DNA of 64,000 nt from Chitinophagaceae bacterium (lineage in GTDB: Bacteria > Bacteroidota > Bacteroidia > Chitinophagales > Chitinophagaceae): NCBI GenBank assembly GCA_043788995.1, contig JAYWII010000121.1:15361-79360 (forward strand), read 5' to 3'. The notes under the pieces were generated by a model. The model saw only the letters and a program-made list of their open reading frames with translations. It made no database searches and had not been told where the DNA came from. Of this stretch, positions 1 to 64,000 are shown one piece after another. A program made the position numbers and the translations under genes. Position 1 is the first letter of the stretch. The number at the start of each line of letters is the position of its first letter.

Positions 1-548
1 TGACTTCCTGTATTTAATTTAACACCTATCCCTACCATTAAATTTCCTTTGGCAGCTTTAGCAGGATCAAACAACCAGTAGTTGGCGCTGATCCGGATAT
101 CGCCAAGGCCTTTGGCATATACGCTGTAGCGGAAAGTATCTTTTACAGGTGCTGATTGCCTTAATACTTGTGAACGTTCATTGCTTACATAAGGAATGGT
201 GGCGTTCAGTTGTAACCTGTTGGTTAATCCGTAAGAAAAATTAAAATCCAGTGCATGAGAATAAATGTTTACCGCATTACCCCTGTCCTTTCCGTCTAAG
301 CCTATGCCTCCATTTGTATGCTGCCTGTGCTCTTGTTCTTCTGTTCCAACAAAATGGCGCCAGGAATGAAAGTACCTGTAGGTGGCACCTACCTGCAAAC
401 TTCCTTTAGAAAGATTGTATGAATTGCCATACATGCCATTTGAAAATGTGGGAGCTCCGCCCATCTGGCGAACTGCTACGCAACCTTGTGCATTTGCGTA
501 ATTTGCTATAATAGATAATATAAATATTGAGAAAAGTGCTTTTTTCAT
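1..548 (-). CDS. Secreted/outer-membrane protein, probable beta-barrel 'transporter' family (3'-truncated by window edge)
   Basis: Not in the ORF track. My manual translation from ATG at 548 is MKKALFSIFILSIIANYANA|QGCVAVRQMGG...YRYFHSWRHFVG...LDFNFSYGLTNRLQLNATIPYV...GLGDIRISANYWLF, open to base 1. It has a signal peptide and amphipathic beta-strand patterns. Confidence 0.75.
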   Translation of the reverse strand, partial: MKKALFSIFILSIIANYANAQGCVAVRQMGGAPTFSNGMYGNSYNLSKGSLQVGATYRYFHSWRHFVGTEEQEHRQHTNGGIGLDGKDRGNAVNIYSHALDFNFSYGLTNRLQLNATIPYVSNERSQVLRQSAPVKDTFRYSVYAKGLGDIRISANYWLFDPAKAAKGNLMVGIGVKLNTGS

Positions 549-640
549 TTTTGTAAGTTTAGTTAGATTGGTTAATTAAAAATCCGTCTTTACAAAAAGT
601 TTAAGCCACTTTCAAAGTCATCAACGCATATTTAGCGCTG

Positions 641-1969
641 TTAATTCCGTTCTAATTTTAGTTTACCAACAATTAATGAACCTACTTTTTTACCATGCTC
701 ATTGCTTACTAAGCAGCTGGGATGAAAATGGATGCCTCCGTAAAAACGGGCCCAGTTATTTTCTTCTGCTGCCTGGCGAAATGAAGTGAATGAACGATTG
801 GCGATGCCAAACTCCAGTTCACTGGTATCGGTGTAAGCAAAATTATCACCATACATTTTTGTTAATGCTTCTGCTGCTGCTGCACTTACGGTACTGTGTC
901 CGCAGGTATATTCTGGAAATGGCGGCGTTTGCAAATAAGGTCTCCATTCCGGATCAATGTATTTGTTGATCACTGTTTCAGGACGAGCTGTATTGCTGCG
1001 GAATTTTTCATCCCAGCATTGAATAAATGCGTCAAACATCGCAATACCGGTAATTGTGTATGCAGCTACTGTTTTCCTGAAATTGGCTTTTGCCTTTTGT
1101 GATGCAATGCCTACTATGTTCATCCAGTGTCCCGGAGGTGAAAATTTTTTTGTTACAAACATCACATGGCCAGCCACATTCAGTTTTCCACCCAGGTCAT
1201 CCCAAAATTCAGCTATGTGTTTTTGTTCATCGGTCAAACTATCTACTGCATTTTTTACGGCCATCACCTGCTTATAATAATCACTGTTTTTATTAGTGAT
1301 ATCAAATTTAAAAGGTCTTGGCATCATAAATTGATTGGCACTATCCATTACTAATGTTCTTATCTCGTTCCAATGTGGTTCCAGCGCACTGGTATAAGCT
1401 GGCGGTGTAGGAACCCAACGGCCCGGACTATCATTCACGGTGTACCTGGGAGCGCTTCTTGTTTGAGCATAATTATCCTTTTTGCTCCATGCCAAGATCA
1501 CCTTTGAAATGGTATCAGCATAAGCAACCGAATGCTCAAACATTGCACTTGGCATATCAGAATCTTTTGCTGCTTTTTTCAAGCTGTCCACATAATCCTG
1601 CATGCTTCCCTCCGGAAACGTAACGGCTTCTCCCACTTTGCAAAATGAAAGCAGTGCTGCAAACTCATAATCTATTTTTTGAGTAGTATCAGGCTTAGGC
1701 ATTGCTGTTAACCCTTTGATCTGGCCTGCTAAAGAATTGTACTCATTGGGATAGCCACCGGCTATGCATTCATAAGCAGCAATATTAGCATACGCATAAT
1801 TCCTGGAAGCCACGATGGGAGCAAAGCCTACATGCTTTACCACTTCATTCAATTCTTTCACTGTTTTAGAATAAGCGAAAGCATCTTCAAAATAGGTTTG
1901 TTTAACCGGCTCGTTTTTACAACCGGAGAGTAGTAGCAATACCGCTATGAATGCAGATAAGATTTTCAT
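641..1969 (-). CDS. Vanadium-dependent haloperoxidase-like / PAP2 superfamily lipoprotein
   Basis: Lipobox LLSGC; K-x6-RP (KFRSNTARP), PPFPEYTCGHS and ARFYGGIHF motifs. Confidence 0.85.
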   Translation of the reverse strand: MKILSAFIAVLLLLSGCKNEPVKQTYFEDAFAYSKTVKELNEVVKHVGFAPIVASRNYAYANIAAYECIAGGYPNEYNSLAGQIKGLTAMPKPDTTQKIDYEFAALLSFCKVGEAVTFPEGSMQDYVDSLKKAAKDSDMPSAMFEHSVAYADTISKVILAWSKKDNYAQTRSAPRYTVNDSPGRWVPTPPAYTSALEPHWNEIRTLVMDSANQFMMPRPFKFDITNKNSDYYKQVMAVKNAVDSLTDEQKHIAEFWDDLGGKLNVAGHVMFVTKKFSPPGHWMNIVGIASQKAKANFRKTVAAYTITGIAMFDAFIQCWDEKFRSNTARPETVINKYIDPEWRPYLQTPPFPEYTCGHSTVSAAAAEALTKMYGDNFAYTDTSELEFGIANRSFTSFRQAAEENNWARFYGGIHFHPSCLVSNEHGKKVGSLIVGKLKLERN

Positions 1970-2127
1970 AAAAAATAAGTAAATAATCAGCGATGGAACA
2001 ATGGTTCACAAAGCTTTTGGTTAGCATTAACTTTAAAAGTATTTCCAAATATGATGACAATATTGTACAACACAATACTGTAGTAATGTTCTTGCTGATT
2101 GGAATTAAACTTTAAAAGTAGTTAAAC

Positions 2128-2685
2128 TTAAGCTGCATCCGGTGGCTGCTCTACAGTAGTGAAGAAAAGAGTTTTTTCGAATACGGAGTTTACCAAAACA
2201 TAATTATTTGTGAGTAGTTTACTATCACTATTAAGGGACAATACTGCCAGCTCTTCATATTCACTTAATACTTTCTGAAAAGATTTGCTTTCGCTGCCAG
2301 ATTTCTTTTTACTGTTATCCTGCTGAAAGTCATGTGCTGCCTGGGCGTAGTCGTTTCTTGACTCTTCAATTTTCATTTTTGCATGGTGTGGTATACACAG
2401 CATTTCAAGAGAGTCATTGTAAATACGGCTCTTTACATATTTGTATTGGATACCGTCAATTTCCACTTCACCGTCAATACGCTGAAAAGTTTCGTTGTTA
2501 GTATAATAAGGAAGATTGGTGGGTTGTTTAATGGAAATCAGATCGGATTCATTGTATCCTTTGTCATCCAGCGCCAGCTCTAATACAACGTCAGAGCGGC
2601 TTGCCATGTAATTATATACCAGCTGATACCCTGCAATGTTGAAGGTGAAAATACCGAGCATTAATATGGCTACGAGTTTTCTCAT
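2128..2685 (-). CDS. Hypothetical protein with N-terminal hydrophobic helix and C-terminal Pro-Pro tail
   Basis: 185-aa ORF with LCIPHH and terminal EQPPDAA; -7-like TACATTGCA at 2706-2698. Confidence 0.7.
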   Translation of the reverse strand: MRKLVAILMLGIFTFNIAGYQLVYNYMASRSDVVLELALDDKGYNESDLISIKQPTNLPYYTNNETFQRIDGEVEIDGIQYKYVKSRIYNDSLEMLCIPHHAKMKIEESRNDYAQAAHDFQQDNSKKKSGSESKSFQKVLSEYEELAVLSLNSDSKLLTNNYVLVNSVFEKTLFFTTVEQPPDAA

Positions 2686-2851
2686 TTGTTAGTGGGTTGC
2701 AATGTAGGAGATTTTTTTGAATTGAGTGGACTGTGCAGTTATTTTTTTGTTGAAAAAAAATCGATGCCGGGAAAGCGGGAAGCCGGGAATTATTATTTTT
2801 TATCTCATTCCCCTTCCTGATTACTTTCCATCAAGAATAGACTTTCCAAAA

Positions 2852-4894
2852 TCACTTTACGATAAAAGTTTTCTTCTCCACCCCAATCCCTTTCAGCGTA
2901 AGGCTTTTCCATTGTTTTGGCATAGTTGATTTTATTTGGGTGATACCGGTGGGTGTAATTTCCAATCCGCCAAAACCATTGAGCACCGACTGTAATATAC
3001 CGCCTGCCCCAGTGGCAAAATATGGGTTAGTGCCCCCCTTGGTTTCTGCCAGCACATTAAACGGTGGCAGGAAGTTAGGTACATACGCATCCTTAAAAAA
3101 GTGCCATGCTTTATCCTGTTCACCAATTCTTGCATAGAGCAAAGTGAAGATGGCCTGGGTCATAGCCGGCGTTCCTTCATCGGGAACTCTTGCAGAATAG
3201 TAATCCAGGTCCTTCTTTATTTGCCTGGGATCCGTAATTTCTTTCAATGGGTAGCTTAATAAATTCACGTCTGCCTGCTTAATACCCTCTCCATTGTAGG
3301 TGGCATGTTCTTTTGTAACACCATCCGCCATTTTCAAAACAGGAATATTGGCAGCTACATTCATCCAGTCGGCATCAGGTACTATGCCTAATAATTTTGC
3401 AGCATCGGTTGCATATTTTAAATTGGCTTTTGCAGCGGCGTTTGTAAAAGCATTATTGTCTACATTCTCCGCCCACTCATCTGCAGCCACTACATTTTTT
3501 ATATCGTATTGCCCTGGGCCATTTCTTTCTACCCGGCTTGCCCAAAAATCTGCAGTAGCCTTTAATATCGGCCAACCTTTTTCTCTCAGCCAGTTCTTAT
3601 CCTGTGTTACGCAATAATAATTCCATGCTGCCAGTGCAACATCTGCTGTAATATGATGTTCGAAGGGGCCACTCAATGCCCACACGGGAGTTTCCTCCGC
3701 ACCGGAGCCTGCACTCTCCCAGGGGTACATCGCACCTTTATATCCTTTTCCAAAAGCATTGCGTTTGGCTGCTTCTAATCTTTCAAAACGATATTCAATA
3801 ATGCCCTTTGCTATTTCCGGACGCAATTGCAAAATGGATGGAAACATCCACAACTCGGTATCCCAAAACACATGACCATTATAACCCAGTCCGCTTAACC
3901 CCATAGGAGAAGGGCTGTTGGAAGCTCCTTCTCTTACAAAGGAGTACAGATGATAGATCATGCTGTGTACATCCTGCTGGCTTTGTGGATCGCCTTCAAT
4001 TACGATGTCGCTCTTCCACATTTCGTCCCAGGCTTTGTTATGCATTTCTACCAGCCTGTCTCTGCCCTGCAGTTTGGCAAAGATGGTAAGGCGCTCTGCT
4101 TCATTCAGCGGATCATCATGATGTGCGGAAGTAATGGATGAACCTACAATGGAATAACGATAACTCTCACCCGCATTTATTTTTTTAGAGAACTTCACCA
4201 GGTGCATATTGTTATCCCACATTTCATGTATCACCCTTGGCTCGTTACCATGTGTTTCACTAAAGATAAAAGCATTGCTTGCACACATCAGCAATTTGCC
4301 TGTTGGACTTTTTGCTGATGAAGTGAGCAGACTAATAGTAGTATGTGGCCTGTCTATTTCATTATAATAATTCTGTACATCTTTTAATGCATCCGGTGCT
4401 TCCATCACGCTGGCACTACCGATAGTAATATTCTTTTTTGCAGTTATGGTAATATCCATAAGCACTGAAAAAGGCAGTTGCCTTAATGCATAATAAGTAT
4501 AGGATACGGTTGCCACATCTTTATAATTAAATGAAGTGGTGAAGTTGGCATGTTGCATATCCAGCGACTGCTGCATGTTGCTCACATCATTGTTGGATAA
4601 TCTTTTCCCATCAATCTCTAAATACATATTCAGCAGGTTAAAGCTTTTTAAAAAATTACTCACCCTGCCACGGCCATACAGGTCGTATGCACCAGCCAGC
4701 ACCACTTCTTTTACTTTAAATGCCTCAGCACTGCTTACGATACCAATTTGCCCATTAGCGACTGTGATTCCGTAATAATTAGAGGGGTCAATTTTAGCGG
4801 CAGTGATCTTCCAGGGATCGGGAGACTGAGCGATTATTATTGATTGAAATGTTATGCAAACGATAGCGGTTAATAAAAGGTATTTCTTTTTCAT
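2852..4894 (-). CDS. Glycoside hydrolase family 65, secreted, probably of the hydrolase (alpha-1,2-glucosidase/kojibiose hydrolase-like) clade
   Basis: Signal peptide; GYNGHVFWDTE, FEHHITADVA, VVAADEWAE, KQAD and FATGAGG motifs. Confidence 0.9.
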   Translation of the reverse strand: MKKKYLLLTAIVCITFQSIIIAQSPDPWKITAAKIDPSNYYGITVANGQIGIVSSAEAFKVKEVVLAGAYDLYGRGRVSNFLKSFNLLNMYLEIDGKRLSNNDVSNMQQSLDMQHANFTTSFNYKDVATVSYTYYALRQLPFSVLMDITITAKKNITIGSASVMEAPDALKDVQNYYNEIDRPHTTISLLTSSAKSPTGKLLMCASNAFIFSETHGNEPRVIHEMWDNNMHLVKFSKKINAGESYRYSIVGSSITSAHHDDPLNEAERLTIFAKLQGRDRLVEMHNKAWDEMWKSDIVIEGDPQSQQDVHSMIYHLYSFVREGASNSPSPMGLSGLGYNGHVFWDTELWMFPSILQLRPEIAKGIIEYRFERLEAAKRNAFGKGYKGAMYPWESAGSGAEETPVWALSGPFEHHITADVALAAWNYYCVTQDKNWLREKGWPILKATADFWASRVERNGPGQYDIKNVVAADEWAENVDNNAFTNAAAKANLKYATDAAKLLGIVPDADWMNVAANIPVLKMADGVTKEHATYNGEGIKQADVNLLSYPLKEITDPRQIKKDLDYYSARVPDEGTPAMTQAIFTLLYARIGEQDKAWHFFKDAYVPNFLPPFNVLAETKGGTNPYFATGAGGILQSVLNGFGGLEITPTGITQIKSTMPKQWKSLTLKGIGVEKKTFIVK

Positions 4895-5007
4895 ATAAGC
4901 GTATGTTTATGGAGGGCTAATTTACAATTATTATTCCCTTAAAACTTATCTTTAGCGAAAATAACTGCTTACCAATTTTTTTTGCCGACGATCATTTTTG
5001 CTTGCTT

Positions 5008-8000
5008 ATGAGAAATTATTTTCTTTTTTCAGTTACACTGCTGTTGCTTATTTCCTGCAATCAAAAGCAGCCCCTTTTTCATGAAGTAAAAAGTGACAAA
5101 AGTGGCATTCATTTCAATAATCAAATTAAAGATGATGATGAACTTAACCCATTGAATTACGAATATATTTATAATGGTGCTGGTGTGGGTATTGGTGATT
5201 TTAATAACGACAGCCTGCCAGATATTTATTTTACTGGTAACCGGGTGGCAAATAAACTATACATCAACAAGGGCAATATGCAATTTGAAGATGTAACAGA
5301 AGCGGCAGGTGTAAATGGAAATGGCAGGTGGTGCAAGGGAATAAGTGTGGTGGACATTAACAATGATGGACTGATGGACCTGTATGTGTGTGCTGCAGTG
5401 TTGGTTAACGACAGAAAAAATTTACTTTACATTAACCAGGGTGCTGATAAAAAAACCGGTATCCCTGTTTTTAAAGAAGCAGCTGAAGCATATGGATTGG
5501 CTGATAGTGCCAGTAACCAAATGGCTGCCTTTTTTGATTATGATAATGATGGTGACCTGGATGTTTATTTACTGATCAATGAACTGGATGCAACTTATCC
5601 AAATGAATTTCGCCCAATACATAAAGATGGAAGCTGGCCCAATACAGATAAACTGCTGCGAAATGACTGGAGTGATAGTTTGAAGCATGCTGTATTTACA
5701 AATGTTTCAAAACAGGCAGGTATTTTAATTGAAGGTTACGGGTTGGGAGTAAATATTGCCGACATCAACAGCGATGGCTGGAAAGATATTTATGTAAGCA
5801 ATGATTATCTCTCCAACAATCTTTTGTACATCAACAATCATGATGGAACGTTTACTGATCATTGTGCAGACTACTTTAAACATACCAGCAAAAATGCAAT
5901 GGGCAATGATATTGCCGACATCAACAATGATGGCCTGGCAGATATCATTGAACTGGATATGGCACCTGCAGATAATTACCGCCAAAAGATGATGATGAAT
6001 GATCTCAGTTATCAAACTTTTCAAAATGCTGCACAGTTTGGATACATGCATCAATACGTTAGAAACTGTTTACAATTGAACCAGGGGCCAAGGGTTTTGG
6101 AAAATGATTCCATTGGTGCGCCGGTATTTAGTGAGATCAGTTATTATGCAGGTATGGCACAAACAGACTGGAGCTGGGCTCCTTTAGCAATAGATGCAGA
6201 TAACAATGGTTACAGGGACCTGATGATCTCGAATGGTTTACCAAAGGATGTTTCTGATTTAGATTTTATTGCTTACAGAAGCAGGGCCACTGCCAATACT
6301 CCAATGAACCAGATGCTGCCACAATTGCCCTCTGTAAAGATCAGTAATTATATTTTTCAAAATAACGGAGACATCAGTTTTATTGATAAAACAAAAGACT
6401 GGGGATGGAACACTCCCACCTTTTCATCCGGTATGGCTTACGCAGATTTTGACAGGGACGGTGATATAGATGTGATAGTGAACAATACCAACATGGAAGC
6501 ATCATTGCTGGAGAATACATTGAATGAAAGCAGGGATAAAGAAAATAATTTTTTACGCATACAACTACAGGGAGATCCACTCAATAAAAATGGACTGGGT
6601 ACAATCATCCGTTTATACTACCAGGGCAAACAACAGTTTTACGAGTGTACACCTTACCGTGGCTATATGTCCAGTGTTGAAAATGTGGCACATTTTGGTG
6701 TTGGCAGCATAACTGTTATTGACTCTATAGTTGCTGTTTGGCCCAATGGGGAAAAACAAGTTCTAAAAAACATCAGCACCAATCAAACAATTAATATCAA
6801 TATAACACAGGCTGGTTCCACTGAAAATTACTCTACCCCGGTTATTGCAACCAATAATTGGTTTACCAATATTACCAACAAAACAGGGATCAGCTTTTTT
6901 TCACATGAGATGGATTTCATTGATTTCGATATTCAAAAAATGCTCCCTCATAAACTAACCCAGTATGGGCCCTCACTTGCTGCCGGTGATGTAAATGGAG
7001 ACGGGCTGGAAGACCTTATTGTTGGAGGTGGTTCTCCTACCTACGCAAGATTATTCTTACAAAAACCTGGTGGTTCTTTTGTCAGCAGTAAACTAATTGA
7101 TTCAACAAAGGAATTTAAATACCAGGATGATGGAGGTATTTGCCTGTTTGATGCAGACAACGACACTGATCTTGATCTGTACATTGCATCAGGCGGTGCT
7201 GAAAATGGACCGGGTTACAAGGCTTATGCAGATCATTTTTATGTTAATGATGGCAAAGGGAATTTTAAATTGAACAGTACTGCAATGGCAGGTAACTATA
7301 CAGCTAAAAGCTGTGTAAAAGCTGCCGACTATGATCATGATGGAGACCTTGACCTATTTATCGGTGGCCGGGTTTTCCCAGGTAATTATCCTCAAGCTGT
7401 CAGCAGCATCATTTTACAAAATGATACCAAAGATGGAAAAATAAAATTCACGAATGTTACTAAACAGGTGGCACCTGCATTGCAAAATATCGGGCTGGTT
7501 TGTGATGCCATTTGGAGTGATGCAGACAACGATGGAAATATTGACCTGGTCATTTCAGGTGAATGGATGCCCATTACTATTTTAAAAAACGTAAATGGAA
7601 AATTTACAAAAACTGAAACTAAATTATTGAATGAAACCGGCTGGTGGAACAGCATTACTGCAGCAGATATAGATAATGATGGCGACATGGATTATGTTGC
7701 CGGTAATTGCGGCATGAATGGATATTTAAAACCATCAGCATCCTTCCCGGTAAAAGTTTTTGGAAAAGACTTTGATAATAATGGAAGTTTTGATGCAGTC
7801 TACAGCACCTGGCTGCCATCTGCAATGAACGGCGAATTAAAAGAATATCCAGTAGCCAGGCGGGATGATTTTATCAAAGAGATGACTGTGATGAAAGAAA
7901 GATTTCCTAATTACGCAGCATATGCCGGGAAAGAAATGAAAGATATTTTTACAGAAGCGGAACTAAAAGGAGCGCTGCAATTATCTGTAAATAATTTTAA

Positions 8001-8562
8001 TACCTGCTGGATAGAAAATAAAGGCAACATGCAGTTTGAGTTGCATGCGTTACCAGCGCAAGCTCAGTGGGCACCTGTTTACGGAATTGTTGTAAATGAT
8101 TTTAACGGAGATGGAAATGTGGACATCGCATTGAATGGAAATGAATTTTCAATGACGCCTGTTCTTGGACGATACGATGCACTCAACGGTTTGATATTAC
8201 AAGGCGATGGCAAAGGAAATTTTTCACCGCTATCTATTTTACAAAGCGGTTTATATGTACCGGGAAATGGCAAATCACTGGCGCAAATAAATGTTAATGG
8301 GAAGCTGGTGTTGGCTGCAGGGCAAAATTCCGGGGCATTAAAATTCTTCCAGGATAAAGCTGCTGATGGAAATATCATATCATTAATGCAGGATGATATT
8401 TTTGCTAATGTGCATTTAAAAAATGGACAAACCCGGAAAGAAGAATTTAGTTATGGTTCTTCCTTCTTATCACAATCCGGCAGGTTTATTCAGTTAAACA
8501 CAGCTGTACAATCCATTGAAATAACAAACAATAAAAATCAAAAGAGAATCATTAAAAACTGA
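5008..8562 (+). CDS. FG-GAP/VCBS-repeat ASPIC-UnbV (CRTAC1-like) lipoprotein 1
   Basis: Many DxDxDG repeats; central RGYMSSVE...HFG ASPIC/UnbV segment; lipobox LLISC; ATG at 5008 preferred over TTG at 5002. Confidence 0.88.
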   Translation: MRNYFLFSVTLLLLISCNQKQPLFHEVKSDKSGIHFNNQIKDDDELNPLNYEYIYNGAGVGIGDFNNDSLPDIYFTGNRVANKLYINKGNMQFEDVTEAAGVNGNGRWCKGISVVDINNDGLMDLYVCAAVLVNDRKNLLYINQGADKKTGIPVFKEAAEAYGLADSASNQMAAFFDYDNDGDLDVYLLINELDATYPNEFRPIHKDGSWPNTDKLLRNDWSDSLKHAVFTNVSKQAGILIEGYGLGVNIADINSDGWKDIYVSNDYLSNNLLYINNHDGTFTDHCADYFKHTSKNAMGNDIADINNDGLADIIELDMAPADNYRQKMMMNDLSYQTFQNAAQFGYMHQYVRNCLQLNQGPRVLENDSIGAPVFSEISYYAGMAQTDWSWAPLAIDADNNGYRDLMISNGLPKDVSDLDFIAYRSRATANTPMNQMLPQLPSVKISNYIFQNNGDISFIDKTKDWGWNTPTFSSGMAYADFDRDGDIDVIVNNTNMEASLLENTLNESRDKENNFLRIQLQGDPLNKNGLGTIIRLYYQGKQQFYECTPYRGYMSSVENVAHFGVGSITVIDSIVAVWPNGEKQVLKNISTNQTININITQAGSTENYSTPVIATNNWFTNITNKTGISFFSHEMDFIDFDIQKMLPHKLTQYGPSLAAGDVNGDGLEDLIVGGGSPTYARLFLQKPGGSFVSSKLIDSTKEFKYQDDGGICLFDADNDTDLDLYIASGGAENGPGYKAYADHFYVNDGKGNFKLNSTAMAGNYTAKSCVKAADYDHDGDLDLFIGGRVFPGNYPQAVSSIILQNDTKDGKIKFTNVTKQVAPALQNIGLVCDAIWSDADNDGNIDLVISGEWMPITILKNVNGKFTKTETKLLNETGWWNSITAADIDNDGDMDYVAGNCGMNGYLKPSASFPVKVFGKDFDNNGSFDAVYSTWLPSAMNGELKEYPVARRDDFIKEMTVMKERFPNYAAYAGKEMKDIFTEAELKGALQLSVNNFNTCWIENKGNMQFELHALPAQAQWAPVYGIVVNDFNGDGNVDIALNGNEFSMTPVLGRYDALNGLILQGDGKGNFSPLSILQSGLYVPGNGKSLAQINVNGKLVLAAGQNSGALKFFQDKAADGNIISLMQDDIFANVHLKNGQTRKEEFSYGSSFLSQSGRFIQLNTAVQSIEITNNKNQKRIIKN

Positions 8563-8565
8563 TCT

Positions 8566-9903
8566 ATGAAAAAAACAATCCCTGCTTTTTTTGCGGTTGT
8601 TTTACTGGCATCTTTTATTTCTTCCTGTAAACAAAAGCAGCCGCTCTCCATCGATATAACAAAACTCCAGCACCAGTGTGTTCAACGCTTAACTGATGTA
8701 ATAGTATATGATATATTTACTCCGCCGGTTGCCGGCAGGATTTATGCTTACAGCAACCTTGCTTATTATGAAGCCTTAAGATTTAATGAAGCTAAGGCTT
8801 CTTCTATTGCTGCAAAACTAAAAGGCTTTGATGCAATTCCGCAGCCAGAAAAAAACAAAATATATGATTATACACTGGCTGCAGTAAAATCTTTTTTCAA
8901 TGTTGCCAGGGCACTTACCTTTTCAAAAGACAGTTTAACAATAACTGAAACCGGTTTATTAAAATCATTTAAAAATGCAACTGAGGAATCTGTTTATAAA
9001 AATTCGCTTGCATTGGGCGACAGCATTGCTGCTGTTATTTTAAAAAGAGCTGCGGTTGATAATTATAAAAAGACAAGGGGCATGCCCCGGTACAGTGTGT
9101 TTAAAGAAACAGGCAAATGGCAGCAAACGCCTCCTGACTATGCCGATGCAGTGGAGCCCAACTGGAGTCTGATTGAGCCATTATTACTTGACTCTGCTGC
9201 TCAATTTAAACCAGCGCCGCCGCCGTCATTTGATCTTGATAAAAACAGCCAATATTATAAAGAACTGATGGAAGTATTTACCATCAGCAAGCAGATCACT
9301 CCATTGCAGGATACCATTGCCCGTTACTGGGATGACAATCCTTTTGTAACAGAGCATACAGGGCATCTAATGTTTGCAAATAAAAAAACAACTCCGGGTG
9401 GTCACTGGATGGGTATCATTTCCATTTTGTGTCAGCAAACAAAAGCGGATGATATAAAAACAGCCAGTGCTTATGCTTATACATCCTGTGCCATTTTTGA
9501 TGGATTTATTTCCTGCTGGGATGAAAAATACCGGAGCAGTATGGTTCGCCCCATTACAGTGATCAGGGAAAATATAGCACCTGAATGGAACTCGTTATTA
9601 CAAACACCTCCGTTCCCTGAATATACCAGCGGGCATAGTGTGATCACTGCTGCTGCATCTGCTGTACTTTCTCAGCTCTTTGGAGATGCGGTAGCTTTTC
9701 ATGATACCACTGAACTGGAATATTTAGGATTAGAACGTTCTTTTATTTCAATCCAGGCAGCTGCCGATGAAGCTGGTATCAGTCGCCTGTATGGAGGTAT
9801 ACATTACCGGTCTGCTATTTCAGAAGGGAAAAAACAAGGCCAGCAGGTGGGGCAGTTTTACAACAATATTTTCAATTTATCCAAACAACCGGCTTTGCCT
9901 TAA
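8566..9903 (+). CDS. Vanadium-dependent haloperoxidase-like / PAP2 superfamily lipoprotein
   Basis: Lipobox FISSC; KYRSSMVRP, PPFPEYTSGHS and SRLYGGIHY motifs; starts 3 bp after the upstream stop. Confidence 0.88.
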   Translation: MKKTIPAFFAVVLLASFISSCKQKQPLSIDITKLQHQCVQRLTDVIVYDIFTPPVAGRIYAYSNLAYYEALRFNEAKASSIAAKLKGFDAIPQPEKNKIYDYTLAAVKSFFNVARALTFSKDSLTITETGLLKSFKNATEESVYKNSLALGDSIAAVILKRAAVDNYKKTRGMPRYSVFKETGKWQQTPPDYADAVEPNWSLIEPLLLDSAAQFKPAPPPSFDLDKNSQYYKELMEVFTISKQITPLQDTIARYWDDNPFVTEHTGHLMFANKKTTPGGHWMGIISILCQQTKADDIKTASAYAYTSCAIFDGFISCWDEKYRSSMVRPITVIRENIAPEWNSLLQTPPFPEYTSGHSVITAAASAVLSQLFGDAVAFHDTTELEYLGLERSFISIQAAADEAGISRLYGGIHYRSAISEGKKQGQQVGQFYNNIFNLSKQPALP

Positions 9904-9998
9904 CATAAAGTGAAAGTGTTTTTTTAAACCCTTTACTTTGCAAACAAATTCTTTAATAAATATTATAAATACTGTAACTCAAATAAAAATAATTTGAT

Positions 9999-10928
9999 AT
10001 GAAAAAATGGTTAGTGATCATCGGTGTGTTAGTTATTGCGTTTATTGGTGCTGTTTCTATTTTTATCCCTTCTACAGAAAATTTTACTTATGCCAGTTCA
10101 GTTAAATGCCCCCAGGAAGCTGCTACAAGATTTTTGATAAACAAAAATAAATGGCCACAATGGTGGCCGGGACAAAAAAAGGATGAGCATTTATACACTT
10201 ACAAAAACTACGAATACCGGGTAAATAAAATTATGCTGAATGCTGTTGATATCACCGTGTCTGATAGTAAAGATTCTGTGAGAGGACTACTGAGGATAAT
10301 TGGAGATACCGGTGCATCAACTAAAATTCATTGGAATTCAGCATTTGAATTTTCATCGAATCCTTTTACAAAACTCTCCAACTACTTTCTATCAAAAGAT
10401 ATTAAATCCAACATAGCCAGCCTGGTAGAAGACAGCAAACTTTTTTTTGAAAAACAGGAAAACTTATATGGTATGAAAATACAGGTGGAGAAGGTAAAAG
10501 ATTCTTCCCTTGTTTCCTATAGCCGGATATTAAATCATTATCCTGCTACTGAAGAAATTTATGATATGATTGGAATGGTAAAAGCATACATTCAAAAAAA
10601 AGGTGGAAAGGAAAATAACAGTCCAATGATGCATGTACAAACAATAAGCCCCACAGAGGTTGGAATAATGGTAGCAATACCAACGCAGGGAGATCTGCCT
10701 TCTGAAGGCGAATTCAGGGCAAAAAAAATGGTTTTAGGAAATATCCTGACAGGTGAGGTTAGCGGTGGAGTATATACAGTAACGCAGGCAGAACTGGAAA
10801 TGAAAAATTTTGTAACTGATTTTAAAAGAATGTCTCCTGCTATCCCATATCAATCTTTAATTACCAACAGGCTACAGGAAACCGATACCACTAAATGGAT
10901 TACCAGGTTGTATTATCCTATATTTTGA
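9999..10928 (+). CDS. Membrane-anchored protein, possible SRPBCC-like N-domain plus GyrI-like small-molecule-binding C-domain
   Basis: N-terminal hydrophobic anchor; WPQWWP and C-terminal TRLYYP pattern recalled from GyrI-like proteins; own -7-like TACTTTGCA at 9934-9942. Confidence 0.55.
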   Translation: MKKWLVIIGVLVIAFIGAVSIFIPSTENFTYASSVKCPQEAATRFLINKNKWPQWWPGQKKDEHLYTYKNYEYRVNKIMLNAVDITVSDSKDSVRGLLRIIGDTGASTKIHWNSAFEFSSNPFTKLSNYFLSKDIKSNIASLVEDSKLFFEKQENLYGMKIQVEKVKDSSLVSYSRILNHYPATEEIYDMIGMVKAYIQKKGGKENNSPMMHVQTISPTEVGIMVAIPTQGDLPSEGEFRAKKMVLGNILTGEVSGGVYTVTQAELEMKNFVTDFKRMSPAIPYQSLITNRLQETDTTKWITRLYYPIF

Positions 10929-10936
10929 TAAAGTAA

Positions 10937-13900
10937 TTATTTGAATTTTATCACCTGCAGGCTATCGTTATTCTTTGCCAACACAAAAGCATTTTGCTTA
11001 TTAATTTGTATTGGCTTGATATGCCTTACCTGCCCCTTTACAACCAGCCCGTTTAATTGCTGGTATTCAAACTGGCCTTTCCCTTTATTTACCAAAACAG
11101 TTCCAAAGTCTGCATCACTCCTGCCAATTTCCACATTGTTATCATAATAATCTCCCATCATCACAATGTCGGGTAAATTATCATTATTAATATTCACCAC
11201 TGCTGCATCCCGGTAAGAACTTAGTTGTGCTTCAAATGGCAATGCCTTTACTTCAAACTGGAAATTCCCGTTATTTATTAATACTGCATTTGAAAAATTA
11301 GTGGCAGTAAAATGATACGCATCTGCAAATTTGTTTTCATCAAAGATTTTATTCAGCGGTGCCTTTGCAAAATCTTCTGCGTATAAATATTGCTTCTTTA
11401 ATCCCGGCAATTGCTTTTGCAGTTCCTGCTTGGTGGCAAATGGAATTTCTTCTCCTCTCAAATAATAAGTAAGTATTTGTTCGTACTTGTAGTTCTCATC
11501 AAAATCATTGTAGTACATAGAGACTGGTTCTTTTGCAGACGCTTTTAATTTACTGTTTAGTCCGAGGTTGCCGGCAATGAAATCAATATCGCCGTCATTA
11601 TCCACATCACAAGGCAGTATAAAATTCCACCAGCCTTTTTCGTTCGTAATAGCTCTTTTCGTAAAACTGTTTTTATTATTGATAAATGCATCTATTCCAC
11701 CCCATTCATAACAAAGTAATAAATCGCTGTCGCCATCTTTGTCAATATCCAGCCATTTTGCATCCGTTACCATGCCGGGTTTTACCAGGTCTTTTGAATA
11801 TTGCTGCGTTACATCAGTAAACTTTCCAGTACCATCATTTTGCAATAAAAAGGATTTGGGCAGATTGCCATAATTCCACGGTTCCGCCCTTCCACCAAAG
11901 AAGAGGTCAACAGAACCATCTCCATTAAAATCATAAGGAGCCACCGCACTTTGGGTATAATAGATGCCGGAAAAAGCATCTGCCTTTTTTGTTAAGTTCC
12001 CTTTGCCATCATTCAGGTAAAGTAATGGCTGCAGGTGATTATCTTTTCCATAATATTCATTACCGCCACTGGCAATGATGAGGTCAACGTTTTTATCATT
12101 ATTTACATCCACCCATTCAGCGGCTACGTTTTCCCACATATTATCTTTCAGCATTTCCGGCTCTGCCAGTTGAACAAATTTCCCGCCGGGTGTTTGCAGG
12201 AAGACGGCATTGTGAAAAGTTTTGGATGCTCCAACAAAAACATCTTCCAGCCCATCATGATTAATATCCGCTACAGCCAGTGCCGGGCCTTCTGTTGTGA
12301 GCATGTGTGGTATCAATGGTTCCCTGTCAAATTCATTAAAAGGATTTTCAACATGTTTATATTTTAAGCCGGCAACAGCTGTAATATCTTCTGCTACAGC
12401 AATAGAAGATTGTTTATACGAGGTGATCTTATTGTAATCAAATTGTGGTAAGCCTGCCGTAAAGGAAAAAGATAATTTTTGATTTGCTTTTACCTGGATT
12501 GGCTGAAATGAATTATCAGGCCATATTAAAAATGCAGAATCAATAACTGTTTTATCCAGGCCAATATGAATGGGCGCCAGCATGCTGGATTGAAAACCAT
12601 GCACCGGGTTATTTTCATAAGTTCGTATACCTCCGTTAGCAAATAAAATCACTTTGGTACCTACAGCACCGGTATTGCTTTCTGCACCTTTGAGTTTAAC
12701 AGTTGCAAAAGATTTGTTTTGATTATCATTGGCTGTATTCTCATACAACATTACCGGATCATTAATATTATTCACAATGATATCCAGGTCACCATCATTA
12801 TCCAGGTCGGCATATACAGCGCCATTTGAAAAACTTGGTTTATTATTTTCAATGCTGTCTGTTGCATCTTTGAATAATAAATTGCCGCTGTTAGAAAAAA
12901 ACTGGTTGGGTAGTTTGATCTCGGGAAATTTGTTTACCAAGCCCATATCCTTTTCTTCCAGCGTATTGTTTTTTAATTTTTCCTGCAGCTCATCATTGGA
13001 AACAAAATTGACATAGTCAACATCATTCATCCGCTTGGGAATACCATTTGAAATAAACAAATCTTTGCTGCCGTCATTATCAAAATCCATCCACAGTGCC
13101 GCCCAGCTCCAGTCGGTAGCATGCACTCCTGCATATTGCCCCACTTCGCTAAACATACCATTGCGCCGGTTTAGCTGCAGGTTATTACGGGCATACTGGT
13201 AATTATATCCAAAAGAAATTTTTTGATCGAAAATTGAATAATCATCTTCTGCCAGGGAGCGGCGTATCATGTAAGGATCATAAGGCAACATATCCATTGA
13301 AATGATCTCCGGGTAAGCATCATTGTTTATATCTGCCACATCCACACCCATACTAAACTGGCTGGTATGCATCAGCCGTTTAGTATTCTCTTCTGTAAAA
13401 GTGCCGTTATGCTGGTTGATATAGAGATAATCGTTTTCATGAAAATCATTTCCAACATAGAAATCAGGCCAGCCATCGAGGTTAATATCTGCAACGGCTA
13501 CCCCAAGACCATAACCAATTTTACTTCCGTTGATTCCGCACAGCCTTGTTACATCAGTAAAATGAACAGCTACTTTACCAGCAGCATCTTTTCCTGCATC
13601 ATTACGGTAAAATTTTTGCCCCGCTAAAGAATCAAACGTATTGATAAATTTTTCTCTTGGTGCATAATTGCCATCATGATTCACCGAATGGTTAAGTAAG
13701 AACATATCCAGGTCTCCATCATGATCATAATCAAAGAAAGCTGCCTGTGTACTGAAGCCAGAGAAGTCTAATCCATACTTTGTTGCTTCGTCTTTATAAG
13801 AAGGAATCCCATTTTTATCAACCCCCTGGCAAATCAATAACTCATTTCGTCCATTGAGGGATTTATAATGCCCCACTTTGCAAATGTAAATATCGAGCAG

Positions 13901-14371
13901 GCCGTCATTATTAATATCCACCACAGATACACCAGTGCTCCACCCGCCGTCTTGTGGTATGTGAGCGGCTGCAGTTACATCCGTAAATTTTAATGCACCT
14001 TTATTGATGTATAATTTATTATCGCCCTGGTTAGCTGAAAAGAACAGGTCGATCAACCCATCATTATTAAAATCACCCGAGCCTACACCGGCACCATTGT
14101 AATAATACATGTAAGAAAACAGGTTGAACTGTGGTGTTGGTGTCAATTTATTGCTGAAATCAAGCCCGGTTTGTTCTTTATTCAGCACTTTAAACCAGGG
14201 GGATTGTAATGATTTTTTATCTGAACAGGAAAACAGGATCATTGATACAGAGCATACAAAAAGTAATAAGCAGGTATTACTTTTTCTTCCTGTACACCTG
14301 TGCCTTTTACAATCCTGTTGCATGATGTAATTTAGATTGCAGCCTGGTGCTGCTCCACGAACCTCCCTCAT
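10937..14371 (-). CDS. FG-GAP/VCBS-repeat ASPIC-UnbV lipoprotein 2
   Basis: DxDxDG repeats, HGFQSS motif, lipobox ILFSC; start ambiguous (14371 abuts the upstream stop, 14323 is an alternative). Confidence 0.85.
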   Translation of the reverse strand: MREVRGAAPGCNLNYIMQQDCKRHRCTGRKSNTCLLLFVCSVSMILFSCSDKKSLQSPWFKVLNKEQTGLDFSNKLTPTPQFNLFSYMYYYNGAGVGSGDFNNDGLIDLFFSANQGDNKLYINKGALKFTDVTAAAHIPQDGGWSTGVSVVDINNDGLLDIYICKVGHYKSLNGRNELLICQGVDKNGIPSYKDEATKYGLDFSGFSTQAAFFDYDHDGDLDMFLLNHSVNHDGNYAPREKFINTFDSLAGQKFYRNDAGKDAAGKVAVHFTDVTRLCGINGSKIGYGLGVAVADINLDGWPDFYVGNDFHENDYLYINQHNGTFTEENTKRLMHTSQFSMGVDVADINNDAYPEIISMDMLPYDPYMIRRSLAEDDYSIFDQKISFGYNYQYARNNLQLNRRNGMFSEVGQYAGVHATDWSWAALWMDFDNDGSKDLFISNGIPKRMNDVDYVNFVSNDELQEKLKNNTLEEKDMGLVNKFPEIKLPNQFFSNSGNLLFKDATDSIENNKPSFSNGAVYADLDNDGDLDIIVNNINDPVMLYENTANDNQNKSFATVKLKGAESNTGAVGTKVILFANGGIRTYENNPVHGFQSSMLAPIHIGLDKTVIDSAFLIWPDNSFQPIQVKANQKLSFSFTAGLPQFDYNKITSYKQSSIAVAEDITAVAGLKYKHVENPFNEFDREPLIPHMLTTEGPALAVADINHDGLEDVFVGASKTFHNAVFLQTPGGKFVQLAEPEMLKDNMWENVAAEWVDVNNDKNVDLIIASGGNEYYGKDNHLQPLLYLNDGKGNLTKKADAFSGIYYTQSAVAPYDFNGDGSVDLFFGGRAEPWNYGNLPKSFLLQNDGTGKFTDVTQQYSKDLVKPGMVTDAKWLDIDKDGDSDLLLCYEWGGIDAFINNKNSFTKRAITNEKGWWNFILPCDVDNDGDIDFIAGNLGLNSKLKASAKEPVSMYYNDFDENYKYEQILTYYLRGEEIPFATKQELQKQLPGLKKQYLYAEDFAKAPLNKIFDENKFADAYHFTATNFSNAVLINNGNFQFEVKALPFEAQLSSYRDAAVVNINNDNLPDIVMMGDYYDNNVEIGRSDADFGTVLVNKGKGQFEYQQLNGLVVKGQVRHIKPIQINKQNAFVLAKNNDSLQVIKFK

Positions 14372-14372
14372 C

Positions 14373-17300
14373 TTATTTTGTTTCTTTTTTTATTGACTTT
14401 AATTTATACAGCACCGGATAATCATTGTTCTCCAAAAAGAGTAGATGATTTTCTTTCTTAAAAATAAATGAAATGATATCTCTTACCTGGCCATTTAAAC
14501 TAATACCTGTGCTGGTGGCAGGCAGATCATAAAAATTACCTTTTTGATCATTGATCAATACATGACCATAACTGGCATCCACCCTGCAGAATTGCGGCAG
14601 CAGATCAAAAAAGTTTCCGGCAGCAATAATATCCTGGTAGCCGTCATTATTTACATCCAGTATTTTTATTGCATTTACAGAAGACAACTGAACATCCTGC
14701 GGCAGTTCTTTCAGGCTGAAGTGGCCTTTGCCGTCATTATATGCTATCACTGATGCTGCATAATTTACCTGTTTCACTTTTGCTGTTTCAATATCTTTTT
14801 CAAAAAGTTGTTCTACTGTTTTGGTAGCGTATTCGTGATGCTTCAGGTTAAGTTTTTTCAAAGAAGGTATTTGATCCGTGATTTCTCTTTTGGTAAATAC
14901 CGGAACATCTTTTCCATTCAATGTTTTAGTGAATACTTTATCTGCAACGCCGTTTTCATCAAAATCTTTTATCCAAATTTTTACCGGGTTCTGTTGGTCT
15001 GGCTGCAGGTAAAAATTCTTACCGATATTGCCTATCACCAAATCATTATCTCCATCATTGTCTATATCTGCCACGGTTAAAGACTGCCACCAGCCAAAAT
15101 AGTTTTCCAGCCCGGTCTTTTTTTCTTCAAATTTTTTTCCATTGAAAGAATAAACATGCGGATACATCCACTCGCCTGTAATGATCAAATCTGCTGTACC
15201 ATCTTTATCAATATCCGAAACTACAGCAGCAGTCACCATTCCCAACCTCGTAATTCCCGGAGCAACAGCATTGGTAATATCTTTAAAAGTACCCTGCCCA
15301 TCGTTTTGTAAGATGGCACTGTGTGGATCTTCACCATAATTTTGTGGTATGCTCCTGCTGCCAATAAATAAATCTAAGTCACCATCTTTATCAAAATCAA
15401 ACGACACTGCTGCACCACAATTGGTATTCATTATTGGCAGCGCTCCTCTTTTCAAAATGAAATTCCCTTTACCATCATTGGTAAATAACTGGTTTTGAAA
15501 ACTGCCCGATGTTTCGGATGCAAAATTTCCACCGCCACCTGTAAAAAGGTCCAGGTCTCCATCTTTATCACAATCAAAAAAGAAAGCAGCTGTTACATCA
15601 TTAAAAGCAAAGGTTATAAAATCAGGCACTTCCTTTTTTACAAACCCTGCTGCAGTTTGCAGGTATAATTGTCCTGGTTGCTGACGGGCTCCTCCAATAT
15701 AAATATCCTCCAGTCCATCACCATTCACATCGGCAGTAGCAGCTTTAGGCCCCTGCCTGGAAAGCATAAATGGAATATTGCGTTCCGTATAAAAATCAAC
15801 CTGGTCATCTTCAGTATGTTTATCAAAAATGTTTGCGCTCTTTTCAAACAATGTAGCAGCAGCTGCTGCTGGTGTAAGCATTGGCGTTACAACAGCAGTT
15901 GAATAATCAATTGTATAAAGTTTATTTACAGCAGGCTTCTTTATTGAAGTAGTGGTTCTGTCAGGCCAGGTTATGGTAATTGAATCAGCTTCATTTTTAC
16001 CCAGCCCTATTGTCTGCTTGTAGTCAACAGATGATTGAAAGCCACGACTCGGTATCAATTCACGGCTGATAATTTGATTGCCCTGGTATATCCTGATGGT
16101 GCTTCCTATTCCAAAAGTATTGGGTGATTTATATTTTAATGATACTGCGATGTATTGGTTCTTATTTTGTTCCTGGCTGTTATTCCGGTAAACCATTGCC
16201 TTTTCATTTACATTGTTTACTACCAGGTCCAGGTCACCATCATTATCCAGGTCAGCATAAGCTGCCCCGTTTGAAAAAGATGGTTGTGTAAATCCCCATT
16301 CCTTACCTGCATCCTGAAATTGAAGCCCGCCTTTATTGCTAAACATCATATTAGGTATTGGATTGGAAGGCATTTTACTGGTGACGGTATTTACTTCTTC
16401 TTTTTTGCCACTCACAACCATACTCTGTACCACTTCATTGGCAAAAAAATCAATAAAGTCCTGGTCTGTTACGTCCCGGTAAATTCCATTACATACATAG
16501 ATGTCAGAAAATCCATCATTATCTGCGTCAAACATCAGAGCACCCCAGCTCCAGTCGCTGGCAGCCACTTTACTATAAAATGCAGTCTCCAGGAATTTTC
16601 CCTGCTGATTGTTTACCAACAGCGCATTTTGTGTAAACTGGTTATAAAAACCCTGGTTCTGTTTTAGTTTAAACACATCGTATCCATCAAAAGAAGTATT
16701 GGCTTTTAACCGGTAATCATCAGAGGGCAGCATATCAGTAGTAAAAATATCCGGGAAGCCATCGTTATTAATATCCTGCATATCTGCACCCATTGAAGAA
16801 AGGCTGGTATGCTGGATACGCTGTTCCAGTTCATCTGCAAAGGTTCCGTTTTTTTGATTGATGTATAAATAGTCTCTTTCAAAAAAATCATTGGATACAT
16901 ATACATCCGGGTATCCATCACTGTTTACATCACCAACGGTTACGCCCAGCCCAAGACCGATGAGCCCGCCATGTAACCCTGCTTCTTTTGTTATTTCAGT
17001 AAAATGCCCATGGTCATTTTTATACAAATGATCGCCGCCGCCTTTCAGGAATTCTGCCACATTCCATTTCTCAGCGGGCAAGTCACGCATGTTAGCATAG
17101 TTCAACGTGTTGACAGGTATGGGGCTGTTATTTACAATAAAACAATCCAGGTCGCCATCCAGGTCATAATCGAAAAAAGATGCCTGTGTACTATAGCCGC
17201 CATCATCCAAACCATACTCCGTTGCCTTTTCTGTAAAGGTGAGGTTGTGGTTGTTGATGTACAATTGATTTTTTCTTAACTCAGGTTCCAGCATATTACC

Positions 17301-17693
17301 AGCGTTACATACATAAATATCCAGCCAGCCATCTGCATTGATATCCACCAATACCACCCCGGTGCTCCATTGTTTTTTTTCTGTAAATCCAGCCTTAGTA
17401 GAAATGTCTTCAAATTGAAAATTCCCCTTGTTCAGATAGAGCTTATTGCTGCCCTGGTTGGCAGTAAAAAAAATCTCCGGTAAGCCATCATTATTCAGAT
17501 CGCCGGTGGCTACGCCAGCACCATTATAAAAGTTCCGGTATTTAAAAACATTCAGTTCATTCGTTTCTTTCAGTGTATTCACAAATTGAATACTGCTGTT
17601 ATTAACCAGGCTAAACAATGTTTCCTTAACAGGTTGATTACAGGAGAAGAAGAAGAATAAAAGAAAATATTTGGCAGGCTTTAAAAGCTTCAT
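14373..17693 (-). CDS. FG-GAP/VCBS-repeat ASPIC-UnbV lipoprotein 3
   Basis: DxDxDG repeats, RGFQSS motif, lipobox FFFSC. Confidence 0.88.
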   Translation of the reverse strand: MKLLKPAKYFLLFFFFSCNQPVKETLFSLVNNSSIQFVNTLKETNELNVFKYRNFYNGAGVATGDLNNDGLPEIFFTANQGSNKLYLNKGNFQFEDISTKAGFTEKKQWSTGVVLVDINADGWLDIYVCNAGNMLEPELRKNQLYINNHNLTFTEKATEYGLDDGGYSTQASFFDYDLDGDLDCFIVNNSPIPVNTLNYANMRDLPAEKWNVAEFLKGGGDHLYKNDHGHFTEITKEAGLHGGLIGLGLGVTVGDVNSDGYPDVYVSNDFFERDYLYINQKNGTFADELEQRIQHTSLSSMGADMQDINNDGFPDIFTTDMLPSDDYRLKANTSFDGYDVFKLKQNQGFYNQFTQNALLVNNQQGKFLETAFYSKVAASDWSWGALMFDADNDGFSDIYVCNGIYRDVTDQDFIDFFANEVVQSMVVSGKKEEVNTVTSKMPSNPIPNMMFSNKGGLQFQDAGKEWGFTQPSFSNGAAYADLDNDGDLDLVVNNVNEKAMVYRNNSQEQNKNQYIAVSLKYKSPNTFGIGSTIRIYQGNQIISRELIPSRGFQSSVDYKQTIGLGKNEADSITITWPDRTTTSIKKPAVNKLYTIDYSTAVVTPMLTPAAAAATLFEKSANIFDKHTEDDQVDFYTERNIPFMLSRQGPKAATADVNGDGLEDIYIGGARQQPGQLYLQTAAGFVKKEVPDFITFAFNDVTAAFFFDCDKDGDLDLFTGGGGNFASETSGSFQNQLFTNDGKGNFILKRGALPIMNTNCGAAVSFDFDKDGDLDLFIGSRSIPQNYGEDPHSAILQNDGQGTFKDITNAVAPGITRLGMVTAAVVSDIDKDGTADLIITGEWMYPHVYSFNGKKFEEKKTGLENYFGWWQSLTVADIDNDGDNDLVIGNIGKNFYLQPDQQNPVKIWIKDFDENGVADKVFTKTLNGKDVPVFTKREITDQIPSLKKLNLKHHEYATKTVEQLFEKDIETAKVKQVNYAASVIAYNDGKGHFSLKELPQDVQLSSVNAIKILDVNNDGYQDIIAAGNFFDLLPQFCRVDASYGHVLINDQKGNFYDLPATSTGISLNGQVRDIISFIFKKENHLLFLENNDYPVLYKLKSIKKETK

Positions 17694-17711
17694 AATTAAT
17701 TAAAAATAGAA

Positions 17712-17737
17712 AAAGGCCATTATAAATAATGGCCTTT
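17712..17737 (-). terminator. Intrinsic terminator/attenuator after susD
   Basis: AAAGGCCATTA/TAATGGCCTTT stem followed by a T-run on the - strand. Confidence 0.7.
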
Positions 17738-17774
17738 AACAAAATTACAGTGATTTAATAACTATCGAATTAAA

Positions 17775-19460
17775 TTAATAACCTGCGTTCTGTTGCAAAT
17801 TAGGATTAGAAGATAATGCAATTAAAGGAATTGGGAAAACACATCTTGTTCCATTAGACTTACTTGGTCTTTCACCAACTGGATCATTGAATTTCTCAAA
17901 ACGGATCAAGTCATTTCTTCTCCATGCTTCTAAATACAACTCTCTTCCTCTTTCAGCCAATAATGTAGTTAAACTTACTTCACCCAAGTTTGCTACATTA
18001 CGCTTAGCACGTATTCCGTTTACAATAGCCAGAGGTGTTTCAGCATCTGTACCGCCTCTTAAAATTGCTTCTGCTTTCATTAAACGAATATCAGAAAAAC
18101 GGAAGAACACAAATTCATTTTTAGTTCCCCAGCCGCCGCCATTACTTTCTTTTGGATCAAGCGGATATTTATTCGTCCTGATACCTTTTGATTCAGTTGA
18201 AAAGAACAAACTTACCTCTGGCGTAAAGATCAATGGATTACCTGCTCTGTCTTTTAAATCATTAACCGGTAAACCTATATATTTCTTACTCTTGTAAGAT
18301 GGCCCTTTTTGCTGACCAACTAAAAAACCTGCAGGACGACCAACAAGACGTATATATGAGGTTGTTTTATAGGTAGGGTTCCTTGGATCTTTATCTATAT
18401 AAATACTTGAGTCTGTAGTAGGAACAGGGTTATCTGCCGTCCCGTTCCAAACTAACGTTCCTCGTACTGTATCTCTTTTACGTACATCCGCATCATCAAA
18501 ACTATTATAAAAATCTGCCAATGTAGTAAACCCATTCCAGCCATCAGGTGTCATGCTGTAGTGATTACCCATACAGGTAGCCCATACCATATTGTTACCG
18601 CCATCTCCGTTAAAACGTGTAAAAATATTTTCTGTAGATTTAGTACCATTCTCCCAGGTAAAATTATCCCAGTAATAATCTGCCACTTTCAAGTCAGCAT
18701 TTGCAGCGATCGCATTGCTTAACTCAATTACCTTATTCATATCTGCTGCAGCAAAAGTGAAAGGACCAGCCGGACTTGCAGGATCTTGCTTGTAAACAGA
18801 TTTATTTAAATAGCATTTAGCCAACAGAAACTGAGCAGCTTCTTTTGTTGCCACACTCCTTAAAGCATGTGTATAAGCAGGTAATTTTGGAATTACTGAT
18901 TCCAGTTCGCTAATGATAAAATCAATTGCCTCTGCACGGCTATACACATCTGGTATTACCTCAATTGCTGCTGTAGCTGGCCGATGCTGTAACTGGCCAA
19001 ACATATCACAAACCAAATAGGAGAAATAAGCTCTTAAAAAAGTTGCTTCCGCCTTTGTTTTTTCATCTGCGGAACTTGCTTCTGCCAGCAAAGTAGTTTG
19101 AAATAAGGCTCCATTCAAGCCATTCCAGGTATCATTGATCTGGTTGTGAGCGCCATCCCAGGTATGAAGATGCAATTTACGCCAGGTTCCAAAATCATCC
19201 CAGTCAGTACCACGGGTTGGTCCCATGATCTCGTCTGTTGTGTGTTCCTGCATGGCATAAGTATTACCCTGGCCATATAATTGATTTAACTGTGTATAAA
19301 CAGTTTTCAGATCAGAGGGCTGAGGTGCTCCACCAGACTCAATTATGGCTTCTCCATTAGGAGCCTTTAGTTTTGTATCCAGTTTGGTACAGGATGAAAC
19401 CGTCAGTACCACAGCCAAAGCTGAAACTGAAAGAATGTTATTCATAATAATTTTTTTCAT
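17775..19460 (-). CDS. susD: SusD/RagB family outer-membrane lipoprotein
   Basis: Lipobox TVSSC; LMKAEA and ERGRELYLEAWRRNDLIRF motifs; directly downstream of susC. Confidence 0.92.
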   Translation of the reverse strand: MKKIIMNNILSVSALAVVLTVSSCTKLDTKLKAPNGEAIIESGGAPQPSDLKTVYTQLNQLYGQGNTYAMQEHTTDEIMGPTRGTDWDDFGTWRKLHLHTWDGAHNQINDTWNGLNGALFQTTLLAEASSADEKTKAEATFLRAYFSYLVCDMFGQLQHRPATAAIEVIPDVYSRAEAIDFIISELESVIPKLPAYTHALRSVATKEAAQFLLAKCYLNKSVYKQDPASPAGPFTFAAADMNKVIELSNAIAANADLKVADYYWDNFTWENGTKSTENIFTRFNGDGGNNMVWATCMGNHYSMTPDGWNGFTTLADFYNSFDDADVRKRDTVRGTLVWNGTADNPVPTTDSSIYIDKDPRNPTYKTTSYIRLVGRPAGFLVGQQKGPSYKSKKYIGLPVNDLKDRAGNPLIFTPEVSLFFSTESKGIRTNKYPLDPKESNGGGWGTKNEFVFFRFSDIRLMKAEAILRGGTDAETPLAIVNGIRAKRNVANLGEVSLTTLLAERGRELYLEAWRRNDLIRFEKFNDPVGERPSKSNGTRCVFPIPLIALSSNPNLQQNAGY

Positions 19461-19485
19461 ACAAATGTTTTTTTAAATGAATTAA

Positions 19486-22400
19486 TTAAAATCCAAGATT
19501 AATACCAAGTGTGAATACTCTTGCCTTTGGATAACCGGTATAATCAAATCCACGTGAAGGGTAACCATTAATATTCTTATCAACATTCACTTCCGGATCT
19601 AATCCTGAATAGTTGGTGAAAAGAGCTAAGTTTTGTCCAGAGATAAATGCAGAGAAGGTTTTTACAAAACCACTCTTCACCGGGAATGCATAACTAACAT
19701 TTGCATTAGATATTCTCAGGAAATCTCCTTTTTCCAAAAAACGACTGGAAACACTGCCTGGATTGATTCCGTTTTCCGGGCTGTTGGCCGTTCTGTAATC
19801 AATATTATGAGCTGTAAGAATTGACCCTTTTAACAACAAGGCATTGGCTGTATTGTTGTACACATAAAAGCCAGTGGAACCATTAATAAATATACTGGCA
19901 CTTAACCTGCCAATAGTGAAATTATTAGTTAAACCTGCAAGGAAAGTAGGCAATGCACTTCCTAAAAGCTGGTCATTACTACCGTCTGCATATCTTGCAT
20001 ATCCATTTCCATTAAAGCCAAGGAATACGGGCATTTTCCATGTAAACAATGAGTAACCATCTGTAATTGTCTGAGCATAAGCACCACTCAACCCTTGTCC
20101 ACTAACTCCACCTGTATTTACAATTTGATTCAAGTCCCTAACCTCATTATGTTGGAACGTCATATTGTAGTTAATATCCCAGCTAAAGTTTTTCGTTTTG
20201 ATCAATTTATAATTCAAACTAAATTCCCATCCTGTGTTTAACACAAATCCTGGCAAATTGCTAAAATAATTTGGGCCGGCTCCAAATCCACCTGGAGTTG
20301 GGCCAAAGAAAAGCAGGTTTTTTCTTTCTGTATGATAATAATCAACAGTACCGGAAAGCCTGTTATTTAACAAAGTAAAGTCGAGACCAACCCCTGTAGT
20401 GGTTGCCTCTTCCCATTTTAAATTTTTATTTCCCTGATGAACAAACGATGTTCTCGATTGCTCTCCTGGATTAGCATAAGTTTGATTCAGATCAATAGCG
20501 TCATAAGAACCAATCCCGTCCTGGCTACCCAATTTACCCCAGTTGCCTCTGATACTGAAATCACTAAATACTTTTCCTATTGTGCTGGCAGCAAACCCCT
20601 CTTTAGCCAATCTCCATTTAGCTGCAAAAGCCGGGAAGGTGCCATACTTATTATCCTTACCAAATTTAGAAGAACCATCCACCCTAACGGTGGCTGTTAA
20701 CAGATATTTATCTGCAATGGTATAGTTTACACGACCAAAATAAGACTGTAATTCAGATTGATCATTACCAGGTACAAAATCAAAATAGTTTTTAAACTGC
20801 CCATAATCTTTTCCAAAAACATCGGTAGGTGCTACTACTGGTGTATTAAGCCCCCAACCAACTGCACCTTTGTAATCGTATTCCGTTTTTTGCCATGAAT
20901 AACCTGCCACAGCGTCTAACACGCTGTTTCCAAAGGAAGTAGCGTAAGCGAGTGTATGTTCAACAAGTATTGATTTCAAATCAACATTTTGTTTTACACC
21001 TCTTCCATTTCCTGTAATACCATTCTTTAAATCTTTGAACCATACAGTATTAGTTCCACTAAAAGCACTGCCTAAACGGGGATCTGCAAAAGACAATCTT
21101 TCGCTGGTAGATTTATCATAACCCAATGTAGCTTTATATGTAAGTCCCTTAACAATCTCAAAAGATCCACTGATGCTTGTTAATAAACGGTTGACATTGT
21201 CCTTATCATCAAAATATGCTATCATTTGGGCGGGGTTCCTGTTATTTCCATCTTCAAAATAAGAACCATCAGGATTGAAAACCGGGTTAGTTGGGTTGAA
21301 AGAAATGGCAGCTCCTACCAAGCTACCCTGGTAACCTGCATTATTAGTTAACGGAGGATAAGAGTTTTTTACATTTGAGTAAGTAAAGTTTCCATCAATT
21401 TTTAACCTGTCGTTAATGAATTTTTGAGTAAAATTCAAACGTCCAGTCAATCTCTTCAAACTGCTGTTTTTAACAATACCCTGCTGGTCATCATAGGAAC
21501 CACTAACTCGTACTGCAGTACTCTTGCGGCTGATTCCCCAACCCAGATTATAATTTTGACCAACACCTGTTCTGAATATCTGGTCCTGCCAGTCTGTATT
21601 CGCACCCCTGTCCACAGTAGCTTGTGCAGCAGCGGCAGCTTCAGGACTGTTGCCCACACCAATACTGGTTTCTTTTACAGAATTCAAAAAATCCTGGGTA
21701 TTTAACAGGTCATAGCGGCTGGCAACTTTTGACATATTGGTGGCAGCACTGAAAGTGAAACTTCCCCTGGCACTTTTACCTGTTTTAGTAGTGATCAGGA
21801 TTACACCATTTGCACCACGTGAACCGTAGATAGCTGCAGAAGATGCATCTTTTAAAATACTGATACTTTCAATATCATTTGGATTTATAAATGTTAGTGG
21901 ATTCTTGGGTGTAGAGCTACCCTCCACACCGCTTGCTGTAGCTGAAGTACCGCCACCACTGATAGGAACACCATCCACTACATATAGTGGCTCCTGGTTA
22001 CCCCTGATAGATGCACTACCTCTAATGGTTATTGTAGCAGCAGCACCTGGCTCACCGCTGGATGGCGTAACACTTACACCTGGCGTACGTCCCTGGATCA
22101 ACTGTTCGGGAGTAGATATCTGGCCCTTGTTAAAGTCCTTTGTAGATAAAGCAGCCACAGAACCTGTAGCATCTTTTATCTTCTTGGTGCCATAACCTAC
22201 CACCACTACTTCATTTAAGTTACCTACGCTGGTTTCCATTTCGGTGTTAACCGAAGATCTTCCGCTTAAGGTAATTTCTTGAGTAGTAAAGCCAGCTCCA
22301 GTAAACCTTAGTACTGCATCGGTAGCAACATTGTTTAGGGTGTATATCCCTTCGTTGTTGGTAGAAGTGGCATTTTTAGTGCCTTTTACTGTAACAGTAA

Positions 22401-22527
22401 CTCCGGGGACAACCTCCCCTTTTTTGTCTGTTACCTTTCCGGTAACTGTCTGGGCCTGCATACAGAAAGCAAATCCCAGAAAAGCCAGCAATAGCATGGC
22501 CCTCTTTCTCATGTTAGCAAGAATCAT
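19486..22527 (-). CDS. susC: SusC/RagA family TonB-dependent transporter
   Basis: EVVVVGYG, LKDASSAAIYGSRGANGVILITTK, C-terminal GINLGF. Confidence 0.95.
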   Translation of the reverse strand: MILANMRKRAMLLLAFLGFAFCMQAQTVTGKVTDKKGEVVPGVTVTVKGTKNATSTNNEGIYTLNNVATDAVLRFTGAGFTTQEITLSGRSSVNTEMETSVGNLNEVVVVGYGTKKIKDATGSVAALSTKDFNKGQISTPEQLIQGRTPGVSVTPSSGEPGAAATITIRGSASIRGNQEPLYVVDGVPISGGGTSATASGVEGSSTPKNPLTFINPNDIESISILKDASSAAIYGSRGANGVILITTKTGKSARGSFTFSAATNMSKVASRYDLLNTQDFLNSVKETSIGVGNSPEAAAAAQATVDRGANTDWQDQIFRTGVGQNYNLGWGISRKSTAVRVSGSYDDQQGIVKNSSLKRLTGRLNFTQKFINDRLKIDGNFTYSNVKNSYPPLTNNAGYQGSLVGAAISFNPTNPVFNPDGSYFEDGNNRNPAQMIAYFDDKDNVNRLLTSISGSFEIVKGLTYKATLGYDKSTSERLSFADPRLGSAFSGTNTVWFKDLKNGITGNGRGVKQNVDLKSILVEHTLAYATSFGNSVLDAVAGYSWQKTEYDYKGAVGWGLNTPVVAPTDVFGKDYGQFKNYFDFVPGNDQSELQSYFGRVNYTIADKYLLTATVRVDGSSKFGKDNKYGTFPAFAAKWRLAKEGFAASTIGKVFSDFSIRGNWGKLGSQDGIGSYDAIDLNQTYANPGEQSRTSFVHQGNKNLKWEEATTTGVGLDFTLLNNRLSGTVDYYHTERKNLLFFGPTPGGFGAGPNYFSNLPGFVLNTGWEFSLNYKLIKTKNFSWDINYNMTFQHNEVRDLNQIVNTGGVSGQGLSGAYAQTITDGYSLFTWKMPVFLGFNGNGYARYADGSNDQLLGSALPTFLAGLTNNFTIGRLSASIFINGSTGFYVYNNTANALLLKGSILTAHNIDYRTANSPENGINPGSVSSRFLEKGDFLRISNANVSYAFPVKSGFVKTFSAFISGQNLALFTNYSGLDPEVNVDKNINGYPSRGFDYTGYPKARVFTLGINLGF

Positions 22528-22620
22528 AGTAGTTTTAGTTTATGTTTGGTAATGAAAGAAAACTCAATTTTTGTCAATCGTTTATTATGGCTGTAGTAGT
22601 TGCAATCGTCTAAATCAGCT

Positions 22621-22637
22621 TAATTTTGCGAAAATTA
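22621..22637. promoter_or_regulatory. Near-palindromic overlapping -7 promoter boxes for divergent susC and lacI
   Basis: TAATTTTGCGAAAATTA reads TAATTTTG on + (perfect TAnnTTTG) and TAATTTTC on -. Confidence 0.55.
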
Positions 22638-22682
22638 GTTAACATTTCTTTATAAAAAAAATTCGTTTACAAGATATTTTTC

Positions 22683-22719
22683 CGCAATCGTTTGCGAAAT
22701 TGTTTGCGAAATTGTTTGC
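22683..22719. promoter_or_regulatory. LacI-family operator cluster
   Basis: CGCAATCGTTTGCG (GCAAnCGnTTGC type) followed by 2.5 tandem copies of GTTTGCGAAATT; half-sites at 22575-22583 and 22602-22611. Confidence 0.7.
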
Positions 22720-22753
22720 TGTGTATATTTTACACTTAAATATTATAAAACCC

Positions 22754-23731
22754 ATGAATAATACCACTTTAAAAAAAATATCAGAAGCCCTCGGGTTAAG
22801 TATTTCAACCGTATCCAGGGCGCTTAAAAACCATCCGGATATTTCTGAAAAAACCAAGCAACGGGTTACAGAATTAGCCAATGCGCTGGATTATGAACCT
22901 AACACCAACGCCATTCAACTCCGGACCAACAAGCGCAACATTTTTGGATTGATTGTTCCAACCATCTCTAATTTTTTCAATGATTCGTTTATTGCCTCGG
23001 TGGAAGAAGAAAGCCGCAAAAATAATTATTCACTGATCATACTGCAATCCGGCGATGACCCAGCCATTGAATTGGAGAACTTAAAGCTATGCAGGCAAAA
23101 CAGGATAAGTGGTTTATTTATCAGTCTCACATCGCAAACCGGCAATATGGATCCTTTCAATAAATTACAGGACCAGGACATACCAATCGTTTTTTTTGAC
23201 AGGGTTCCGGAGGAGAGCAATTGTAATAAAGTATGTGTTGCTGATACCGCCTCCGCAACTATAGCTGCTAATACGATATTGGAAAAGAAAAAGAAAAAAG
23301 TACTGGCTTTATATGGAAACAGTCATTTGTCTATTACTAAAAAACGAAAGGATGCCTTTACAAAAGCAACTGACAAAAAAATAAAGGTGCTTAGCCACCA
23401 TGCCAATAATAGTTTGGAAGCAGAAGAAATAACCACTAAAATGCTAAAGGGAAAACCAGATACTGTTTTTTGCATGAGTGATGAACTATTAACCGGGGCC
23501 ATGAAAGCCATTCAAAAAGCAAACCTGAAAATACCAGATGATATTGCGGTAATAACGATCAGTAATGGATATATTCCAAAATTGTATTACCCGGAAATCA
23601 CTTATGTGGAAACCAGCGGTTTTAAATTAGGGAAACTTGCTTTTTCCAGTATGATGGCATGCATAGCCGGAAGTACATTTATACAGGAGCTTACCATAGA
23701 ATCATTACTAGTGCAGGGTGGCTCTATATAA
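22754..23731 (+). CDS. LacI family transcriptional regulator
   Basis: TLKKISEALGLSISTVSRAL HTH plus periplasmic-binding-like domain; ATG at 22754 preferred to TTG at 22700. Confidence 0.93.
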   Translation: MNNTTLKKISEALGLSISTVSRALKNHPDISEKTKQRVTELANALDYEPNTNAIQLRTNKRNIFGLIVPTISNFFNDSFIASVEEESRKNNYSLIILQSGDDPAIELENLKLCRQNRISGLFISLTSQTGNMDPFNKLQDQDIPIVFFDRVPEESNCNKVCVADTASATIAANTILEKKKKKVLALYGNSHLSITKKRKDAFTKATDKKIKVLSHHANNSLEAEEITTKMLKGKPDTVFCMSDELLTGAMKAIQKANLKIPDDIAVITISNGYIPKLYYPEITYVETSGFKLGKLAFSSMMACIAGSTFIQELTIESLLVQGGSI

Positions 23732-23896
23732 ATTATTTCATTCAGTGGTGTTCCCTCTTAGCCCTTGTTCCTAATCGTATTTTTATGATAAATTATCATA
23801 CCGGCGGATAAAAGCTTTTTTTATATGCCAGAAGCTTTCTGTATGTTAAGTTATTATTACCATTTCCTGATACCCATGATTGCCGGGATATAAAAT

Positions 23897-23904
23897 TACT
23901 TTTG
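23897..23904 (+). promoter_or_regulatory. -7 promoter box for DUF47-pit
   Basis: TACTTTTG, 25 nt before the ATG. Confidence 0.65.
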
Positions 23905-23929
23905 CGGAAATTTTAAAATTACAATTTTT

Positions 23930-24577
23930 ATGGGCTTCAATTCTATCTTAAAGATCTTTTTACCAAAAGACAGGATATTCTTTCAACTGTTCGAAAACGT
24001 TGCACAGGAACTGGTAAAAATGGGTGAGAAACTAAAAGAAGTGGTGAACGAACCTGACTTTGATAAAAGGGCCAGCCTGATACAGGAGATAGAAGATATG
24101 GAACATGTGAATGATGAACTGACTCACAATATTTTTACAGAGCTGGGTAAAAACTTTATCACACCTTTTGACAGGGAAGACATTCACTACCTCGCTTCTG
24201 CACTGGATGATATTGCTGATTATATTTATGCCTCCGCAAAAAAAATAAATTTTTACAGGGTTAACCCAAATGATATAGGAATTGTAAAAATGGCTGATCT
24301 GATTGCCGTTGGCTGTGTGCAGGTACACAAGGCCGTTACGGAGCTGCGTAACATGAAAAACATGCGTAACATCACAGATGCACTGGTAGCAATCAACAGT
24401 GTAGAAAACCAGGCGGATGATATTTTTGATATGAGTATTGAGCGGTTGTTTGCAACTGAACCTGATGCCAAAGAAGTGATAAAGAAAAGAGAGATCTACC
24501 AGGTAATGGAAATCGTTACAGATAAATGTGAAGACGCAGCCAATGTAATTGAATCTATCATTGTTAAATACGCCTAA
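23930..24577 (+). CDS. DUF47 (PhoU-like) phosphate transport regulator
   Basis: ITPFDREDI and DKCEDAAN motifs; upstream of pit. Confidence 0.92.
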   Translation: MGFNSILKIFLPKDRIFFQLFENVAQELVKMGEKLKEVVNEPDFDKRASLIQEIEDMEHVNDELTHNIFTELGKNFITPFDREDIHYLASALDDIADYIYASAKKINFYRVNPNDIGIVKMADLIAVGCVQVHKAVTELRNMKNMRNITDALVAINSVENQADDIFDMSIERLFATEPDAKEVIKKREIYQVMEIVTDKCEDAANVIESIIVKYA

Positions 24578-24649
24578 CCCCCATCCCCTAAAGGGGTGTT
24601 ATATACATTATTTTAAAACCTTACTGATTCCCCTTTAGGGGATAGGGGT
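24577..24649. repeat. REP-like inverted doublet
   Basis: ACCCCCATCCCCTAAAGGGG at 24577-24596 and an inverted 19/20 copy at 24630-24649, 33-nt spacer. Confidence 0.85.
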
Positions 24650-24660
24650 AAATTTCTTTT

Positions 24661-26076
24661 ATGACACTGCTTGTAGTTATTATCGTTTTAGCCCTGATTT
24701 TTGATTACATCAACGGCTTTCATGATGCAGCCAACTCAATAGCCACCATTGTTTCTACCAAAGTGCTCACGCCTTTCCAGGCTGTTATCTGGGCAGCTTT
24801 TTTCAACTTTGTTGCTTACTTTATTTTTAAAGATCATGCAGTTGCCAACACTATTGGTAAAACGGTTTTGGCTGAATACATTACCTTGCCTGTAATATTA
24901 AGTGGCTTAATTGCAGCTATATTTTGGAACCTGCTAACCTGGTGGTATGGTATTCCTTCTTCTTCCTCACACACGCTGATCGGTGGCTTTGCAGGTGCTG
25001 CTATTTGCCATGCCTTTATTACTAAAGGAGTAACACCGCTGGGAAGCATCATAGAAATTAAAAAAATTACAGAGATCATTCTCTTTATATTTCTTGCTCC
25101 TATTATAGGCATGTGTATCTCAATATTTATTACAGTTGTTACTATTATGCATAACACCTGGGCCAAGATTGGAGTAATACTGCTGGCTGGTGTATTTACC
25201 TGGTTCTTATTTGAAAATTTTGAACAGAATAAGTTAAAGGAAAATGTAAGCAAATACTATAAAATTGACAAACTTAAAAAAGATGCTGGCGCTGATGAAG
25301 CAAAAACTATTGCTTATGAGGCAGCCGTTGCTAAAACAAAATTGATAAAACCCTTGCTGGTTCAATATAAATCAATAGGTGCTGATGGCGTGGCAGAAAA
25401 AATTAAAAGCGAAGTTGATGCATCGGTTGATACCAAGGCCCTGTCAAAAGCAATGGCCAAGGCTGATAATTCAATTATTGTTTACTCCATTTTTGGAATG
25501 ATGCTAATTTTCATTGGTGCATATATTTATACTGAGCAGGTGCGGTCTCCCAATGCTTACCGGATGGCTAAGATGTTTAAAAAACTACAGCTGCTTTCTT
25601 CGGCAGCATTCAGCATTGGCCATGGTGGAAATGATGCTCAAAAAGTAATGGGTATTATTGGTGCCGCATTTGTTACGTTCAATGCCGCACAATATCCTGA
25701 TGTAGGAACCGCATTAAAAGAATTAACCTGGGTGCCGCTGGCCTGTTATACCGCCATTGGTTTAGGTACGATGAGTGGTGGCTGGAAAATTGTAAAAACA
25801 ATGGGAACCAAGATCACCAAGGTTACACCGTTGGAAGGCGTTGCAGCAGAAACATCTGGCGCCTTTACTTTATTTATGACAGAGCAGATGGGTATCCCTG
25901 TAAGTACCACTCATACTATCACCGGTGCAATAATAGGTGTGGGAGCCACTAAAAGGTTGAGTGCAGTACGCTGGGGGGTTACCGTAAATTTATTGTGGGC
26001 ATGGATACTTACCATTCCGGTTAGTGCCATATTAGCTGGTCTTGTTTATGTACTTGTTTCATTATTTATAAAATAA
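24661..26076 (+). CDS. pit: Inorganic phosphate transporter, PiT family, with a large internal insertion
   Basis: NGFHDAANSIAT and GHGGNDAQK signature motifs, PVSTTH. Confidence 0.93.
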   Translation: MTLLVVIIVLALIFDYINGFHDAANSIATIVSTKVLTPFQAVIWAAFFNFVAYFIFKDHAVANTIGKTVLAEYITLPVILSGLIAAIFWNLLTWWYGIPSSSSHTLIGGFAGAAICHAFITKGVTPLGSIIEIKKITEIILFIFLAPIIGMCISIFITVVTIMHNTWAKIGVILLAGVFTWFLFENFEQNKLKENVSKYYKIDKLKKDAGADEAKTIAYEAAVAKTKLIKPLLVQYKSIGADGVAEKIKSEVDASVDTKALSKAMAKADNSIIVYSIFGMMLIFIGAYIYTEQVRSPNAYRMAKMFKKLQLLSSAAFSIGHGGNDAQKVMGIIGAAFVTFNAAQYPDVGTALKELTWVPLACYTAIGLGTMSGGWKIVKTMGTKITKVTPLEGVAAETSGAFTLFMTEQMGIPVSTTHTITGAIIGVGATKRLSAVRWGVTVNLLWAWILTIPVSAILAGLVYVLVSLFIK

Positions 26077-26097
26077 TTATTATAGAACAACTCTTTT

Positions 26098-26130
26098 AAA
26101 GTCACCCTCAATTAAGGGTGACTTTTTTTA
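26098..26130 (+). terminator. Intrinsic terminator after pit
   Basis: AAAGTCACCCT/AGGGTGACTTT stem plus T-run. Confidence 0.85.
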
Positions 26131-26192
26131 TTCCTGCGATAAACAAACTGTAAATTTGTTCTCTATCATTCATTTCAATTAATTTAAAACTG

Positions 26193-27236
26193 ATGAAAAA
26201 AATTTTGGTTACAGGTGGTTGTGGTTATATAGGTGTACATACCATAGTTGATCTGATACAAAACGGCTATGATGTAATTTCTGTGGATAATAATTCAAGA
26301 AGCCGCAGCAATATTTTAGATAACGCAGCAACCATCACTGGAAAAAAAATTAAGAACTACGCAGTTGATCTGTGTGATCTGGAAAAGACCCGTAATATTT
26401 TTAAAGAACATACCGATATTCTCGGCATCATTCACTTTGCAGCTTACAAAGCGGTGGGAGAATCTGTTGAGAAGCCATTGATGTATTACGATAATAACCT
26501 GTCTTCTCTTACTAATATCTTAAAATGTACAGCCGAATTTAATGTACCCTATTTTGTCTTCTCGTCTTCCTGTACTGTTTATGGAAACCCTGATGCTATA
26601 CCAGTAACAGAAGCCACTCCGCAAAAGCCGGCAGAATCACCTTATGGAGCTACCAAACAAATGGGTGAAACAATTGTAACAGACGTTACAAAAAGTACCG
26701 GTATAAAAGCAATATTACTTCGTTACTTTAACCCGGTGGGGGCACATCCATCTATATTATTGGGTGAAATACCTTTAGGCCGTCCGGCAAATTTAGTACC
26801 CGCCATCACCCAAACAGCTATTGGTAAATTGCCAACCATGGAAGTATACGGCAATGATTACCCTACAAGAGATGGCAGTTGTGTAAGGGACTTCATTCAT
26901 GTAAGCGACATTGCACATGCACATACGCTGGCACTGGATTACCTGATCAATAAGAAAAGCAATAAAAAAACCGAGATCTTTAACCTGGGTACTGGTGATG
27001 GTTATACTGTACTGGAAGTGATCAAAGCATTTGAAAAAGTGAGTGGTGTAAAACTCAATTATACCATTGGGCCTCGCCGCCCGGGAGATGTGGTGGCCAT
27101 TTATGCCAATAACAACAAGGCCAAAACAGAACTTGAATGGGTAACCAAATATGGCATTGAGGAGATGATGGATACCGCCTGGAAATGGGAATTAAAGATC
27201 AAAAATGATCCTGCATTGTTTACCCCCATCCCCTAA
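26193..27236 (+). CDS. galE: UDP-glucose 4-epimerase
   Basis: GGCGYIG, YGATK, LRYFNPVGAH, DGSCVRDFIHV; -7 box TAAATTTG at 26151-26158. Confidence 0.95.
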   Translation: MKKILVTGGCGYIGVHTIVDLIQNGYDVISVDNNSRSRSNILDNAATITGKKIKNYAVDLCDLEKTRNIFKEHTDILGIIHFAAYKAVGESVEKPLMYYDNNLSSLTNILKCTAEFNVPYFVFSSSCTVYGNPDAIPVTEATPQKPAESPYGATKQMGETIVTDVTKSTGIKAILLRYFNPVGAHPSILLGEIPLGRPANLVPAITQTAIGKLPTMEVYGNDYPTRDGSCVRDFIHVSDIAHAHTLALDYLINKKSNKKTEIFNLGTGDGYTVLEVIKAFEKVSGVKLNYTIGPRRPGDVVAIYANNNKAKTELEWVTKYGIEEMMDTAWKWELKIKNDPALFTPIP

Positions 27237-27241
27237 AGGGG
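27222..27241 (+). repeat. REP-like element overlapping the galE 3' end
   Basis: Exact 20/20 copy of ACCCCCATCCCCTAAAGGGG; its TAA is the galE stop. Confidence 0.85.
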
Positions 27242-27242
27242 A

Positions 27243-27950
27243 GTTAGTGGTTATTATGTAAACCCTCCGTAAGTAGCATCATTCAGACATGACAAGATTA
27301 TTATTCTTAGTGCTTTTATTGGGACACATTTCCTTTGGACAGACAATAATAAGAGGTGTTACTACAATCTCTACAGACGGCATTTATGGAGACAGCGTAA
27401 ACAATTCTCCAAACCATGTTTTTAATGACAGAATAAAACTTGTTCAAATTGACAAATCTTCTGCAACGGTTGACATCAGACTTTATCGACTTCATTCATT
27501 GAGTAACACCAAAACACTCCGCAGACTTTTTTTGGTTGACACAACCTGGCGTGCAGTTGAATATGACGAATGGAACAAGCCAGTAAAAATTAAAAAGTAT
27601 AAGCTCAAAGCAAAACCCAATTTCGGCAGTTTGTTTTCTCAACTTCTATCTTATAACATTCTGACACTTCCAAATCAGTCAGACTTAAAAAGCAAAATGC
27701 GAAAAGTCGTTGGTGTAGATGAAGATGGATATGAAATAATTAAAGAGTTTCATGTTACCGATGGAGAGAGTTACACAATAGAAATTAGAATCGGAAGCAA
27801 TTTTAGAGTTTACCAGTTTAGCAATCCAGACAGCTACTCAAAAGTTTATGAAAACGTTTCTGAATTAAAGGACTATTTAAATATAGTTCAGTCTTTTGCC
27901 AAATTCTTAGCCCGAAAATAACAACCGCTAACACTGTTTGGCGTTATTTG
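27243..27950 (+). mobile_element. Integron gene-cassette-like unit with truncated attC-like site
   Basis: GTTAGTGGTT at 27243-27252 and AACCGCTAAC at 27923-27932 are 9/10 inverted cores that bracket one ORF; the stop codon abuts the downstream core; no right attC arm found. Confidence 0.55.
27289..27921 (+). CDS. Hypothetical secreted protein (cassette ORF)
   Basis: 210-aa ORF with signal peptide; codon style (GAC/ACA/CGA-rich) differs by eye from neighbours. Confidence 0.75.
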   Translation: MTRLLFLVLLLGHISFGQTIIRGVTTISTDGIYGDSVNNSPNHVFNDRIKLVQIDKSSATVDIRLYRLHSLSNTKTLRRLFLVDTTWRAVEYDEWNKPVKIKKYKLKAKPNFGSLFSQLLSYNILTLPNQSDLKSKMRKVVGVDEDGYEIIKEFHVTDGESYTIEIRIGSNFRVYQFSNPDSYSKVYENVSELKDYLNIVQSFAKFLARK

Positions 27951-28134
27951 AAGAGTATAAACCCATATCATGAGCTAAAGGGGATGCTAAGTTTTGAAAT
28001 GGGATTTTTTGAATAATCTTGTGTTACTTGCTTTGGATAAACAGTAAAAATTAAAATCCCCACCCCCCAATATTTCATCCTTTTTTATTTACCGGTTGTG
28101 CTTATCTTGTGCCCCTAAAAAATTATACTTTCTC

Positions 28135-29094
28135 ATGCTAAAAGATATTCAGGTTACTGGTAATAAAGATACACGTAGTGGTTTTGGAGATGGCATCCTT
28201 GAAGCTGCAAGAACGAATGATAAGATCGTTGCATTGACCGCAGATTTACTGGGTTCATTAAAACTAAATGCTTTTGTAAAAGAATTCCCTGAACGCTTTA
28301 TTCAATGTGGGATAGCTGAAGCAAATATGATTGGCGTGGCTGCAGGATTGACCATCGGAGGCAAGATACCTTACACTACTACTTTCGCAAATTTCAGCAC
28401 TGGCCGTGTGTATGACCAGATTCGCCAGTCTGTAGCATACAGCGGAAAGAATGTAAAAATTTGTGCCAGCCATGCAGGTCTTACCTTAGGGGAAGATGGC
28501 GCTACTCACCAGATATTAGAAGATATTGGTTTGATGAAAATGCTACCGGGAATGACAGTGATTGTTCCGGCAGATTACAATCAAACCAAAGCAGCTACTA
28601 AAGCAATTGCGGATTATATTGGACCCGTGTATCTGCGTTTTGGCCGTCCGGTTTGGCCAATATTTACCAAAGAGGAAGATTTTGTAATTGGTAAAGCACA
28701 AAAAATTGCTGATGGAAAAGACGTAAGCATTTTTGCCTGTGGCCACCTGGTTTGGAAGGCTATTGAGGCTGGAAGGATATTGGAAGAAAAAGGCATCAGT
28801 GTGGAAGTGATCAACATCCACACCATCAAGCCACTGGATACAGAAGCAGTTATTGCCTCTATTACCAAAACCAAATGTGCAGTTACCTGCGAAGAACATA
28901 ATATTATTGGCGGATTGGGAGACAGTATTGCACAGGTTGCTGCCAAGCATCTGCCAATACCAATTGAATATATAGGCACCAACGACACCTTTGGAGAAAG
29001 CGGTAAACCTTCTGAATTGCTTACTAAATATGGCTTAGATGCACCAAACATTGTGGAAGCTGTTGAGAAAGTATTGGCCAGAAAAAACGCATGA
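28135..29094 (+). CDS. Transketolase, C-terminal (pyrimidine-binding) subunit
   Basis: GIAEANMIG, GEDGATHQ, LRFGRP, EEHNIIGGLG; ATG at 28135. Confidence 0.9.
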   Translation: MLKDIQVTGNKDTRSGFGDGILEAARTNDKIVALTADLLGSLKLNAFVKEFPERFIQCGIAEANMIGVAAGLTIGGKIPYTTTFANFSTGRVYDQIRQSVAYSGKNVKICASHAGLTLGEDGATHQILEDIGLMKMLPGMTVIVPADYNQTKAATKAIADYIGPVYLRFGRPVWPIFTKEEDFVIGKAQKIADGKDVSIFACGHLVWKAIEAGRILEEKGISVEVINIHTIKPLDTEAVIASITKTKCAVTCEEHNIIGGLGDSIAQVAAKHLPIPIEYIGTNDTFGESGKPSELLTKYGLDAPNIVEAVEKVLARKNA

Positions 29095-29171
29095 TTATTG
29101 GGACTTGGCTAACTAATTAAAAGTCAATTTCATTTCAGTTTTTCATTACTGCGGATTAAACCTTTTACCAT

Positions 29172-29197
29172 AAAACCTATCTTACGATAGGTTTTTA
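29172..29197 (+). terminator. Intrinsic terminator after transketolase subunit
   Basis: AAAACCTATC/GATAGGTTTT stem. Confidence 0.7.
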
Positions 29198-29221
29198 TAT
29201 TTTTATGCAGCTTAACCACTT

Positions 29222-29776
29222 ATGCCAAATCAACATTTAGATGATAAAGAACTGTTGCTACAGTTTAAAGAACCTTCTCTAAGAGAAAGAAGTTTTACTG
29301 CTATCATTAAAAAATACCAGGAAAAACTCTACTGGCATATCCGCCGGATGGTGGTGAATCATGAAGATGCCAATGATGTTTTGCAAAATATGTTCATCAA
29401 AGTATGGAATGGCCTGGAAAATTTCAGGGAAGATAGTCAGCTTTACACCTGGCTGTACCGGATAGCAACTAACGAGAGTCTTACTTTTTTGGAGCAACAA
29501 AAGAAAAGGGCATCCATATCATTAAGTGACGATGATGGTGTATTGGCCAATAAGCTAAAAGCAGAAAAGGATTTTGATGGGAGAAAGATAGAGTGGAAAC
29601 TACAGCTGGCTATGCAGCAGCTGCCAGAAAAACAACGGGTAGTTTTTAACCTCCGCTATTATGATGAAATGCCTTACGAAGAAATGAGCCGGGTGCTGGA
29701 AACCAGTGAAGGTGCCTTAAAAGCAAGTTATCATCATGCAGTAAAAAAAATTGAGAATTATTTACTAAATAGTTAA
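29222..29776 (+). CDS. ECF RNA polymerase sigma factor
   Basis: Region 2 DVLQNMFIKVW...TWLYRIATN; region 4 LPEKQRVVFNLRYYDEMPYEEMS. Confidence 0.92.
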   Translation: MPNQHLDDKELLLQFKEPSLRERSFTAIIKKYQEKLYWHIRRMVVNHEDANDVLQNMFIKVWNGLENFREDSQLYTWLYRIATNESLTFLEQQKKRASISLSDDDGVLANKLKAEKDFDGRKIEWKLQLAMQQLPEKQRVVFNLRYYDEMPYEEMSRVLETSEGALKASYHHAVKKIENYLLNS

Positions 29777-29817
29777 ACTGTTTCGCCAATTTGAAGTCAG
29801 TATAACCAGCAGAAAGA

Positions 29818-30687
29818 ATGGAAAATAAAAGTGACATATTGAATGAATTACAAAGCATCAGCCCGTTAATTGCAGCAATTAGTAAGGCAAATGTTTTTAG
29901 GGTGCCGGATGGATACTTTGACAGTATCAGCAGCACCGTTCTGCTGAGCCTCCATGAAGATTTTTCTAGTGATAATATTCCACAAATATCAAAAGACACA
30001 GATATACCAGCAGGATATTTTGATAATCTATCAAACTCTATACTGGACAAAATTAAAAAACAGGAAGCTGGTGAATTGCCTGCAATTTTTTCCACTATCA
30101 AAAAGGAGCAGCTGTTCCAGGTACCTGGCAATTATTTTGAAACATTGGCTGATTCAGTTCTAAGTAAAATTAAGAATACACAGGAAGAAGAAACCTTGCC
30201 TGCTGTTCTGAATGATTTAAAAACTGTACAGCCTTTTGATGTTCCGGAAAATTACTTTGCCGATTTACCTGCAACTATTCTGGAGAAGGTTAAGCAACAA
30301 CCAAGTGCAAAAATCATCTCCATGCCTAAGCGGTTTTCAATACTCAGGTATGCTGCTGCGGCTGTTATTACCGGTGCCCTTGCATTAGGTGTTTATAAAT
30401 ACAGCAATCAGCCATCGGTTAATAGTATAGATCCGGTTGCATCTGTAGTACTTGATCCAAGTATTGAGAAAGGAAAAGCGATGGATGATAAAAAATTTAA
30501 TGAAACATTAAATAGTTTATCATCAGATGAAATATTAAATTATCTGCAGCGCAACAATGGCGAAGCTGATATTGCTGTGTTAAGTTCCAGTGTGGAAGAA
30601 ACCAGTTTGCCAAATGAAGAAGATTATTTACTGGATGACAAAACACTGGATAATTTTTTAAAAGATTTAGAAACAACAACTAATTAA
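29818..30687 (+). CDS. Putative anti-sigma factor with four VPxxYF repeats and one TM helix
   Basis: Follows the sigma gene; repeats FRVPDGYF, DIPAGYF, FQVPGNYF, FDVPENYF; hydrophobic YAAAAVITGALALGVY. Confidence 0.65.
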   Translation: MENKSDILNELQSISPLIAAISKANVFRVPDGYFDSISSTVLLSLHEDFSSDNIPQISKDTDIPAGYFDNLSNSILDKIKKQEAGELPAIFSTIKKEQLFQVPGNYFETLADSVLSKIKNTQEEETLPAVLNDLKTVQPFDVPENYFADLPATILEKVKQQPSAKIISMPKRFSILRYAAAAVITGALALGVYKYSNQPSVNSIDPVASVVLDPSIEKGKAMDDKKFNETLNSLSSDEILNYLQRNNGEADIAVLSSSVEETSLPNEEDYLLDDKTLDNFLKDLETTTN

Positions 30688-30692
30688 GCAAA

Positions 30693-31115
30693 ATGAAAAA
30701 GCTATACATCATATTGACCTTTTTAACTGTAAGCTTATTTGCTCAAGCACAGGATGAACAGCCGCCAGTTGCTGACCAAAAGCAGCAGGAAAAAATTGAA
30801 GCATTAAAAGTTGCCTTTATAACAAAAGAATTAGACCTGACTCCTGATGAAGCACAAAAATTCTGGCCCGTTTATAATCAATACTCTAAAGAATTAAAAA
30901 GCACTTTTAAAGACAACCAGGATGTAATAGACAGGGATGAAAAGGTGGTGAATTTAAGAAAACGCTACCGGGACCAGTTTACAAAAGTACTTGGTGCAGA
31001 CAGGATGAACAGGATGTTTAATGCGGAAAGAGATTTTAGGCAACTGCTGATAAAATCAATCAAGAGGCAAAGACAAAAAGCAAATATGGACCGGCCATTA
31101 CTAAGAAGAGGTTAG
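30693..31115 (+). CDS. Spy/CpxP-like (LTXXQ) periplasmic protein
   Basis: Signal peptide; ELDLTPDEAQKFWPVYN motif. Confidence 0.7.
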   Translation: MKKLYIILTFLTVSLFAQAQDEQPPVADQKQQEKIEALKVAFITKELDLTPDEAQKFWPVYNQYSKELKSTFKDNQDVIDRDEKVVNLRKRYRDQFTKVLGADRMNRMFNAERDFRQLLIKSIKRQRQKANMDRPLLRRG

Positions 31116-31149
31116 TAAAAGATAACTGCCCATTAATATCCATAAAATA

Positions 31150-31180
31150 GGGTTCAGGTCGCTTTAAGCGCCCCGACCCC
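31150..31180. terminator. Imperfect hairpin between convergent genes
   Basis: GC-rich imperfect stem around CGCT-TTA-AGCG with AT-rich flanks. Confidence 0.45.
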
Positions 31181-31188
31181 ATTTATAA

Positions 31189-31989
31189 TTAGTTAAAACT
31201 AGTCATCGCATTATAGTCCAGTGTGGACGATTCATCTTCTTCCCTGTTCTCATTATACTCCACAATAAAATTGTTCTTCCCTTCACCAGTAATGATCAGT
31301 AAATATTTCTGCTGAGATAACTCCAGCAAACTCAGGAAAAGAAACAGTGCATGTATCCTGTCCTGGCAAATGTCAAATATCTTTTCGAAAGAACTTGTTT
31401 TCTCCGTGCGGCAATGATCCAGCATATAATCACGGCTTTCTTCCATTGTGTAATTATACTGAATTACAGTATGTACGGGTTTATTATTTCTTTCATGCAA
31501 TTTTTGAACGACCTTTTCAAAAGCCTTCATCAATTTAAACAGCGTAACGGCTTGTATTTCTGTTCCCTCACCGGCTTCTTCACCAATCTGCGCCAGTTCT
31601 TTTTGAAGGTTTCCTCTTTTGAACATCAGGAAACGTTCCTCTTCCATCTGGGCCATTTTAGCCGAAGCTTCTTTAAATTTTTTATACTCCAGGATCTTAT
31701 TCACGAGTTCCTGCCTTGGATCAATTTCATTACCGTGATCATCCAGTTCTTTACGGGGTATCAGCATTTTTGCTTTTATCCGCATCAACGTGCTGATGAA
31801 TAAAATAAACTCACTGCTCAGTTCTATGTTTAGTTTTTCACCTTGATGAATAAAATCTAAAAAATCATTGGTGATCCTTGTGATTGGAATATTGTAAATA
31901 TCCAGCTCATCCCTTTCTATAAAGAACAACAACAGGTCAAACGGGCCTTCAAACTGGTCAAGCTTTATTTGATAAGAAGCAGTATTCAA
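31189..31989 (-). CDS. scpA: Segregation and condensation protein A
   Basis: FEGPFDLLLFFIERDELDIYNIPI motif; TTG start. Confidence 0.92.
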   Translation of the reverse strand: MNTASYQIKLDQFEGPFDLLLFFIERDELDIYNIPITRITNDFLDFIHQGEKLNIELSSEFILFISTLMRIKAKMLIPRKELDDHGNEIDPRQELVNKILEYKKFKEASAKMAQMEEERFLMFKRGNLQKELAQIGEEAGEGTEIQAVTLFKLMKAFEKVVQKLHERNNKPVHTVIQYNYTMEESRDYMLDHCRTEKTSSFEKIFDICQDRIHALFLFLSLLELSQQKYLLIITGEGKNNFIVEYNENREEDESSTLDYNAMTSFN

Positions 31990-32009
31990 TGCTATAAAAA
32001 TTTAATGAT

Positions 32010-32044
32010 AAAAAAACTCCTCCACCATGTTACCGGCAGAGGAG
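32010..32044 (-). terminator. Intrinsic terminator after DUF3078 gene; abuts a perfect -7 box (TACATTTG, 32052-32045)
   Basis: CTCCTCTGCC/GGTGGAGGAG stem plus T7 on the - strand. Confidence 0.75.
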
Positions 32045-32071
32045 CAAATGTATTAATAAGTAAACAGACTA

Positions 32072-33067
32072 TCAGAATTTAGCAGCAAAGCCTAATCCGA
32101 ATGTGGATAATACCTGCAAACCCAAAGCGCTGGTTGGGCTTTCCGGATTTCTCACATCATCATCGTACAACATATCCAGGGAGTAACTCAGGTTAAACCA
32201 TTTGTATAGCTTAACCTTAAACTGGTTGGTCCAAAATACATCCACGTTGGATATATTCTTCAGATAGTTGGCGTACAGATCTAACTTACTGTAATAAGAT
32301 ACATTTTTTAAAAGATCCTTTTTAACAGTTGCAGTTACAAAAGCACCAAATTCCCCTTTATGCTCTTTAGCCGGATCTACTCCATATAAAGTAGCCAAAG
32401 GAGTTTCTTGTTGTCCATTAAAAATACCACCCTGCCCGGCATAGCTGTATGGGCCATTTGATACAATCGTCCATCTTGCTGATAAGGGAGATCCAAATAA
32501 AGAGAACCAGCTATTGGGTTTCCAATCAACACCCGGAGATACGATAATGTATGCAGGCGCAAAAAAACCAGAGTTCCTTCTTTTTTCTGTTGTTCCCTTA
32601 TATTCGTACTCGTGTCCACTGGTGAGCTGGGATCGTAACTGGCCCAGTAAAGAAAGATTAACCTTGCTCCATTTTTTTGGTTTGTATCCATATTTGCTCA
32701 CAAAGTCAAGGCGGTCATTCATTTTACGAACACCTAATGTAGTGGTATTAACGAGGCCGTAATTAATATCCAACATATTTTCCCAGGTTTTTCTTCCCCA
32801 TGCCCTGTTAGCAAATGCATTTAATGACCCGGCAACAGAAAGTGAAAAATCATCACCACCTGCAGCGATCCAGTTGCTATTTCCTATCTGGGTAACATTC
32901 AAACTTACAAGACCACCTTTGATCCAGCCGTTTTTATTAGGTTTTTGAGTGGTATCTTTTTTAATTTCTTTAGTAACTGAAGATTGAATTTCCCTGACCG
33001 TAGCATCCTGGGCACTCAGTTGGCAGTATATTAAAACAGCAACTACCAGGCTTAGCGTTCTTTTCAT
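32072..33067 (-). CDS. DUF3078 family outer-membrane beta-barrel protein
   Basis: Signal peptide; SNWIAAGG, KMNDRLDFVSKYGY; C-terminal aromatic GFAAKF. Confidence 0.8.
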   Translation of the reverse strand: MKRTLSLVVAVLIYCQLSAQDATVREIQSSVTKEIKKDTTQKPNKNGWIKGGLVSLNVTQIGNSNWIAAGGDDFSLSVAGSLNAFANRAWGRKTWENMLDINYGLVNTTTLGVRKMNDRLDFVSKYGYKPKKWSKVNLSLLGQLRSQLTSGHEYEYKGTTEKRRNSGFFAPAYIIVSPGVDWKPNSWFSLFGSPLSARWTIVSNGPYSYAGQGGIFNGQQETPLATLYGVDPAKEHKGEFGAFVTATVKKDLLKNVSYYSKLDLYANYLKNISNVDVFWTNQFKVKLYKWFNLSYSLDMLYDDDVRNPESPTSALGLQVLSTFGLGFAAKF

Positions 33068-33086
33068 TAGTTTGGTATTAGTTTAT

Positions 33087-33118
33087 AAAAAAGCGGCTTC
33101 CGAATGATGGAAGCCGCT
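33087..33118 (-). terminator. Intrinsic terminator between the two DUF3078 genes
   Basis: AGCGGCTTCC/GGAAGCCGCT perfect 10-bp stem plus T-run on the - strand. Confidence 0.8.
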
Positions 33119-33169
33119 GCGAAAATACTGCATATTTTAATCAAGACATTTGACTGCAATCAAATGTTC

Positions 33170-34069
33170 TTATAGTTTTAAAGTAAGACCTATACCCAAT
33201 ATTTCTTTTAGCTGAGTTTTTGCAATCACATCATCATCATATATCATATCTACACTGATGGTGCTCCCCAGCCATTTATTAAATTTCAAAACCAGTAAAT
33301 TGGTAAAAAAAACATCTACGTTTTGTGGATTTCTTTTGTAATTACTAAATAAATCAAGCCTGCCGGTATAGGTAGCCCAGGCAGTAATTGGCTTGGTATA
33401 TTTTGCAGTAAGATAAGCACCGATTTCATTATAACTTTTACTTAAAGCAGGCACACCAAATGCGTTAATTGCATAAAAATCTGGATCATTCTTCAAAATC
33501 CAGCGTGTGGAGATGGGAGAAATGAAAACAGAAAAGTTATCATTTGGCCTGTAATCCATACCCAGTGAAAGTATTATTTTTCCAGGTGTAAGAAAGTTGG
33601 AAATTTTTGTGTTCTTATTATAATCATACCCTGCCAGCGCCTGGCTGTTAAAGTTAAAGAGGCCGGCTACATACCATTTTTTTGCAACCTGGTGCCCATA
33701 TTTGCTGGTAATATCTATCCTGTCATCTATTTTTCTAAACCTGTTAAAACTGGTTGCATTTTGAAATCCCAGGGCAAGATCAAAATAATTATCCCAGGTA
33801 TTTTTCCCATTACGGTAATTAAGGCCATAATTTAAAATACCATTAATGCCTAACGTATTTTGCTCTCCACCGGCAGCCCAGTTACTAAGGCTTCCCTGGT
33901 TCAGGTTAAAAATAAAAGTGCCGCTGTGTTTCCAGCCATTCAGTAAAGTATCAGAAGCCTTTACATCTTTATTTGCAGCTTTCTGTAAATCTTTTACAGT
34001 GGCATCCTGTGACCACGAATTTAAAATTGCAGAAACTGCGACTAGCGTCACGAAAATTTTCTTTTTCAT
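33170..34069 (-). CDS. DUF3078 family outer-membrane beta-barrel protein (paralog)
   Basis: SNWAAGGE, RKIDDRIDITSKYGH; ATG at 34069 gives a proper signal peptide. Confidence 0.8.
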   Translation of the reverse strand: MKKKIFVTLVAVSAILNSWSQDATVKDLQKAANKDVKASDTLLNGWKHSGTFIFNLNQGSLSNWAAGGEQNTLGINGILNYGLNYRNGKNTWDNYFDLALGFQNATSFNRFRKIDDRIDITSKYGHQVAKKWYVAGLFNFNSQALAGYDYNKNTKISNFLTPGKIILSLGMDYRPNDNFSVFISPISTRWILKNDPDFYAINAFGVPALSKSYNEIGAYLTAKYTKPITAWATYTGRLDLFSNYKRNPQNVDVFFTNLLVLKFNKWLGSTISVDMIYDDDVIAKTQLKEILGIGLTLKL

Positions 34070-34085
34070 TTTCTTATTTTTAAGT

Positions 34086-34122
34086 AAAAAAAAGCATCGC
34101 AGCCAGTAGAGTTGCAATGCTT
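34086..34122 (-). terminator. Intrinsic terminator after mscL
   Basis: AAGCATTGCA/TGCGATGCTT stem plus T-run on the - strand. Confidence 0.7.
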
Positions 34123-34139
34123 AAAGTATATTTTAAGAT

Positions 34140-34514
34140 TTATTTTTTTAACGAGTCTCTTATCTCCATCAAGAGCTTATCAGTTGATGATGGTTCTGCA
34201 GGAGCCGGTGCCGCTTCTTCTTTTTTCTTTGCGCTGTTTGCTACTTTAATCAGGGCAAAAAGAACAAAAGCAACCAGGATAAATTTAATTACTGCAGCTA
34301 TGAATTTACCAATCTTCACAGTACCTAACATTAGTTTATCTACATCCTGAATATTTGCAGCCTTTAGCAAGGGGGTAAGCAAAAGTGGGGTAACCACATC
34401 ATCTACCAGCGATGTTACTATTGCGCCAAAAGCTGCTCCGATGATCACAGCCACCGCCAGTTCAACCACATTTCCTTTTAATGCAAAATCTTTGAATTCT
34501 TTAATTAGTCCCAT
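34140..34514 (-). CDS. mscL: Large-conductance mechanosensitive channel
   Basis: KEFKDFALKGNVVELAVAVIIGAAFG; LLMEIRD. Confidence 0.96.
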   Translation of the reverse strand: MGLIKEFKDFALKGNVVELAVAVIIGAAFGAIVTSLVDDVVTPLLLTPLLKAANIQDVDKLMLGTVKIGKFIAAVIKFILVAFVLFALIKVANSAKKKEEAAPAPAEPSSTDKLLMEIRDSLKK

Positions 34515-34699
34515 AAATTATTTTTTTAAAATGATTAAACGGTATTTTTTAAAACATGGTAAATGTAATAATTATGTATTGGGTAACTCACACTTTTATA
34601 TTACTAATTTTTGCACATTATTAATTTTCATTTTGAAATTTATCTTAACAAAATGTTCCTTGTTATAATTATTAGCCGCATTAATATCACCTTTACTCC

Positions 34700-35635
34700 G
34701 TGAATATAAAATTAACTGACTGGCTTATTTTTATTGCCCTTGCTTTGATATGGGGCAGCAGTTTCATCTTAATGAAAATTGGCCTGGATAATCAGCTTAG
34801 CGCTTATCATATTGCTGCAATAAGAATTGTTTCTGCAGGAATTGTATTGCTACCTATTGCCATTAAGGCAATTAAAAAAATTCCCTGGCAAAAACGCTGG
34901 CTGGTATTTTTATCAGGTACTTTAGGGAGTTTAATACCCGCCTTTCTATTTTGTATTGCGGAAGAAGCAATCGACAGTGCATTGGCAGGAACGCTTAATA
35001 CACTTACACCGATTTTTGTGATCCTTACCGGTGCGTTGTTCTTCAACACTAAAACAGCCCCTAATAAAATTATTGGTATTACCATCGCTTTTTCAGGTTG
35101 TGTGCTGCTCTTATTCAGCAAGGGAAACATGCAAAATAAACAGCTTTCTTATGCAGCCCTTGTTGTAGTAGCTACTATGCTGTATGGTTTCAATGTGAAT
35201 ATGGTTTCAAGAAATCTCCTGCATATTTCATCCGTACATATTACTGCGGTGGCGCTTTCATTTAATGCAATCCCTGCGCTGGTTGTATTAATTTTCACCG
35301 GTTTTTTTAAATTGCCACTCACAAATCCTGAAATTTTAAAAGGTACAGCGGCAGCCATTTGCCTCGGAGTAATGGGCACTGCAGTGGCGACTGTATTATT
35401 TTATATGCTGGTAAAAAGAGCCAGCAGCATTTTTGCCAGTATGGTTACTTACGCTATTCCGTTTGTTGCCATCGGGTGGGGATTTTATTATAAGGAAGAT
35501 ATTACTTTGAGGCAAATAGCCTGCCTGCTCATCATATTAATTGGCGTATACCTCGCCAATAAAAAACAGGTAATGAATAGTACAAATAAAAAAGAGGATC
35601 ACCTTGTTGGGCAATCCTCTTTCGGAAAAGATTAA
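34700..35635 (+). CDS. EamA/DMT family transporter
   Basis: About 10 TM helices; IWGSSFILMK; GTG start. Confidence 0.88.
   Translation: MNIKLTDWLIFIALALIWGSSFILMKIGLDNQLSAYHIAAIRIVSAGIVLLPIAIKAIKKIPWQKRWLVFLSGTLGSLIPAFLFCIAEEAIDSALAGTLNTLTPIFVILTGALFFNTKTAPNKIIGITIAFSGCVLLLFSKGNMQNKQLSYAALVVVATMLYGFNVNMVSRNLLHISSVHITAVALSFNAIPALVVLIFTGFFKLPLTNPEILKGTAAAICLGVMGTAVATVLFYMLVKRASSIFASMVTYAIPFVAIGWGFYYKEDITLRQIACLLIILIGVYLANKKQVMNSTNKKEDHLVGQSSFGKD
35588..35622 (-). terminator. atp operon terminator lying inside the EamA 3' end
   Basis: AAAGAGGATTGCC/GGTGATCCTCTTT stem plus T-run, 18 nt after the atpA stop. Confidence 0.75.
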
Positions 35636-35640
35636 ACGAA

Positions 35641-37218
35641 TTATTTGTATTGCGGAGTCAGGCCTTTTGCTAAGGCAGTCATCTTTGCCAATCCCTCTTC
35701 AGGTAACCCACCTTTTTTAAACTCAGCCAAAATCTCAGAATATTTGTTTTCCATTTCTAATAAGAAATGTTCTTCAAAAGCCTTTACATTTTTAACCGCC
35801 ACCTCTCTTAATAAACCTTGTGTACCAAGATAAATAATTGCCACCTGCTTTTCAACAGTATATGGTGAGTATTGTGGTTGTTTCAATATCTCCACGTTTC
35901 TTGCACCTTTATCAATTACGTTTTTGGTAGCAGCATCCAAATCACCACCAAATTTAGAGAAGGCTTCCAACTCACGGTAAAGCGCCTGATCCAGTTTTAA
36001 TGTACCAGCCACTTTTTTCATTGATTTGATCTGAGCGTTACCACCCACACGACTAACCGAAATACCCACGTTGATTGCAGGACGTATACCAGCGTTAAAC
36101 AGGTTACCTTCCAAAAATATCTGTCCGTCAGTAATAGAAATTACGTTAGTAGGAATGTATGCTGATACATCACCAGCCTGTGTTTCAATAACAGGCAACG
36201 CTGTTAAAGAACCACCACCTTTTACCAGGTGTTTAATAGATGCAGGTAAATCATTCATCTGCTGGGCTATCTCATCTTTAGAAATAACTTTAGCAGCTCT
36301 TTCAAGTAAACGGCTATGCAGGTAGAATACATCACCCGGGTAAGCCTCACGGCCTGGCGGACGACGCAGCAATAAGGAAACCTCACGGTAAGCCACAGCC
36401 TGTTTAGAAAGATCATCATAAATGATCAACGCCGGCCTTCCGGTATCACGGAAAAATTCACCAATAGCAGCACCGGCAAACGGAGCATAGAACTGTAACG
36501 GAGCTGGGTCACTTGCAGATGCTGCAACAATGGTAGTATAAACCATTGCTCCATTTTCTTCCAGCGTTTTCATAATACCGGCGATGGTAGATGCTTTTTG
36601 CCCGATGGCTACATATATACAGTAAACAGGTTTACCTGCTGCATAAAATTCTTTTTGATTGATAATTGTATCTACACAAATAGCCGTTTTACCAGTCTGG
36701 CGGTCACCAATTACCAATTCCCTTTGGCCACGGCCAATCGGAATCATTGCATCAATTGCCTTGATGCCTGTTTGTAATGGCTCCTTTACCGGCTCACGGA
36801 AAATTACACCTGGTGCTTTACGCTCCAGCGGCATTTCATACAGTTCACCTGCAATTGGACCTTTACCATCTATCGGTTCCCCCAATGTATTAATAACACG
36901 ACCGCACATTCCTTCTCCTACTTTGATAGAAGCGATTTTATCTGTACGCTTTACTTTAGCTCCTTCTTTAATTCCACTGCTGTCACCCATCAATACCACA
37001 CCCACATTATCTTCCTCCAGGTTTAACGCAATTGCTTTAACGCCATTTTCAAATTCCACCAGCTCACCACTACGCACATTATTCAATCCATACACACGGG
37101 CAATACCATCACCCACCTGCAATACGGTACCCACTTCTTCTAAACTGGCACCTGCATTAAAATTGCTTAATTGCTGGCGGAGTATCGCTGAAATTTCATC
37201 CGGTTTAATTTCTACCAT
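35641..37218 (-). CDS. atpA: F1Fo ATP synthase subunit alpha
   Basis: [29 protein letters not shown]. Confidence 0.98.
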
Positions 37219-37242
37219 AACTGTTTTTTTTAAAAAATTGTT

Positions 37243-37806
37243 TTATCTGAGTTTATGAACATATTGATTGTCCATAAATTGTTTTTGAATATCTTTTAAG
37301 TCTCTTTGTATGCTTGCATCGATTAAAGTACCCTGCATCTCCAAAATAAAACCGCCAATTAATTCTTCTCTAATAACCGTTTCCAGTTCTATATTCTGAA
37401 AAGGAGTAGATGCTTTTACCTTATTTACTATGGCTGTTTTAAGATCGTCACTAAGTACCGCTGCTGTAGTTAATTTTAACCGGTAGATATTTCTTATTTT
37501 ATTGAATTGCTCAATAAATGCATCTGCTATTTCCGGTAAATTGGTTTCCCTTCCTTTGCGTACCAGTAAATTTATAAATGCAACGGTTGTTTTATTTACC
37601 CTCTCAGTTGTTATTGATTGAATAATCTTTTCCTTAGCGCTTGGTTTTATGATCGGGCTACGCAGTACTGCTGTAAAATCAGGATTAGATTTACAAATTT
37701 TCTGCAAGAATTTCATGTCAGCATGAATAATATCCACCTGGTTCAACTCTGTTGCCAGATCGATCAAACTTTTTGCGTACCTGCCTGCTAAACGTGGATT
37801 GTGCAT
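37243..37806 (-). CDS. atpH: ATP synthase subunit delta
   Basis: RLAGRYAKSL, ELIGGFIL; ATG at 37806 preferred because the 37812 ATG lies in a REP. Confidence 0.93.
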   Translation of the reverse strand: MHNPRLAGRYAKSLIDLATELNQVDIIHADMKFLQKICKSNPDFTAVLRSPIIKPSAKEKIIQSITTERVNKTTVAFINLLVRKGRETNLPEIADAFIEQFNKIRNIYRLKLTTAAVLSDDLKTAIVNKVKASTPFQNIELETVIREELIGGFILEMQGTLIDASIQRDLKDIQKQFMDNQYVHKLR

Positions 37807-37900
37807 ACCCATGTCCCCTAAAGGGGGATTTTTTTTAAAAACTCCAAAGAGTTTAGATGATTAAAAAATGTTGCCTTTCTCCCCTTTAGGGGATGGTGGC
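37807..37900. repeat. REP-like inverted doublet filling the atpF-atpH spacer
   Basis: 17/20 copy at 37807-37826 and 18/20 inverted copy at 37881-37900, 54-nt spacer. Confidence 0.85.
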
Positions 37901-38395
37901 TTAATTAAATTTTGCTTCTTCTGCCAATTGTTTAATATATCCTTCCTGGTCTTGTTTATTGTTCAACTCACGGCGCAATACTTTTTCACTTACTTCAATT
38001 ACCAGGTTACCCACCTGGTTCTTTATTTCAGTTAGTGCAGCCATCTTCTGCTGGTTAATAGAAGCCTGGGCATCGGCTAAAATTTTAGCAGCCTGCGCTT
38101 TTGCTTCTTCTTTTGCCTCATTAATCATTTTGTCCTTTGTTTCTTTAGCCTCTTTTAATAAGATAGCTCTTTCTTCACGTGCTGTTGCCAGTAATGCCTC
38201 ATTGTCATTTTTTAACTGTGCCATTTCCAGCTTAATTTTTTCAGCACTGGCGATTGAATTGGCAATATTCGTTTCCCTGTCATTGAGGCCCTTTATAATA
38301 GCAGGCCATGCAAATTTTTTCAACAGAAAGAACACAATTAAAAAAGCTAATAATGTCCAGACCAATAATCCTAAATCAGGTGTTAATAATTGCAT
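37901..38395 (-). CDS. atpF: ATP synthase subunit b
   Basis: N-terminal TM, KFAWPAI, coiled coil; operon position. Confidence 0.95.
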   Translation of the reverse strand: MQLLTPDLGLLVWTLLAFLIVFFLLKKFAWPAIIKGLNDRETNIANSIASAEKIKLEMAQLKNDNEALLATAREERAILLKEAKETKDKMINEAKEEAKAQAAKILADAQASINQQKMAALTEIKNQVGNLVIEVSEKVLRRELNNKQDQEGYIKQLAEEAKFN

Positions 38396-38478
38396 GATTG
38401 AAAACCTCCATCTCCCAAAGAGACCGTTTATTTAAAATAATAGTTATTCACTTTTGTCCTTGTTGCCAAGGTTTAAAA

Positions 38479-38513
38479 TACTGCATCCTCCGCCCTGTGC
38501 TTTGGATGCAGTA
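38479..38513 (-). other. Intercistronic stem-loop downstream of atpE
   Basis: TACTGCATCC/GGATGCAGTA perfect 10-bp stem. Confidence 0.7.
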
Positions 38514-38531
38514 ATAATTTTTGCTTTGGTA

Positions 38532-38786
<255 letters not shown>

Positions 38787-38809
38787 TTATATTGATTAAA
38801 AAATAAACG

Positions 38810-38834
38810 CCCCTAAATCCCCAAAAGCGGATTT
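38810..38834. repeat. Degenerate REP-like element between atpB and atpE
   Basis: CCCCTAAATCCCCAAAAGCGGATTT. Confidence 0.5.
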
Positions 38835-38840
38835 GAAATA

Positions 38841-39953
38841 CTAATGGTGTGCCGCTGCACCTTCTTCATGATGCTCCCCTTCAAAAGCCTGACCGATAAA
38901 CACTGCCGTAAGCATAGTAAAAATAAAGGCCTGTAAAAAAGCCACCAATACTTCAATCAAATAGATAAATACGGTGAATGCTATTGAAACCGGCGATACA
39001 CCCCACCCTGCACCCACTGCAATTTTTTCTGCAAAAATGAATATCATTGATATTAAGCAGATGATAATGATATGCCCTGCAACCATGTTTGCAAAAAGAC
39101 GTATGATCAAAGCAAATGGCTTAATGAATACGCTTAAAAATTCTACTGGAACCAGGATGAATTTTACACCCAGCGGTACGCCAGGAGGATTAAAAATATG
39201 TCCCCAATAGTGACTGTTAGAACTGGCCATGATCACAATAAAAGATATTACACCCAATACTAATGTAAATGCAATATTTCCTGTAACATTTGCTGTGCCA
39301 GGTATTAATCCAAAAATATTATTGATAAGAATAAAGAAAAATACCGTTAACAGGTAAGGCAGGTATTTATTTGTTTTGTGACCCAGATTAGGCTTTGCCA
39401 CTTCATCCCTTACAAATCCTACTAATACTTCCACTAAGTTCTGCTTGCCCTTTGGTGCTGAAGTAACTCCCTGCCCTTTTGAATATGTTTTTGCAACACT
39501 GATCATCAACCAAACTAAAAGGGTTAAAGCCAGTATCATTTGCACCACGTTACGTGTCAGGGAAAAATCATACACTTTTACACCCTCTTCTACTGATTCA
39601 ATCTTACCTTCTGCATTCAATTTATAGCCATCCACTTCCTGGTGACCATGCTCAAATTTAGAAGACATAAAAACAGAGAGGCCCTTTTGAGGGGAATAAA
39701 GTATTACAGGAAGTGGTATTGAAATGGGGTGCTTTTCACCGTCGCTGCCTTTGTATTCAGCAAAATGAAAATCATGGGCATCCATAATATGACCAAAAAT
39801 CACCTCTTTGGCATTAAACTGTTCCTTTTCTCCGGCTTCATGCCCTGCTGGGGCACCATGCTCTTCATGCTGAGCCTTTACAGTATACGATGAAATTAAA
39901 AATATTGTGCTAAGAACCGCTGCCAGTAATGATTTGGTGCCTTTTGAAAACAT
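38841..39953 (-). CDS. atpB: ATP synthase subunit a, with Bacteroidota-type N-terminal extension
   Basis: KPFALIIRLFANMVAGH, LVAFLQAFIF; -7 box TATCTTTG at 39981-39974. Confidence 0.96.
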   Translation of the reverse strand: MFSKGTKSLLAAVLSTIFLISSYTVKAQHEEHGAPAGHEAGEKEQFNAKEVIFGHIMDAHDFHFAEYKGSDGEKHPISIPLPVILYSPQKGLSVFMSSKFEHGHQEVDGYKLNAEGKIESVEEGVKVYDFSLTRNVVQMILALTLLVWLMISVAKTYSKGQGVTSAPKGKQNLVEVLVGFVRDEVAKPNLGHKTNKYLPYLLTVFFFILINNIFGLIPGTANVTGNIAFTLVLGVISFIVIMASSNSHYWGHIFNPPGVPLGVKFILVPVEFLSVFIKPFALIIRLFANMVAGHIIIICLISMIFIFAEKIAVGAGWGVSPVSIAFTVFIYLIEVLVAFLQAFIFTMLTAVFIGQAFEGEHHEEGAAAHH

Positions 39954-40043
39954 AACTTATCCGAAATTTGGCGCAAAGATAGGCGTTTAGGGGTAAAATT
40001 GATAATGAACAAAAGAGATTTTTATAGAGATTTTCCGGCATGT

Positions 40044-40529
40044 TTAATCAAGGCCCATTTCCTTACGTAGCAGCTTTATTTTTTCCAGTTCCATTACATC
40101 AAGCTGGTCTTTGGAACGGTTGATCGCTTTTTTATTGGCTATTAGGTGATTGATGTGGAGAAAAGGGACTTTTACATTTTCTATTTCAGCAATGGTGGCC
40201 ATTTGAAGACATTCATCAAACGAATAACCTTCCAGCCCTTTCATATTTATCAGGATATCCAATACAATCCCATTCCTTATATAGAAATTTGTCCACCCCG
40301 GAACAAACTGCATATCCTCCCAATCCAAATCCTCATAACCAAAAACCTTCATCGCTTTACCCAGGTTCACCCGGTTTGCAGCTTCATCTTTTATCCATAT
40401 ATCCACATCCTGTGTAGCCCTTAAATATCCATGCATGTTAACTGCAAATCCACCAAACATTATATACAATACATCACTTACCGCAAGTGAATTCCAAAAT
40501 GATATTAAATCTTCATCAAAAATATCCAT
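40044..40529 (-). CDS. Nucleotidyltransferase-fold protein (DUF6036-like)
   Basis: GGFAVNMHG...RATQDVDIW, K...R.KD..D. Confidence 0.75.
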   Translation of the reverse strand: MDIFDEDLISFWNSLAVSDVLYIMFGGFAVNMHGYLRATQDVDIWIKDEAANRVNLGKAMKVFGYEDLDWEDMQFVPGWTNFYIRNGIVLDILINMKGLEGYSFDECLQMATIAEIENVKVPFLHINHLIANKKAINRSKDQLDVMELEKIKLLRKEMGLD

Positions 40530-40532
40530 TGA

Positions 40533-40739
40533 TTATTCAATCATTTTTTTGTGGGTGACCTTTGCGTTTTTCATCATGATGCCAATACGCATGAGTTTGG
40601 TAAACATTTTAAATTTTTCTGTATCTGAAGAAAGTATGGATTCTTTACGCCTCCTGGTTTCAAGATTTTCATAAGCAGCCGCTTCATCATTCAGTACGTT
40701 GGGCACTGCTTCATTTAGTGAATATCCCTTTTTGCTCAT
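40533..40739 (-). CDS. Small hypothetical protein, partner of the nucleotidyltransferase
   Basis: 68 aa from ATG at 40739, just after -7-like TAAATTGCA; 3-bp gap to the next gene. Confidence 0.6.
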   Translation of the reverse strand: MSKKGYSLNEAVPNVLNDEAAAYENLETRRRKESILSSDTEKFKMFTKLMRIGIMMKNAKVTHKKMIE

Positions 40740-40779
40740 ACTGCAATTTACTAAAATACTGGGGATATTAAAGGCTAAT

Positions 40780-42567
40780 TTATACCAATACCTTCTGCTT
40801 TTCAAACTGCATTTTTTGTAACTGGTAATAAAATCCTTTATGAGAAATCAGTTCGTCGTGTGTTCCTATCTCTTTTATTTCACCTTTGTCCAGCACCAAA
40901 ATTTTACTGGCCTTGCGAATGGTGGAAAGCCTGTGGGCTATCACAATGGAAGTTCTGCCGGCGATTAGTTTTTCTATTGCCTGTTGGATCAGTTGCTCAC
41001 TTTCGGTATCTACAGAAGAAGTTGCCTCATCTAAAATAAGGATGGCAGGATCATACAAAACGGCCCTTACAAATGACAATAATTGCCGTTGCCCTAATGA
41101 TAAAGTAGCACCTCTCTCCATTACATTATAATGATACCCTCCCGGCAACCGCATTATGAAATCATGGATACCAATCATTTTTGCTGCTTCTATTACCTGC
41201 TCTTCTTTAATATCAGGATTACGCAGTGTGACGTTATCATAGACTGATCCGCTGAATAAAAAAACATCCTGCAACACCACCGCAATTTTACTCCGCAGGT
41301 AAAAAAGCTCGAAAGATTCTATATCGGTATCATCAATTTTGATAGTGCCCTTCTGAATATGATACAATCGGTTGAGCAAACTGATAATAGAAGTTTTCCC
41401 ACTGCCTGTATGACCTACAATTGCCAAAGTTTCCCCGGCAGCAATGTCAAAAGAAATATTTTTCAACACATACTTCTCATCGTTGTAGGCAAACCAAACA
41501 TTATTAAAAGAAACACTGCCCTTCATTTTTGCAGGCCCCAGTTTACCATCGTTGTGAGCACTGTCATCAATATCCAGCACTTTAAAAACCCGTTCGCTGG
41601 CTATCATTCCCATTTGCAGCACATTAAATTTATCTGCGATCATTCTCAATGGGCGGAACAGCAAGTTCAAACAGATAATAAATGAAGTGATGGTACCGGC
41701 AGCATGAGGATCTCCACCACCACCAGCTTTCCATACCAGCAAGCCAGTAGAAAAAGCAAGGATCAACTCAACCAACGGGAAGAAAACAGAATAAGCAAAA
41801 ATTGCTTTGATATTAGCATTTCGATGTTCCTTGTTGATAGCATTGAATTTATTAAACTCCCTGTCTTCAGCAGCAAAAGTTTGTACTATTGCCATGCCGG
41901 TAATGTGTTCCTGTACAAAAGCATTCAGCTGTGCCACCGCATTACGTACTCTTATAAAAGAACGATTCACACTTTCTTTAAAATAATAAGTGGCAATAAT
42001 CAACAAAGGAAAAGGGGCAAGACATATCAGTGTAAGCCGCCAGTCTATATTGAACATGTAGATCAACACAGCAAGGATAGACAAAAGGTCTGCAATAATT
42101 GGTATTAACCCATCGCTGAAAATATCATTAATAGATTCTATATCGTTAATGGTTCTGGTGGTAAGGGTACCAATGGGTGTTTTATCATATTGAGAAAGAT
42201 TAAGACCGATCACTTTTTTGTAGGTGGCTATCCGCATATCTTTTACCACACTCTGCCCAAGAGATGCAGTAAAAAATGTAAAGACAAAACGAAATGCCGA
42301 TTCCAGTATCAACAAGGCCATTTGTATTATGGTGATGCCAATAATAACTGAAGCCGCCCCATGCAAAAACCAAAAACTGGAATCGCTTTGTAATCCCCGG
42401 TTGATTGTCATTTGTATCAACCATGGCCTTACAGGAGAGATAACAGCAAGAAAGAAAGCAAGAAAAAGAGAATAGTAAAACTTGCTTTTATAGGGTGCAG
42501 CAAAATGAAGTACCCTGCGGAATAATGAAAAATTGAATATTTTTTTTGGTTGTGCCGTTCCGCTCAT
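40780..42567 (-). CDS. ABC exporter, fused permease/ATPase (MsbA-like family)
   Basis: Walker A GHTGSGKT, LSLGQRQ, ILDEATSSVD. Confidence 0.93.
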   Translation of the reverse strand: MSGTAQPKKIFNFSLFRRVLHFAAPYKSKFYYSLFLAFFLAVISPVRPWLIQMTINRGLQSDSSFWFLHGAASVIIGITIIQMALLILESAFRFVFTFFTASLGQSVVKDMRIATYKKVIGLNLSQYDKTPIGTLTTRTINDIESINDIFSDGLIPIIADLLSILAVLIYMFNIDWRLTLICLAPFPLLIIATYYFKESVNRSFIRVRNAVAQLNAFVQEHITGMAIVQTFAAEDREFNKFNAINKEHRNANIKAIFAYSVFFPLVELILAFSTGLLVWKAGGGGDPHAAGTITSFIICLNLLFRPLRMIADKFNVLQMGMIASERVFKVLDIDDSAHNDGKLGPAKMKGSVSFNNVWFAYNDEKYVLKNISFDIAAGETLAIVGHTGSGKTSIISLLNRLYHIQKGTIKIDDTDIESFELFYLRSKIAVVLQDVFLFSGSVYDNVTLRNPDIKEEQVIEAAKMIGIHDFIMRLPGGYHYNVMERGATLSLGQRQLLSFVRAVLYDPAILILDEATSSVDTESEQLIQQAIEKLIAGRTSIVIAHRLSTIRKASKILVLDKGEIKEIGTHDELISHKGFYYQLQKMQFEKQKVLV

Positions 42568-42651
42568 AAGGCAAAGTTAGCTGGTTGGTTTGAATGGATT
42601 AAAATGGCTGGCATACTGTTTTGAAGAATTATATTTTTTATAACTCTACAT

Positions 42652-44880
42652 TTAATACATCTCGCCGCTCTTTGCTGTTTCCATTTTTTTATTATAAGCC
42701 TTGATAAAAATAGCTCCCAGGTTTTTGTATGGTGGTACGTAATCGTCCCAGCTTTCTCTCATTGCTTTATTGGGGTCAGCATAAAATAATTTGGTGAGAG
42801 ATGCCCACATATCTTTCCATACAACCGGTTTGCCAGACAACAAGTTTTGATTCAGGTAACTGATGATGGGTCTGTTAATATCACCCTTCCCAATCTCTTT
42901 GGTGGATACAATATGTGCATCAGGGCTAACCTCTAATATTTCACTTAGGTTTTTATAGCCGCCGCAAGAACCAAGTAAGATGATTTTGGCATTGGGCTCC
43001 ATACGTGAAATGGTACGTGGCAACCAGTAACTATGGCCCCGGTGAATAACTATAGAAGGATTCATATCATTTTTACGGAGATACCTGCCCAGGTGCACCT
43101 GTGCGGTATCATCCAGGTTTTTATCGCTATCTAATGGCAGGTTAGCATAGACCAGGATTGGTTGCCCTTTTATAGATTTTATTTCCACCCATTCTTTTTG
43201 TCTTGTTATTTTCCAGTCTGCTCCACTAAAAGAATTTACAAACTGGGGGAAAAAGTTTTTACCATCTTCATCCCCGTAAAAAAACACCTGCTCCACTATC
43301 CTGCCTTTATCATCGCCCAGGTATTTATTATCTAATGAATAAATGGAAGGAATGCCTAACTGTTCTGTAAGGTCTATAGTATTATCATCTGCAGAAGCAA
43401 AAATCAATTTTAAAAGACCATAGATGGTTTTACCCTTTGCGTTGTTTTGCTGGATGCTTTTTAGCTCGTTATCCTTTACATTTTGAAACATGTTATTTAA
43501 CAGTTGCCTGTTGGTAATGCTGCTGTAACTGTCTGCAACATCCACTGCATCTTCAAGGTCACTTGTTTTATCAAGGTTGGATACAAATGCTTTCATTAAA
43601 ACAGTAGCATTTTCAGCAGGCATCATTTTCAGCAGCGTATCCAACTGGTTATAGTTAGCCGCCATCTTAATAAATTTCTTAAAGAAATCCATCTTCACAT
43701 TCAGCAATAAATTATCGGAACGTGGCTGCGGTCCCATCAACTGTACCAGCCTGCTGAAACTGTGTTTATAACTGGAGGTGTAAATATCATTCTCCCCCAT
43801 TACCATCATAAAATATAATTCTTCCGCAGTTAGTGGTTGAATCGCTTTCATCCTGACGGCAAGATTATTCTGTTCATGCAATTCATTGATCGGAGTAATA
43901 AAATACCGCAGAGCTTTCTTTTGCAGCATATCTCTTAAGCCATTAGTTCCAAACATAGCAACCGGTGTATCTCTTTTGATCAGTCTTTCATAATAGCCGA
44001 TCTCTGTTTTTACCAACAGCTTATAGTAGCTGATGGTATCCATATTTTTTTCTCCGTCTCCCACAACCTTTTTAATACTGTCTATAGATTGTTTACCATT
44101 TAAAATATCATCTAAAAAAGGATAGTATAATAATGCCCCTGCAGTATGGCTTAGTCTTGCCACTGCCTTCACCATTGGATCCGTGTTGCGTCTTATCAAT
44201 TTACCTTCGGGAGAACTGGAAGACGATGCATAATCGTATAATTGTTTAGGATCATTTTTACAGGCCACTACCACCAGGCTGTCTGCAAAAGGCTCACTGG
44301 CAAAAGGTCTGATAGTAGCCAGTATCTTATCAGGATTATGAGAGGTGTATTTTAGGTATAAAATTCTTTTACTTTCCTGGTAACCGGAGTTTTTATTAAA
44401 AATTTCTACAATAATCATACCTACAGCATAAGGCGCTTCCCTAATGAACGGCACCATACTCAGGGTGTCAATATTGGCTTTAAAAATTTTTTCGAAATTA
44501 GCAATGAGCGCTGGTGCTAATACCGGGTTAAATTTTTTTCGCTTCCAATCCAGCCTGAAATTTTTAACCAGCTCTTCTATAAAATTTAGCTGTCTTATTT
44601 TTTCATTATTGGTAGTTACTTTATCGCTGGTCTCTACGTAATCCCTTAGTTCATTGATCCTGCGGATAAGGGCATCTGTTACCAGCAGGTTCACTTCATC
44701 ATTGGCAGATGCTTTTATAAAACTGTCCAGTTTACCATCTTCCTTATCGCACTTTGTTTGTTCTTCTCTTATGCGGTCGTGAAAACGCTGTCGCTGAAAG
44801 GGCACTACAGCAGAGTCTGCCATTGCAAAAGAATCGACACAACTAAATATCAAAAGAAACCAGAGTAACGCTTTTTTCAT
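42652..44880 (-). CDS. Large secreted hypothetical protein, possible C-terminal clan CD-like Cys peptidase domain
   Basis: Signal peptide; VIHRGHS...ILLGSCGG near the C-terminus. Confidence 0.6.
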   Translation of the reverse strand: MKKALLWFLLIFSCVDSFAMADSAVVPFQRQRFHDRIREEQTKCDKEDGKLDSFIKASANDEVNLLVTDALIRRINELRDYVETSDKVTTNNEKIRQLNFIEELVKNFRLDWKRKKFNPVLAPALIANFEKIFKANIDTLSMVPFIREAPYAVGMIIVEIFNKNSGYQESKRILYLKYTSHNPDKILATIRPFASEPFADSLVVVACKNDPKQLYDYASSSSSPEGKLIRRNTDPMVKAVARLSHTAGALLYYPFLDDILNGKQSIDSIKKVVGDGEKNMDTISYYKLLVKTEIGYYERLIKRDTPVAMFGTNGLRDMLQKKALRYFITPINELHEQNNLAVRMKAIQPLTAEELYFMMVMGENDIYTSSYKHSFSRLVQLMGPQPRSDNLLLNVKMDFFKKFIKMAANYNQLDTLLKMMPAENATVLMKAFVSNLDKTSDLEDAVDVADSYSSITNRQLLNNMFQNVKDNELKSIQQNNAKGKTIYGLLKLIFASADDNTIDLTEQLGIPSIYSLDNKYLGDDKGRIVEQVFFYGDEDGKNFFPQFVNSFSGADWKITRQKEWVEIKSIKGQPILVYANLPLDSDKNLDDTAQVHLGRYLRKNDMNPSIVIHRGHSYWLPRTISRMEPNAKIILLGSCGGYKNLSEILEVSPDAHIVSTKEIGKGDINRPIISYLNQNLLSGKPVVWKDMWASLTKLFYADPNKAMRESWDDYVPPYKNLGAIFIKAYNKKMETAKSGEMY

Positions 44881-45036
44881 ACTGTAAAATCAATTGCAAA
44901 GATGACGAAAATAACCTTTGCTTTTGCTAACATGCCCGGGCGGTAAAATCAACCGGGCAATTGTTTTAAAAATTTGGTTAACAATTTAATAATATATAAG
45001 CAGGCCAAACCTGCAACTTTAATTAATATGATAGAG

Positions 45037-45044
45037 TACTTTTG
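45037..45044 (+). promoter_or_regulatory. -7 promoter box for the response regulator
   Basis: TACTTTTG, 15 nt before the ATG. Confidence 0.65.
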
Positions 45045-45059
45045 CATCGCAAATAACGT

Positions 45060-45740
45060 ATGAGTACTGTTAAAAAAGTTTTAATTGCAGATGATGAGCC
45101 AGATATCCTGGAGATAATTCAGTTTAACCTGCAGACTGAAGGCTACGAAGTGATCACTGCAAAGAATGGTGATGAAGCCCTTGAACTGGCTAAAAAACAC
45201 CAGCCCAATTTGATTATCTTAGATGTGATGATGCCTTATAAAAATGGCATCGAGGTTTGTAACATCCTTCGCTCTCAGCCGGCCTTTAAAGATACATTGA
45301 TCATTTTTCTTTCAGCATTGAGCGATGAAAGCACGGAGGTTCGTGGACTGGAAACAGGAGCAGATGATTATTTAACCAAACCCATCAGCCCGAAAATTTT
45401 AGTAAGTAAGGTGAACGCATTGTTCAGGCGGTTGAACAACAAACAGGGCGGCGATGTAATCAATATTGGCGACCTTGCCATTGACAGGGAAAAATATATT
45501 ATCCGCTACAAAGGCGGTGACATCATTCTTGCAAGAAAAGAATTTGAACTACTGGCACTGCTGGCATCCAAACCCAATAAAGTTTTTCTACGCAACGAAA
45601 TATTAAACCAGGTTTGGGGAACAGAAGTAATTGTTGGAGACCGCACCATTGATGTACATATCAGGAAAATAAGACAGAAATTAAATTTAGACTGCATTAC
45701 CACCGTAAAAGGAGTGGGCTATAAATTTGAAATGCAGTAA
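45060..45740 (+). CDS. OmpR/PhoB family response regulator (PhoB-like)
   Basis: DDEPDI, LDVMMP, GADDYLTKP, RTIDVHIRKIRQK, TVKGVGYKF. Confidence 0.92.
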   Translation: MSTVKKVLIADDEPDILEIIQFNLQTEGYEVITAKNGDEALELAKKHQPNLIILDVMMPYKNGIEVCNILRSQPAFKDTLIIFLSALSDESTEVRGLETGADDYLTKPISPKILVSKVNALFRRLNNKQGGDVINIGDLAIDREKYIIRYKGGDIILARKEFELLALLASKPNKVFLRNEILNQVWGTEVIVGDRTIDVHIRKIRQKLNLDCITTVKGVGYKFEMQ

Positions 45741-45759
45741 CCCCCATCCCAAAAAGGGG
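45740..45759 (+). repeat. Single REP-like copy after the response regulator stop
   Basis: 18/20 match, followed by the same TGTTA flank as the copy at 24577. Confidence 0.75.
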
Positions 45760-45811
45760 TGTTACATTTATAAACAAATATCTTTGCCAATAAATATCGA
45801 AAGAAACAGGC

Positions 45812-46861
45812 ATGTTTTCAGCAAAGAATTTATCTCCACAGCAATTATCTGCTTTTACAGCAGGCATTATTGCAGCACCAGTAAGCCTGGGTATTTATTT
45901 TTTAAAACCTGTTTGGTGGGTGGCCCTTACTGCATTTGTTATCATCTTCCTTGGTGCTTACGGCCTGGTGCTTTTTATGGTGCAGCAATTTATTTACAGG
46001 AAAATAAAATTGATCTATAAACTCATCTCTCAAACAAAAGCAAGTAAACGGGAAGAGTTCTATTATAAAAATATCCTGCCCCAAAAAAGTATGGATGAAG
46101 TAAGAGCAGATGTGGAAGACTGGGCAAGACAAAAGAAAGCTGAGATAGAAATCTTACAACAGAACGAAGCATACCGCAAAGAGTTTTTGCAAAATTTATC
46201 TCATGAATTAAAGACACCCATTTTTGCTATACAGGGTTATGTAGATACATTATTGAATGGTGCGTTGGAAAACCCGAATGTGAACCGTAAGTTTTTAAAC
46301 AGCACTTCAAGAAACATCGACAGGTTAGTAAATTTAGCCGATGACCTGGATGAGATCTCAAGACTGGAAGGCGGTGAGCAAAAGTTACTGATAGAAAACT
46401 TTGTAATACAGGAATTGATAAAAGATGTGTATGAATCACTGGCGATAAAAGCGGATGAAAAACAAATAAAGCTCACCATTAAAAAAGGCTGTGAAGTTCC
46501 ATTAACGGTAAATGCGGATAAAGAAAAAATGAGGCAGGTATTTATTAACCTGGTGGACAATGCTATTAAATATGGCAAGCAACACGGTGTAATTGAAGCC
46601 AGTATTTATAAGATAGACAGTAAAAGAATATTAGTAGAGATTACGGATGATGGGATGGGTATTGCGGAAGAACACCTGGGAAGAATTTTTGAACGTTTTT
46701 ACAGAACAGATGCTGCCCGGAGTAGAAAAATTGGAGGCAGTGGTCTGGGGCTTGCGATTTGTAAACACATTATAGAGGCACACGGACAAACGATGCATGT
46801 ACGCAGCGCCATTGACGTAGGAACCACTTTTGGTTTTACATTAGACAGCAGGAAAGAATAA
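45812..46861 (+). CDS. Sensor histidine kinase (PhoR-like)
   Basis: Two TM helices, H-box LSHELKTP, NAIKY, DDGMGI, GGSGLGL. Confidence 0.92.
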   Translation: MFSAKNLSPQQLSAFTAGIIAAPVSLGIYFLKPVWWVALTAFVIIFLGAYGLVLFMVQQFIYRKIKLIYKLISQTKASKREEFYYKNILPQKSMDEVRADVEDWARQKKAEIEILQQNEAYRKEFLQNLSHELKTPIFAIQGYVDTLLNGALENPNVNRKFLNSTSRNIDRLVNLADDLDEISRLEGGEQKLLIENFVIQELIKDVYESLAIKADEKQIKLTIKKGCEVPLTVNADKEKMRQVFINLVDNAIKYGKQHGVIEASIYKIDSKRILVEITDDGMGIAEEHLGRIFERFYRTDAARSRKIGGSGLGLAICKHIIEAHGQTMHVRSAIDVGTTFGFTLDSRKE

Positions 46862-46903
46862 ATTTTTTTCCGTTGGAACAGAGTAATTTTGCTCTGTCTA
46901 TTT

Positions 46904-47491
46904 TTATTTCAACAGGGTGTACTTTTTTTCATAAATGTGTTTCCCTAAGGGCAAACTTTTTTTTAGCTTCCAAAAATGTCTTGCTTCTGTAATTGTCTTG
47001 CCAGGATTATCTGCAAAAAAGTCACGGATATATTGATTATACTGGTTGCCACTGGGAATATCACTTTTGAAGTTTTTCTGTTTACTTAATTCATGCAATC
47101 TTTCCCATTCCTTAACAGCATCTTCTAAAGTCTTGCCGCAATTATTTTTCATAAACTTCATAAAAGGAATACTAAAATGGAATTTGTCGCCGCAATGTTC
47201 TTTAAAAAATTTTCTTGTGTTTGGTCCGTTGGTATAGGTATCGGTGACAATTGTGTTTAAAGTTAACTTAGATCTGGACCAAACAAATTTTGAGGTTGGC
47301 TTATTTATTGAAATTTTAAAATCACTCACTCCTTTGTCTATTACATTTGCAATCCTTTCCAAAATATCAAACTTTGTTCCAGCGTAACTTAATTTTTTCA
47401 TCTTACAAAAAGCGGTCAATTCTTCTTTCAGCCAATACCACCGTTTTAGTTCTTCTCCTGTTTTAATATTTTTTATACCTGGTCTTTTCAT
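46904..47491 (-). CDS. Hypothetical protein (DUF6434-like/SAP-like)
   Basis: YWLKEEL..FC, QYNQYIRDFF motifs recalled from that family. Confidence 0.65.
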   Translation of the reverse strand: MKRPGIKNIKTGEELKRWYWLKEELTAFCKMKKLSYAGTKFDILERIANVIDKGVSDFKISINKPTSKFVWSRSKLTLNTIVTDTYTNGPNTRKFFKEHCGDKFHFSIPFMKFMKNNCGKTLEDAVKEWERLHELSKQKNFKSDIPSGNQYNQYIRDFFADNPGKTITEARHFWKLKKSLPLGKHIYEKKYTLLK

Positions 47492-47520
47492 ATTGGGTTT
47501 ATTGGTAAAGTAGCACTTGC

Positions 47521-48714
47521 CTATTCAATTATCTTCTCTTCAATTTTACCTGTCTGCTTATTTTTGAGAATCACTTTTTTTGCTCCGTAATGAGTCATCT
47601 CTTCTTTGATTAAATAATGATCAGCATCATATTCTACCAGATGGCTTTCTTTACTCAACCCTGTTTTGCCACGCCAGTCTTCCAGTAATACAGGCTCCCA
47701 CAATTTTGTTTTGGCACTTTTGTAAGCTGCGTCAATTATGGCATTCACAACGTATCCATCATAAAATGTTTCCCTTGGTACTGTGCCATTCTCCATACAC
47801 CTGAACATTTCTGTGAACATGTGATTATATCCCAGTTCATTGATCTCATCTCCTACCGGGAATAACCATCCGCTGTTACTCTCTGCTTTTTCGGCAATAT
47901 AATCTCCACCCTTACCTGTAGTAAACATTTCAAAACCAGTTCTTAAAAAATTATTGATCCAGATAGTTCCTTCTGTGCCCATTACTTCATCTCTAAGATC
48001 TAAACCACCACGAAAGGTCCAGCTCACTTCAAACTGTGCAATCGCACCATTTTCATATTTGATCAAAGCTATAGCATGATCTTCTGCATCGATGGGTTTT
48101 ACCTGTGTATCTGCCCAGCACATCACTTCTATTGGCTTAATATCTTTCCCAATAAAACTCCTGGTGATCTCGATACAATGACAACCCAGATCTAAAATAC
48201 ATCCACCGCCGGCAAGTTCAATATTCCAAAACCAATCACTGTGTGGACCCGGATGTGTTTCCCTGCTCTTGGCCCACAATATTCTACCTAGAGCACCGCT
48301 CTTTACACTCTCGTATGCTTTTAAAAATTTAGGAGCATACACCAGGTCTTCCAGGTAACCATTGAAGATGCCTGCTTCCTCTACTGCCTTCAGCATACGT
48401 AACGCTTCAGCAGCATTTCTGCCAAGCGGCTTGGTGGTGATAACTGCTTTTTTATGTTTACAGCAAAGCATTACCGCTTCCTCATGCAGATGGTTAGGTA
48501 AGGCTATGCATACAACATCTGTATCAGGGTGAGCAATGGATTCTTCCATGTCAGCAGTGAAATGCTGGCAGCTATAATCTGCTGCAAATTTTTTTGCACT
48601 TTCTTCTTTACGGGAATAGACACTTGTGATGATATCCTTACTTCTTTGACCCAGTATGGAATCTGCATAAAAGCGGCCGATAAAACCAGACCCAAGCATT
48701 GCAATACGTTTCAT
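47521..48714 (-). CDS. Gfo/Idh/MocA family oxidoreductase
   Basis: GSGFIG, ALPNHLH, TKP, GGGCILDLGCH. Confidence 0.9.
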   Translation of the reverse strand: MKRIAMLGSGFIGRFYADSILGQRSKDIITSVYSRKEESAKKFAADYSCQHFTADMEESIAHPDTDVVCIALPNHLHEEAVMLCCKHKKAVITTKPLGRNAAEALRMLKAVEEAGIFNGYLEDLVYAPKFLKAYESVKSGALGRILWAKSRETHPGPHSDWFWNIELAGGGCILDLGCHCIEITRSFIGKDIKPIEVMCWADTQVKPIDAEDHAIALIKYENGAIAQFEVSWTFRGGLDLRDEVMGTEGTIWINNFLRTGFEMFTTGKGGDYIAEKAESNSGWLFPVGDEINELGYNHMFTEMFRCMENGTVPRETFYDGYVVNAIIDAAYKSAKTKLWEPVLLEDWRGKTGLSKESHLVEYDADHYLIKEEMTHYGAKKVILKNKQTGKIEEKIIE

Positions 48715-48785
48715 TTATATAAGTTTGATGTGGGTCTTAAAGTTAAGTAAAACGTTTATTCAATACCGCAGTTTTGTTGAATGTT

Positions 48786-48853
48786 TTAATACAATTATTC
48801 ATGTTTTGTTAACAGCCAGTTCATATTAAAGAAACATAGCTATTTGAACTTTG
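48786..48853 (+). promoter_or_regulatory. Candidate Pho-box-like array plus -7 box
   Basis: TTCATG(48798), TTAACA(48809), TTCATA(48820), GAAACA(48831) at 11-bp period, 9-nt gap, GAACTTTG(48846). Confidence 0.5.
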
Positions 48854-48868
48854 ATTTAAACTCTACCA

Positions 48869-49720
48869 TTGGAAAAAAGAAAAATGGAAGTTGCAGTTAT
48901 TTCCGATGTGCATCTGGGTACTTATGGATGCCGTGCAAATGAACTGTCCCGCTACCTCTCTACAATAGATCCCACCATCCTGGTGCTGAACGGAGACATC
49001 ATCGACATCTGGCAATTCAGTAAAAAGTACTGGCCTCCGGGACACATGCAGGTGATCAAACAAATTACAAGTATGCTTAGCCGTGGGGTGAAAGTGTATT
49101 ACATCACCGGCAATCATGATGAAATGCTCCGCAGGTTTGAGAATTTTTCAGTGGGTGATTTTCATATTGTAAATAAATTAGTCATTCATCATGGCAACAA
49201 TGCCAGAAGCTGGATATTTCATGGAGATGTGTTTGATGTAACCATGCAATACAGTAAATGGTTGGCTAAGCTGGGAGCGGTGGGATACGACATGCTGATT
49301 TACATTAATGCCTTTATCAATTATATCAGTAAAAAATTAGGTAAGGGTAAAATATCTCTGTCAAAAAAAATTAAAAATTCTGTAAAGACTGCAGTTAAAT
49401 ATATTAACAGCTTTGAGCAAACTGCTGCAGAGATCGCTATTGAAAAAGGATACGATTATGTTCTATGCGGTCATATTCACCAACCGGCAGACAGGATCAT
49501 CACCACCAATAACGGAAAAGTAAATTATCTAAATTCTGGTGACTGGATTGAAAACCTGACCGCATTAGAATACAGCGACAACAAATGGACGGTGTATCAT
49601 TATCAGCAGGATGAATTAGTAAAGGAACTACACAATTCCTATTACATAGATGAAGCTGCATATTTACGTACAACAGAATTGTTCAAAATGATGATGGAAG
49701 ATTTTTCAAAAGCTTCTTAA
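48869..49720 (+). CDS. Metallophosphoesterase, LpxH/PlcP-like
   Basis: SDVHLG, GDIID, YWP..H, GNHD, HGDVFD, GHIH, NSGDWIE; TTG start. Confidence 0.85.
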   Translation: MEKRKMEVAVISDVHLGTYGCRANELSRYLSTIDPTILVLNGDIIDIWQFSKKYWPPGHMQVIKQITSMLSRGVKVYYITGNHDEMLRRFENFSVGDFHIVNKLVIHHGNNARSWIFHGDVFDVTMQYSKWLAKLGAVGYDMLIYINAFINYISKKLGKGKISLSKKIKNSVKTAVKYINSFEQTAAEIAIEKGYDYVLCGHIHQPADRIITTNNGKVNYLNSGDWIENLTALEYSDNKWTVYHYQQDELVKELHNSYYIDEAAYLRTTELFKMMMEDFSKAS

Positions 49721-49728
49721 AATTTAAA

Positions 49729-50787
49729 ATGATGAAAGTACTATACGCCATACAGGGAACAGGTAATGGACATGTGAGCAGGGCCAACGAAATTATTCCA
49801 ATGCTGCAGCAAAAGTGTGAACTGGATATTTTACTCAGCGGTACGCAGGCAGATGTAGGTGTTAATTATCCTGTTAAATACAGGCTCAAAGGGTTGAGTT
49901 TTGTTTTTGGTAAAAAAGGTGGCATCGATTTTTATAAAACATTTGAACAACTGCAATCAAAGAAATTTTTAAGTGAAATAAAAGCATTGCCAGTAGAAGA
50001 CTATGATTTAGTGATCAACGATTTTGAACCCATCAGTGCCTGGGCATGTAAAATAAAAAATGTTCCCTGTATAGCCATGAGCCACCAGTTTGCAGTATTG
50101 CATAAAAATGCACCCAGGCCGGCAAAGTTTGATCCCCTTGCACTGATGGTATTGCGTTATTATGCTCCCTGCAAAACTGGCGTAGGTTTTCATTTTAAAA
50201 AATATGGTGAAAATATTTTTACCCCGGTAATAAGAAAAGAAATCAGGAATGCAACTGTAACAAATAAGGGGCACTATACAGTTTACCTGCCTGCCTATGA
50301 CGATAAAAAAATAATTTCATTTTGTTCCAATTTTAAAAATACTGACTGGCAAATTTTTTCCAAACATACAAAAAAATCATACCGGGAAAAGAATTGCTGG
50401 ATACGCCCCGTAAGTGCAACTGATTTTACTGAAAGTTTTATTAGCTGCGAAGGTGTTCTTTGCGGTGCAGGTTTTGAAACACCGGCAGAAGCATTGTACA
50501 TGCATAAAAAAGTGCTGGTGATACCAATGAAGGCGCAATACGAACAACATTGCAATGCAGCAGGCGCTGCAGAACTGGGCGTTCCTGTAATTAAAAGTTT
50601 AAAGAAAAAACATATTCACAAAGTGGATACCTGGCTGAGCAGTGAGCAGCAAATTGAAGTGGATTTTGAAGATGACACCAACCAGATAATAGACCAGGTA
50701 TTATCTTTAGCGGCTTCAAAAAAGCTTGATGAAAAAGTGAGAAGAAAATTAATTGTACCAGAAGCGGTATCAGCGCAATGGGTTTAG
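49729..50787 (+). CDS. GT-B glycosyltransferase
   Basis: QGTGNGHVSRA, DFEP, GAGFETPAEA, QYEQHCNA. Confidence 0.85.
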   Translation: MMKVLYAIQGTGNGHVSRANEIIPMLQQKCELDILLSGTQADVGVNYPVKYRLKGLSFVFGKKGGIDFYKTFEQLQSKKFLSEIKALPVEDYDLVINDFEPISAWACKIKNVPCIAMSHQFAVLHKNAPRPAKFDPLALMVLRYYAPCKTGVGFHFKKYGENIFTPVIRKEIRNATVTNKGHYTVYLPAYDDKKIISFCSNFKNTDWQIFSKHTKKSYREKNCWIRPVSATDFTESFISCEGVLCGAGFETPAEALYMHKKVLVIPMKAQYEQHCNAAGAAELGVPVIKSLKKKHIHKVDTWLSSEQQIEVDFEDDTNQIIDQVLSLAASKKLDEKVRRKLIVPEAVSAQWV

Positions 50788-50829
50788 AAAATTAATACAG
50801 TCATTATTTAAGATCCGGGGAAAACTAAT

Positions 50830-51957
50830 TTATAAACTATCAATAATTTCTTCTGCATATCCGAACGACAATGTCATACCTGCACCACCCAATCCATTGA
50901 TAATATAAACACCCGGTTCAGGTGAAATAAAAAGCTCTGTGTCTCCATTCGTTAGTTTTGGATAAATACCATTCCAGTTTTCTTTGATTTTCCAGTTTTT
51001 AAACTTTGCTATTTTTTTTAAGTAAGAAAGAATTAAATCATTGATCTCCACTTTATCAAAAGGGTCATGTGTTAATCCATATTCATGTGAATCACCGATG
51101 GTCAGTTCACCCACTTCATTTTGTGCCACCATTACGTGTATGCCCCAGTTGATATACTCACTCATCTCTGTATTATATCTTTCTTTTAATTTTTCCAAAG
51201 AAGGTGCAGCAGCAAAGCTTTTGTAATGGATCAATGATAAACCTCCGCAAAGTGCAGGGCCTATCCGCCACTTATCCGGCTGTGTTTGCAGCCGCATCAT
51301 TTGCAGTTTACATTTAGTGATGGGCAATTTTAAATATACTTCAGGGTACAAGGTTTCAAAATCTGCACCGCTGCAAATAAGTATCACATCTGCTTCATGT
51401 TCTTCATCATTGCCAATGTACACTGTGTTATCTGCTATATAAGTAATGCATTTACCCCAGTAAAATTCCACACCATTTTTTTCATTCAAATAAGTTGGTA
51501 TCAATTCTATTGCATGTCTTGCATCCACCAGTAATTCATCTTTACTGTACAGCCCTCCCAGCAAACCATTGGATTCCACGGCTGATGAAAAATCTGTTAC
51601 CTGGTCTTTATTAAACAAAGCAATGGTTCTTTCCTTATTATAACAATCGTACAATTCATGCAACACCTGCATCTCATCCTGTTGATGTGCCACATGAATA
51701 CTGCCTGCTTCACTGTGCCAGATATTGGCTTCTGTGCAGATCTGTTTCCAGATTCTTCTGCTTTGCAACGCTCTTTCATATAGTTTTCCTGATGGCTGCC
51801 CAATGGGCCATATCATTCCAAAATTTCTGATGGACGCACCAACGGCTTTTTGGCTGCGTTCAAAAACCTTTACCTTAAATCCTTTATTAGTAAGTGCCCT
51901 TGCTGTTGCCAGGCCTACAATACCTGCGCCGATAACGATGGCTGTACGTTGTTCCAT
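50830..51957 (-). CDS. FAD-dependent amine oxidoreductase, TIGR03364/PbfC-like (phosphonate-associated)
   Basis: GAGIVG, GASIRNFGM, IGDSH, GLGGAGMTLSFG; cluster context. Confidence 0.85.
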   Translation of the reverse strand: MEQRTAIVIGAGIVGLATARALTNKGFKVKVFERSQKAVGASIRNFGMIWPIGQPSGKLYERALQSRRIWKQICTEANIWHSEAGSIHVAHQQDEMQVLHELYDCYNKERTIALFNKDQVTDFSSAVESNGLLGGLYSKDELLVDARHAIELIPTYLNEKNGVEFYWGKCITYIADNTVYIGNDEEHEADVILICSGADFETLYPEVYLKLPITKCKLQMMRLQTQPDKWRIGPALCGGLSLIHYKSFAAAPSLEKLKERYNTEMSEYINWGIHVMVAQNEVGELTIGDSHEYGLTHDPFDKVEINDLILSYLKKIAKFKNWKIKENWNGIYPKLTNGDTELFISPEPGVYIINGLGGAGMTLSFGYAEEIIDSL

Positions 51958-53246
51958 ATAGCAAAACCTTTTTTATGCTTATTTAAAAAATACATAACAG
52001 AAAAAACCGTGGCGATTACACCGAAAATTGAAACCCCTATAATCGCATTTGAAAAAAAACTGACCCATTGCAGCCGGATATGAAATACTTCTTTACCCAA
52101 CAAAACAAGCATGCTTCCCAGGTAACCAAAAGAATCAGCACAATACATCAGGAAGCCTACATTGCCATTGATGCGGAATGCAGCGATCATTCTTTCAAAC
52201 AGCATACAGTTAAAAGGTATGTAAGCAGTATACAATCCGATACCCACTAAAATCATCCAGGTAGCAGGATGAATGGCCTGGTTTAAAAAAAGCCAGGTGG
52301 ATACGCCGCTCAATATAAAACCCAGTATGATCAAACCATGAGCAATAATAAATGCGTTAAAACTTTTTTTCACAAACACTAAACTGGCGATCAGGATCAA
52401 AACAATAATAGTAACGGGAATTTCTGTTTCGGTAAATATCGCAGCCTGGTTAGAGAAGCCCAATTCATTCCAGATATCCGCAGCAAAATTATCTCTCATA
52501 TCCCTGAAGATGGTGAGAAACACATAGATGATGATGAGCAATAAGATACCCGGAAAAAAACCAGCGATTAGTTTTTTTCTTTCTTCTTTACTCATCGGAT
52601 TTCTTGGATGCCTTAGCCGGATATCTGCTTCAGTGGGAGCAGGTATTTTTTCTAATAAAAAAACAAAGATCAATAATGGTAAAATAAACAATAAGCCGGT
52701 GGCAAATGGAAGCCAAAATTCAGTAACACTCCAATGAAGCATTAAATACTTGGCAACGGATTTTACAAAACCAGAAGAAAAAATAAAACTTACTGCCAAA
52801 GCGGCTCCAATAAAATCAGTGGCCCGCCTTCCTTCGATATAAGAAAATATGATACCCCAGATAATACCTAACGGAAAGCCATTAAAGAAAAGAAAAACAA
52901 TATTGACAGGTGGAGGAACAACTGCAAAAAAAAGTAGTGAGATCCATGAGATACCAACCAAAACGAACATCATCTTCCACCTGCCAATTTTTTTTAACTC
53001 TGAAATAAATTTTATTCCATAAAACTTACTGCAGACATACCCGGCAAGCTGTGTGATTACCAAACATACTTTATAACTGATGCCCCAATAACTCAGGCCA
53101 TCAAAAGTAGCAACGGTAAATGGCTTACGGAAAGCATATACCGTTCCGTACGTTAAGAACACAGCTATGGCCGCAAACACTGCCACAACTGTGGGATGAT
53201 TAAAAAATGTTTTACTTATAGATGCGTTAGTTTGCAACAGCAACAT
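51915..53246 (-). CDS. DUF5690 family MFS-like membrane transporter
   Basis: About 12 TM; YAFRKPF, SYIEGRR, DSFGYLGS; overlaps both neighbours. Confidence 0.8.
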   Translation of the reverse strand: MLLLQTNASISKTFFNHPTVVAVFAAIAVFLTYGTVYAFRKPFTVATFDGLSYWGISYKVCLVITQLAGYVCSKFYGIKFISELKKIGRWKMMFVLVGISWISLLFFAVVPPPVNIVFLFFNGFPLGIIWGIIFSYIEGRRATDFIGAALAVSFIFSSGFVKSVAKYLMLHWSVTEFWLPFATGLLFILPLLIFVFLLEKIPAPTEADIRLRHPRNPMSKEERKKLIAGFFPGILLLIIIYVFLTIFRDMRDNFAADIWNELGFSNQAAIFTETEIPVTIIVLILIASLVFVKKSFNAFIIAHGLIILGFILSGVSTWLFLNQAIHPATWMILVGIGLYTAYIPFNCMLFERMIAAFRINGNVGFLMYCADSFGYLGSMLVLLGKEVFHIRLQWVSFFSNAIIGVSIFGVIATVFSVMYFLNKHKKGFAIWNNVQPSLSAQVL

Positions 53247-53934
53247 TTTTTATTAGTGATGGCAATTCTTTCAGGTCATCAATAATTTCATCAGGTTGAT
53301 AAGATTCCAATTCGGCTCTTGTAAAAGAACCAGTGGTAACAGAAACCACCAGGCCACAACCAGCAGTTCTGCCTTCGGCAATATCCACTTCTGTATCCCC
53401 AACTTTAACCACGGTCCCTGCATCTGTAATACCAGTGGCTTTCATAATAGCCTGTATCATATCTGCCGATGGCCGGCCATTTTCCACTTCATCACTGCTG
53501 ATAATAAAATCAATTAAACTGTTATCATGCCATCCAACCCTTTCCATGATAGTGTCGGTAATCAGTTTTGAAAAGCCCGTATTCAACGCTACTTTAATAT
53601 CATTATCCTGCAGCCATTTAAAAATCGATTCTGCACTTTCTATCGGCAGTATCTCTTTGGAATGTTCATAAAAATCAATCATGGTTTCAATGAATGTGTC
53701 ATGAATTTCATTGATCAAATTTTCACTTTCGATAATGCTGCCGGGGTAATTGGATTGGAGCAAATCATTAATAGCAATCATTTTTTTATAGCCCATTACT
53801 TTATTCGCCTGGTCCTTATCAATGGGGTAGCCATGCTTTTGCATCGCATACATAAATGCTTCGGCCACATTTGAATTATCCTGGATAGTGGTGCCGGCCA
53901 TATCAAACACTACTAATTGAAAAGTTGGTTGCAT
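53227..53934 (-). CDS. Phosphonatase-like HAD hydrolase (PhnX-like, TIGR03351-type)
   Basis: FDMAGTT, MGYKK, ALNTGF, GRP, KVGDT..DI.EG. Confidence 0.85.
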   Translation of the reverse strand: MQPTFQLVVFDMAGTTIQDNSNVAEAFMYAMQKHGYPIDKDQANKVMGYKKMIAINDLLQSNYPGSIIESENLINEIHDTFIETMIDFYEHSKEILPIESAESIFKWLQDNDIKVALNTGFSKLITDTIMERVGWHDNSLIDFIISSDEVENGRPSADMIQAIMKATGITDAGTVVKVGDTEVDIAEGRTAGCGLVVSVTTGSFTRAELESYQPDEIIDDLKELPSLIKNVAVAN

Positions 53935-53943
53935 ATCGTTTAA

Positions 53944-54534
53944 TTATATCTGGTTAAATGCGTATTGTCTTTGCAGGTAGTTTATCATTAAGTCTTTGAA
54001 ATAATCCATTGGCTGCAGGGGCAGGTTTTCTTCCTTAGCTAACTCATCCCACCGGCGCATTGCTATAAACTCTTCAAACAATTCATCCTGTTCAAATAAC
54101 AGGGCTTCGTCATAATTCATTCTGCCGCCCTGGAACTCCAGTGTTTTTTTACTGGCGTCTGAAAGACCTTCGTAATATTCAGGATATTTAAAAGTGAGAT
54201 AACGTTTTGCTGATACATGATTTTCCACCAGCCTTGCAATTCTTTCACTAAATCCTCTCTTACGTAAAAAGTTGGCGCCGATCTTTTCATGATTCATCAC
54301 ACCAAAGCCATTCATATCTGCTGTGATGTAAGATGCTGCACAGATATGCCCGATATCATGCAGGAAAGCAGCAAGCACTATTTCATCATCATACCCACCC
54401 TCCTTTGCTAACTGAGCTGCCTGCACCATGTGCTCCAGTTGGGAAACTTTTTCACCGGCATATTCATTGCTACCATGTTTTTGATAGAGCTCAAATATTT
54501 CTTCCACTACCGGGATGATTTTTTTAGCAGTCAT
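53944..54534 (-). CDS. HD-domain phosphonate oxygenase, PhnZ-like
   Basis: YAGEKVSQLEH, LHDIGH, HEKIGA, HVSAKRYL, RRWDELAK. Confidence 0.85.
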   Translation of the reverse strand: MTAKKIIPVVEEIFELYQKHGSNEYAGEKVSQLEHMVQAAQLAKEGGYDDEIVLAAFLHDIGHICAASYITADMNGFGVMNHEKIGANFLRKRGFSERIARLVENHVSAKRYLTFKYPEYYEGLSDASKKTLEFQGGRMNYDEALLFEQDELFEEFIAMRRWDELAKEENLPLQPMDYFKDLMINYLQRQYAFNQI

Positions 54535-54614
54535 AAACCTGATTGATAGTTATTACAATTTATTTGACCGTATTTAATTGCTATACAACCTGACGGTCAG
54601 CAGTAAAATTTAAT

Positions 54615-56171
54615 TTATTTAATGATCCACATTTTTGCATTGATATCATCGGTGCCACCAAACTGTGATTGAATAGCACTGCTTACATTAGCCAGGTTGA
54701 TTGACTTTTCAGAAACTGGATATTGAAATCTTAATGCTACTCTTTCACTATTGCCAGTTCCAGCGCCTGTATGAAAAGCAGGTGTACCCGTTCTGCGCCA
54801 GTTATAATATGCTTCCCAGCCACTGTTCTGGTAAAAGGCAAGGTATTTTTGAGTTAATATTTGTTCTAATGCTGTCGTTTTTGCTTCGGATAATTTTACT
54901 GAAGGCTGGTTATAGTAAGTGGCCCAATCATAATTAATTGTATAAGTATTATAATCGTTTAATGTGCCGCCTGGTTTTTGAAATGTTACGGTATTACTAC
55001 CATCAGCAATATCATAAAAACCAATACTGGCCTGTATACCTTTTTTATACCAGTCTTCTTCATTGCCAGTAATCCATCCACGAGTGATAGCTTCTGCTAT
55101 ATTAAAGCAGAGTTCAGGGTAACCTACCTGTATGGTATTCTCTGCCGTATAAGTACTGTAATATCTTTTACGGTTAATAAAAGAATATTTACCTAACCCT
55201 GCATCAGCACTCATGTTGGCCAGGTCTTCACCGCTGCCTGCACCTTTAAACGCATCAAAACTATTAGGCGCCTTGCCTGCTGCTACCAACGCCGCTGCAG
55301 GCTCTGCTACATAAAAAGTACGTGGATCTCTAAGCGAAACCAATCTGTCCAGGTAAGTAGAAGTCATGTTGTAACGGGCAGCATCAAAACCAAAATTATC
55401 CGGATTGGTGGAGTATTTATTGTATTGGTTGTTGTAGGTATATTGCAAATTTTCACTCATACTTTCAAACACAGGATACTTAGATGAGTTGGTAAACGTT
55501 TCTGCAAATTTTTGTTTTACGTTTAAATCAGCATCAGCTTCCTGCTTACTCAATTGTATCAATACCCTCAGCTTAAAACTATTGACTGCTTTGCGCCATT
55601 TATTTAAATCATTATTATAATAAAAATCGCTGGACAATATATAATTACCCTTTGTAACAATCGCAGCCATTTCATCATTTGATTCTTCCAACCATGCCAG
55701 TATTTGTTTAAATACATCCTTTTGAGTATCGTATTTTGGAGCGGTATTCTCCAATGATTTTAATGCTTCAGATACCGGGATATCACCTGTTTGCATGGTA
55801 AGATTATAGTACATATATGCTCTTACATATTTACCAATGGCGGTATATGGATTAGGTGCAGGAATACTTTTAGCCGCTTCCTCTTCCATCTTAATTACAT
55901 TCTTCAATGTATTGTAGGTATTAAATGAAACACCGGTCCAGGTATATTGCTGGTCACCGTAGTAGGCATAATTGCAGGCATAAAACTGGTTCCAGCGCTG
56001 GGTAGGTGTAAATGGTTCTTCAAATATATCTGTCAGTACCCCATTTAAAATAAGATTTGCAGGAACGCTGGTTGGTCTGTTAGGGTCGCTCTCCAGCGAA
56101 TTAAAATCTTTTTTACAGGAAGCAACAAACAAAGTGCTGCTCATTAATATGATTGAAAATATCTTTTTCAT
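54615..56171 (-). CDS. susD: SusD/RagB family outer-membrane lipoprotein
   Basis: Lipobox FVASC, DPN, GDIPVSEAL, EAYYNWRRTG; downstream of susC. Confidence 0.9.
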   Translation of the reverse strand: MKKIFSIILMSSTLFVASCKKDFNSLESDPNRPTSVPANLILNGVLTDIFEEPFTPTQRWNQFYACNYAYYGDQQYTWTGVSFNTYNTLKNVIKMEEEAAKSIPAPNPYTAIGKYVRAYMYYNLTMQTGDIPVSEALKSLENTAPKYDTQKDVFKQILAWLEESNDEMAAIVTKGNYILSSDFYYNNDLNKWRKAVNSFKLRVLIQLSKQEADADLNVKQKFAETFTNSSKYPVFESMSENLQYTYNNQYNKYSTNPDNFGFDAARYNMTSTYLDRLVSLRDPRTFYVAEPAAALVAAGKAPNSFDAFKGAGSGEDLANMSADAGLGKYSFINRKRYYSTYTAENTIQVGYPELCFNIAEAITRGWITGNEEDWYKKGIQASIGFYDIADGSNTVTFQKPGGTLNDYNTYTINYDWATYYNQPSVKLSEAKTTALEQILTQKYLAFYQNSGWEAYYNWRRTGTPAFHTGAGTGNSERVALRFQYPVSEKSINLANVSSAIQSQFGGTDDINAKMWIIK

Positions 56172-56192
56172 TGGTTGATTTTTTATTACTTA

Positions 56193-59100
56193 TTAAAAAA
56201 CAATATTTAGATTAATACCATAACTCCTGGTAGTAGGCGTTTGCAGGTTGGTGCCAGATTGGCTACCGGCATATTGGTCAATATCCACATCATTGAAACG
56301 TTTGTCTTTCATTATGTAAAGGATATTACGTGCCACAAAAGAAACATTGGCCTGCTGAATAAAACTCTTTCCAACGGGGATGTTATATCCTAACACGATC
56401 TCTCTCAATTTCAGGTACGACTTGCTCATCATGTTTGGCTCAGGGATACTATTTACACGGCTTGTATAATCCTGGGCATATGTTGTGGTGGTATTGGTTG
56501 CAAATTGCAATTCACTGTAATTGGTAATTAAACCTGTTACCGGATCAAAAGTTATTGCAGTACCATTGGATACCTGTACACCTTCGCCAACGTACGCCTT
56601 GATACCCTTTGTGTCTTCATAACGGGCAATACCCAATGCACCTTCCGCTGTTTCAATATGGCGTCCTCCCTGGAATGTTTTCTTCCTAACATAATCTTCC
56701 ATTACACCACCTACACGTCCGTCGAACTGGAAGCTGAACGATATATTTTTATAACTAAACTTGTTGTTTACACCCCAAACCCAATCAGGATTAGAATTAC
56801 CTGCATACTGTGCTACCGGCGATATGATTGGCCTTCCTCCTGCATCATTGATAATTTGTCCATTAGGTGTACGTGCAAATTTTCTGATGTACACTTCATC
56901 TGTACGGCTTCCTTTTGTATAAAATGTATAAAGATTGGTAACGCCTTCAGGTAATTCCTTAAAGGTTTCCTTAAAGGTTGACCAGTTCACCAGCACATCC
57001 CAGTTAAATCCATCCGCAGATCTGATGGCTGCACCTGCCAATGTAATTTCCAACCCCTTCTTTTGTGTTTTGGTTGCATTAATGGTATAATTAGAATAGC
57101 CGGAAGCTGCAGAAATTTGTTTGTTAAATATCTGCGGACCATCTATATAATTGAAATAGGCCACATCAATCCCGATCCTGTTTCTTAAGAATTTCATATC
57201 CAGTCCCAATTCTACGTTGGTTCTGTTATCCGGCTTAATATTATCATCTAACACTTTATCTGTAAAGCGGGCTTCTGTTGTATTGTTATAACCTACTCCT
57301 GTGCTGTACACATTGTTATATGAATAAGATGGGCCACCATAAGAGGAAGTATATTCAGCACCATAGCCCAGCGGGTATGAACTGTTAGGTGTGGCACCAA
57401 TGGTATTGGCTACAAAGGAACCACCACCTCTAACCTGTGCATAAGATGCTCTTAACTTAAAGAAAGAAATAGCAGCAGGGATTTTTATGTAATCACTGAT
57501 AACGGTACTAACGTTTACGGATGGGTAAAAGAAAGTATTGTTCTTACTGGACAAGGCAGATAATTTATCTACTCTTCCAGTGGTGTTGATATTGGCGTAT
57601 TTACCTAAACCGAAATCAACTGAATAATAACCACTCTGCACTCTCATGTCCGAAGCAAAATTGTATGCCAGCACCGGGTTGCGGCTGTTGCTGAAAGTAT
57701 ATACATTCGGTACGTTCAAATAATTGGTGGTAACAAAACTGGAGGCATAAGAAAAAGTACGGAGGTTAGCACCGATGAATCCACTCATGTTTAAAAAGCC
57801 AGCTACCTGTGGGGATTTCAGCCGTACCATTACTTCTGTATTGTTTTCAAACAACGAACGTTTATCTTCCCTGTAATCACCCCTTCCCTCTTCACGACCG
57901 TATGGATGTGCTGAGAAAGGCATTTTTTCTGTCCTGGTTAAATCATAAGTAGTAACAGAAGTTCTCGCCATCAACTCTACATATTTATTAGCCTTATAAT
58001 TCAATGTTGCATATCCATAAATATCATTTTTATGATGCCCACGCAGCCATTCATAGCTCATAAAATAAGGATTGTGATAGCGCTGGTACTCAGCATAGAT
58101 GCTTTGCACACCTTCTTTACCAGGTTGCCAGTAATTACGCATATCATCTACGTTCCAGTCTGCACCACCCCAGATCGTCATGTTATAAATAACACTGTTG
58201 GGGCCATAATTTACATCTGGTATATTATCGGTGTATTGCTTGTTGAAATTGATGTTTGCATCCAGCGTCAATTTTTTACTAAACTTCAAGGTGGCAGCCA
58301 GGTTAAAATTGCTGGTGCTTAAATCTGTGTTGGGAATAATTCCCTGCTGATAGGTTTGCCCTACAGAAAAACGCAGATCATATTTTTCACCACTTGCAGA
58401 AACAGCAATATTATTGGTAGATAATACACCGGCCCTGATAAAACGCTGCAGGTTGTCTTTACCTCTTGCAGTCCATGGAGTTGGGGTACGGATGCCCGTT
58501 ACCGGATCAACCGGGCTGTCATATTGCTCAATTAACTGGCCATCAAAACGTGGTCCCCAGATATCATAATCGTTGTCATTTACGCCGCCGCCTTTGCCAT
58601 CAACAAATTTGTATTTGCCGTGATCACCCGGACCATACAGATCCTGTGTTTTAGGCAAAGCAATAAAACCTTTGTTCATCATGGTACTGCTGTTAAATTC
58701 CACAGAGTAGCCACGCTTGTCTTTGGTACCTTTTTTGGTAGTGATAATGATGGCACCATTCTGCCCACGGTAACCGTACAATGCAGAAGCAACAGGGCCT
58801 TTCAATACCGTGTAACTTTCAATATCATCCGGGCTGATGTTCCAGGTATCTGAATTGATGGGAACACCATCTACTACATACAAAGAAATATTACCACCCC
58901 GCAGTAATATCTGCGGAGCACCCAACAATTCTGCAGAAGCACCAACCGTAAGGCCTGCTACTTTACCTACCAGGGAGTTAATGGGGTTTGGTTCACGGGC
59001 CTTTATCAAATCACTTCCCTTCACTTCCTGCTGGGAGTACCCAATAATTTTTTTATCTTTTTTAATACCGAGTGCTGTTACCACCACTTCGCCCAATTGC

Positions 59101-59414
59101 TTATTTTCTGCAACCAGGCGAATGGTTAAAAATTCTTTGGAAGCTGTGATTTGTTGGTTTTGAAATCCAATAAAACTGATGTTCAGTTTTTCTCCCTGGG
59201 CAGCAGTTATTTCAAAAGTTCCATCCGCACCAGAGATGGCGCTTTTGCTGGAAGTCTTACTGATAATACTTGCGCTTTCTACAGGAGCGCCATTTTCTGC
59301 ATCTACTATTTTTCCTTTAACAGTGATGGTTTGTGCATTTAAAAACTGGGAGGAAAGAAATATTGTTATTACTAATAACAACAGTCTTTTGAATGGGGAA
59401 ATTACTTGCTTCAT
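56193..59414 (-). CDS. susC: SusC/RagA family TonB-dependent transporter
   Basis: EVVVTALGI, LKGPVASALYGYRGQNGAIIITTK, C-terminal LNIVF. Confidence 0.95.
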   Translation of the reverse strand: MKQVISPFKRLLLLVITIFLSSQFLNAQTITVKGKIVDAENGAPVESASIISKTSSKSAISGADGTFEITAAQGEKLNISFIGFQNQQITASKEFLTIRLVAENKQLGEVVVTALGIKKDKKIIGYSQQEVKGSDLIKAREPNPINSLVGKVAGLTVGASAELLGAPQILLRGGNISLYVVDGVPINSDTWNISPDDIESYTVLKGPVASALYGYRGQNGAIIITTKKGTKDKRGYSVEFNSSTMMNKGFIALPKTQDLYGPGDHGKYKFVDGKGGGVNDNDYDIWGPRFDGQLIEQYDSPVDPVTGIRTPTPWTARGKDNLQRFIRAGVLSTNNIAVSASGEKYDLRFSVGQTYQQGIIPNTDLSTSNFNLAATLKFSKKLTLDANINFNKQYTDNIPDVNYGPNSVIYNMTIWGGADWNVDDMRNYWQPGKEGVQSIYAEYQRYHNPYFMSYEWLRGHHKNDIYGYATLNYKANKYVELMARTSVTTYDLTRTEKMPFSAHPYGREEGRGDYREDKRSLFENNTEVMVRLKSPQVAGFLNMSGFIGANLRTFSYASSFVTTNYLNVPNVYTFSNSRNPVLAYNFASDMRVQSGYYSVDFGLGKYANINTTGRVDKLSALSSKNNTFFYPSVNVSTVISDYIKIPAAISFFKLRASYAQVRGGGSFVANTIGATPNSSYPLGYGAEYTSSYGGPSYSYNNVYSTGVGYNNTTEARFTDKVLDDNIKPDNRTNVELGLDMKFLRNRIGIDVAYFNYIDGPQIFNKQISAASGYSNYTINATKTQKKGLEITLAGAAIRSADGFNWDVLVNWSTFKETFKELPEGVTNLYTFYTKGSRTDEVYIRKFARTPNGQIINDAGGRPIISPVAQYAGNSNPDWVWGVNNKFSYKNISFSFQFDGRVGGVMEDYVRKKTFQGGRHIETAEGALGIARYEDTKGIKAYVGEGVQVSNGTAITFDPVTGLITNYSELQFATNTTTTYAQDYTSRVNSIPEPNMMSKSYLKLREIVLGYNIPVGKSFIQQANVSFVARNILYIMKDKRFNDVDIDQYAGSQSGTNLQTPTTRSYGINLNIVF

Positions 59415-59440
59415 AAAACAACGTTTAGTTTTGTATGAAG

Positions 59441-59507
59441 CAAAACTACCAGCGCTGTGTTAAGTAATAATTGTGGGAATATTAACTAAAAGTAAAGTAA
59501 TGGTAAA
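59441..59507 (-). promoter_or_regulatory. Candidate Pho-box-like array plus perfect -7 box for the phosphonate operon
   Basis: TTTACC, TTTACT, TTAATA, (ACAATT), TTAACA at exact 11-bp period, 9-nt gap, TAGTTTTG at 59448-59441. Confidence 0.6.
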
Positions 59508-59529
59508 CTTATTGTAGTATTGAGCCAAC

Positions 59530-59552
59530 TTTGTTTACAAATATTAAACAAA
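59530..59552. promoter_or_regulatory. Candidate XRE operator (8-7-8 inverted repeat)
   Basis: TTTGTTTA-CAAATAT-TAAACAAA. Confidence 0.45.
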
Positions 59553-59583
59553 AGATTAAGAAATTATTAAAGCCATTTTGAAA

Positions 59584-60162
59584 TCATGCTTTCTCTTTGA
59601 ATATATAGATTACCAGTATTAAGGCATCCTCTTCTCCTGTATTATAAGGGTTATGCAATTCTGTTCCATCAAAAAAAAGTGAGTCGCCTTCTTCCATCTC
59701 ATAAGTCTCTTCTCCGATCTTATATTTTATTTTTCCCTTTAACAGGTATTTAAATTCGAAGGCATCTGTACTTACAAAATCTCTTTCCGAATCTCTTTCT
59801 AATCGAAGTAATACAAAGTCTGCATGGTATTCATGTATGGTGGTGGAAAGCAGGCGCTGGTAATAAAATCCTTTGGCATTTTCTTTTTCAAAAGGCTGGT
59901 ATTGTTCTTTCTTTTTAAAGATCACTTTACTGTCCTTGGGCTGAAGATTGATATCCTTAAAAAACTCATTAAAATCTACCTGCAGGGCTTTAATTAAATT
60001 CAGCAAAACTGTTAAAGAAGGAATGGTACGGCTGTTTTCTACCTGGCTCAGCATGCCTTTTGTTACACCGGCTTCTTCTGCCAGTTGCTGCAGGGTGATG
60101 TCTTTTTCTTTACGGATATCTTTCAGTCGTTTGCTTATCTGTATAATAATATCTTCCTGCAT
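59584..60162 (-). CDS. XRE-family HTH plus cupin transcriptional regulator
   Basis: TLQQLAEEAGVTKGMLSQVEN..TIPSL; cupin EFKYLLKG...GDSLFFDG..H. Confidence 0.92.
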   Translation of the reverse strand: MQEDIIIQISKRLKDIRKEKDITLQQLAEEAGVTKGMLSQVENSRTIPSLTVLLNLIKALQVDFNEFFKDINLQPKDSKVIFKKKEQYQPFEKENAKGFYYQRLLSTTIHEYHADFVLLRLERDSERDFVSTDAFEFKYLLKGKIKYKIGEETYEMEEGDSLFFDGTELHNPYNTGEEDALILVIYIFKEKA

Positions 60163-60209
60163 ATTCTATTGGATTTTATTTTTATGATGATGCCAATCTT
60201 TTATTTAAA

Positions 60210-60614
60210 TCATTCCTTTATTTGAAGTAATAGTTTTTTTGCTTCCCGGGATAATTGAGAAGCATTGCTTATCCCTTTGAATGAAAAAGTAAACTGGCTG
60301 CAGTCATCACTATTCATCCTGAAATAAATATCCTGTATCACCATATCGGTTTTAAAAAAATGAATTGATCCATCATAGCCGCAGTTAATTTTTTCTTTGG
60401 TAATATCATCTGCAATAAAACTGCTCAACTGGTTCAGTGTATTTTTATCTTTTATCATCTTAACCAGTACCACCGTATCCATACTGCCATCGCCTTTAAA
60501 ATAATTAATAGCAACACTGTCGGCAAGAACCAACCGTTCTTTCAGTTCTTTATTATTGTGCTTACAGGAAAAAAATAAAGCCGTTGCAAAAATGATTATC
60601 AGTGTTGTTCTCAT
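60210..60614 (-). CDS. Small hypothetical lipoprotein
   Basis: ATG at 60614 gives the signal MRTTLIIIFATALFFSC. Confidence 0.7.
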   Translation of the reverse strand: MRTTLIIIFATALFFSCKHNNKELKERLVLADSVAINYFKGDGSMDTVVLVKMIKDKNTLNQLSSFIADDITKEKINCGYDGSIHFFKTDMVIQDIYFRMNSDDCSQFTFSFKGISNASQLSREAKKLLLQIKE

Positions 60615-60640
60615 ATGATAAAGATAAAAGTAAAGGGCAT

Positions 60641-60752
60641 AAAAAAACCACCCAATATGATTAAAAGGTGGTACAAGCATGAGATTTACTAATTGCTTAA
60701 GGAACTTGTTTGTATTGCTATAACTTAACCGATTGCCTTGTTTTACTTGATG
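60641..60752 (-). ncRNA. Candidate ~110-nt small RNA or regulatory leader
   Basis: Lies between a -7-like box (GAAATTGCA from 60762) with an upstream 11-bp-period array and an ACCACC/GGTGGT+T6 terminator at 60672-60641. Confidence 0.4.
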
Positions 60753-60755
60753 CTG

Positions 60756-60810
60756 CAATTTCAAATTGTTTTGTTACTGAAACATTAATTACAGATTAAG
60801 GTTATGTTAT
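60756..60810 (-). promoter_or_regulatory. Candidate Pho-box-like array plus -7-like box
   Basis: ATAACA, TTAATC, TTAATG, GTAACA at exact 11-bp period, 9-nt gap, GAAATTG. Confidence 0.55.
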
Positions 60811-60863
60811 CAAGAGCTGGTGATCACAGATAATGTTACTGAAAAAAGTATTTCGGCATCAAT

Positions 60864-60891
60864 AAAAAAAGCAGCCCTGAAGGCTGCTTTT
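60864..60891 (-). terminator. Intrinsic terminator of the TBDR-lipoprotein operon
   Basis: AAAAGCAGCC/GGCTGCTTTT stem plus T-run. Confidence 0.85.
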
Positions 60892-60917
60892 AAAATATAA
60901 AAATTTGTAAGTATTAC

Positions 60918-62324
60918 TTAAAATTTTGTCCATATTTTCCACCAGGTATCGCCTACTGCACATGCACCTTTGTAAGTAACCGGAGTAAATCCTGTTGCAA
61001 GTTTTGGATGTGTGAAAGCACCACCTGTTACTGCTACCGAAGCTGCAGTTGGATTAAAGTCAGGGGCTGTATAATTAAATGGAGCTGTTAGACCCACTTC
61101 AGTGTTATTGGTAAGGATACTGTTACCATAATCTGCAGTATTGAACCATTCTGTAATAGTAGCAGTGGTATTTGCCGTAAGCGGAGCGTTTGTATTAGAA
61201 CCTAAGCTGTACAACACCGGCGTAGCACTGCCTGCGATAATATTGTTTTGTACAAACAGGGAACCAGGGATATTATTATCAGTTGGAACACCTTTGGTAG
61301 CATCAATATATAAACCATTTGGATAACCCATGATGATGGAATTAAAAAGAGACAGGCTTGAATTTCTCCTGATCTGTGCACCCCATACAAATAAATTATT
61401 TCCTCTATTAGCCAATGTTTCTCTCGGTCCCATTACGGTCATGTTAGAAAAGATTGCTGCAGTTTGCGGCAATAAAGCACTACCGTTTGCATCATTATCA
61501 CTTTCAAATGCTTCACTTTTAGAAATATCAGCAACAGATGAATCTCTTAAAGAAATACCAAACTGTACTTTACCAACAAAACCATTATCTGTATCAAAAT
61601 CATCATCCAAAGTTCGGAAAGAGATAAGGTGGGTACAATTTACAGTACCGCCAAACCATTCAAAAGAATCATCATTGGCGTAAGATACCTGCACATAATC
61701 GACAATTGTTTTGTTACCCACACCACCAAATGTTAAACCATTAATTTCTTTATCTGGTAAAAAAGCAAAGCCTGCATATTCAATACGAACATACCTTAAG
61801 ATACCACTGTTATCAGCAGGATTTTGTGCCTGTGTTGCAGGTGTACCATATAAACCCAATCCATCACTGTTGTTGATACCGCCTTCAATTTCCCCTATAC
61901 CCTGTACTCCATTAAAAGATGAATTAGCAGGAGCATTACCTAATACTACCAAACCAGCCCAATCACCACGCTGAGGGGTAGCCGCTTCTGATGTAAATAC
62001 AATTGGTTTTTCGGCAGTAGCATCAGCAATAATTTTACAGCTTCTTGTAATAATCAGTCCGCCATTTTTACCAGCTTCACCTACTATTTTAGTGCCTGGT
62101 TCTATCGTAAGAATGGCACCATTAGTTACATAAACCAATCCACGTAATTTATAAACATAATCTGCCTTCAGGGTCCTGTTAGCTGTTATACGTCCTTCCA
62201 GGATCGTGTTTTCTGTTTCACCTGTTGGTGGAGTTGTTGTACTGCCATTATCATCCACCACAATTTTGCGGCAACTGGTAAACAGGGCAGCGAATAATAC
62301 ACCGTAAATAAATAACTTTTTCAT
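60918..62324 (-). CDS. Surface lipoprotein with probable right-handed beta-helix
   Basis: Lipobox LFTSC; SGILRYVRIEYAG, NGLTFGGVG, DDSFEWFGG, DDDFDTDNG. Confidence 0.75.
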   Translation of the reverse strand: MKKLFIYGVLFAALFTSCRKIVVDDNGSTTTPPTGETENTILEGRITANRTLKADYVYKLRGLVYVTNGAILTIEPGTKIVGEAGKNGGLIITRSCKIIADATAEKPIVFTSEAATPQRGDWAGLVVLGNAPANSSFNGVQGIGEIEGGINNSDGLGLYGTPATQAQNPADNSGILRYVRIEYAGFAFLPDKEINGLTFGGVGNKTIVDYVQVSYANDDSFEWFGGTVNCTHLISFRTLDDDFDTDNGFVGKVQFGISLRDSSVADISKSEAFESDNDANGSALLPQTAAIFSNMTVMGPRETLANRGNNLFVWGAQIRRNSSLSLFNSIIMGYPNGLYIDATKGVPTDNNIPGSLFVQNNIIAGSATPVLYSLGSNTNAPLTANTTATITEWFNTADYGNSILTNNTEVGLTAPFNYTAPDFNPTAASVAVTGGAFTHPKLATGFTPVTYKGACAVGDTWWKIWTKF

Positions 62325-62366
62325 GCTTGTATTTTTTGTTGTTTGTTGTTTTTAATTGAATTATTA

Positions 62367-64000
62367 TTAAAAATTATAACCGAATGTTAAGCTAACGTTG
62401 GTACCATACTTTCTTTTAATTGCGAACGCATCTGCACCTTCATTATATTTTTTATTACCGTCTAGGTCGTTATAAAAAATAGCCTGTTTATTAAAAATAT
62501 CTGCCACATTTAATCTCAATTCTCCCTTTGATTTTAATATTTTTTTACCTACCTGGAAATCCAGTACCGGTCTTGGGTTTTCCCAGATGGGGGGCTGGTC
62601 TGATCCACCCACATAAGCAATCCTTCTTCCGATCTGGTTAAAAAGTAATGTGGTGCTTAAGCCATATTTTTCTACATCATACTGTAAAGAAGCATTTACC
62701 AGGTAAGGGCTCTGCCCCTGCATGGGTCTTTCCTCACCTCCACCACCAACTCCAGTTACCCGATTGTATATGTAAGAAAAATTACCCTGTAAAGTGAAAT
62801 TTTTTAATGCTTCATTGAAATCCAGTTTCTTTCTAAATTCCAGTTCTGCCCCAAAGCTGTTAGCTTCTTTTGCATTGAGAAAATTGTAGCTGCTACTGGC
62901 TGCACCAGCTTGGTTGTTAAAATATAATTCGATAGGGTTTTCAAAATATTTATAAAAAATACCCAAAGTAAAAAGCTCTCCTGCCCGTGGGTATAGCTCA
63001 TACCTAAGATCAAAGTTGGAAACTTTTGTTCTTAACAATCCTGTGTTCCCTGCTACGGTAGCGCCTAAGTCAAAATCATAAAACTGGAAAGTGCTTAATT
63101 CCCTAAACTCTGGCCGGATCACCGTTTGCGAACCAGATACCCTTACATTGGTGGTACTGTTTACTTTATAGGTAAGGTTTACACCAGGCAGGTAATCCGT
63201 TTTTTTGCTGTTTACAAAACGGGCATCACTTTTTCTAACACTTCCAATCAATTGATCAAAATCTTCTACTCTCAACCCCCACACCATTCTTAATTTATTT
63301 CCAATCTGGTTATCGAATTGTAAAAATCCTGCGTTCAAAATGGAATTGGCCAGGTAGCGGTAGGTATCTCCCGGTAATTCATTTAAAGCGAATTTATTAT
63401 CTGTTCCGTTGCCAAAATTTTGCGAAGCAAATATTTGATCAGCAGGCAACTCTCTTAAAGTTTTATTGTTAGCAGGCAGCCAGAAAGCAAAAGGCCTTGA
63501 ATCAAACAACCTGTCTTTTACTTGGAAAAAATATCCTCCTTTAATGGTTTGCGACTGATCATTTATTTTAAATGTTTTACTCAGATCGCCACCGGCTGTG
63601 TAGATGTAGTCATTTAAATATCCAAAATAGCGGCTGCCACTTTTTTGTGAAAGACCAGACTGACCAATGGTGGCTAAATAGGGTGACCCCGGCAATGTTA
63701 CATCCTGTGTATACTGCAACCTGCGCTGGTCAGGTATGTATTGATCCAGGATATTGAAGCTGCCAAACCAGTGAAACTTTGCACCAAGCTTTGTAAGATT
63801 ATGATCGCCGGAAAGCTGTGTATTAAAAAAAGTATTGGCCTTAAAAGCTAACTCTGTTGCCCTTATATTATCTCCTGATTCAGAAATGGAGTTGTCAAAT
63901 TCTTTACCAGTTCTTAAAGTGGCGTAATCAGTAGTATTAATGTTGAGCAAATTTTTGAAGGAAATTTTACTGTTGTTTCCTATCTGCAAAGTGATATTGG
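62367..64000 (-). CDS. TonB-dependent receptor (5'-truncated by window edge)
   Basis: Frame open to the edge; RPEFREL, NFDLRYELYP, GAELEFRK, QGQSPY; C-terminal YNF. Confidence 0.9.
   Translation of the reverse strand, partial: NITLQIGNNSKISFKNLLNINTTDYATLRTGKEFDNSISESGDNIRATELAFKANTFFNTQLSGDHNLTKLGAKFHWFGSFNILDQYIPDQRRLQYTQDVTLPGSPYLATIGQSGLSQKSGSRYFGYLNDYIYTAGGDLSKTFKINDQSQTIKGGYFFQVKDRLFDSRPFAFWLPANNKTLRELPADQIFASQNFGNGTDNKFALNELPGDTYRYLANSILNAGFLQFDNQIGNKLRMVWGLRVEDFDQLIGSVRKSDARFVNSKKTDYLPGVNLTYKVNSTTNVRVSGSQTVIRPEFRELSTFQFYDFDLGATVAGNTGLLRTKVSNFDLRYELYPRAGELFTLGIFYKYFENPIELYFNNQAGAASSSYNFLNAKEANSFGAELEFRKKLDFNEALKNFTLQGNFSYIYNRVTGVGGGGEERPMQGQSPYLVNASLQYDVEKYGLSTTLLFNQIGRRIAYVGGSDQPPIWENPRPVLDFQVGKKILKSKGELRLNVADIFNKQAIFYNDLDGNKKYNEGADAFAIKRKYGTNVSLTFGYNF

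Follow-up and report, generated by a model that had tools for sequence, protein, structure and literature searches.

The window, a 64,000-nt stretch of DNA, encodes a SusC/SusD pair, an outer-membrane importer of a type normally used for sugars, beside genes for aminophosphonate catabolism. This association is real and widely conserved, yet it was previously noted in the literature. We consider it likely that the locus is a PUL-like system for scavenging phosphorus from natural aminophosphonates. These would be AEP, N-methyl-AEP and (R)-1-hydroxy-AEP, taken up as free compounds or as esters in phosphonolipid or head-group fragments. The host is a freshwater or soil Chitinophagaceae bacterium.

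Seven co-oriented minus-strand genes make up the locus, and the gene downstream is convergent. The ORF layout agrees with an earlier note on this DNA, both in the coordinates and in a six-gene co-oriented run with 9-80 bp gaps or overlaps behind an XRE-cupin gene. In gene order, the intergenic spacings are 169, 21, 80 and 9 nt, followed by 20- and 43-nt overlaps. The genes and promoter features are:

59584..60162, minus strand: XRE-family HTH and cupin transcription regulator (HTH_3 1.5e-14, Cupin_2 3.1e-12)
59533..59549, minus strand: palindrome GTTTA-N7-TAAAC (GTTTAATATTTGTAAAC), candidate XRE-cupin operator by co-occurrence with the XRE-cupin gene
59458..59508, minus strand: Pho-box-like array TTTACc, TTTACt, TTAAtA, (gap), TTAACA, set at an 11-nt phase, with its end 10 nt ahead of the -7 box
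59441..59448, minus strand: Bacteroidota -7 promoter box TAGTTTTG, 26 nt upstream of the susC ATG
56193..59414, minus strand: SusC/RagA-type TonB-dependent outer-membrane transporter, 1073 aa (TIGR04056, TIGR04057, Plug)
54615..56171, minus strand: SusD-like surface lipoprotein, 518 aa (PF12771 2.6e-60)
53944..54534, minus strand: predicted PhnZ-type HD mixed-valent di-iron oxygenase, 196 aa (TIGR03276, 4MLM/4N71 match)
53227..53934, minus strand: PhnX-like HAD hydrolase, 235 aa (TIGR03351, TIGR01422, 1RQL alignment)
51915..53246, minus strand: DUF5690 membrane protein, 443 aa (PF18943 555.6 bits, AF2 model)
50830..51957, minus strand: predicted PbfD (TIGR03364) FAD-dependent aminophosphonate oxidase, 375 aa (TIGR03364 421.4 bits)

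SusC matches TIGR04056 with 416.6 bits (cut-off 368), the TIGR04057 SusC signature with 47.1 and Plug with 2.3e-11. It has a signal peptide, a CarboxypepD_reg N-terminal domain and the plug, with no STN domain. SusD matches SusD-like_2 (PF12771) with 205 bits and carries the lipobox VASC, with Cys19.

The earlier note had proposed a synteny survey for susCD beside DUF5690 and TIGR03364-type genes. We analysed the best 80 of 239 SusD relatives, which gave 34 loci flanked on each side by 9 kb or more, from relatives 51-85% identical and belonging to several families. Linkage was kept: at least one of the HD, HAD, DUF5690 and FAD genes was present in 30 of the 34, and HD and DUF5690 were each found in 28. 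By our own row count among the same best 80 of 239, phnZ directly follows susD in 17 loci. The linkage spans Chitinophagaceae, Spirosomataceae, Haliscomenobacter and Pseudopedobacter, and a lipid-remodelling pair (PlcP-like protein plus glycosyltransferase) is a recurrent neighbour in the related SusD loci. In an independent sample of 401 Bacteroidota genomes, FAD, HAD or HD lay within 9 kb of DUF5690 in 25 of 36 loci (own tally); other DUF5690 neighbours there were class III/V aminotransferases, Zn-ADH, PI-PLC, NPP, purple acid phosphatase and a PhoB-like regulator. Judged by these sequence comparisons, the linkage of SusCD to C-P genes is far beyond chance, and the window SusD is the founder of a SusD clade dedicated to phosphonate loci. 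The central proposal of the note, that a TonB-dependent outer-membrane system captures substrate for an aminophosphonate cluster, is supported by this comparative genomics and by the residue checks and fold model described below.

The HD protein matches the PhnZ structures 4MLM/4N71 with an E-value of 4e-48, and its His/Asp motifs and YxGE motif are identical to PhnZ in the alignment. Every motif that we take to contact metal or substrate in PhnZ is kept there. A signal peptide was found in none of the 54 orthologues searched. The protein is probably a cytoplasmic (R)-1-hydroxy-2-aminoethylphosphonate oxygenase that yields glycine and Pi. It scores 210.6 with TIGR03276 (Phn-HD; cut-off 214.6), 140 with TmpB and 123 with GmPhnZ1. 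The HAD protein, the genome's best PhnX-like gene, reaches 189.1 bits with TIGR03351 (cut-off 218.9) and 114.7 with TIGR01422, both under cut-off. Aligned with B. cereus PhnX (1RQL), it has kept the DxAGT nucleophile motif, the cap Lys (MGYKK = Lys53, the Schiff-base Lys of PhnX), the GRP Arg and GDTxxD, and has lost Cys22 and His56. Its probable role is that of a cytoplasmic phosphonoacetaldehyde (or hydroxy-phosphonoacetaldehyde) hydrolase. Both HD and HAD sit just under NCBIfam cut-offs, which counts against our preferred reading, as does the missing Cys22 and His56 in HAD.

The FAD oxidase scores 421.4 bits with TIGR03364 (cut-off 285) and is 42% identical over its full length to the characterised PbfD2 and 28% identical to PbfD1. 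PbfD2 oxidises AEP and N-methyl-AEP (PMC10590968), and the window enzyme is probably a PbfD2-like oxidase that converts either compound to phosphonoacetaldehyde. The earlier label "TIGR03364/PbfC-type" is a misnomer, as TIGR03364 enzymes are the PbfD group (PMC10590968). Signal peptides are absent from the locus enzymes and present on the esterases of relatives.

Searches of the genome for PhnW, PhnD, AepX, C-P lyase (PhnJ) and PEP mutase found none, and no TauD-family gene is present in it. Given these absences, the locus is the genome's only recognisable phosphonate route, and the host bacterium, with PEP mutase also missing, is not a phosphonate maker. The locus has no PhnY*-type dioxygenase, and the genome contains none that can be recognised; of its five PhyH-family genes, all unlinked, the three tested scored at most 50 bits against a 500-bit cut-off. 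PhnZ must therefore be supplied with a ready-made 1-hydroxy-phosphonate.

DUF5690 has one copy in the genome. Foldseek with its AF2 model (pLDDT 89.8, pTM 0.89) returned MFS transporters only, with G6PT1/SLC37A4, PiPT, sialin and GlpT among the top 50. DUF5690 is a separate Pfam family, and a Pfam search gave no MFS_1 match at E <= 0.001. Invariant residues include R40, K74, R89, R140, R215, R248, D249 and R352. From the model, we confidently predict a divergent MFS transporter, which is a candidate inner-membrane aminophosphonate permease. The suggestion that it takes the place of PhnCDE/AepX gained support from the fold and from the absence of PhnD and AepX. A full-text literature search found no paper tying DUF5690 to phosphonates.

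The claim of a single -7 box holds in that TAGTTTTG is the locus's only intergenic TAnnTTTG. Six more lie within genes, about the number expected by chance, so the box taken alone is weak evidence. By eye, and uncounted, most of the orthologous susC promoters have a -7-like box at the equivalent place. Cores of T[AC]AC exactly 11, 22 and 33 nt apart occurred 17, 22 and 14 times in 62 orthologous susC promoters, against about 1 expected, these being related sequences in which the events are not independent. The corresponding counts for 25 other SusC-type promoters of the window's genome were 0, 1 and 1. A strict genome-wide scan for the array showed no enrichment (3 matches versus 5 in shuffles). 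The Pho-like boxes are weaker in the window than in related loci, each being one base off TTAACA, with one array position empty. Among the orthologous susC promoters, the pattern GTT[TC]A-N7-T[AG]AAC is present in 8 of 9 with an adjacent XRE-cupin gene versus 1 of 51 without one, counts that likewise come from related, non-independent sequences. The window has it too, and the whole 6.27-Mb genome has only 38 matches. XRE-cupin homologues (34-66% identity) lie by catabolic genes in 10 SusD-clade and 12 DUF5690 loci, some without SusCD. The XRE-cupin protein, with its PuuR-like architecture, is probably a substrate-responsive regulator of the locus.

From the lack of a phosphodiesterase gene, the earlier note had argued for a small substrate. 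Most related loci carry one to three exported phosphoesterases, often with a second TonB receptor, between susD and phnZ. An NPP-like and/or beta-propeller-PF04185 esterase occurs in 28 of the 34 fully flanked loci (best 80 of 239 relatives), all with Sec signal peptides. Orthologues of the beta-propeller phosphoesterases and the receptor are encoded elsewhere in this genome, on contig C97 (77-86% identity), where the esterase genes have a TAGTTTTG box upstream and GTTAAC/GTTAAT repeats ahead of it. These findings weaken the small-substrate argument, and phosphonate esters are as likely a substrate as free AEP. We regard it as possible, if somewhat doubtful, that the SusCD cargo is a phosphonate or phosphate ester instead of a free aminophosphonate, with periplasmic esterases obligatory. 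Candidates would be a glycerophosphono-diester, a lyso-phosphonolipid or ceramide-AEP head group, or a generic phosphodiester; the esterases would here have moved to another locus, perhaps co-regulated via similar Pho-like boxes. The exported esterases, often right after susD, and the C97 genes with their box and repeats are consistent with this, as is the precedent of PusCD1/2, a lipid head-group importer paired with periplasmic phosphodiesterases. Two further points weigh against our preferred reading: free AEP (125 Da) could cross porins, so a requirement for SusCD is not obvious, and without an esterase in the window locus the in-locus logic of the relatives is incomplete. Against an ester cargo, susD runs straight into phnZ in the window, in locus L085 and in several Emticicia-type loci. 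The esterase module (two propeller enzymes and a small TonB receptor) is also self-contained and, having its own receptor, may act on a different substrate.

A role in nitrogen or carbon nutrition, substrate-induced and Pi-insensitive with the XRE-cupin protein as sole relevant regulator, is unlikely. Such a role, modelled on AepP/AepXVW of Pseudomonas and marine Rhodobacteraceae, would suit the conserved regulator and palindrome, the documented Pi-insensitive AEP catabolism (PMC8316502) and the Pi-exporting organophosphate:Pi antiporters among DUF5690's structural neighbours. It fits poorly with phased Pho-box-like arrays kept at orthologous promoters, 51 of 60 of which have no nearby XRE-cupin gene, and with neighbours that are P-starvation hallmarks (PlcP plus GT, phosphoesterases, PhoB-like regulators). 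The Flavobacterium PusCD4/5/6 clusters were, moreover, detected as low-Pi induced. We give very little credence to a meaningless adjacency, in which the SusCD cargo is some unrelated glycan or peptide and the enzymes use a porin-diffused substrate. The 80-nt gap between susD and phnZ and the mostly unstudied nature of SusD-like_2 proteins would allow it, but the gap has no predicted terminator-like site, and linkage persists in 30 of 34 loci over several families despite much gene-order rearrangement. No glycoside hydrolase is among the annotated gene families recurring in at least five loci. One recurrent family, whose 180-aa protein occurs in five loci, matches nothing in Pfam.

For phosphorus scavenging from aminophosphonates, our preferred reading, we infer the following steps. 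At the cell surface the SusD lipoprotein would bind the ligand, which SusC would then import with TonB energy. In most relatives, in-locus periplasmic phosphoesterases (a ~360-aa alkaline-phosphatase/NPP-superfamily enzyme and beta-propeller plus PF04185 PLC/AcpA-family proteins) may release the aminophosphonate; here, the propeller enzymes are encoded elsewhere. DUF5690 would then move it over the inner membrane. In the cytoplasm, PbfD would convert AEP or N-methyl-AEP to phosphonoacetaldehyde, which the PhnX-like HAD would split into acetaldehyde and Pi, and PhnZ, without a PhnY* partner, would turn imported (R)-HAEP directly into glycine and Pi. Transcription presumably starts at the one -7 promoter, with probable dual control by PhoB-type activation via the 11-nt-phased boxes and by the XRE-cupin protein at the palindrome.

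The idea of SusCD serving aminophosphonate use was preceded by Lidbury et al. (2019/2020) and Connolly et al. 2026, and the enzyme triad by Zangelmi et al. 2023. Both Lidbury et al. (bioRxiv 10.1101/719427; ISME J, PMC8115612) and Connolly et al. 2026 (bioRxiv 10.64898/2026.09.03.749221) state that PusCD-like pairs lie together with genes for phosphonate/aminophosphonate degradation and for organophosphorus transporters of the inner membrane. In Flavobacterium, PusCD1/2 have been characterised in both function and structure, whereas the PusCD4/5/6 clusters were noted only (Lidbury et al.; Connolly et al. 2026). PusCD1 takes up inositol phosphate or glycerophosphoinositol as a source of P. The Pi-starvation-induced PusCD4/5/6 adjoin PhnX, oxidoreductases and metal-dependent hydrolases (Lidbury et al.). 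As in Flavobacterium PusCD, the window SusC/SusD pair co-localises with P-scavenging enzymes and not CAZymes, its relatives have periplasmic esterases, and Pi-starvation control is likely. The window SusD belongs to PF12771/PF12741 (SusD-like_2/SusD-like) and is not orthologous to PusD1/2 (PF07980 and PF14322). An XRE-cupin regulator stands in place of an ECF sigma/anti-sigma pair, and the window SusCD, unlike the characterised PusCD1/2, would import a C-P compound.

The enzymes resemble the PbfD2-PhnX-PhnZ triad of Mariniblastus fucicola (Zangelmi et al. 2023, PMC10590968), whose phnZ homologue its authors read as an (R)-HAEP route. In both clusters a cytoplasmic TIGR03364 oxidase is joined by a phnZ homologue and a phosphonoacetaldehyde hydrolase, the latter a probable one in the window, without PhnW. 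M. fucicola, in contrast, is a planctomycete without SusCD, DUF5690 is not named as a transporter in PMC10590968, and the window HAD belongs to the TIGR03351 "PhnX-like" type and lacks Cys22 and His56. Compared with the PhnY*/PhnZ oxidative AEP pathway (marine metagenome PhnZ, 4MLM), PhnZ is matched (E 4e-48) and PhnY* is missing. AepP, a GlpT-like MFS 2-AEP permease, and AepXVW/PhnCDE represent the same inner-membrane uptake step by catabolic genes (Murphy et al. 2021, PMC8316502). DUF5690 is a Pfam family apart from AepP, and PhnD-/AepX-type binding proteins are absent from this genome, but AepP and DUF5690 share the MFS fold, and the neighbours of both are like organophosphate:Pi antiporters.

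The earlier note read this region as a SusC/SusD pair in one operon with aminophosphonate genes. The ORF layout confirms seven co-oriented genes at the positions it gave, and each domain call was upheld by Pfam or NCBIfam. From upstream to downstream, the genes are:

59584-60162, minus strand: XRE-HTH + cupin regulator, 192 aa
56193-59414, minus strand: susC, 1073 aa
54615-56171, minus strand: susD, 518 aa
53944-54534, minus strand: HD protein gene (phnZ), 196 aa
53227-53934, minus strand: HAD hydrolase gene, 235 aa
51915-53246, minus strand: DUF5690 gene, 443 aa
50830-51957, minus strand: FAD oxidoreductase gene (pbfD), 375 aa

Gaps of 169, 21, 80 and 9 nt separate the genes from XRE-cupin to HAD (susD begins 21 nt past susC), followed by overlaps of 20 nt (HAD/DUF5690) and 43 nt (DUF5690/FAD). 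No terminator-like site was predicted in the gap between susD and phnZ, and the gene downstream of pbfD is convergent. G+C is even over the region. Each of the seven genes is present once in the 6.27-Mb, 148-contig genome, where the window corresponds to C121:15361-79360 (C121 being the source contig). SusC belongs to its family by TIGR04056 (416.6 bits against a cut-off of 368.25), and it carries the SusC signature TIGR04057 (47.1 against 46.2) and a Plug domain (2.3e-11). SusD is covered by PF12771 (SusD-like_2) over residues 31-485 (204.9 bits), and its N-terminus, MKKIFSIILMSSTLFVASC, qualifies as a lipoprotein signal peptide. The nearest solved structures (3MX3, 3EJN and 4LER) are uncharacterised SusD homologues.

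The earlier note had proposed surveying DUF5690 + TIGR03364 loci for linked susCD; we ran two independent surveys, and the linkage of SusCD and DUF5690 to the enzyme genes exceeds chance. A PF18943 search of 401 Bacteroidota genomes gave matches above the cut-off in 35, and we fetched about 20 kb around 36 matches and mapped the window proteins onto each. By a hand tally of the resulting table, an FAD, HAD or HD homologue lay within 9 kb of DUF5690 in 25 of the 36 loci; the XRE-cupin gene was present in 12 and a SusD of the same family in 8. Other recurrent neighbours were class III and class V aminotransferases, a Zn-dependent dehydrogenase, a Ca-dependent PI-PLC, NPP-type phosphodiesterases, purple acid phosphatases and a PhoB-like response regulator. 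The context of DUF5690 is thus consistently one of phosphonate and phosphorus scavenging.

The second survey started from SusD. One genome per species was scanned, and the best 80 of 239 relatives (51-85% identity) were taken. The closest were Ferruginibacter MAGs (82-85% identity), which places the bacterium of the window in Chitinophagaceae. Relatives came from Chitinophagaceae (Ferruginibacter, Sediminibacterium, Lacibacter, Flavihumibacter, Terrimonas, Puia), from Spirosomataceae (Emticicia, Spirosoma, Lacihabitans, Leadbetterella), and from Haliscomenobacter and Pseudopedobacter. We counted linkage on the 34 of 80 loci with at least 9 kb on each side. At least one of the HD, HAD, DUF5690 and FAD genes was found in 30 of these (HD in 28, DUF5690 in 28, FAD and HAD in 22), and in 17 loci of the survey, by a hand count of rows, the HD gene directly follows susD. 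Gene order is heavily shuffled across families and the linkage of SusD to the carbon-phosphorus (C-P) genes is kept, which argues that this SusCD clade is dedicated to the C-P cluster. The recurrent families annotated in the 80 loci comprise C-P enzymes, phosphoesterases, a TonB receptor, PlcP and a glycosyltransferase, with no glycoside hydrolase among them. The locus is split in Spirosomataceae (Emticicia loci L112, L117-L119 and L124; Spirosoma loci L115, L125 and L138). There, susC-susD-phnZ(-NPP) forms one unit, upstream of which DUF5690, pbfD and the HAD gene are found in different orientations, and phnZ is the gene that remains beside susCD.

The HD protein matched the PhnZ crystal structures 4MLM and 4N71 (E 4e-48). 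Its score for the AEP (2-aminoethylphosphonate)-type PhnZ model TIGR03276 (Phn-HD; 210.6 bits, cut-off 214.6) is far above those for the TmpB (140) and GmPhnZ1 (123) models. Alignment to 4MLM showed conservation of Y25, E28, H35, H59, D60, H63, H82, H106, K110, T131, Q135, R160 and D163 (numbering of the window protein, our own count). We take these to be the metal-binding and substrate-contact motifs of PhnZ, all identical in the alignment, with Y25 and E28 (the YxGE pair) presumably holding the 2-amino group. The Y-x-G-E motif is kept in 54 of 54 HD orthologues, none of which has a signal peptide.

We also searched for a PhnY* partner of PhnZ. No PhnY*/TmpA-type 2-oxoglutarate dioxygenase is encoded in the locus, no dioxygenase-sized family recurs among the 80 related loci, and the genome contains no TauD-family gene. 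As PhnZ has no partner to supply a 1-hydroxy substrate, imported (R)-1-hydroxy-AEP (HAEP) is its most likely substrate. The genome also encodes five PhyH proteins, which we considered as PhnY* partners and rejected: all are unlinked to the locus, and the three tested scored at most 50 bits against a PhnY model cut-off of 500.

Compared with Bacillus cereus PhnX (1RQL), the HAD protein keeps the DxAGT nucleophile motif (FDMAGTT), GDTxxD (GDTEVD), the Schiff-base Lys of the cap domain (MGYKK) and the GRP Arg that replaces the HAD Lys; Cys22 and His56 are replaced. It falls below the family cut-offs (TIGR03351, 189.1 against 218.9; TIGR01422, 114.7 against 220), and no better PhnX candidate was found elsewhere in the genome. 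By sequence, we class it as a PhnX-like enzyme rather than a canonical PhnX.

The FAD protein scored 421.4 bits for TIGR03364 (cut-off 285.1). The label PbfC that it had received is wrong, since TIGR03364 is the annotation of the PbfD group (Zangelmi et al. 2023, PMC10590968). It shares 42% identity over the full length with PbfD2 of Mariniblastus fucicola and 28% with PbfD1, where the PbfD2 query was re-typed from the OCR of Figure S2 of Zangelmi et al. and may contain a few wrong letters. PbfD2 converts AEP and N-methyl-AEP to phosphonoacetaldehyde and substitutes for PhnW (PMC10590968). No gene in the present genome reached the PhnW cut-off, and pbfD is clustered with the PhnX-like gene. 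The M. fucicola pbfD2 cluster also carries phnX and a phnZ homologue, interpreted by its authors as a route for (R)-HAEP (PMC10590968). The enzyme triad of the window thus matches a published type.

Searches of the whole genome revealed no PEP mutase, no PhnJ, and no PhnD-type or AepX-type binding protein. The bacterium is therefore a phosphonate non-producer, and the locus is its sole recognisable route of phosphonate usage. A biosynthetic role for the locus was ruled out on the same ground, the lack of PEP mutase. Judged from these sequence comparisons, the locus is real and conserved, and it almost certainly functions in aminophosphonate scavenging.

DUF5690 scored 555.6 bits for PF18943. 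Its AlphaFold2 model, built with 28 homologues, reached a pLDDT of 89.8 and a pTM of 0.89. Foldseek against the PDB returned only MFS transporters, the top matches with TM-scores of 0.5-0.65, and the top 50 included the human glucose-6-phosphate transporter G6PT1/SLC37A4, the phosphate transporter PiPT, sialin and GlpT. The model thus predicts that DUF5690 is an MFS member with a twelve-helix fold. Its invariant charged residues include R40, K74, R89, R140, R215, R248, D249 and R352. The earlier note had cast it as the permease, and it is the sole candidate for an inner-membrane carrier in the genome. AepP, the known MFS permease for AEP, is GlpT-like and belongs to a family other than DUF5690 (PMC8316502). 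The protein collection that we searched contains at least 4,800 homologues of the family, and outside Bacteroidota one is found in Caulobacter. A homologue search returned close relatives and no cross-phylum context, and a full-text literature search only an unrelated mention.

Upstream of susC, we identified three elements:

59441-59448, minus strand: -7 box TAGTTTTG, the sole intergenic TAnnTTTG of the locus
59458-59508, minus strand: Pho-box-like array (TTTACc, TTTACt, TTAAtA, one empty position, TTAACA)
59533-59549, minus strand: palindrome GTTTA-N7-TAAAC, GTTTAATATTTGTAAAC, candidate XRE-cupin operator

Six further copies of TAnnTTTG lie inside genes of the locus, which is about the number expected by chance. 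Immediately ahead of the -7 box, promoters of susC orthologues repeat T[AC]AC cores (TTAACA, GTAACA, TTCACA) in strict 11-nt phase. Across 62 promoters, cores were 11, 22 and 33 nt apart 17, 22 and 14 times, against about 1 expected, although these promoters are related sequences and the counts are not independent events. In the control set of 25 other SusC-type promoters of the genome, the same spacings occurred 0, 1 and 1 times. The array in the window is weaker than those of its orthologues. PhoB/PhoP-type Pho boxes have the same 11-nt geometry, and the PhoP repeat of B. subtilis is TT(A/T/C)ACA; exact counting of TT[ATC]ACA gave only a modest signal. A stringent scan of the whole genome for three TAACAT boxes in phase was uninformative, with 3 matches against 5 in shuffles, and the analysis of spacing on orthologous promoters with the SusC-promoter control was used in its place. 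The palindrome is present in 8 of 9 orthologous promoters with an adjacent XRE-cupin gene, against 1 of 51 without, and 38 times in the whole genome, making it a good candidate for the operator of this regulator. The most economical reading of these motifs is that control would be dual, with Pi status as one input and a regulator that senses a small molecule as the other. For induction by Pi depletion, a hallmark of PusCD systems, the phased arrays are indirect evidence. A sigma-70 promoter scan gave fewer sites than shuffles; the sigma-70 model is not meaningful for Bacteroidota. The stretch AAGTTTACCATTACTTTACTT (59490-59510, minus strand) overlaps the first two Pho-like boxes and bears a loose likeness to GTTTA...TAAAC; it fails the operator pattern used for the palindrome counts.

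Further genes lie on both sides of the locus:

48869-49720, plus strand: PlcP-like metallophosphoesterase (PF00149/PF12850), 283 aa, TTG start
49729-50787, plus strand: MJ1255/VC2487-family glycosyltransferase, 8 nt past the PlcP-like gene
60210-64000, minus strand: block with a 946-aa TonB receptor (PF14905 + PF13620 + Plug), on to C121:80567 (locus L148, 727-3567)

The PlcP-like gene and the glycosyltransferase gene are convergent on the phosphonate operon, recur near the locus in 17-19 of 80 relatives, and resemble the lipid-remodelling pair of phosphorus starvation; a role in remodelling membrane lipids is probable. Only the last 540 aa of the 946-aa receptor lie inside the window; it is followed by a 468-aa lipoprotein and a 184-aa ORF, both without a Pfam or NCBIfam match. 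A small number of relatives have homologues of these genes beside the locus (for the lipoprotein family, 7 of 80 loci, such as L105, L120, L132 and L133). On another contig of the genome, C18, the lipoprotein has three paralogues and the receptor two. Before the receptor, just outside the window on C121 (L148:3568-3640), lie six GTAACAT/TTAACAT/TTCACAT boxes in perfect 11-nt phase. A similar array is found at C18:6122-6190, and weaker versions precede the phosphoesterase operon of contig C97 and an NPP-like gene of C18. These phased arrays are a candidate for the Pho box of Chitinophagaceae, and the neighbourhood resembles a phosphorus-starvation island.

In most related loci, additional genes covering 1-7.5 kb separate susD from phnZ or adjoin susC. 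These encode an alkaline-phosphatase/NPP-superfamily protein of about 360 aa (22 loci), one or two beta-propeller + PF04185 phosphoesterases (PLC/AcpA family) of 810-930 aa (35 loci) and a TonB receptor of about 675 aa (24 loci). Both kinds of esterase have a Sec signal peptide without a lipobox in the relatives, suggesting that they are probably periplasmic. The window locus has no NPP-like gene, propeller esterase or extra TonB receptor; its genome encodes an NPP-like protein (46% identity) on C18 and the following module on C97:

C97:8405-15698 (L147:4405-11698), minus strand: propeller-esterase module, two beta-propeller + PF04185 phosphoesterases and a 688-aa TonB receptor

These C97 proteins are 77-86% identical to the products of in-locus genes of relatives. 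The module stands apart, flanked by genes for a WYL-domain regulator and an M19 dipeptidase and with unrelated genes around it, and it has moved relative to related genomes. A second phosphonate gene set beside it was excluded: the C-P genes are single copy and the C97 neighbours are unrelated.

These esterases bear on what SusCD imports. The earlier note had concluded from the lack of a phosphodiesterase that the substrate is small, which is not safe given the esterases in the loci of relatives and their orthologues on C97. One reading is that the SusD clade is a high-affinity receptor for free aminophosphonates, chiefly (R)-1-hydroxy-AEP, that DUF5690 proteins are new MFS aminophosphonate permeases and that preformed HAEP/AEP is a significant P source; we hold it only tentatively and think it rather doubtful as a whole. 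Within it, (R)-1-hydroxy-AEP is favoured because phnZ without phnY* is the most constant neighbour of the SusD clade. If it is true, SusCD would be specific for a zwitterion of about 130 Da, not an oligomer, and preformed HAEP/AEP would be a significant P source for freshwater and soil Bacteroidota. By analogy with PusCD1/2, among the Flavobacterium SusC/SusD pairs for phosphate utilisation (PusCD), phosphonate esters from phosphonolipids or head groups would be at least as plausible a cargo. Whichever the cargo, we consider the scavenging mechanism proposed from the sequence, TonB-dependent capture by SusCD linked to the C-P enzymes, to be quite likely.

Phosphonates make up a substantial pool of organic phosphorus, and much of the recycling of organic matter in soil, in the rhizosphere and in fresh water is done by Bacteroidota. 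To our knowledge, Bacteroidota lack PstS- and PhnD-type systems as well as the PhnCDE and AepX transporters. If the proposed mechanism is true, TonB-dependent SusCD uptake would reach C-P compounds, the DUF5690 family would gain a function and there would be an explanation for the frequent "orphan" PhnZ genes. Carriers available in culture include Emticicia aquatilis CGMCC 1.15958, Spirosoma panaciterrae DSM 21099, Terrimonas pollutisoli and Lacihabitans soyangensis KCTC 23259; these strains and the two putative regulatory sites make the hypothesis directly testable. The present analysis is the first to show how large and tight the dedicated SusD clade is, and it adds the modules of accessory esterases, two elements of the susC promoter, the predicted MFS fold of DUF5690 with its genomic context, and the lack of both PhnY*-like genes and every classical phosphonate transporter.

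SusCD pairs induced by Pi starvation (PusCD) were described in Flavobacterium, with a mention of such pairs beside phosphonate or aminophosphonate genes (Lidbury et al., bioRxiv 10.1101/719427; PMC8115612). PusCD1/2 are required for growth on phosphatidylinositol, PusCD1 was solved with bound inositol phosphate, and the same authors state that distinct pusCD-like pairs beside aminophosphonate genes "should be explored" (Connolly et al. 2026, 10.64898/2026.09.03.749221). With these papers and the PbfD2-PhnX-PhnZ cluster of Zangelmi et al., the concept is already in print, so the surprise is limited and the value of our analysis lies in detail and testability rather than discovery. Like the PusCD systems, the SusCD pair of the window adjoins phosphorus-mobilising enzymes and not CAZymes. 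However, PusD1/2 are pf07980 + pf14322 proteins, whereas the window SusD belongs to PF12771/PF12741 and scores only 20.5 bits for PF14322, below the cut-off, which indicates that it is not their orthologue.

Follow-up and report, generated by a model that had tools for sequence, protein, structure and literature searches.

A predicted small RNA of Ferruginibacter with a Pho-box-like promoter and a candidate pairing site beside the dnaA start codon

Introduction

Does the gap between two lipoprotein genes of a Chitinophagaceae bacterium hold a small-RNA gene of its own and, if so, what would switch this gene on and which mRNA would its product act upon? The question touches on two subjects, since little is understood of how bacteria adjust chromosome replication to their supply of phosphorus, and the small RNAs of Bacteroidota are almost unexplored outside the gut genera. 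A sequence-only reading of the gap had proposed a phosphate-starvation small RNA of about 110 nt, with an attenuator leader of the downstream gene as the alternative. We followed up this proposal in a window of 64,000 nt, the whole stretch of DNA analysed here (GCA_043788995.1 JAYWII010000121.1:15361-79360; all coordinates are counted from its first letter), and in the genomes of its relatives. The genome of the window belongs to the genus Ferruginibacter (family Chitinophagaceae, phylum Bacteroidota), which occurs in freshwater and soil.

Layout of the locus

The elements of the gap are listed in Table 1, together with the neighbouring genes and promoters that bear on its interpretation. Every element that the earlier reading had listed on the minus strand was found at its place, namely the terminator of the upstream operon, the phased hexamers, a -7-like box, a hairpin with its T-run and a separate -7-like box for the next gene. 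The predicted transcript would begin at about 60748-60751 and end in the U-run at 60647-60641. Its hairpin escaped our simple terminator scan because the loop measures 12-14 nt and the scan was limited to loops of 8 nt. The mRNA of the 134-aa lipoprotein is probably leaderless. The promoter of the TonB receptor lies beyond the window end and carries six phased hexamers.

Table 1. Positions of the features of the gap and of the related genes and promoters in the window
Feature	Position	Strand	Basis
Intrinsic terminator of the upstream TonB-receptor/468-aa lipoprotein operon (AAAAGCAGCC-TTC-GGGCTGCTTTT and T-run, read 60891-60867; 11-bp stem, 3-nt loop)	60867..60891	-	Terminator scan and sequence
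Four direct hexamers, Pho-box-like, at an exact 11-bp period (ATAACA 60810-60805, TTAATC 60799-60794, TTAATG 60788-60783, GTAACA 60777-60772)	60772..60810	-	Sequence, relatives and genome-wide scan
Weak -7-like box GAAATTGC, 9 nt past the last hexamer	60755..60762	-	Position-specific profile of relatives
Predicted small RNA, about 110 nt	60641..60750	-	Promoter geometry and terminator
Conserved 84-nt core, covariance model R1	60640..60723	-	102.6 bits in the window
Conserved 5' motif AUAGCAAU of the small RNA	60714..60721	-	Alignments
Seed box UUCCUUAAGCAAUU of the small RNA	60691..60704	-	Invariant columns; complementary to dnaA -16..-3
Conserved box CAUGCUUG of the small RNA	60674..60681	-	RNAalifold helix prediction
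Intrinsic terminator of the small RNA (ACCACCU/GGGUGGU at 60672-60647, then seven U to 60641)	60641..60672	-	Covariation in 35 distinct sequences
Separate -7 box TATCTTTA for the 134-aa gene, 4 nt from its ATG (60614)	60619..60626	-	Conserved in relatives
134-aa lipoprotein gene without family match, usual downstream neighbour	60210..60614	-	ORF, lipobox, synteny
468-aa lipoprotein gene without family match, usual upstream neighbour	60918..62324	-	ORF, synteny
TonB-dependent receptor, C-terminal 543 aa of 935 aa	62367..63998	-	Pfam PF13715, PF07715 and PF14905
PhoB-like response regulator	45060-45740	+	Best NCBIfam matches are PhoB models, under cut-offs
PhoR/PnpS-like histidine kinase	45812-46861	+	Candidate activator pair with the PhoB-like regulator
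Promoter of the PlcP-like phosphoesterase gene, with hexamer array, 9-nt spacer and -7 box	48798..48859	+	Third-best 62-nt profile match genome-wide
Five phased TTAACA-like hexamers, 9 nt and a perfect TAGTTTTG, before the phosphonate-locus susC	59441..59507	-	Sequence reading, without background scoring

A conserved small-RNA family

A DNA search of related genomes singled out only positions 60611-60721 of the gap. The covariance model R1, built from five sequences, found matches in 92 of the 151 genomes assigned to the same GTDB genus. Most of these genomes carry it once, and a weaker tandem copy occurs now and then. The frequency of the RNA in the genus is in fact above 61%, because one genome scored as negative has a diverged copy (locus L208); the call of absence for genome G016 was false. 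Across 250 genomes of the family, weak matches were found in only three genera besides that of the window, and one match outside the genus lies directly after a gene whose C-terminus resembles that of the 468-aa lipoprotein. A second match in the genome of the window (contig C77, 26152-26236, 34 bits) was set aside, as it has no seed and looks like an ordinary terminator.

Comparison with Rfam and inspection of the relatives for conservation and covariation had both been suggested as checks by the sequence-only reading. With Rfam 15 at gathering thresholds the whole window gave no match, and in a permissive search the best sub-threshold match on the core was Yfr10, with 21.9 bits against a threshold of 43 (E = 1). 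We regard the small RNA as a new family, of a kind already described. In the terminator, six of the seven pairs of the stem show compensatory double changes and 98% of the cells are paired in an alignment of 35 distinct sequences, a degree of covariation that none of 500 shuffles reached. The 12-nt loop of this terminator holds a conserved UAUUCUUA-like sequence. Upstream of the terminator it is the sequence that is conserved, as AUAGCAAU, the near-invariant UUCCUUAAGCAA, which forms an invariant box of 12 bases nearly unchanged across the genus, and CAUGCUUGUACC. The heptamer AUAGCAA, similar to AUAGCAAU, recurs within the RNA in most relatives.

The fold of the whole gap or of the transcript was no more stable than that of shuffled sequences (z about +0.6); therefore, overall structure is not the signal, and the terminator hairpin is the only robust structure of the gap. 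RNAalifold proposed a further helix of 4-6 bp between CAUGCUUG (UGCUUG/UGCU) and the UAAGCA/AGCA of the seed. This helix is near-invariant, with almost no covariation, and it is broken without compensation in several sequences; CAUGCUUG may pair weakly with the AGCA of the seed. No conserved reading frame was found in the RNA, and the relatives differ by indels throughout it. The proposal of a stand-alone transcription unit with no credible ORF thus agrees with what is seen in the relatives, where promoter, terminator and core are conserved and an ORF is not, and we hold with high confidence that the gap contains a real, conserved and independent small-RNA gene.

Independence from the neighbouring genes

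The receptor, the 468-aa lipoprotein, the RNA and the 134-aa lipoprotein commonly follow each other in this order on one strand, which raises the alternative of a cis-acting element. It could be a leader or attenuator of the 134-aa gene (including an ORF that starts at 60680), or else a 3'UTR/terminator module of the 468-aa operon. In the window, the 134-aa gene has an in-frame ATG upstream, at 60680, and an attenuator leader had been put forward on this ground. The frame from this ATG is, however, in phase and open in only five of 27 distinct loci, and the extended ORF was rejected as not conserved. The separate -7-like box that had been assigned to the next gene holds up well, since TATCTTT(A/G), 4-5 nt and the ATG are conserved in most loci. 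This short distance is fixed, whereas the one between the terminator of the RNA and the 134-aa gene ranges from 14 to 254 nt, with unrelated inserts. In many loci the RNA is present with no 134-aa gene downstream within the stretch compared. Given the gene's own -7 box, the variable spacer, the frequent absence of the gene and the lack of a conserved peptide, an attenuator or leader of the 134-aa gene was discarded; neither was an alternative, antiterminator structure supported.

A 3'UTR module is suggested by loci L032/L047, L043, L095 and L208, where a promoterless core, with no hexamers, stands directly after the stop codon of the 468-aa gene; Ferruginibacter sp. SUN002 carries a copy of the 3'UTR type. 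Because of these copies we conclude that the family switches between an own promoter and a 3'UTR arrangement, and they agree with a small RNA for which the 3' end of the operon is a second source. A plain terminator, on the other hand, would need neither an invariant single-stranded box of 12 nt nor the co-variation with dnaA described below, and we consider it improbable that the element is one that acts in cis.

The promoter and its link to phosphate

A 62-nt promoter profile gave 54.6 bits at the promoter of the RNA, the top score among 12.5 million positions (genome mean -62, sd 14), which exceeds what chance would give. The runners-up were the promoter of the adjacent 935-aa TonB receptor (31.0 bits) and that of a PlcP-like gene at window position 48798 (19.2 bits). 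Of 53 distinct loci of the RNA, 33-36 share this layout upstream, which consists in the relatives of four hexamers of the RTAAC(A/C) or TTAATA type with an 11-bp period, 9 nt, and a box containing TTG. The -7-like box is conserved as A-n-n-T-T-G-C at the fixed 9-nt spacing; the stretch that follows it varies, and the box lies 44-54 nt ahead of the seed. In the window, GAAATTGC is a poor match to the Bacteroidota consensus TAnnTTTG, a weakness that would fit an activator-dependent promoter. The arrangement upstream of about one third of the homologous RNAs is another one, either with two or three more distant hexamers or, directly after a stop codon, with none.

When hexamers alone were scanned, only the promoters of the RNA and of the adjacent TonB receptor exceeded a reversed-sequence control, and the scores of the other arrays overlapped with the controls. 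Ten orthologous receptor promoters keep 4-6 hexamers, the 9 nt and TCTCTTTGCA, and such hexamers were not found in the promoters of unrelated receptors. These features provide an operational Pho-box motif for Chitinophagaceae, namely (R/T)TAACA repeated every 11 bp, with the last repeat 9 nt from the -7 box. With its help the phosphate regulon could be traced in this family, whose members abound in lakes, soils and wastewater. A literature search for a published Pho box in Chitinophagaceae found none.

The label of phosphate-starvation RNA given by the sequence-only reading receives support in silico, for the array also precedes the TonB-receptor/lipoprotein operon, the PlcP-like gene and the phosphonate susC. 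In six of the nine loci where the PlcP-like gene has a promoter of its own, the window included, the score of this promoter exceeds the 99th percentile for gene upstream regions, and the RNA lies 2-20 kb from a PlcP-like gene in most genomes. In the window, the TonB-receptor operon, the RNA and the PlcP-like and phosphonate SusC genes share one island with the best PhoB-like regulator of the genome. This regulator, at 45060, scores 209-229 bits against PhoB models, below their cut-offs of 270-296, and no other regulator of the genome comes as close to the Bacteroidetes PhoB model (209 bits, with the runner-up at 177).

The small RNA could nevertheless be real and its OmpR-family regulator answer a signal other than phosphate, for example the substrate of the receptor or envelope stress. 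Direct repeats with an 11-bp period are generic for regulators of the OmpR family, the regulator of the island stays under the PhoB cut-offs, and only two promoters are clearly above the control. A search of the complete genome found pstB absent (best score 158.6 bits, cut-off 343.2), and therefore the usual Pho marker operon is missing and no pst operon anchors the regulon. Against a different signal stand the same promoter geometry before the PlcP-like and phosphonate genes, the clustering of these genes with the best PhoB-like pair of the genome, and the resemblance of the receptor and its lipoprotein to a pair from Flavobacterium johnsoniae. In that organism low phosphate strongly induces the receptor Fjoh_0545, which adjoins phoBR and has a lipoprotein of no Pfam family after it (PMC8115612). 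The receptor of the window has the Pfam make-up of Fjoh_0545 (PF13715, PF07715 and PF14905). The Fjoh_0545/0546 cluster holds phoBR and a glycosyltransferase, and PlcP is elsewhere in that genome (PMC8115612). Compared by domain make-up, the window repeats this set of genes, with the same receptor Pfams, a Pfam-less lipoprotein next to the receptor, phoBR-like genes, a glycosyltransferase and PlcP; unlike at the locus of the window, no small RNA has been reported at that of Flavobacterium. We judge a signal other than phosphate to be unlikely, and the sequence evidence makes it quite likely that the small RNA is under Pho control, the support being good but circumstantial and short of proof.

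The dnaA start region as a candidate target

The conserved part of the RNA was compared with the genome of the window in search of exact complementary 11-mers. A perfect 14-nt complement of its most conserved box, AAUUGCUUAAGGAA, was found at -16..-3 of dnaA, the gene that starts chromosome replication. This gene, of 478 aa and plainly dnaA, lies outside the window, with the site at 63805-63818 of contig C111. When duplexes between the 21-nt seed and the region -35..+12 of 4970 crude gene starts were ranked, dnaA came first with -20.6 kcal/mol (mean -5.4, sd 2.4). The best scores of 20 shuffled seeds ranged from -15.0 to -20.3 kcal/mol; none reached -20.6 but, with the best of them at -20.3, the match to dnaA in this single genome is only marginally significant. 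A scan of all start regions with the full 53 nt returned long, loop-ridden duplexes that allowed no interpretation. The leaders of pit/DUF47 and susC, which had been suggested as targets by the earlier reading, were not among the 15 best start regions. The 468-aa lipoprotein gene was also considered as a target, since UCAUGCUUGUA of the RNA matches its start (62321-62331, 11 nt), and was rejected because 27 orthologous loci do not preserve this match.

RNAs and dnaA leaders were gathered from 51 genomes; the position of ATATAAATTGCTTAAGGAATA-ATG in the leader is fixed. Cognate pairs of RNA and leader from these genomes had a mean of -14.5 kcal/mol against -13.5 for non-cognate pairs, with none of 50,000 permutations as good, and a mock site at -60..-34 of dnaA gave a mean of -5.8 kcal/mol and no cognate advantage. 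Three kinds of reciprocal change were found which, since the permutation and Fisher tests ignore phylogeny, represent only about three independent events. In genome G013, UUCCUU[U]AGCAA of the RNA is opposite UGCU[A]AAGGA of the leader, an A>U in the RNA being matched by a U>A. In five genomes, a deletion of 1 nt is present in both the RNA and the dnaA leader (2x2 table 5/1/1/44, Fisher p = 1.5e-5), and three genomes with this shared deletion (G117, G077 and G119) have perfect pairing over 13 bp. In four genomes, C3>U in the RNA is found together with G10>A in the leader, which converts C:G to U:A (4/9/0/22, p = 0.014), and six genomes show the U.G intermediate stage of this switch.

A real, phosphate-box-driven small RNA could still have other mRNA targets, or act via a protein, and match dnaA only fortuitously or in a secondary role. 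The near equality of the best shuffled seeds points in this direction, as do uncompensated mismatches in about a dozen genomes, such as dnaA A7>U in five. Further, genomes G006 and G017 have a perfect dnaA box and no detectable RNA, and therefore the box has its own grounds for being conserved; in genomes with the RNA, 10.5 of the 12 positions of the dnaA box match, against 8.7 in genomes lacking it, a difference that is suggestive only. Pairing with dnaA also leaves the conservation of AUAGCAAU, CAUGCUUGUACC and the loop UAUUCUUA unexplained. On the other side, the 12 most conserved nucleotides of the RNA fit a conserved site in a fixed position beside the dnaA start codon, the reciprocal changes are of three kinds and include a matched deletion, and the advantage of the cognate pairs over every permutation is confined to this site, the mock site being flat. 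A fortuitous match is in our opinion not likely, and the comparison of RNA and leader sequences makes dnaA the probable true target.

The shared 12-mer could also be a site in DNA. One protein would bind TTGCTTAAGGAA, which has the palindrome CTTAAG as its core, at dnaA as well as in the gap, and both sites would evolve in step with this protein. The 6-bp palindrome within the box and the conservation of the dnaA box even where no RNA was detected are compatible with a DNA site, but the box of the gap belongs to a unit on one strand with a conserved promoter and a covarying terminator, and a change from C3:G10 to U3:A10 via U.G intermediates is expected of RNA pairing and not of a DNA site. 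As no candidate protein is known either, we regard this explanation as very improbable. Returning to pairing with the mRNA, we noted that ATAAATTGC in the dnaA leader resembles the weak -7 boxes of this genus and could itself be a weak -7 box of dnaA; if dnaA were transcribed only from it, most of the site would be outside the mRNA.

A model for the circuit

The model to which we lean slightly is that of a Pho-induced, trans-acting small RNA that would block the translation of dnaA under phosphate starvation. The four head-to-tail hexamers would stand in for the -33 promoter element and would be the binding site of an OmpR/PhoB-type regulator, for which the PhoB-like protein of the island, encoded 15 kb from the RNA, is the likeliest candidate. 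Upon exhaustion of phosphate, the activator would recruit the polymerase to the intrinsically weak -7 promoter, and the adjacent TonB-receptor/lipoprotein operon would be switched on together with the RNA. The predicted transcript, of about 110 nt and ended at its own intrinsic terminator, would have its seed largely unpaired. Provided that transcription of dnaA starts upstream of the site, as we infer, UUCCUUAAGCAA would pair with the mRNA from -16 to -3, beside the AUG, and cover the landing site of the ribosome. Binding of 30S would be blocked, less DnaA would be made, and new rounds of replication, which are costly in phosphorus, would not be started.

Bacteroidota are not known to have Hfq or ProQ. 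As a tentative and wider proposal, for which we claim less than an even standing, a phosphate-starvation regulator would directly drive a dnaA-occluding small RNA in Ferruginibacter, which would have neither Pst nor a classical sRNA chaperone; the RNA and its target would have co-evolved throughout the genus, and the RNA would alternate between a form with its own promoter and one that is the 3' end of the co-regulated operon for phosphorus uptake. The mRNAs of Bacteroidota are described as devoid of Shine-Dalgarno sequences (PMC6847099, PMC7797042).

If the model is true, phosphorus scarcity would halt replication initiation post-transcriptionally. The locus offers a concrete circuit of three parts, regulator site, small RNA and dnaA leader, each open to mutation and compensation, and the proposed dnaA target makes the RNA more interesting than the sequence-only reading could foresee. 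Should the link to dnaA fail, a new and widely conserved small-RNA family with a defined promoter would be left.

Comparison with known systems

The nearest described analogue is EcpR1 from Sinorhizobium meliloti, a stress-induced trans small RNA that has two stem-loops and acts by pairing to repress dnaA, and gcrA as well (PMC4414408). Both RNAs tie the initiation of replication to nutrient status, a role that is only proposed for the one described here. EcpR1 is alphaproteobacterial and belongs to the stringent-response regulon, whereas the Ferruginibacter RNA comes from Bacteroidota, has a Pho-box-type promoter and is predicted from sequence. No EcpR1-like family was present among the sub-threshold Rfam matches in the gap, and the likeness is functional only.

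The sites of PhoP in Bacillus subtilis are repeated TT(A/T/C)ACA hexamers spaced by about 11 bp, and the hexamer consensus found here, (R/T)TAACA, is close to the TTAACA of that species. The Pho box of E. coli consists of two direct repeats of 11 bp (PMC9306846). In the PhoB and PhoP systems and in the array of the window, head-to-tail 11-bp repeats abut a weak core promoter and replace its upstream element. They differ in that the core promoter here is of the Bacteroidota -7 type and the regulator is PhoB-like, with scores below curated cut-offs.

An RNA regulator acting through the dnaA leader, as proposed here, has a precedent in B. subtilis, where an antisense RNA over the 5' untranslated region of dnaA lowers DnaA production (PMC12112137). 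That RNA is fully complementary to its target by construction, because it is cis-encoded opposite dnaA; the RNA described here, in contrast, is encoded away from dnaA and has only a short seed in common with it. Within the phylum, the small RNAs GibS, MasB and SrcF and the RNA-binding protein RbpB have been described in gut Bacteroides and Segatella (PMC11697453; 10.1101/2024.04.05.588293). These small RNAs and that of Ferruginibacter are alike in being short, with an intrinsic terminator, a -7-type promoter and pairing (here predicted) near the start codons of mRNAs lacking Shine-Dalgarno sequences. They have no sequence or Rfam match to the Ferruginibacter RNA, which differs from them in being found in Chitinophagales and in its regulon and proposed target. 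No papers on small RNAs of Chitinophagaceae were found in our literature search.

CpxQ and SroC are small RNAs of enterobacteria derived from 3'UTRs. Some Ferruginibacter copies resemble them, with the core directly after the stop codon of the 468-aa gene and sharing the terminator of that gene, whereas in most genomes, including that of the window, the operon ends in a terminator of its own and the RNA comes with a separate promoter further downstream.

Promoter arrays and gene starts around the predicted RNA

The 935-aa TonB receptor gene, which lies upstream of the predicted small RNA, is preceded by the genome's strongest array of the phased hexamer type. Its promoter carries six hexamers (in order TTAACA, GTAACA, TTAACA, GTAATC, TTCACA and GTAACA), followed after 9 nt by TCTCTTTG, and the array is conserved in 10 orthologous loci. 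Separately, an extra GTAACA hexamer (window 60834-60839, minus strand) is found upstream of the RNA's own array, 4 nt off the 11-bp phase.

On the downstream side of the RNA, nearly all relatives keep a TATCTTT(A/G) -7 box 4-5 nt upstream of the ATG of the 134-aa lipoprotein gene. Since so short a distance separates box and start codon, the sequence implies that the mRNA of this gene is leaderless or nearly so.

In more distant relatives (loci L225-L236), wherever the PlcP-like phosphoesterase is only 55-66% identical, a short ORF (MKNI...) is conserved just ahead of its gene and seems to encode a membrane-bound product. In these loci, then, PlcP probably comes second in an operon whose promoter lies farther upstream.

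Features in the genome under study and in related loci (C121 and C18, contigs of the same genome; L-numbers, loci from related genomes)
Feature	Location	Strand	Remark
Promoter array of 935-aa TonB receptor	C121:80545-80628	-	~1.2 kb past the window's right end
-7 box and ATG of 134-aa lipoprotein gene	window 60614-60626	-	conserved across related loci
475-aa paralogue of 468-aa lipoprotein	C18:45233		phased-hexamer array upstream
373-aa alkaline-phosphatase-superfamily protein	C18:1939		
2093-aa choice-of-anchor-I/Calx-beta protein	C18:6111		
Another OmpR-type regulator	C18:62372		
Second RNA-like copies	L019:1268-1351, L012:1331-1410, L023:1643-1749, L028:1731-1799, L016:1732-1811		

Phosphate transport and a possible second island

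The stretch of contig C18 from ~1.9 to 63 kb, with the four C18 genes listed above, is a possible second phosphorus island in the genome; array scores there lie inside the control range. As no PstB above the curated cut-off was found in this assembly, rated 100% complete (best match 158.6 vs 343.2 bits), the genome seems to be without a high-affinity Pst phosphate transporter, which may be why it relies on uptake systems of the TonB and SusC type.

Variation of the RNA locus

In this genome, UCAUGCUUGUA of the RNA could form 11 uninterrupted base pairs around the start codon of the 468-aa lipoprotein gene (window 62321-62331, minus strand), a match not retained in orthologous loci. The longest spacers between the RNA and the 134-aa gene are due to a ~150-nt inverted repeat (CAAATTGTCGC ... 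GCGACAATTTGAAAT), inserted after the RNA terminator in L060 and L012 and resembling a REP element or a miniature transposon. In several relatives a second, weaker version of the element also occurs at a distance of 150-230 nt from the main copy; that of L019 still has a TTCCTTTAGCAA box, others retain little beyond the terminator.
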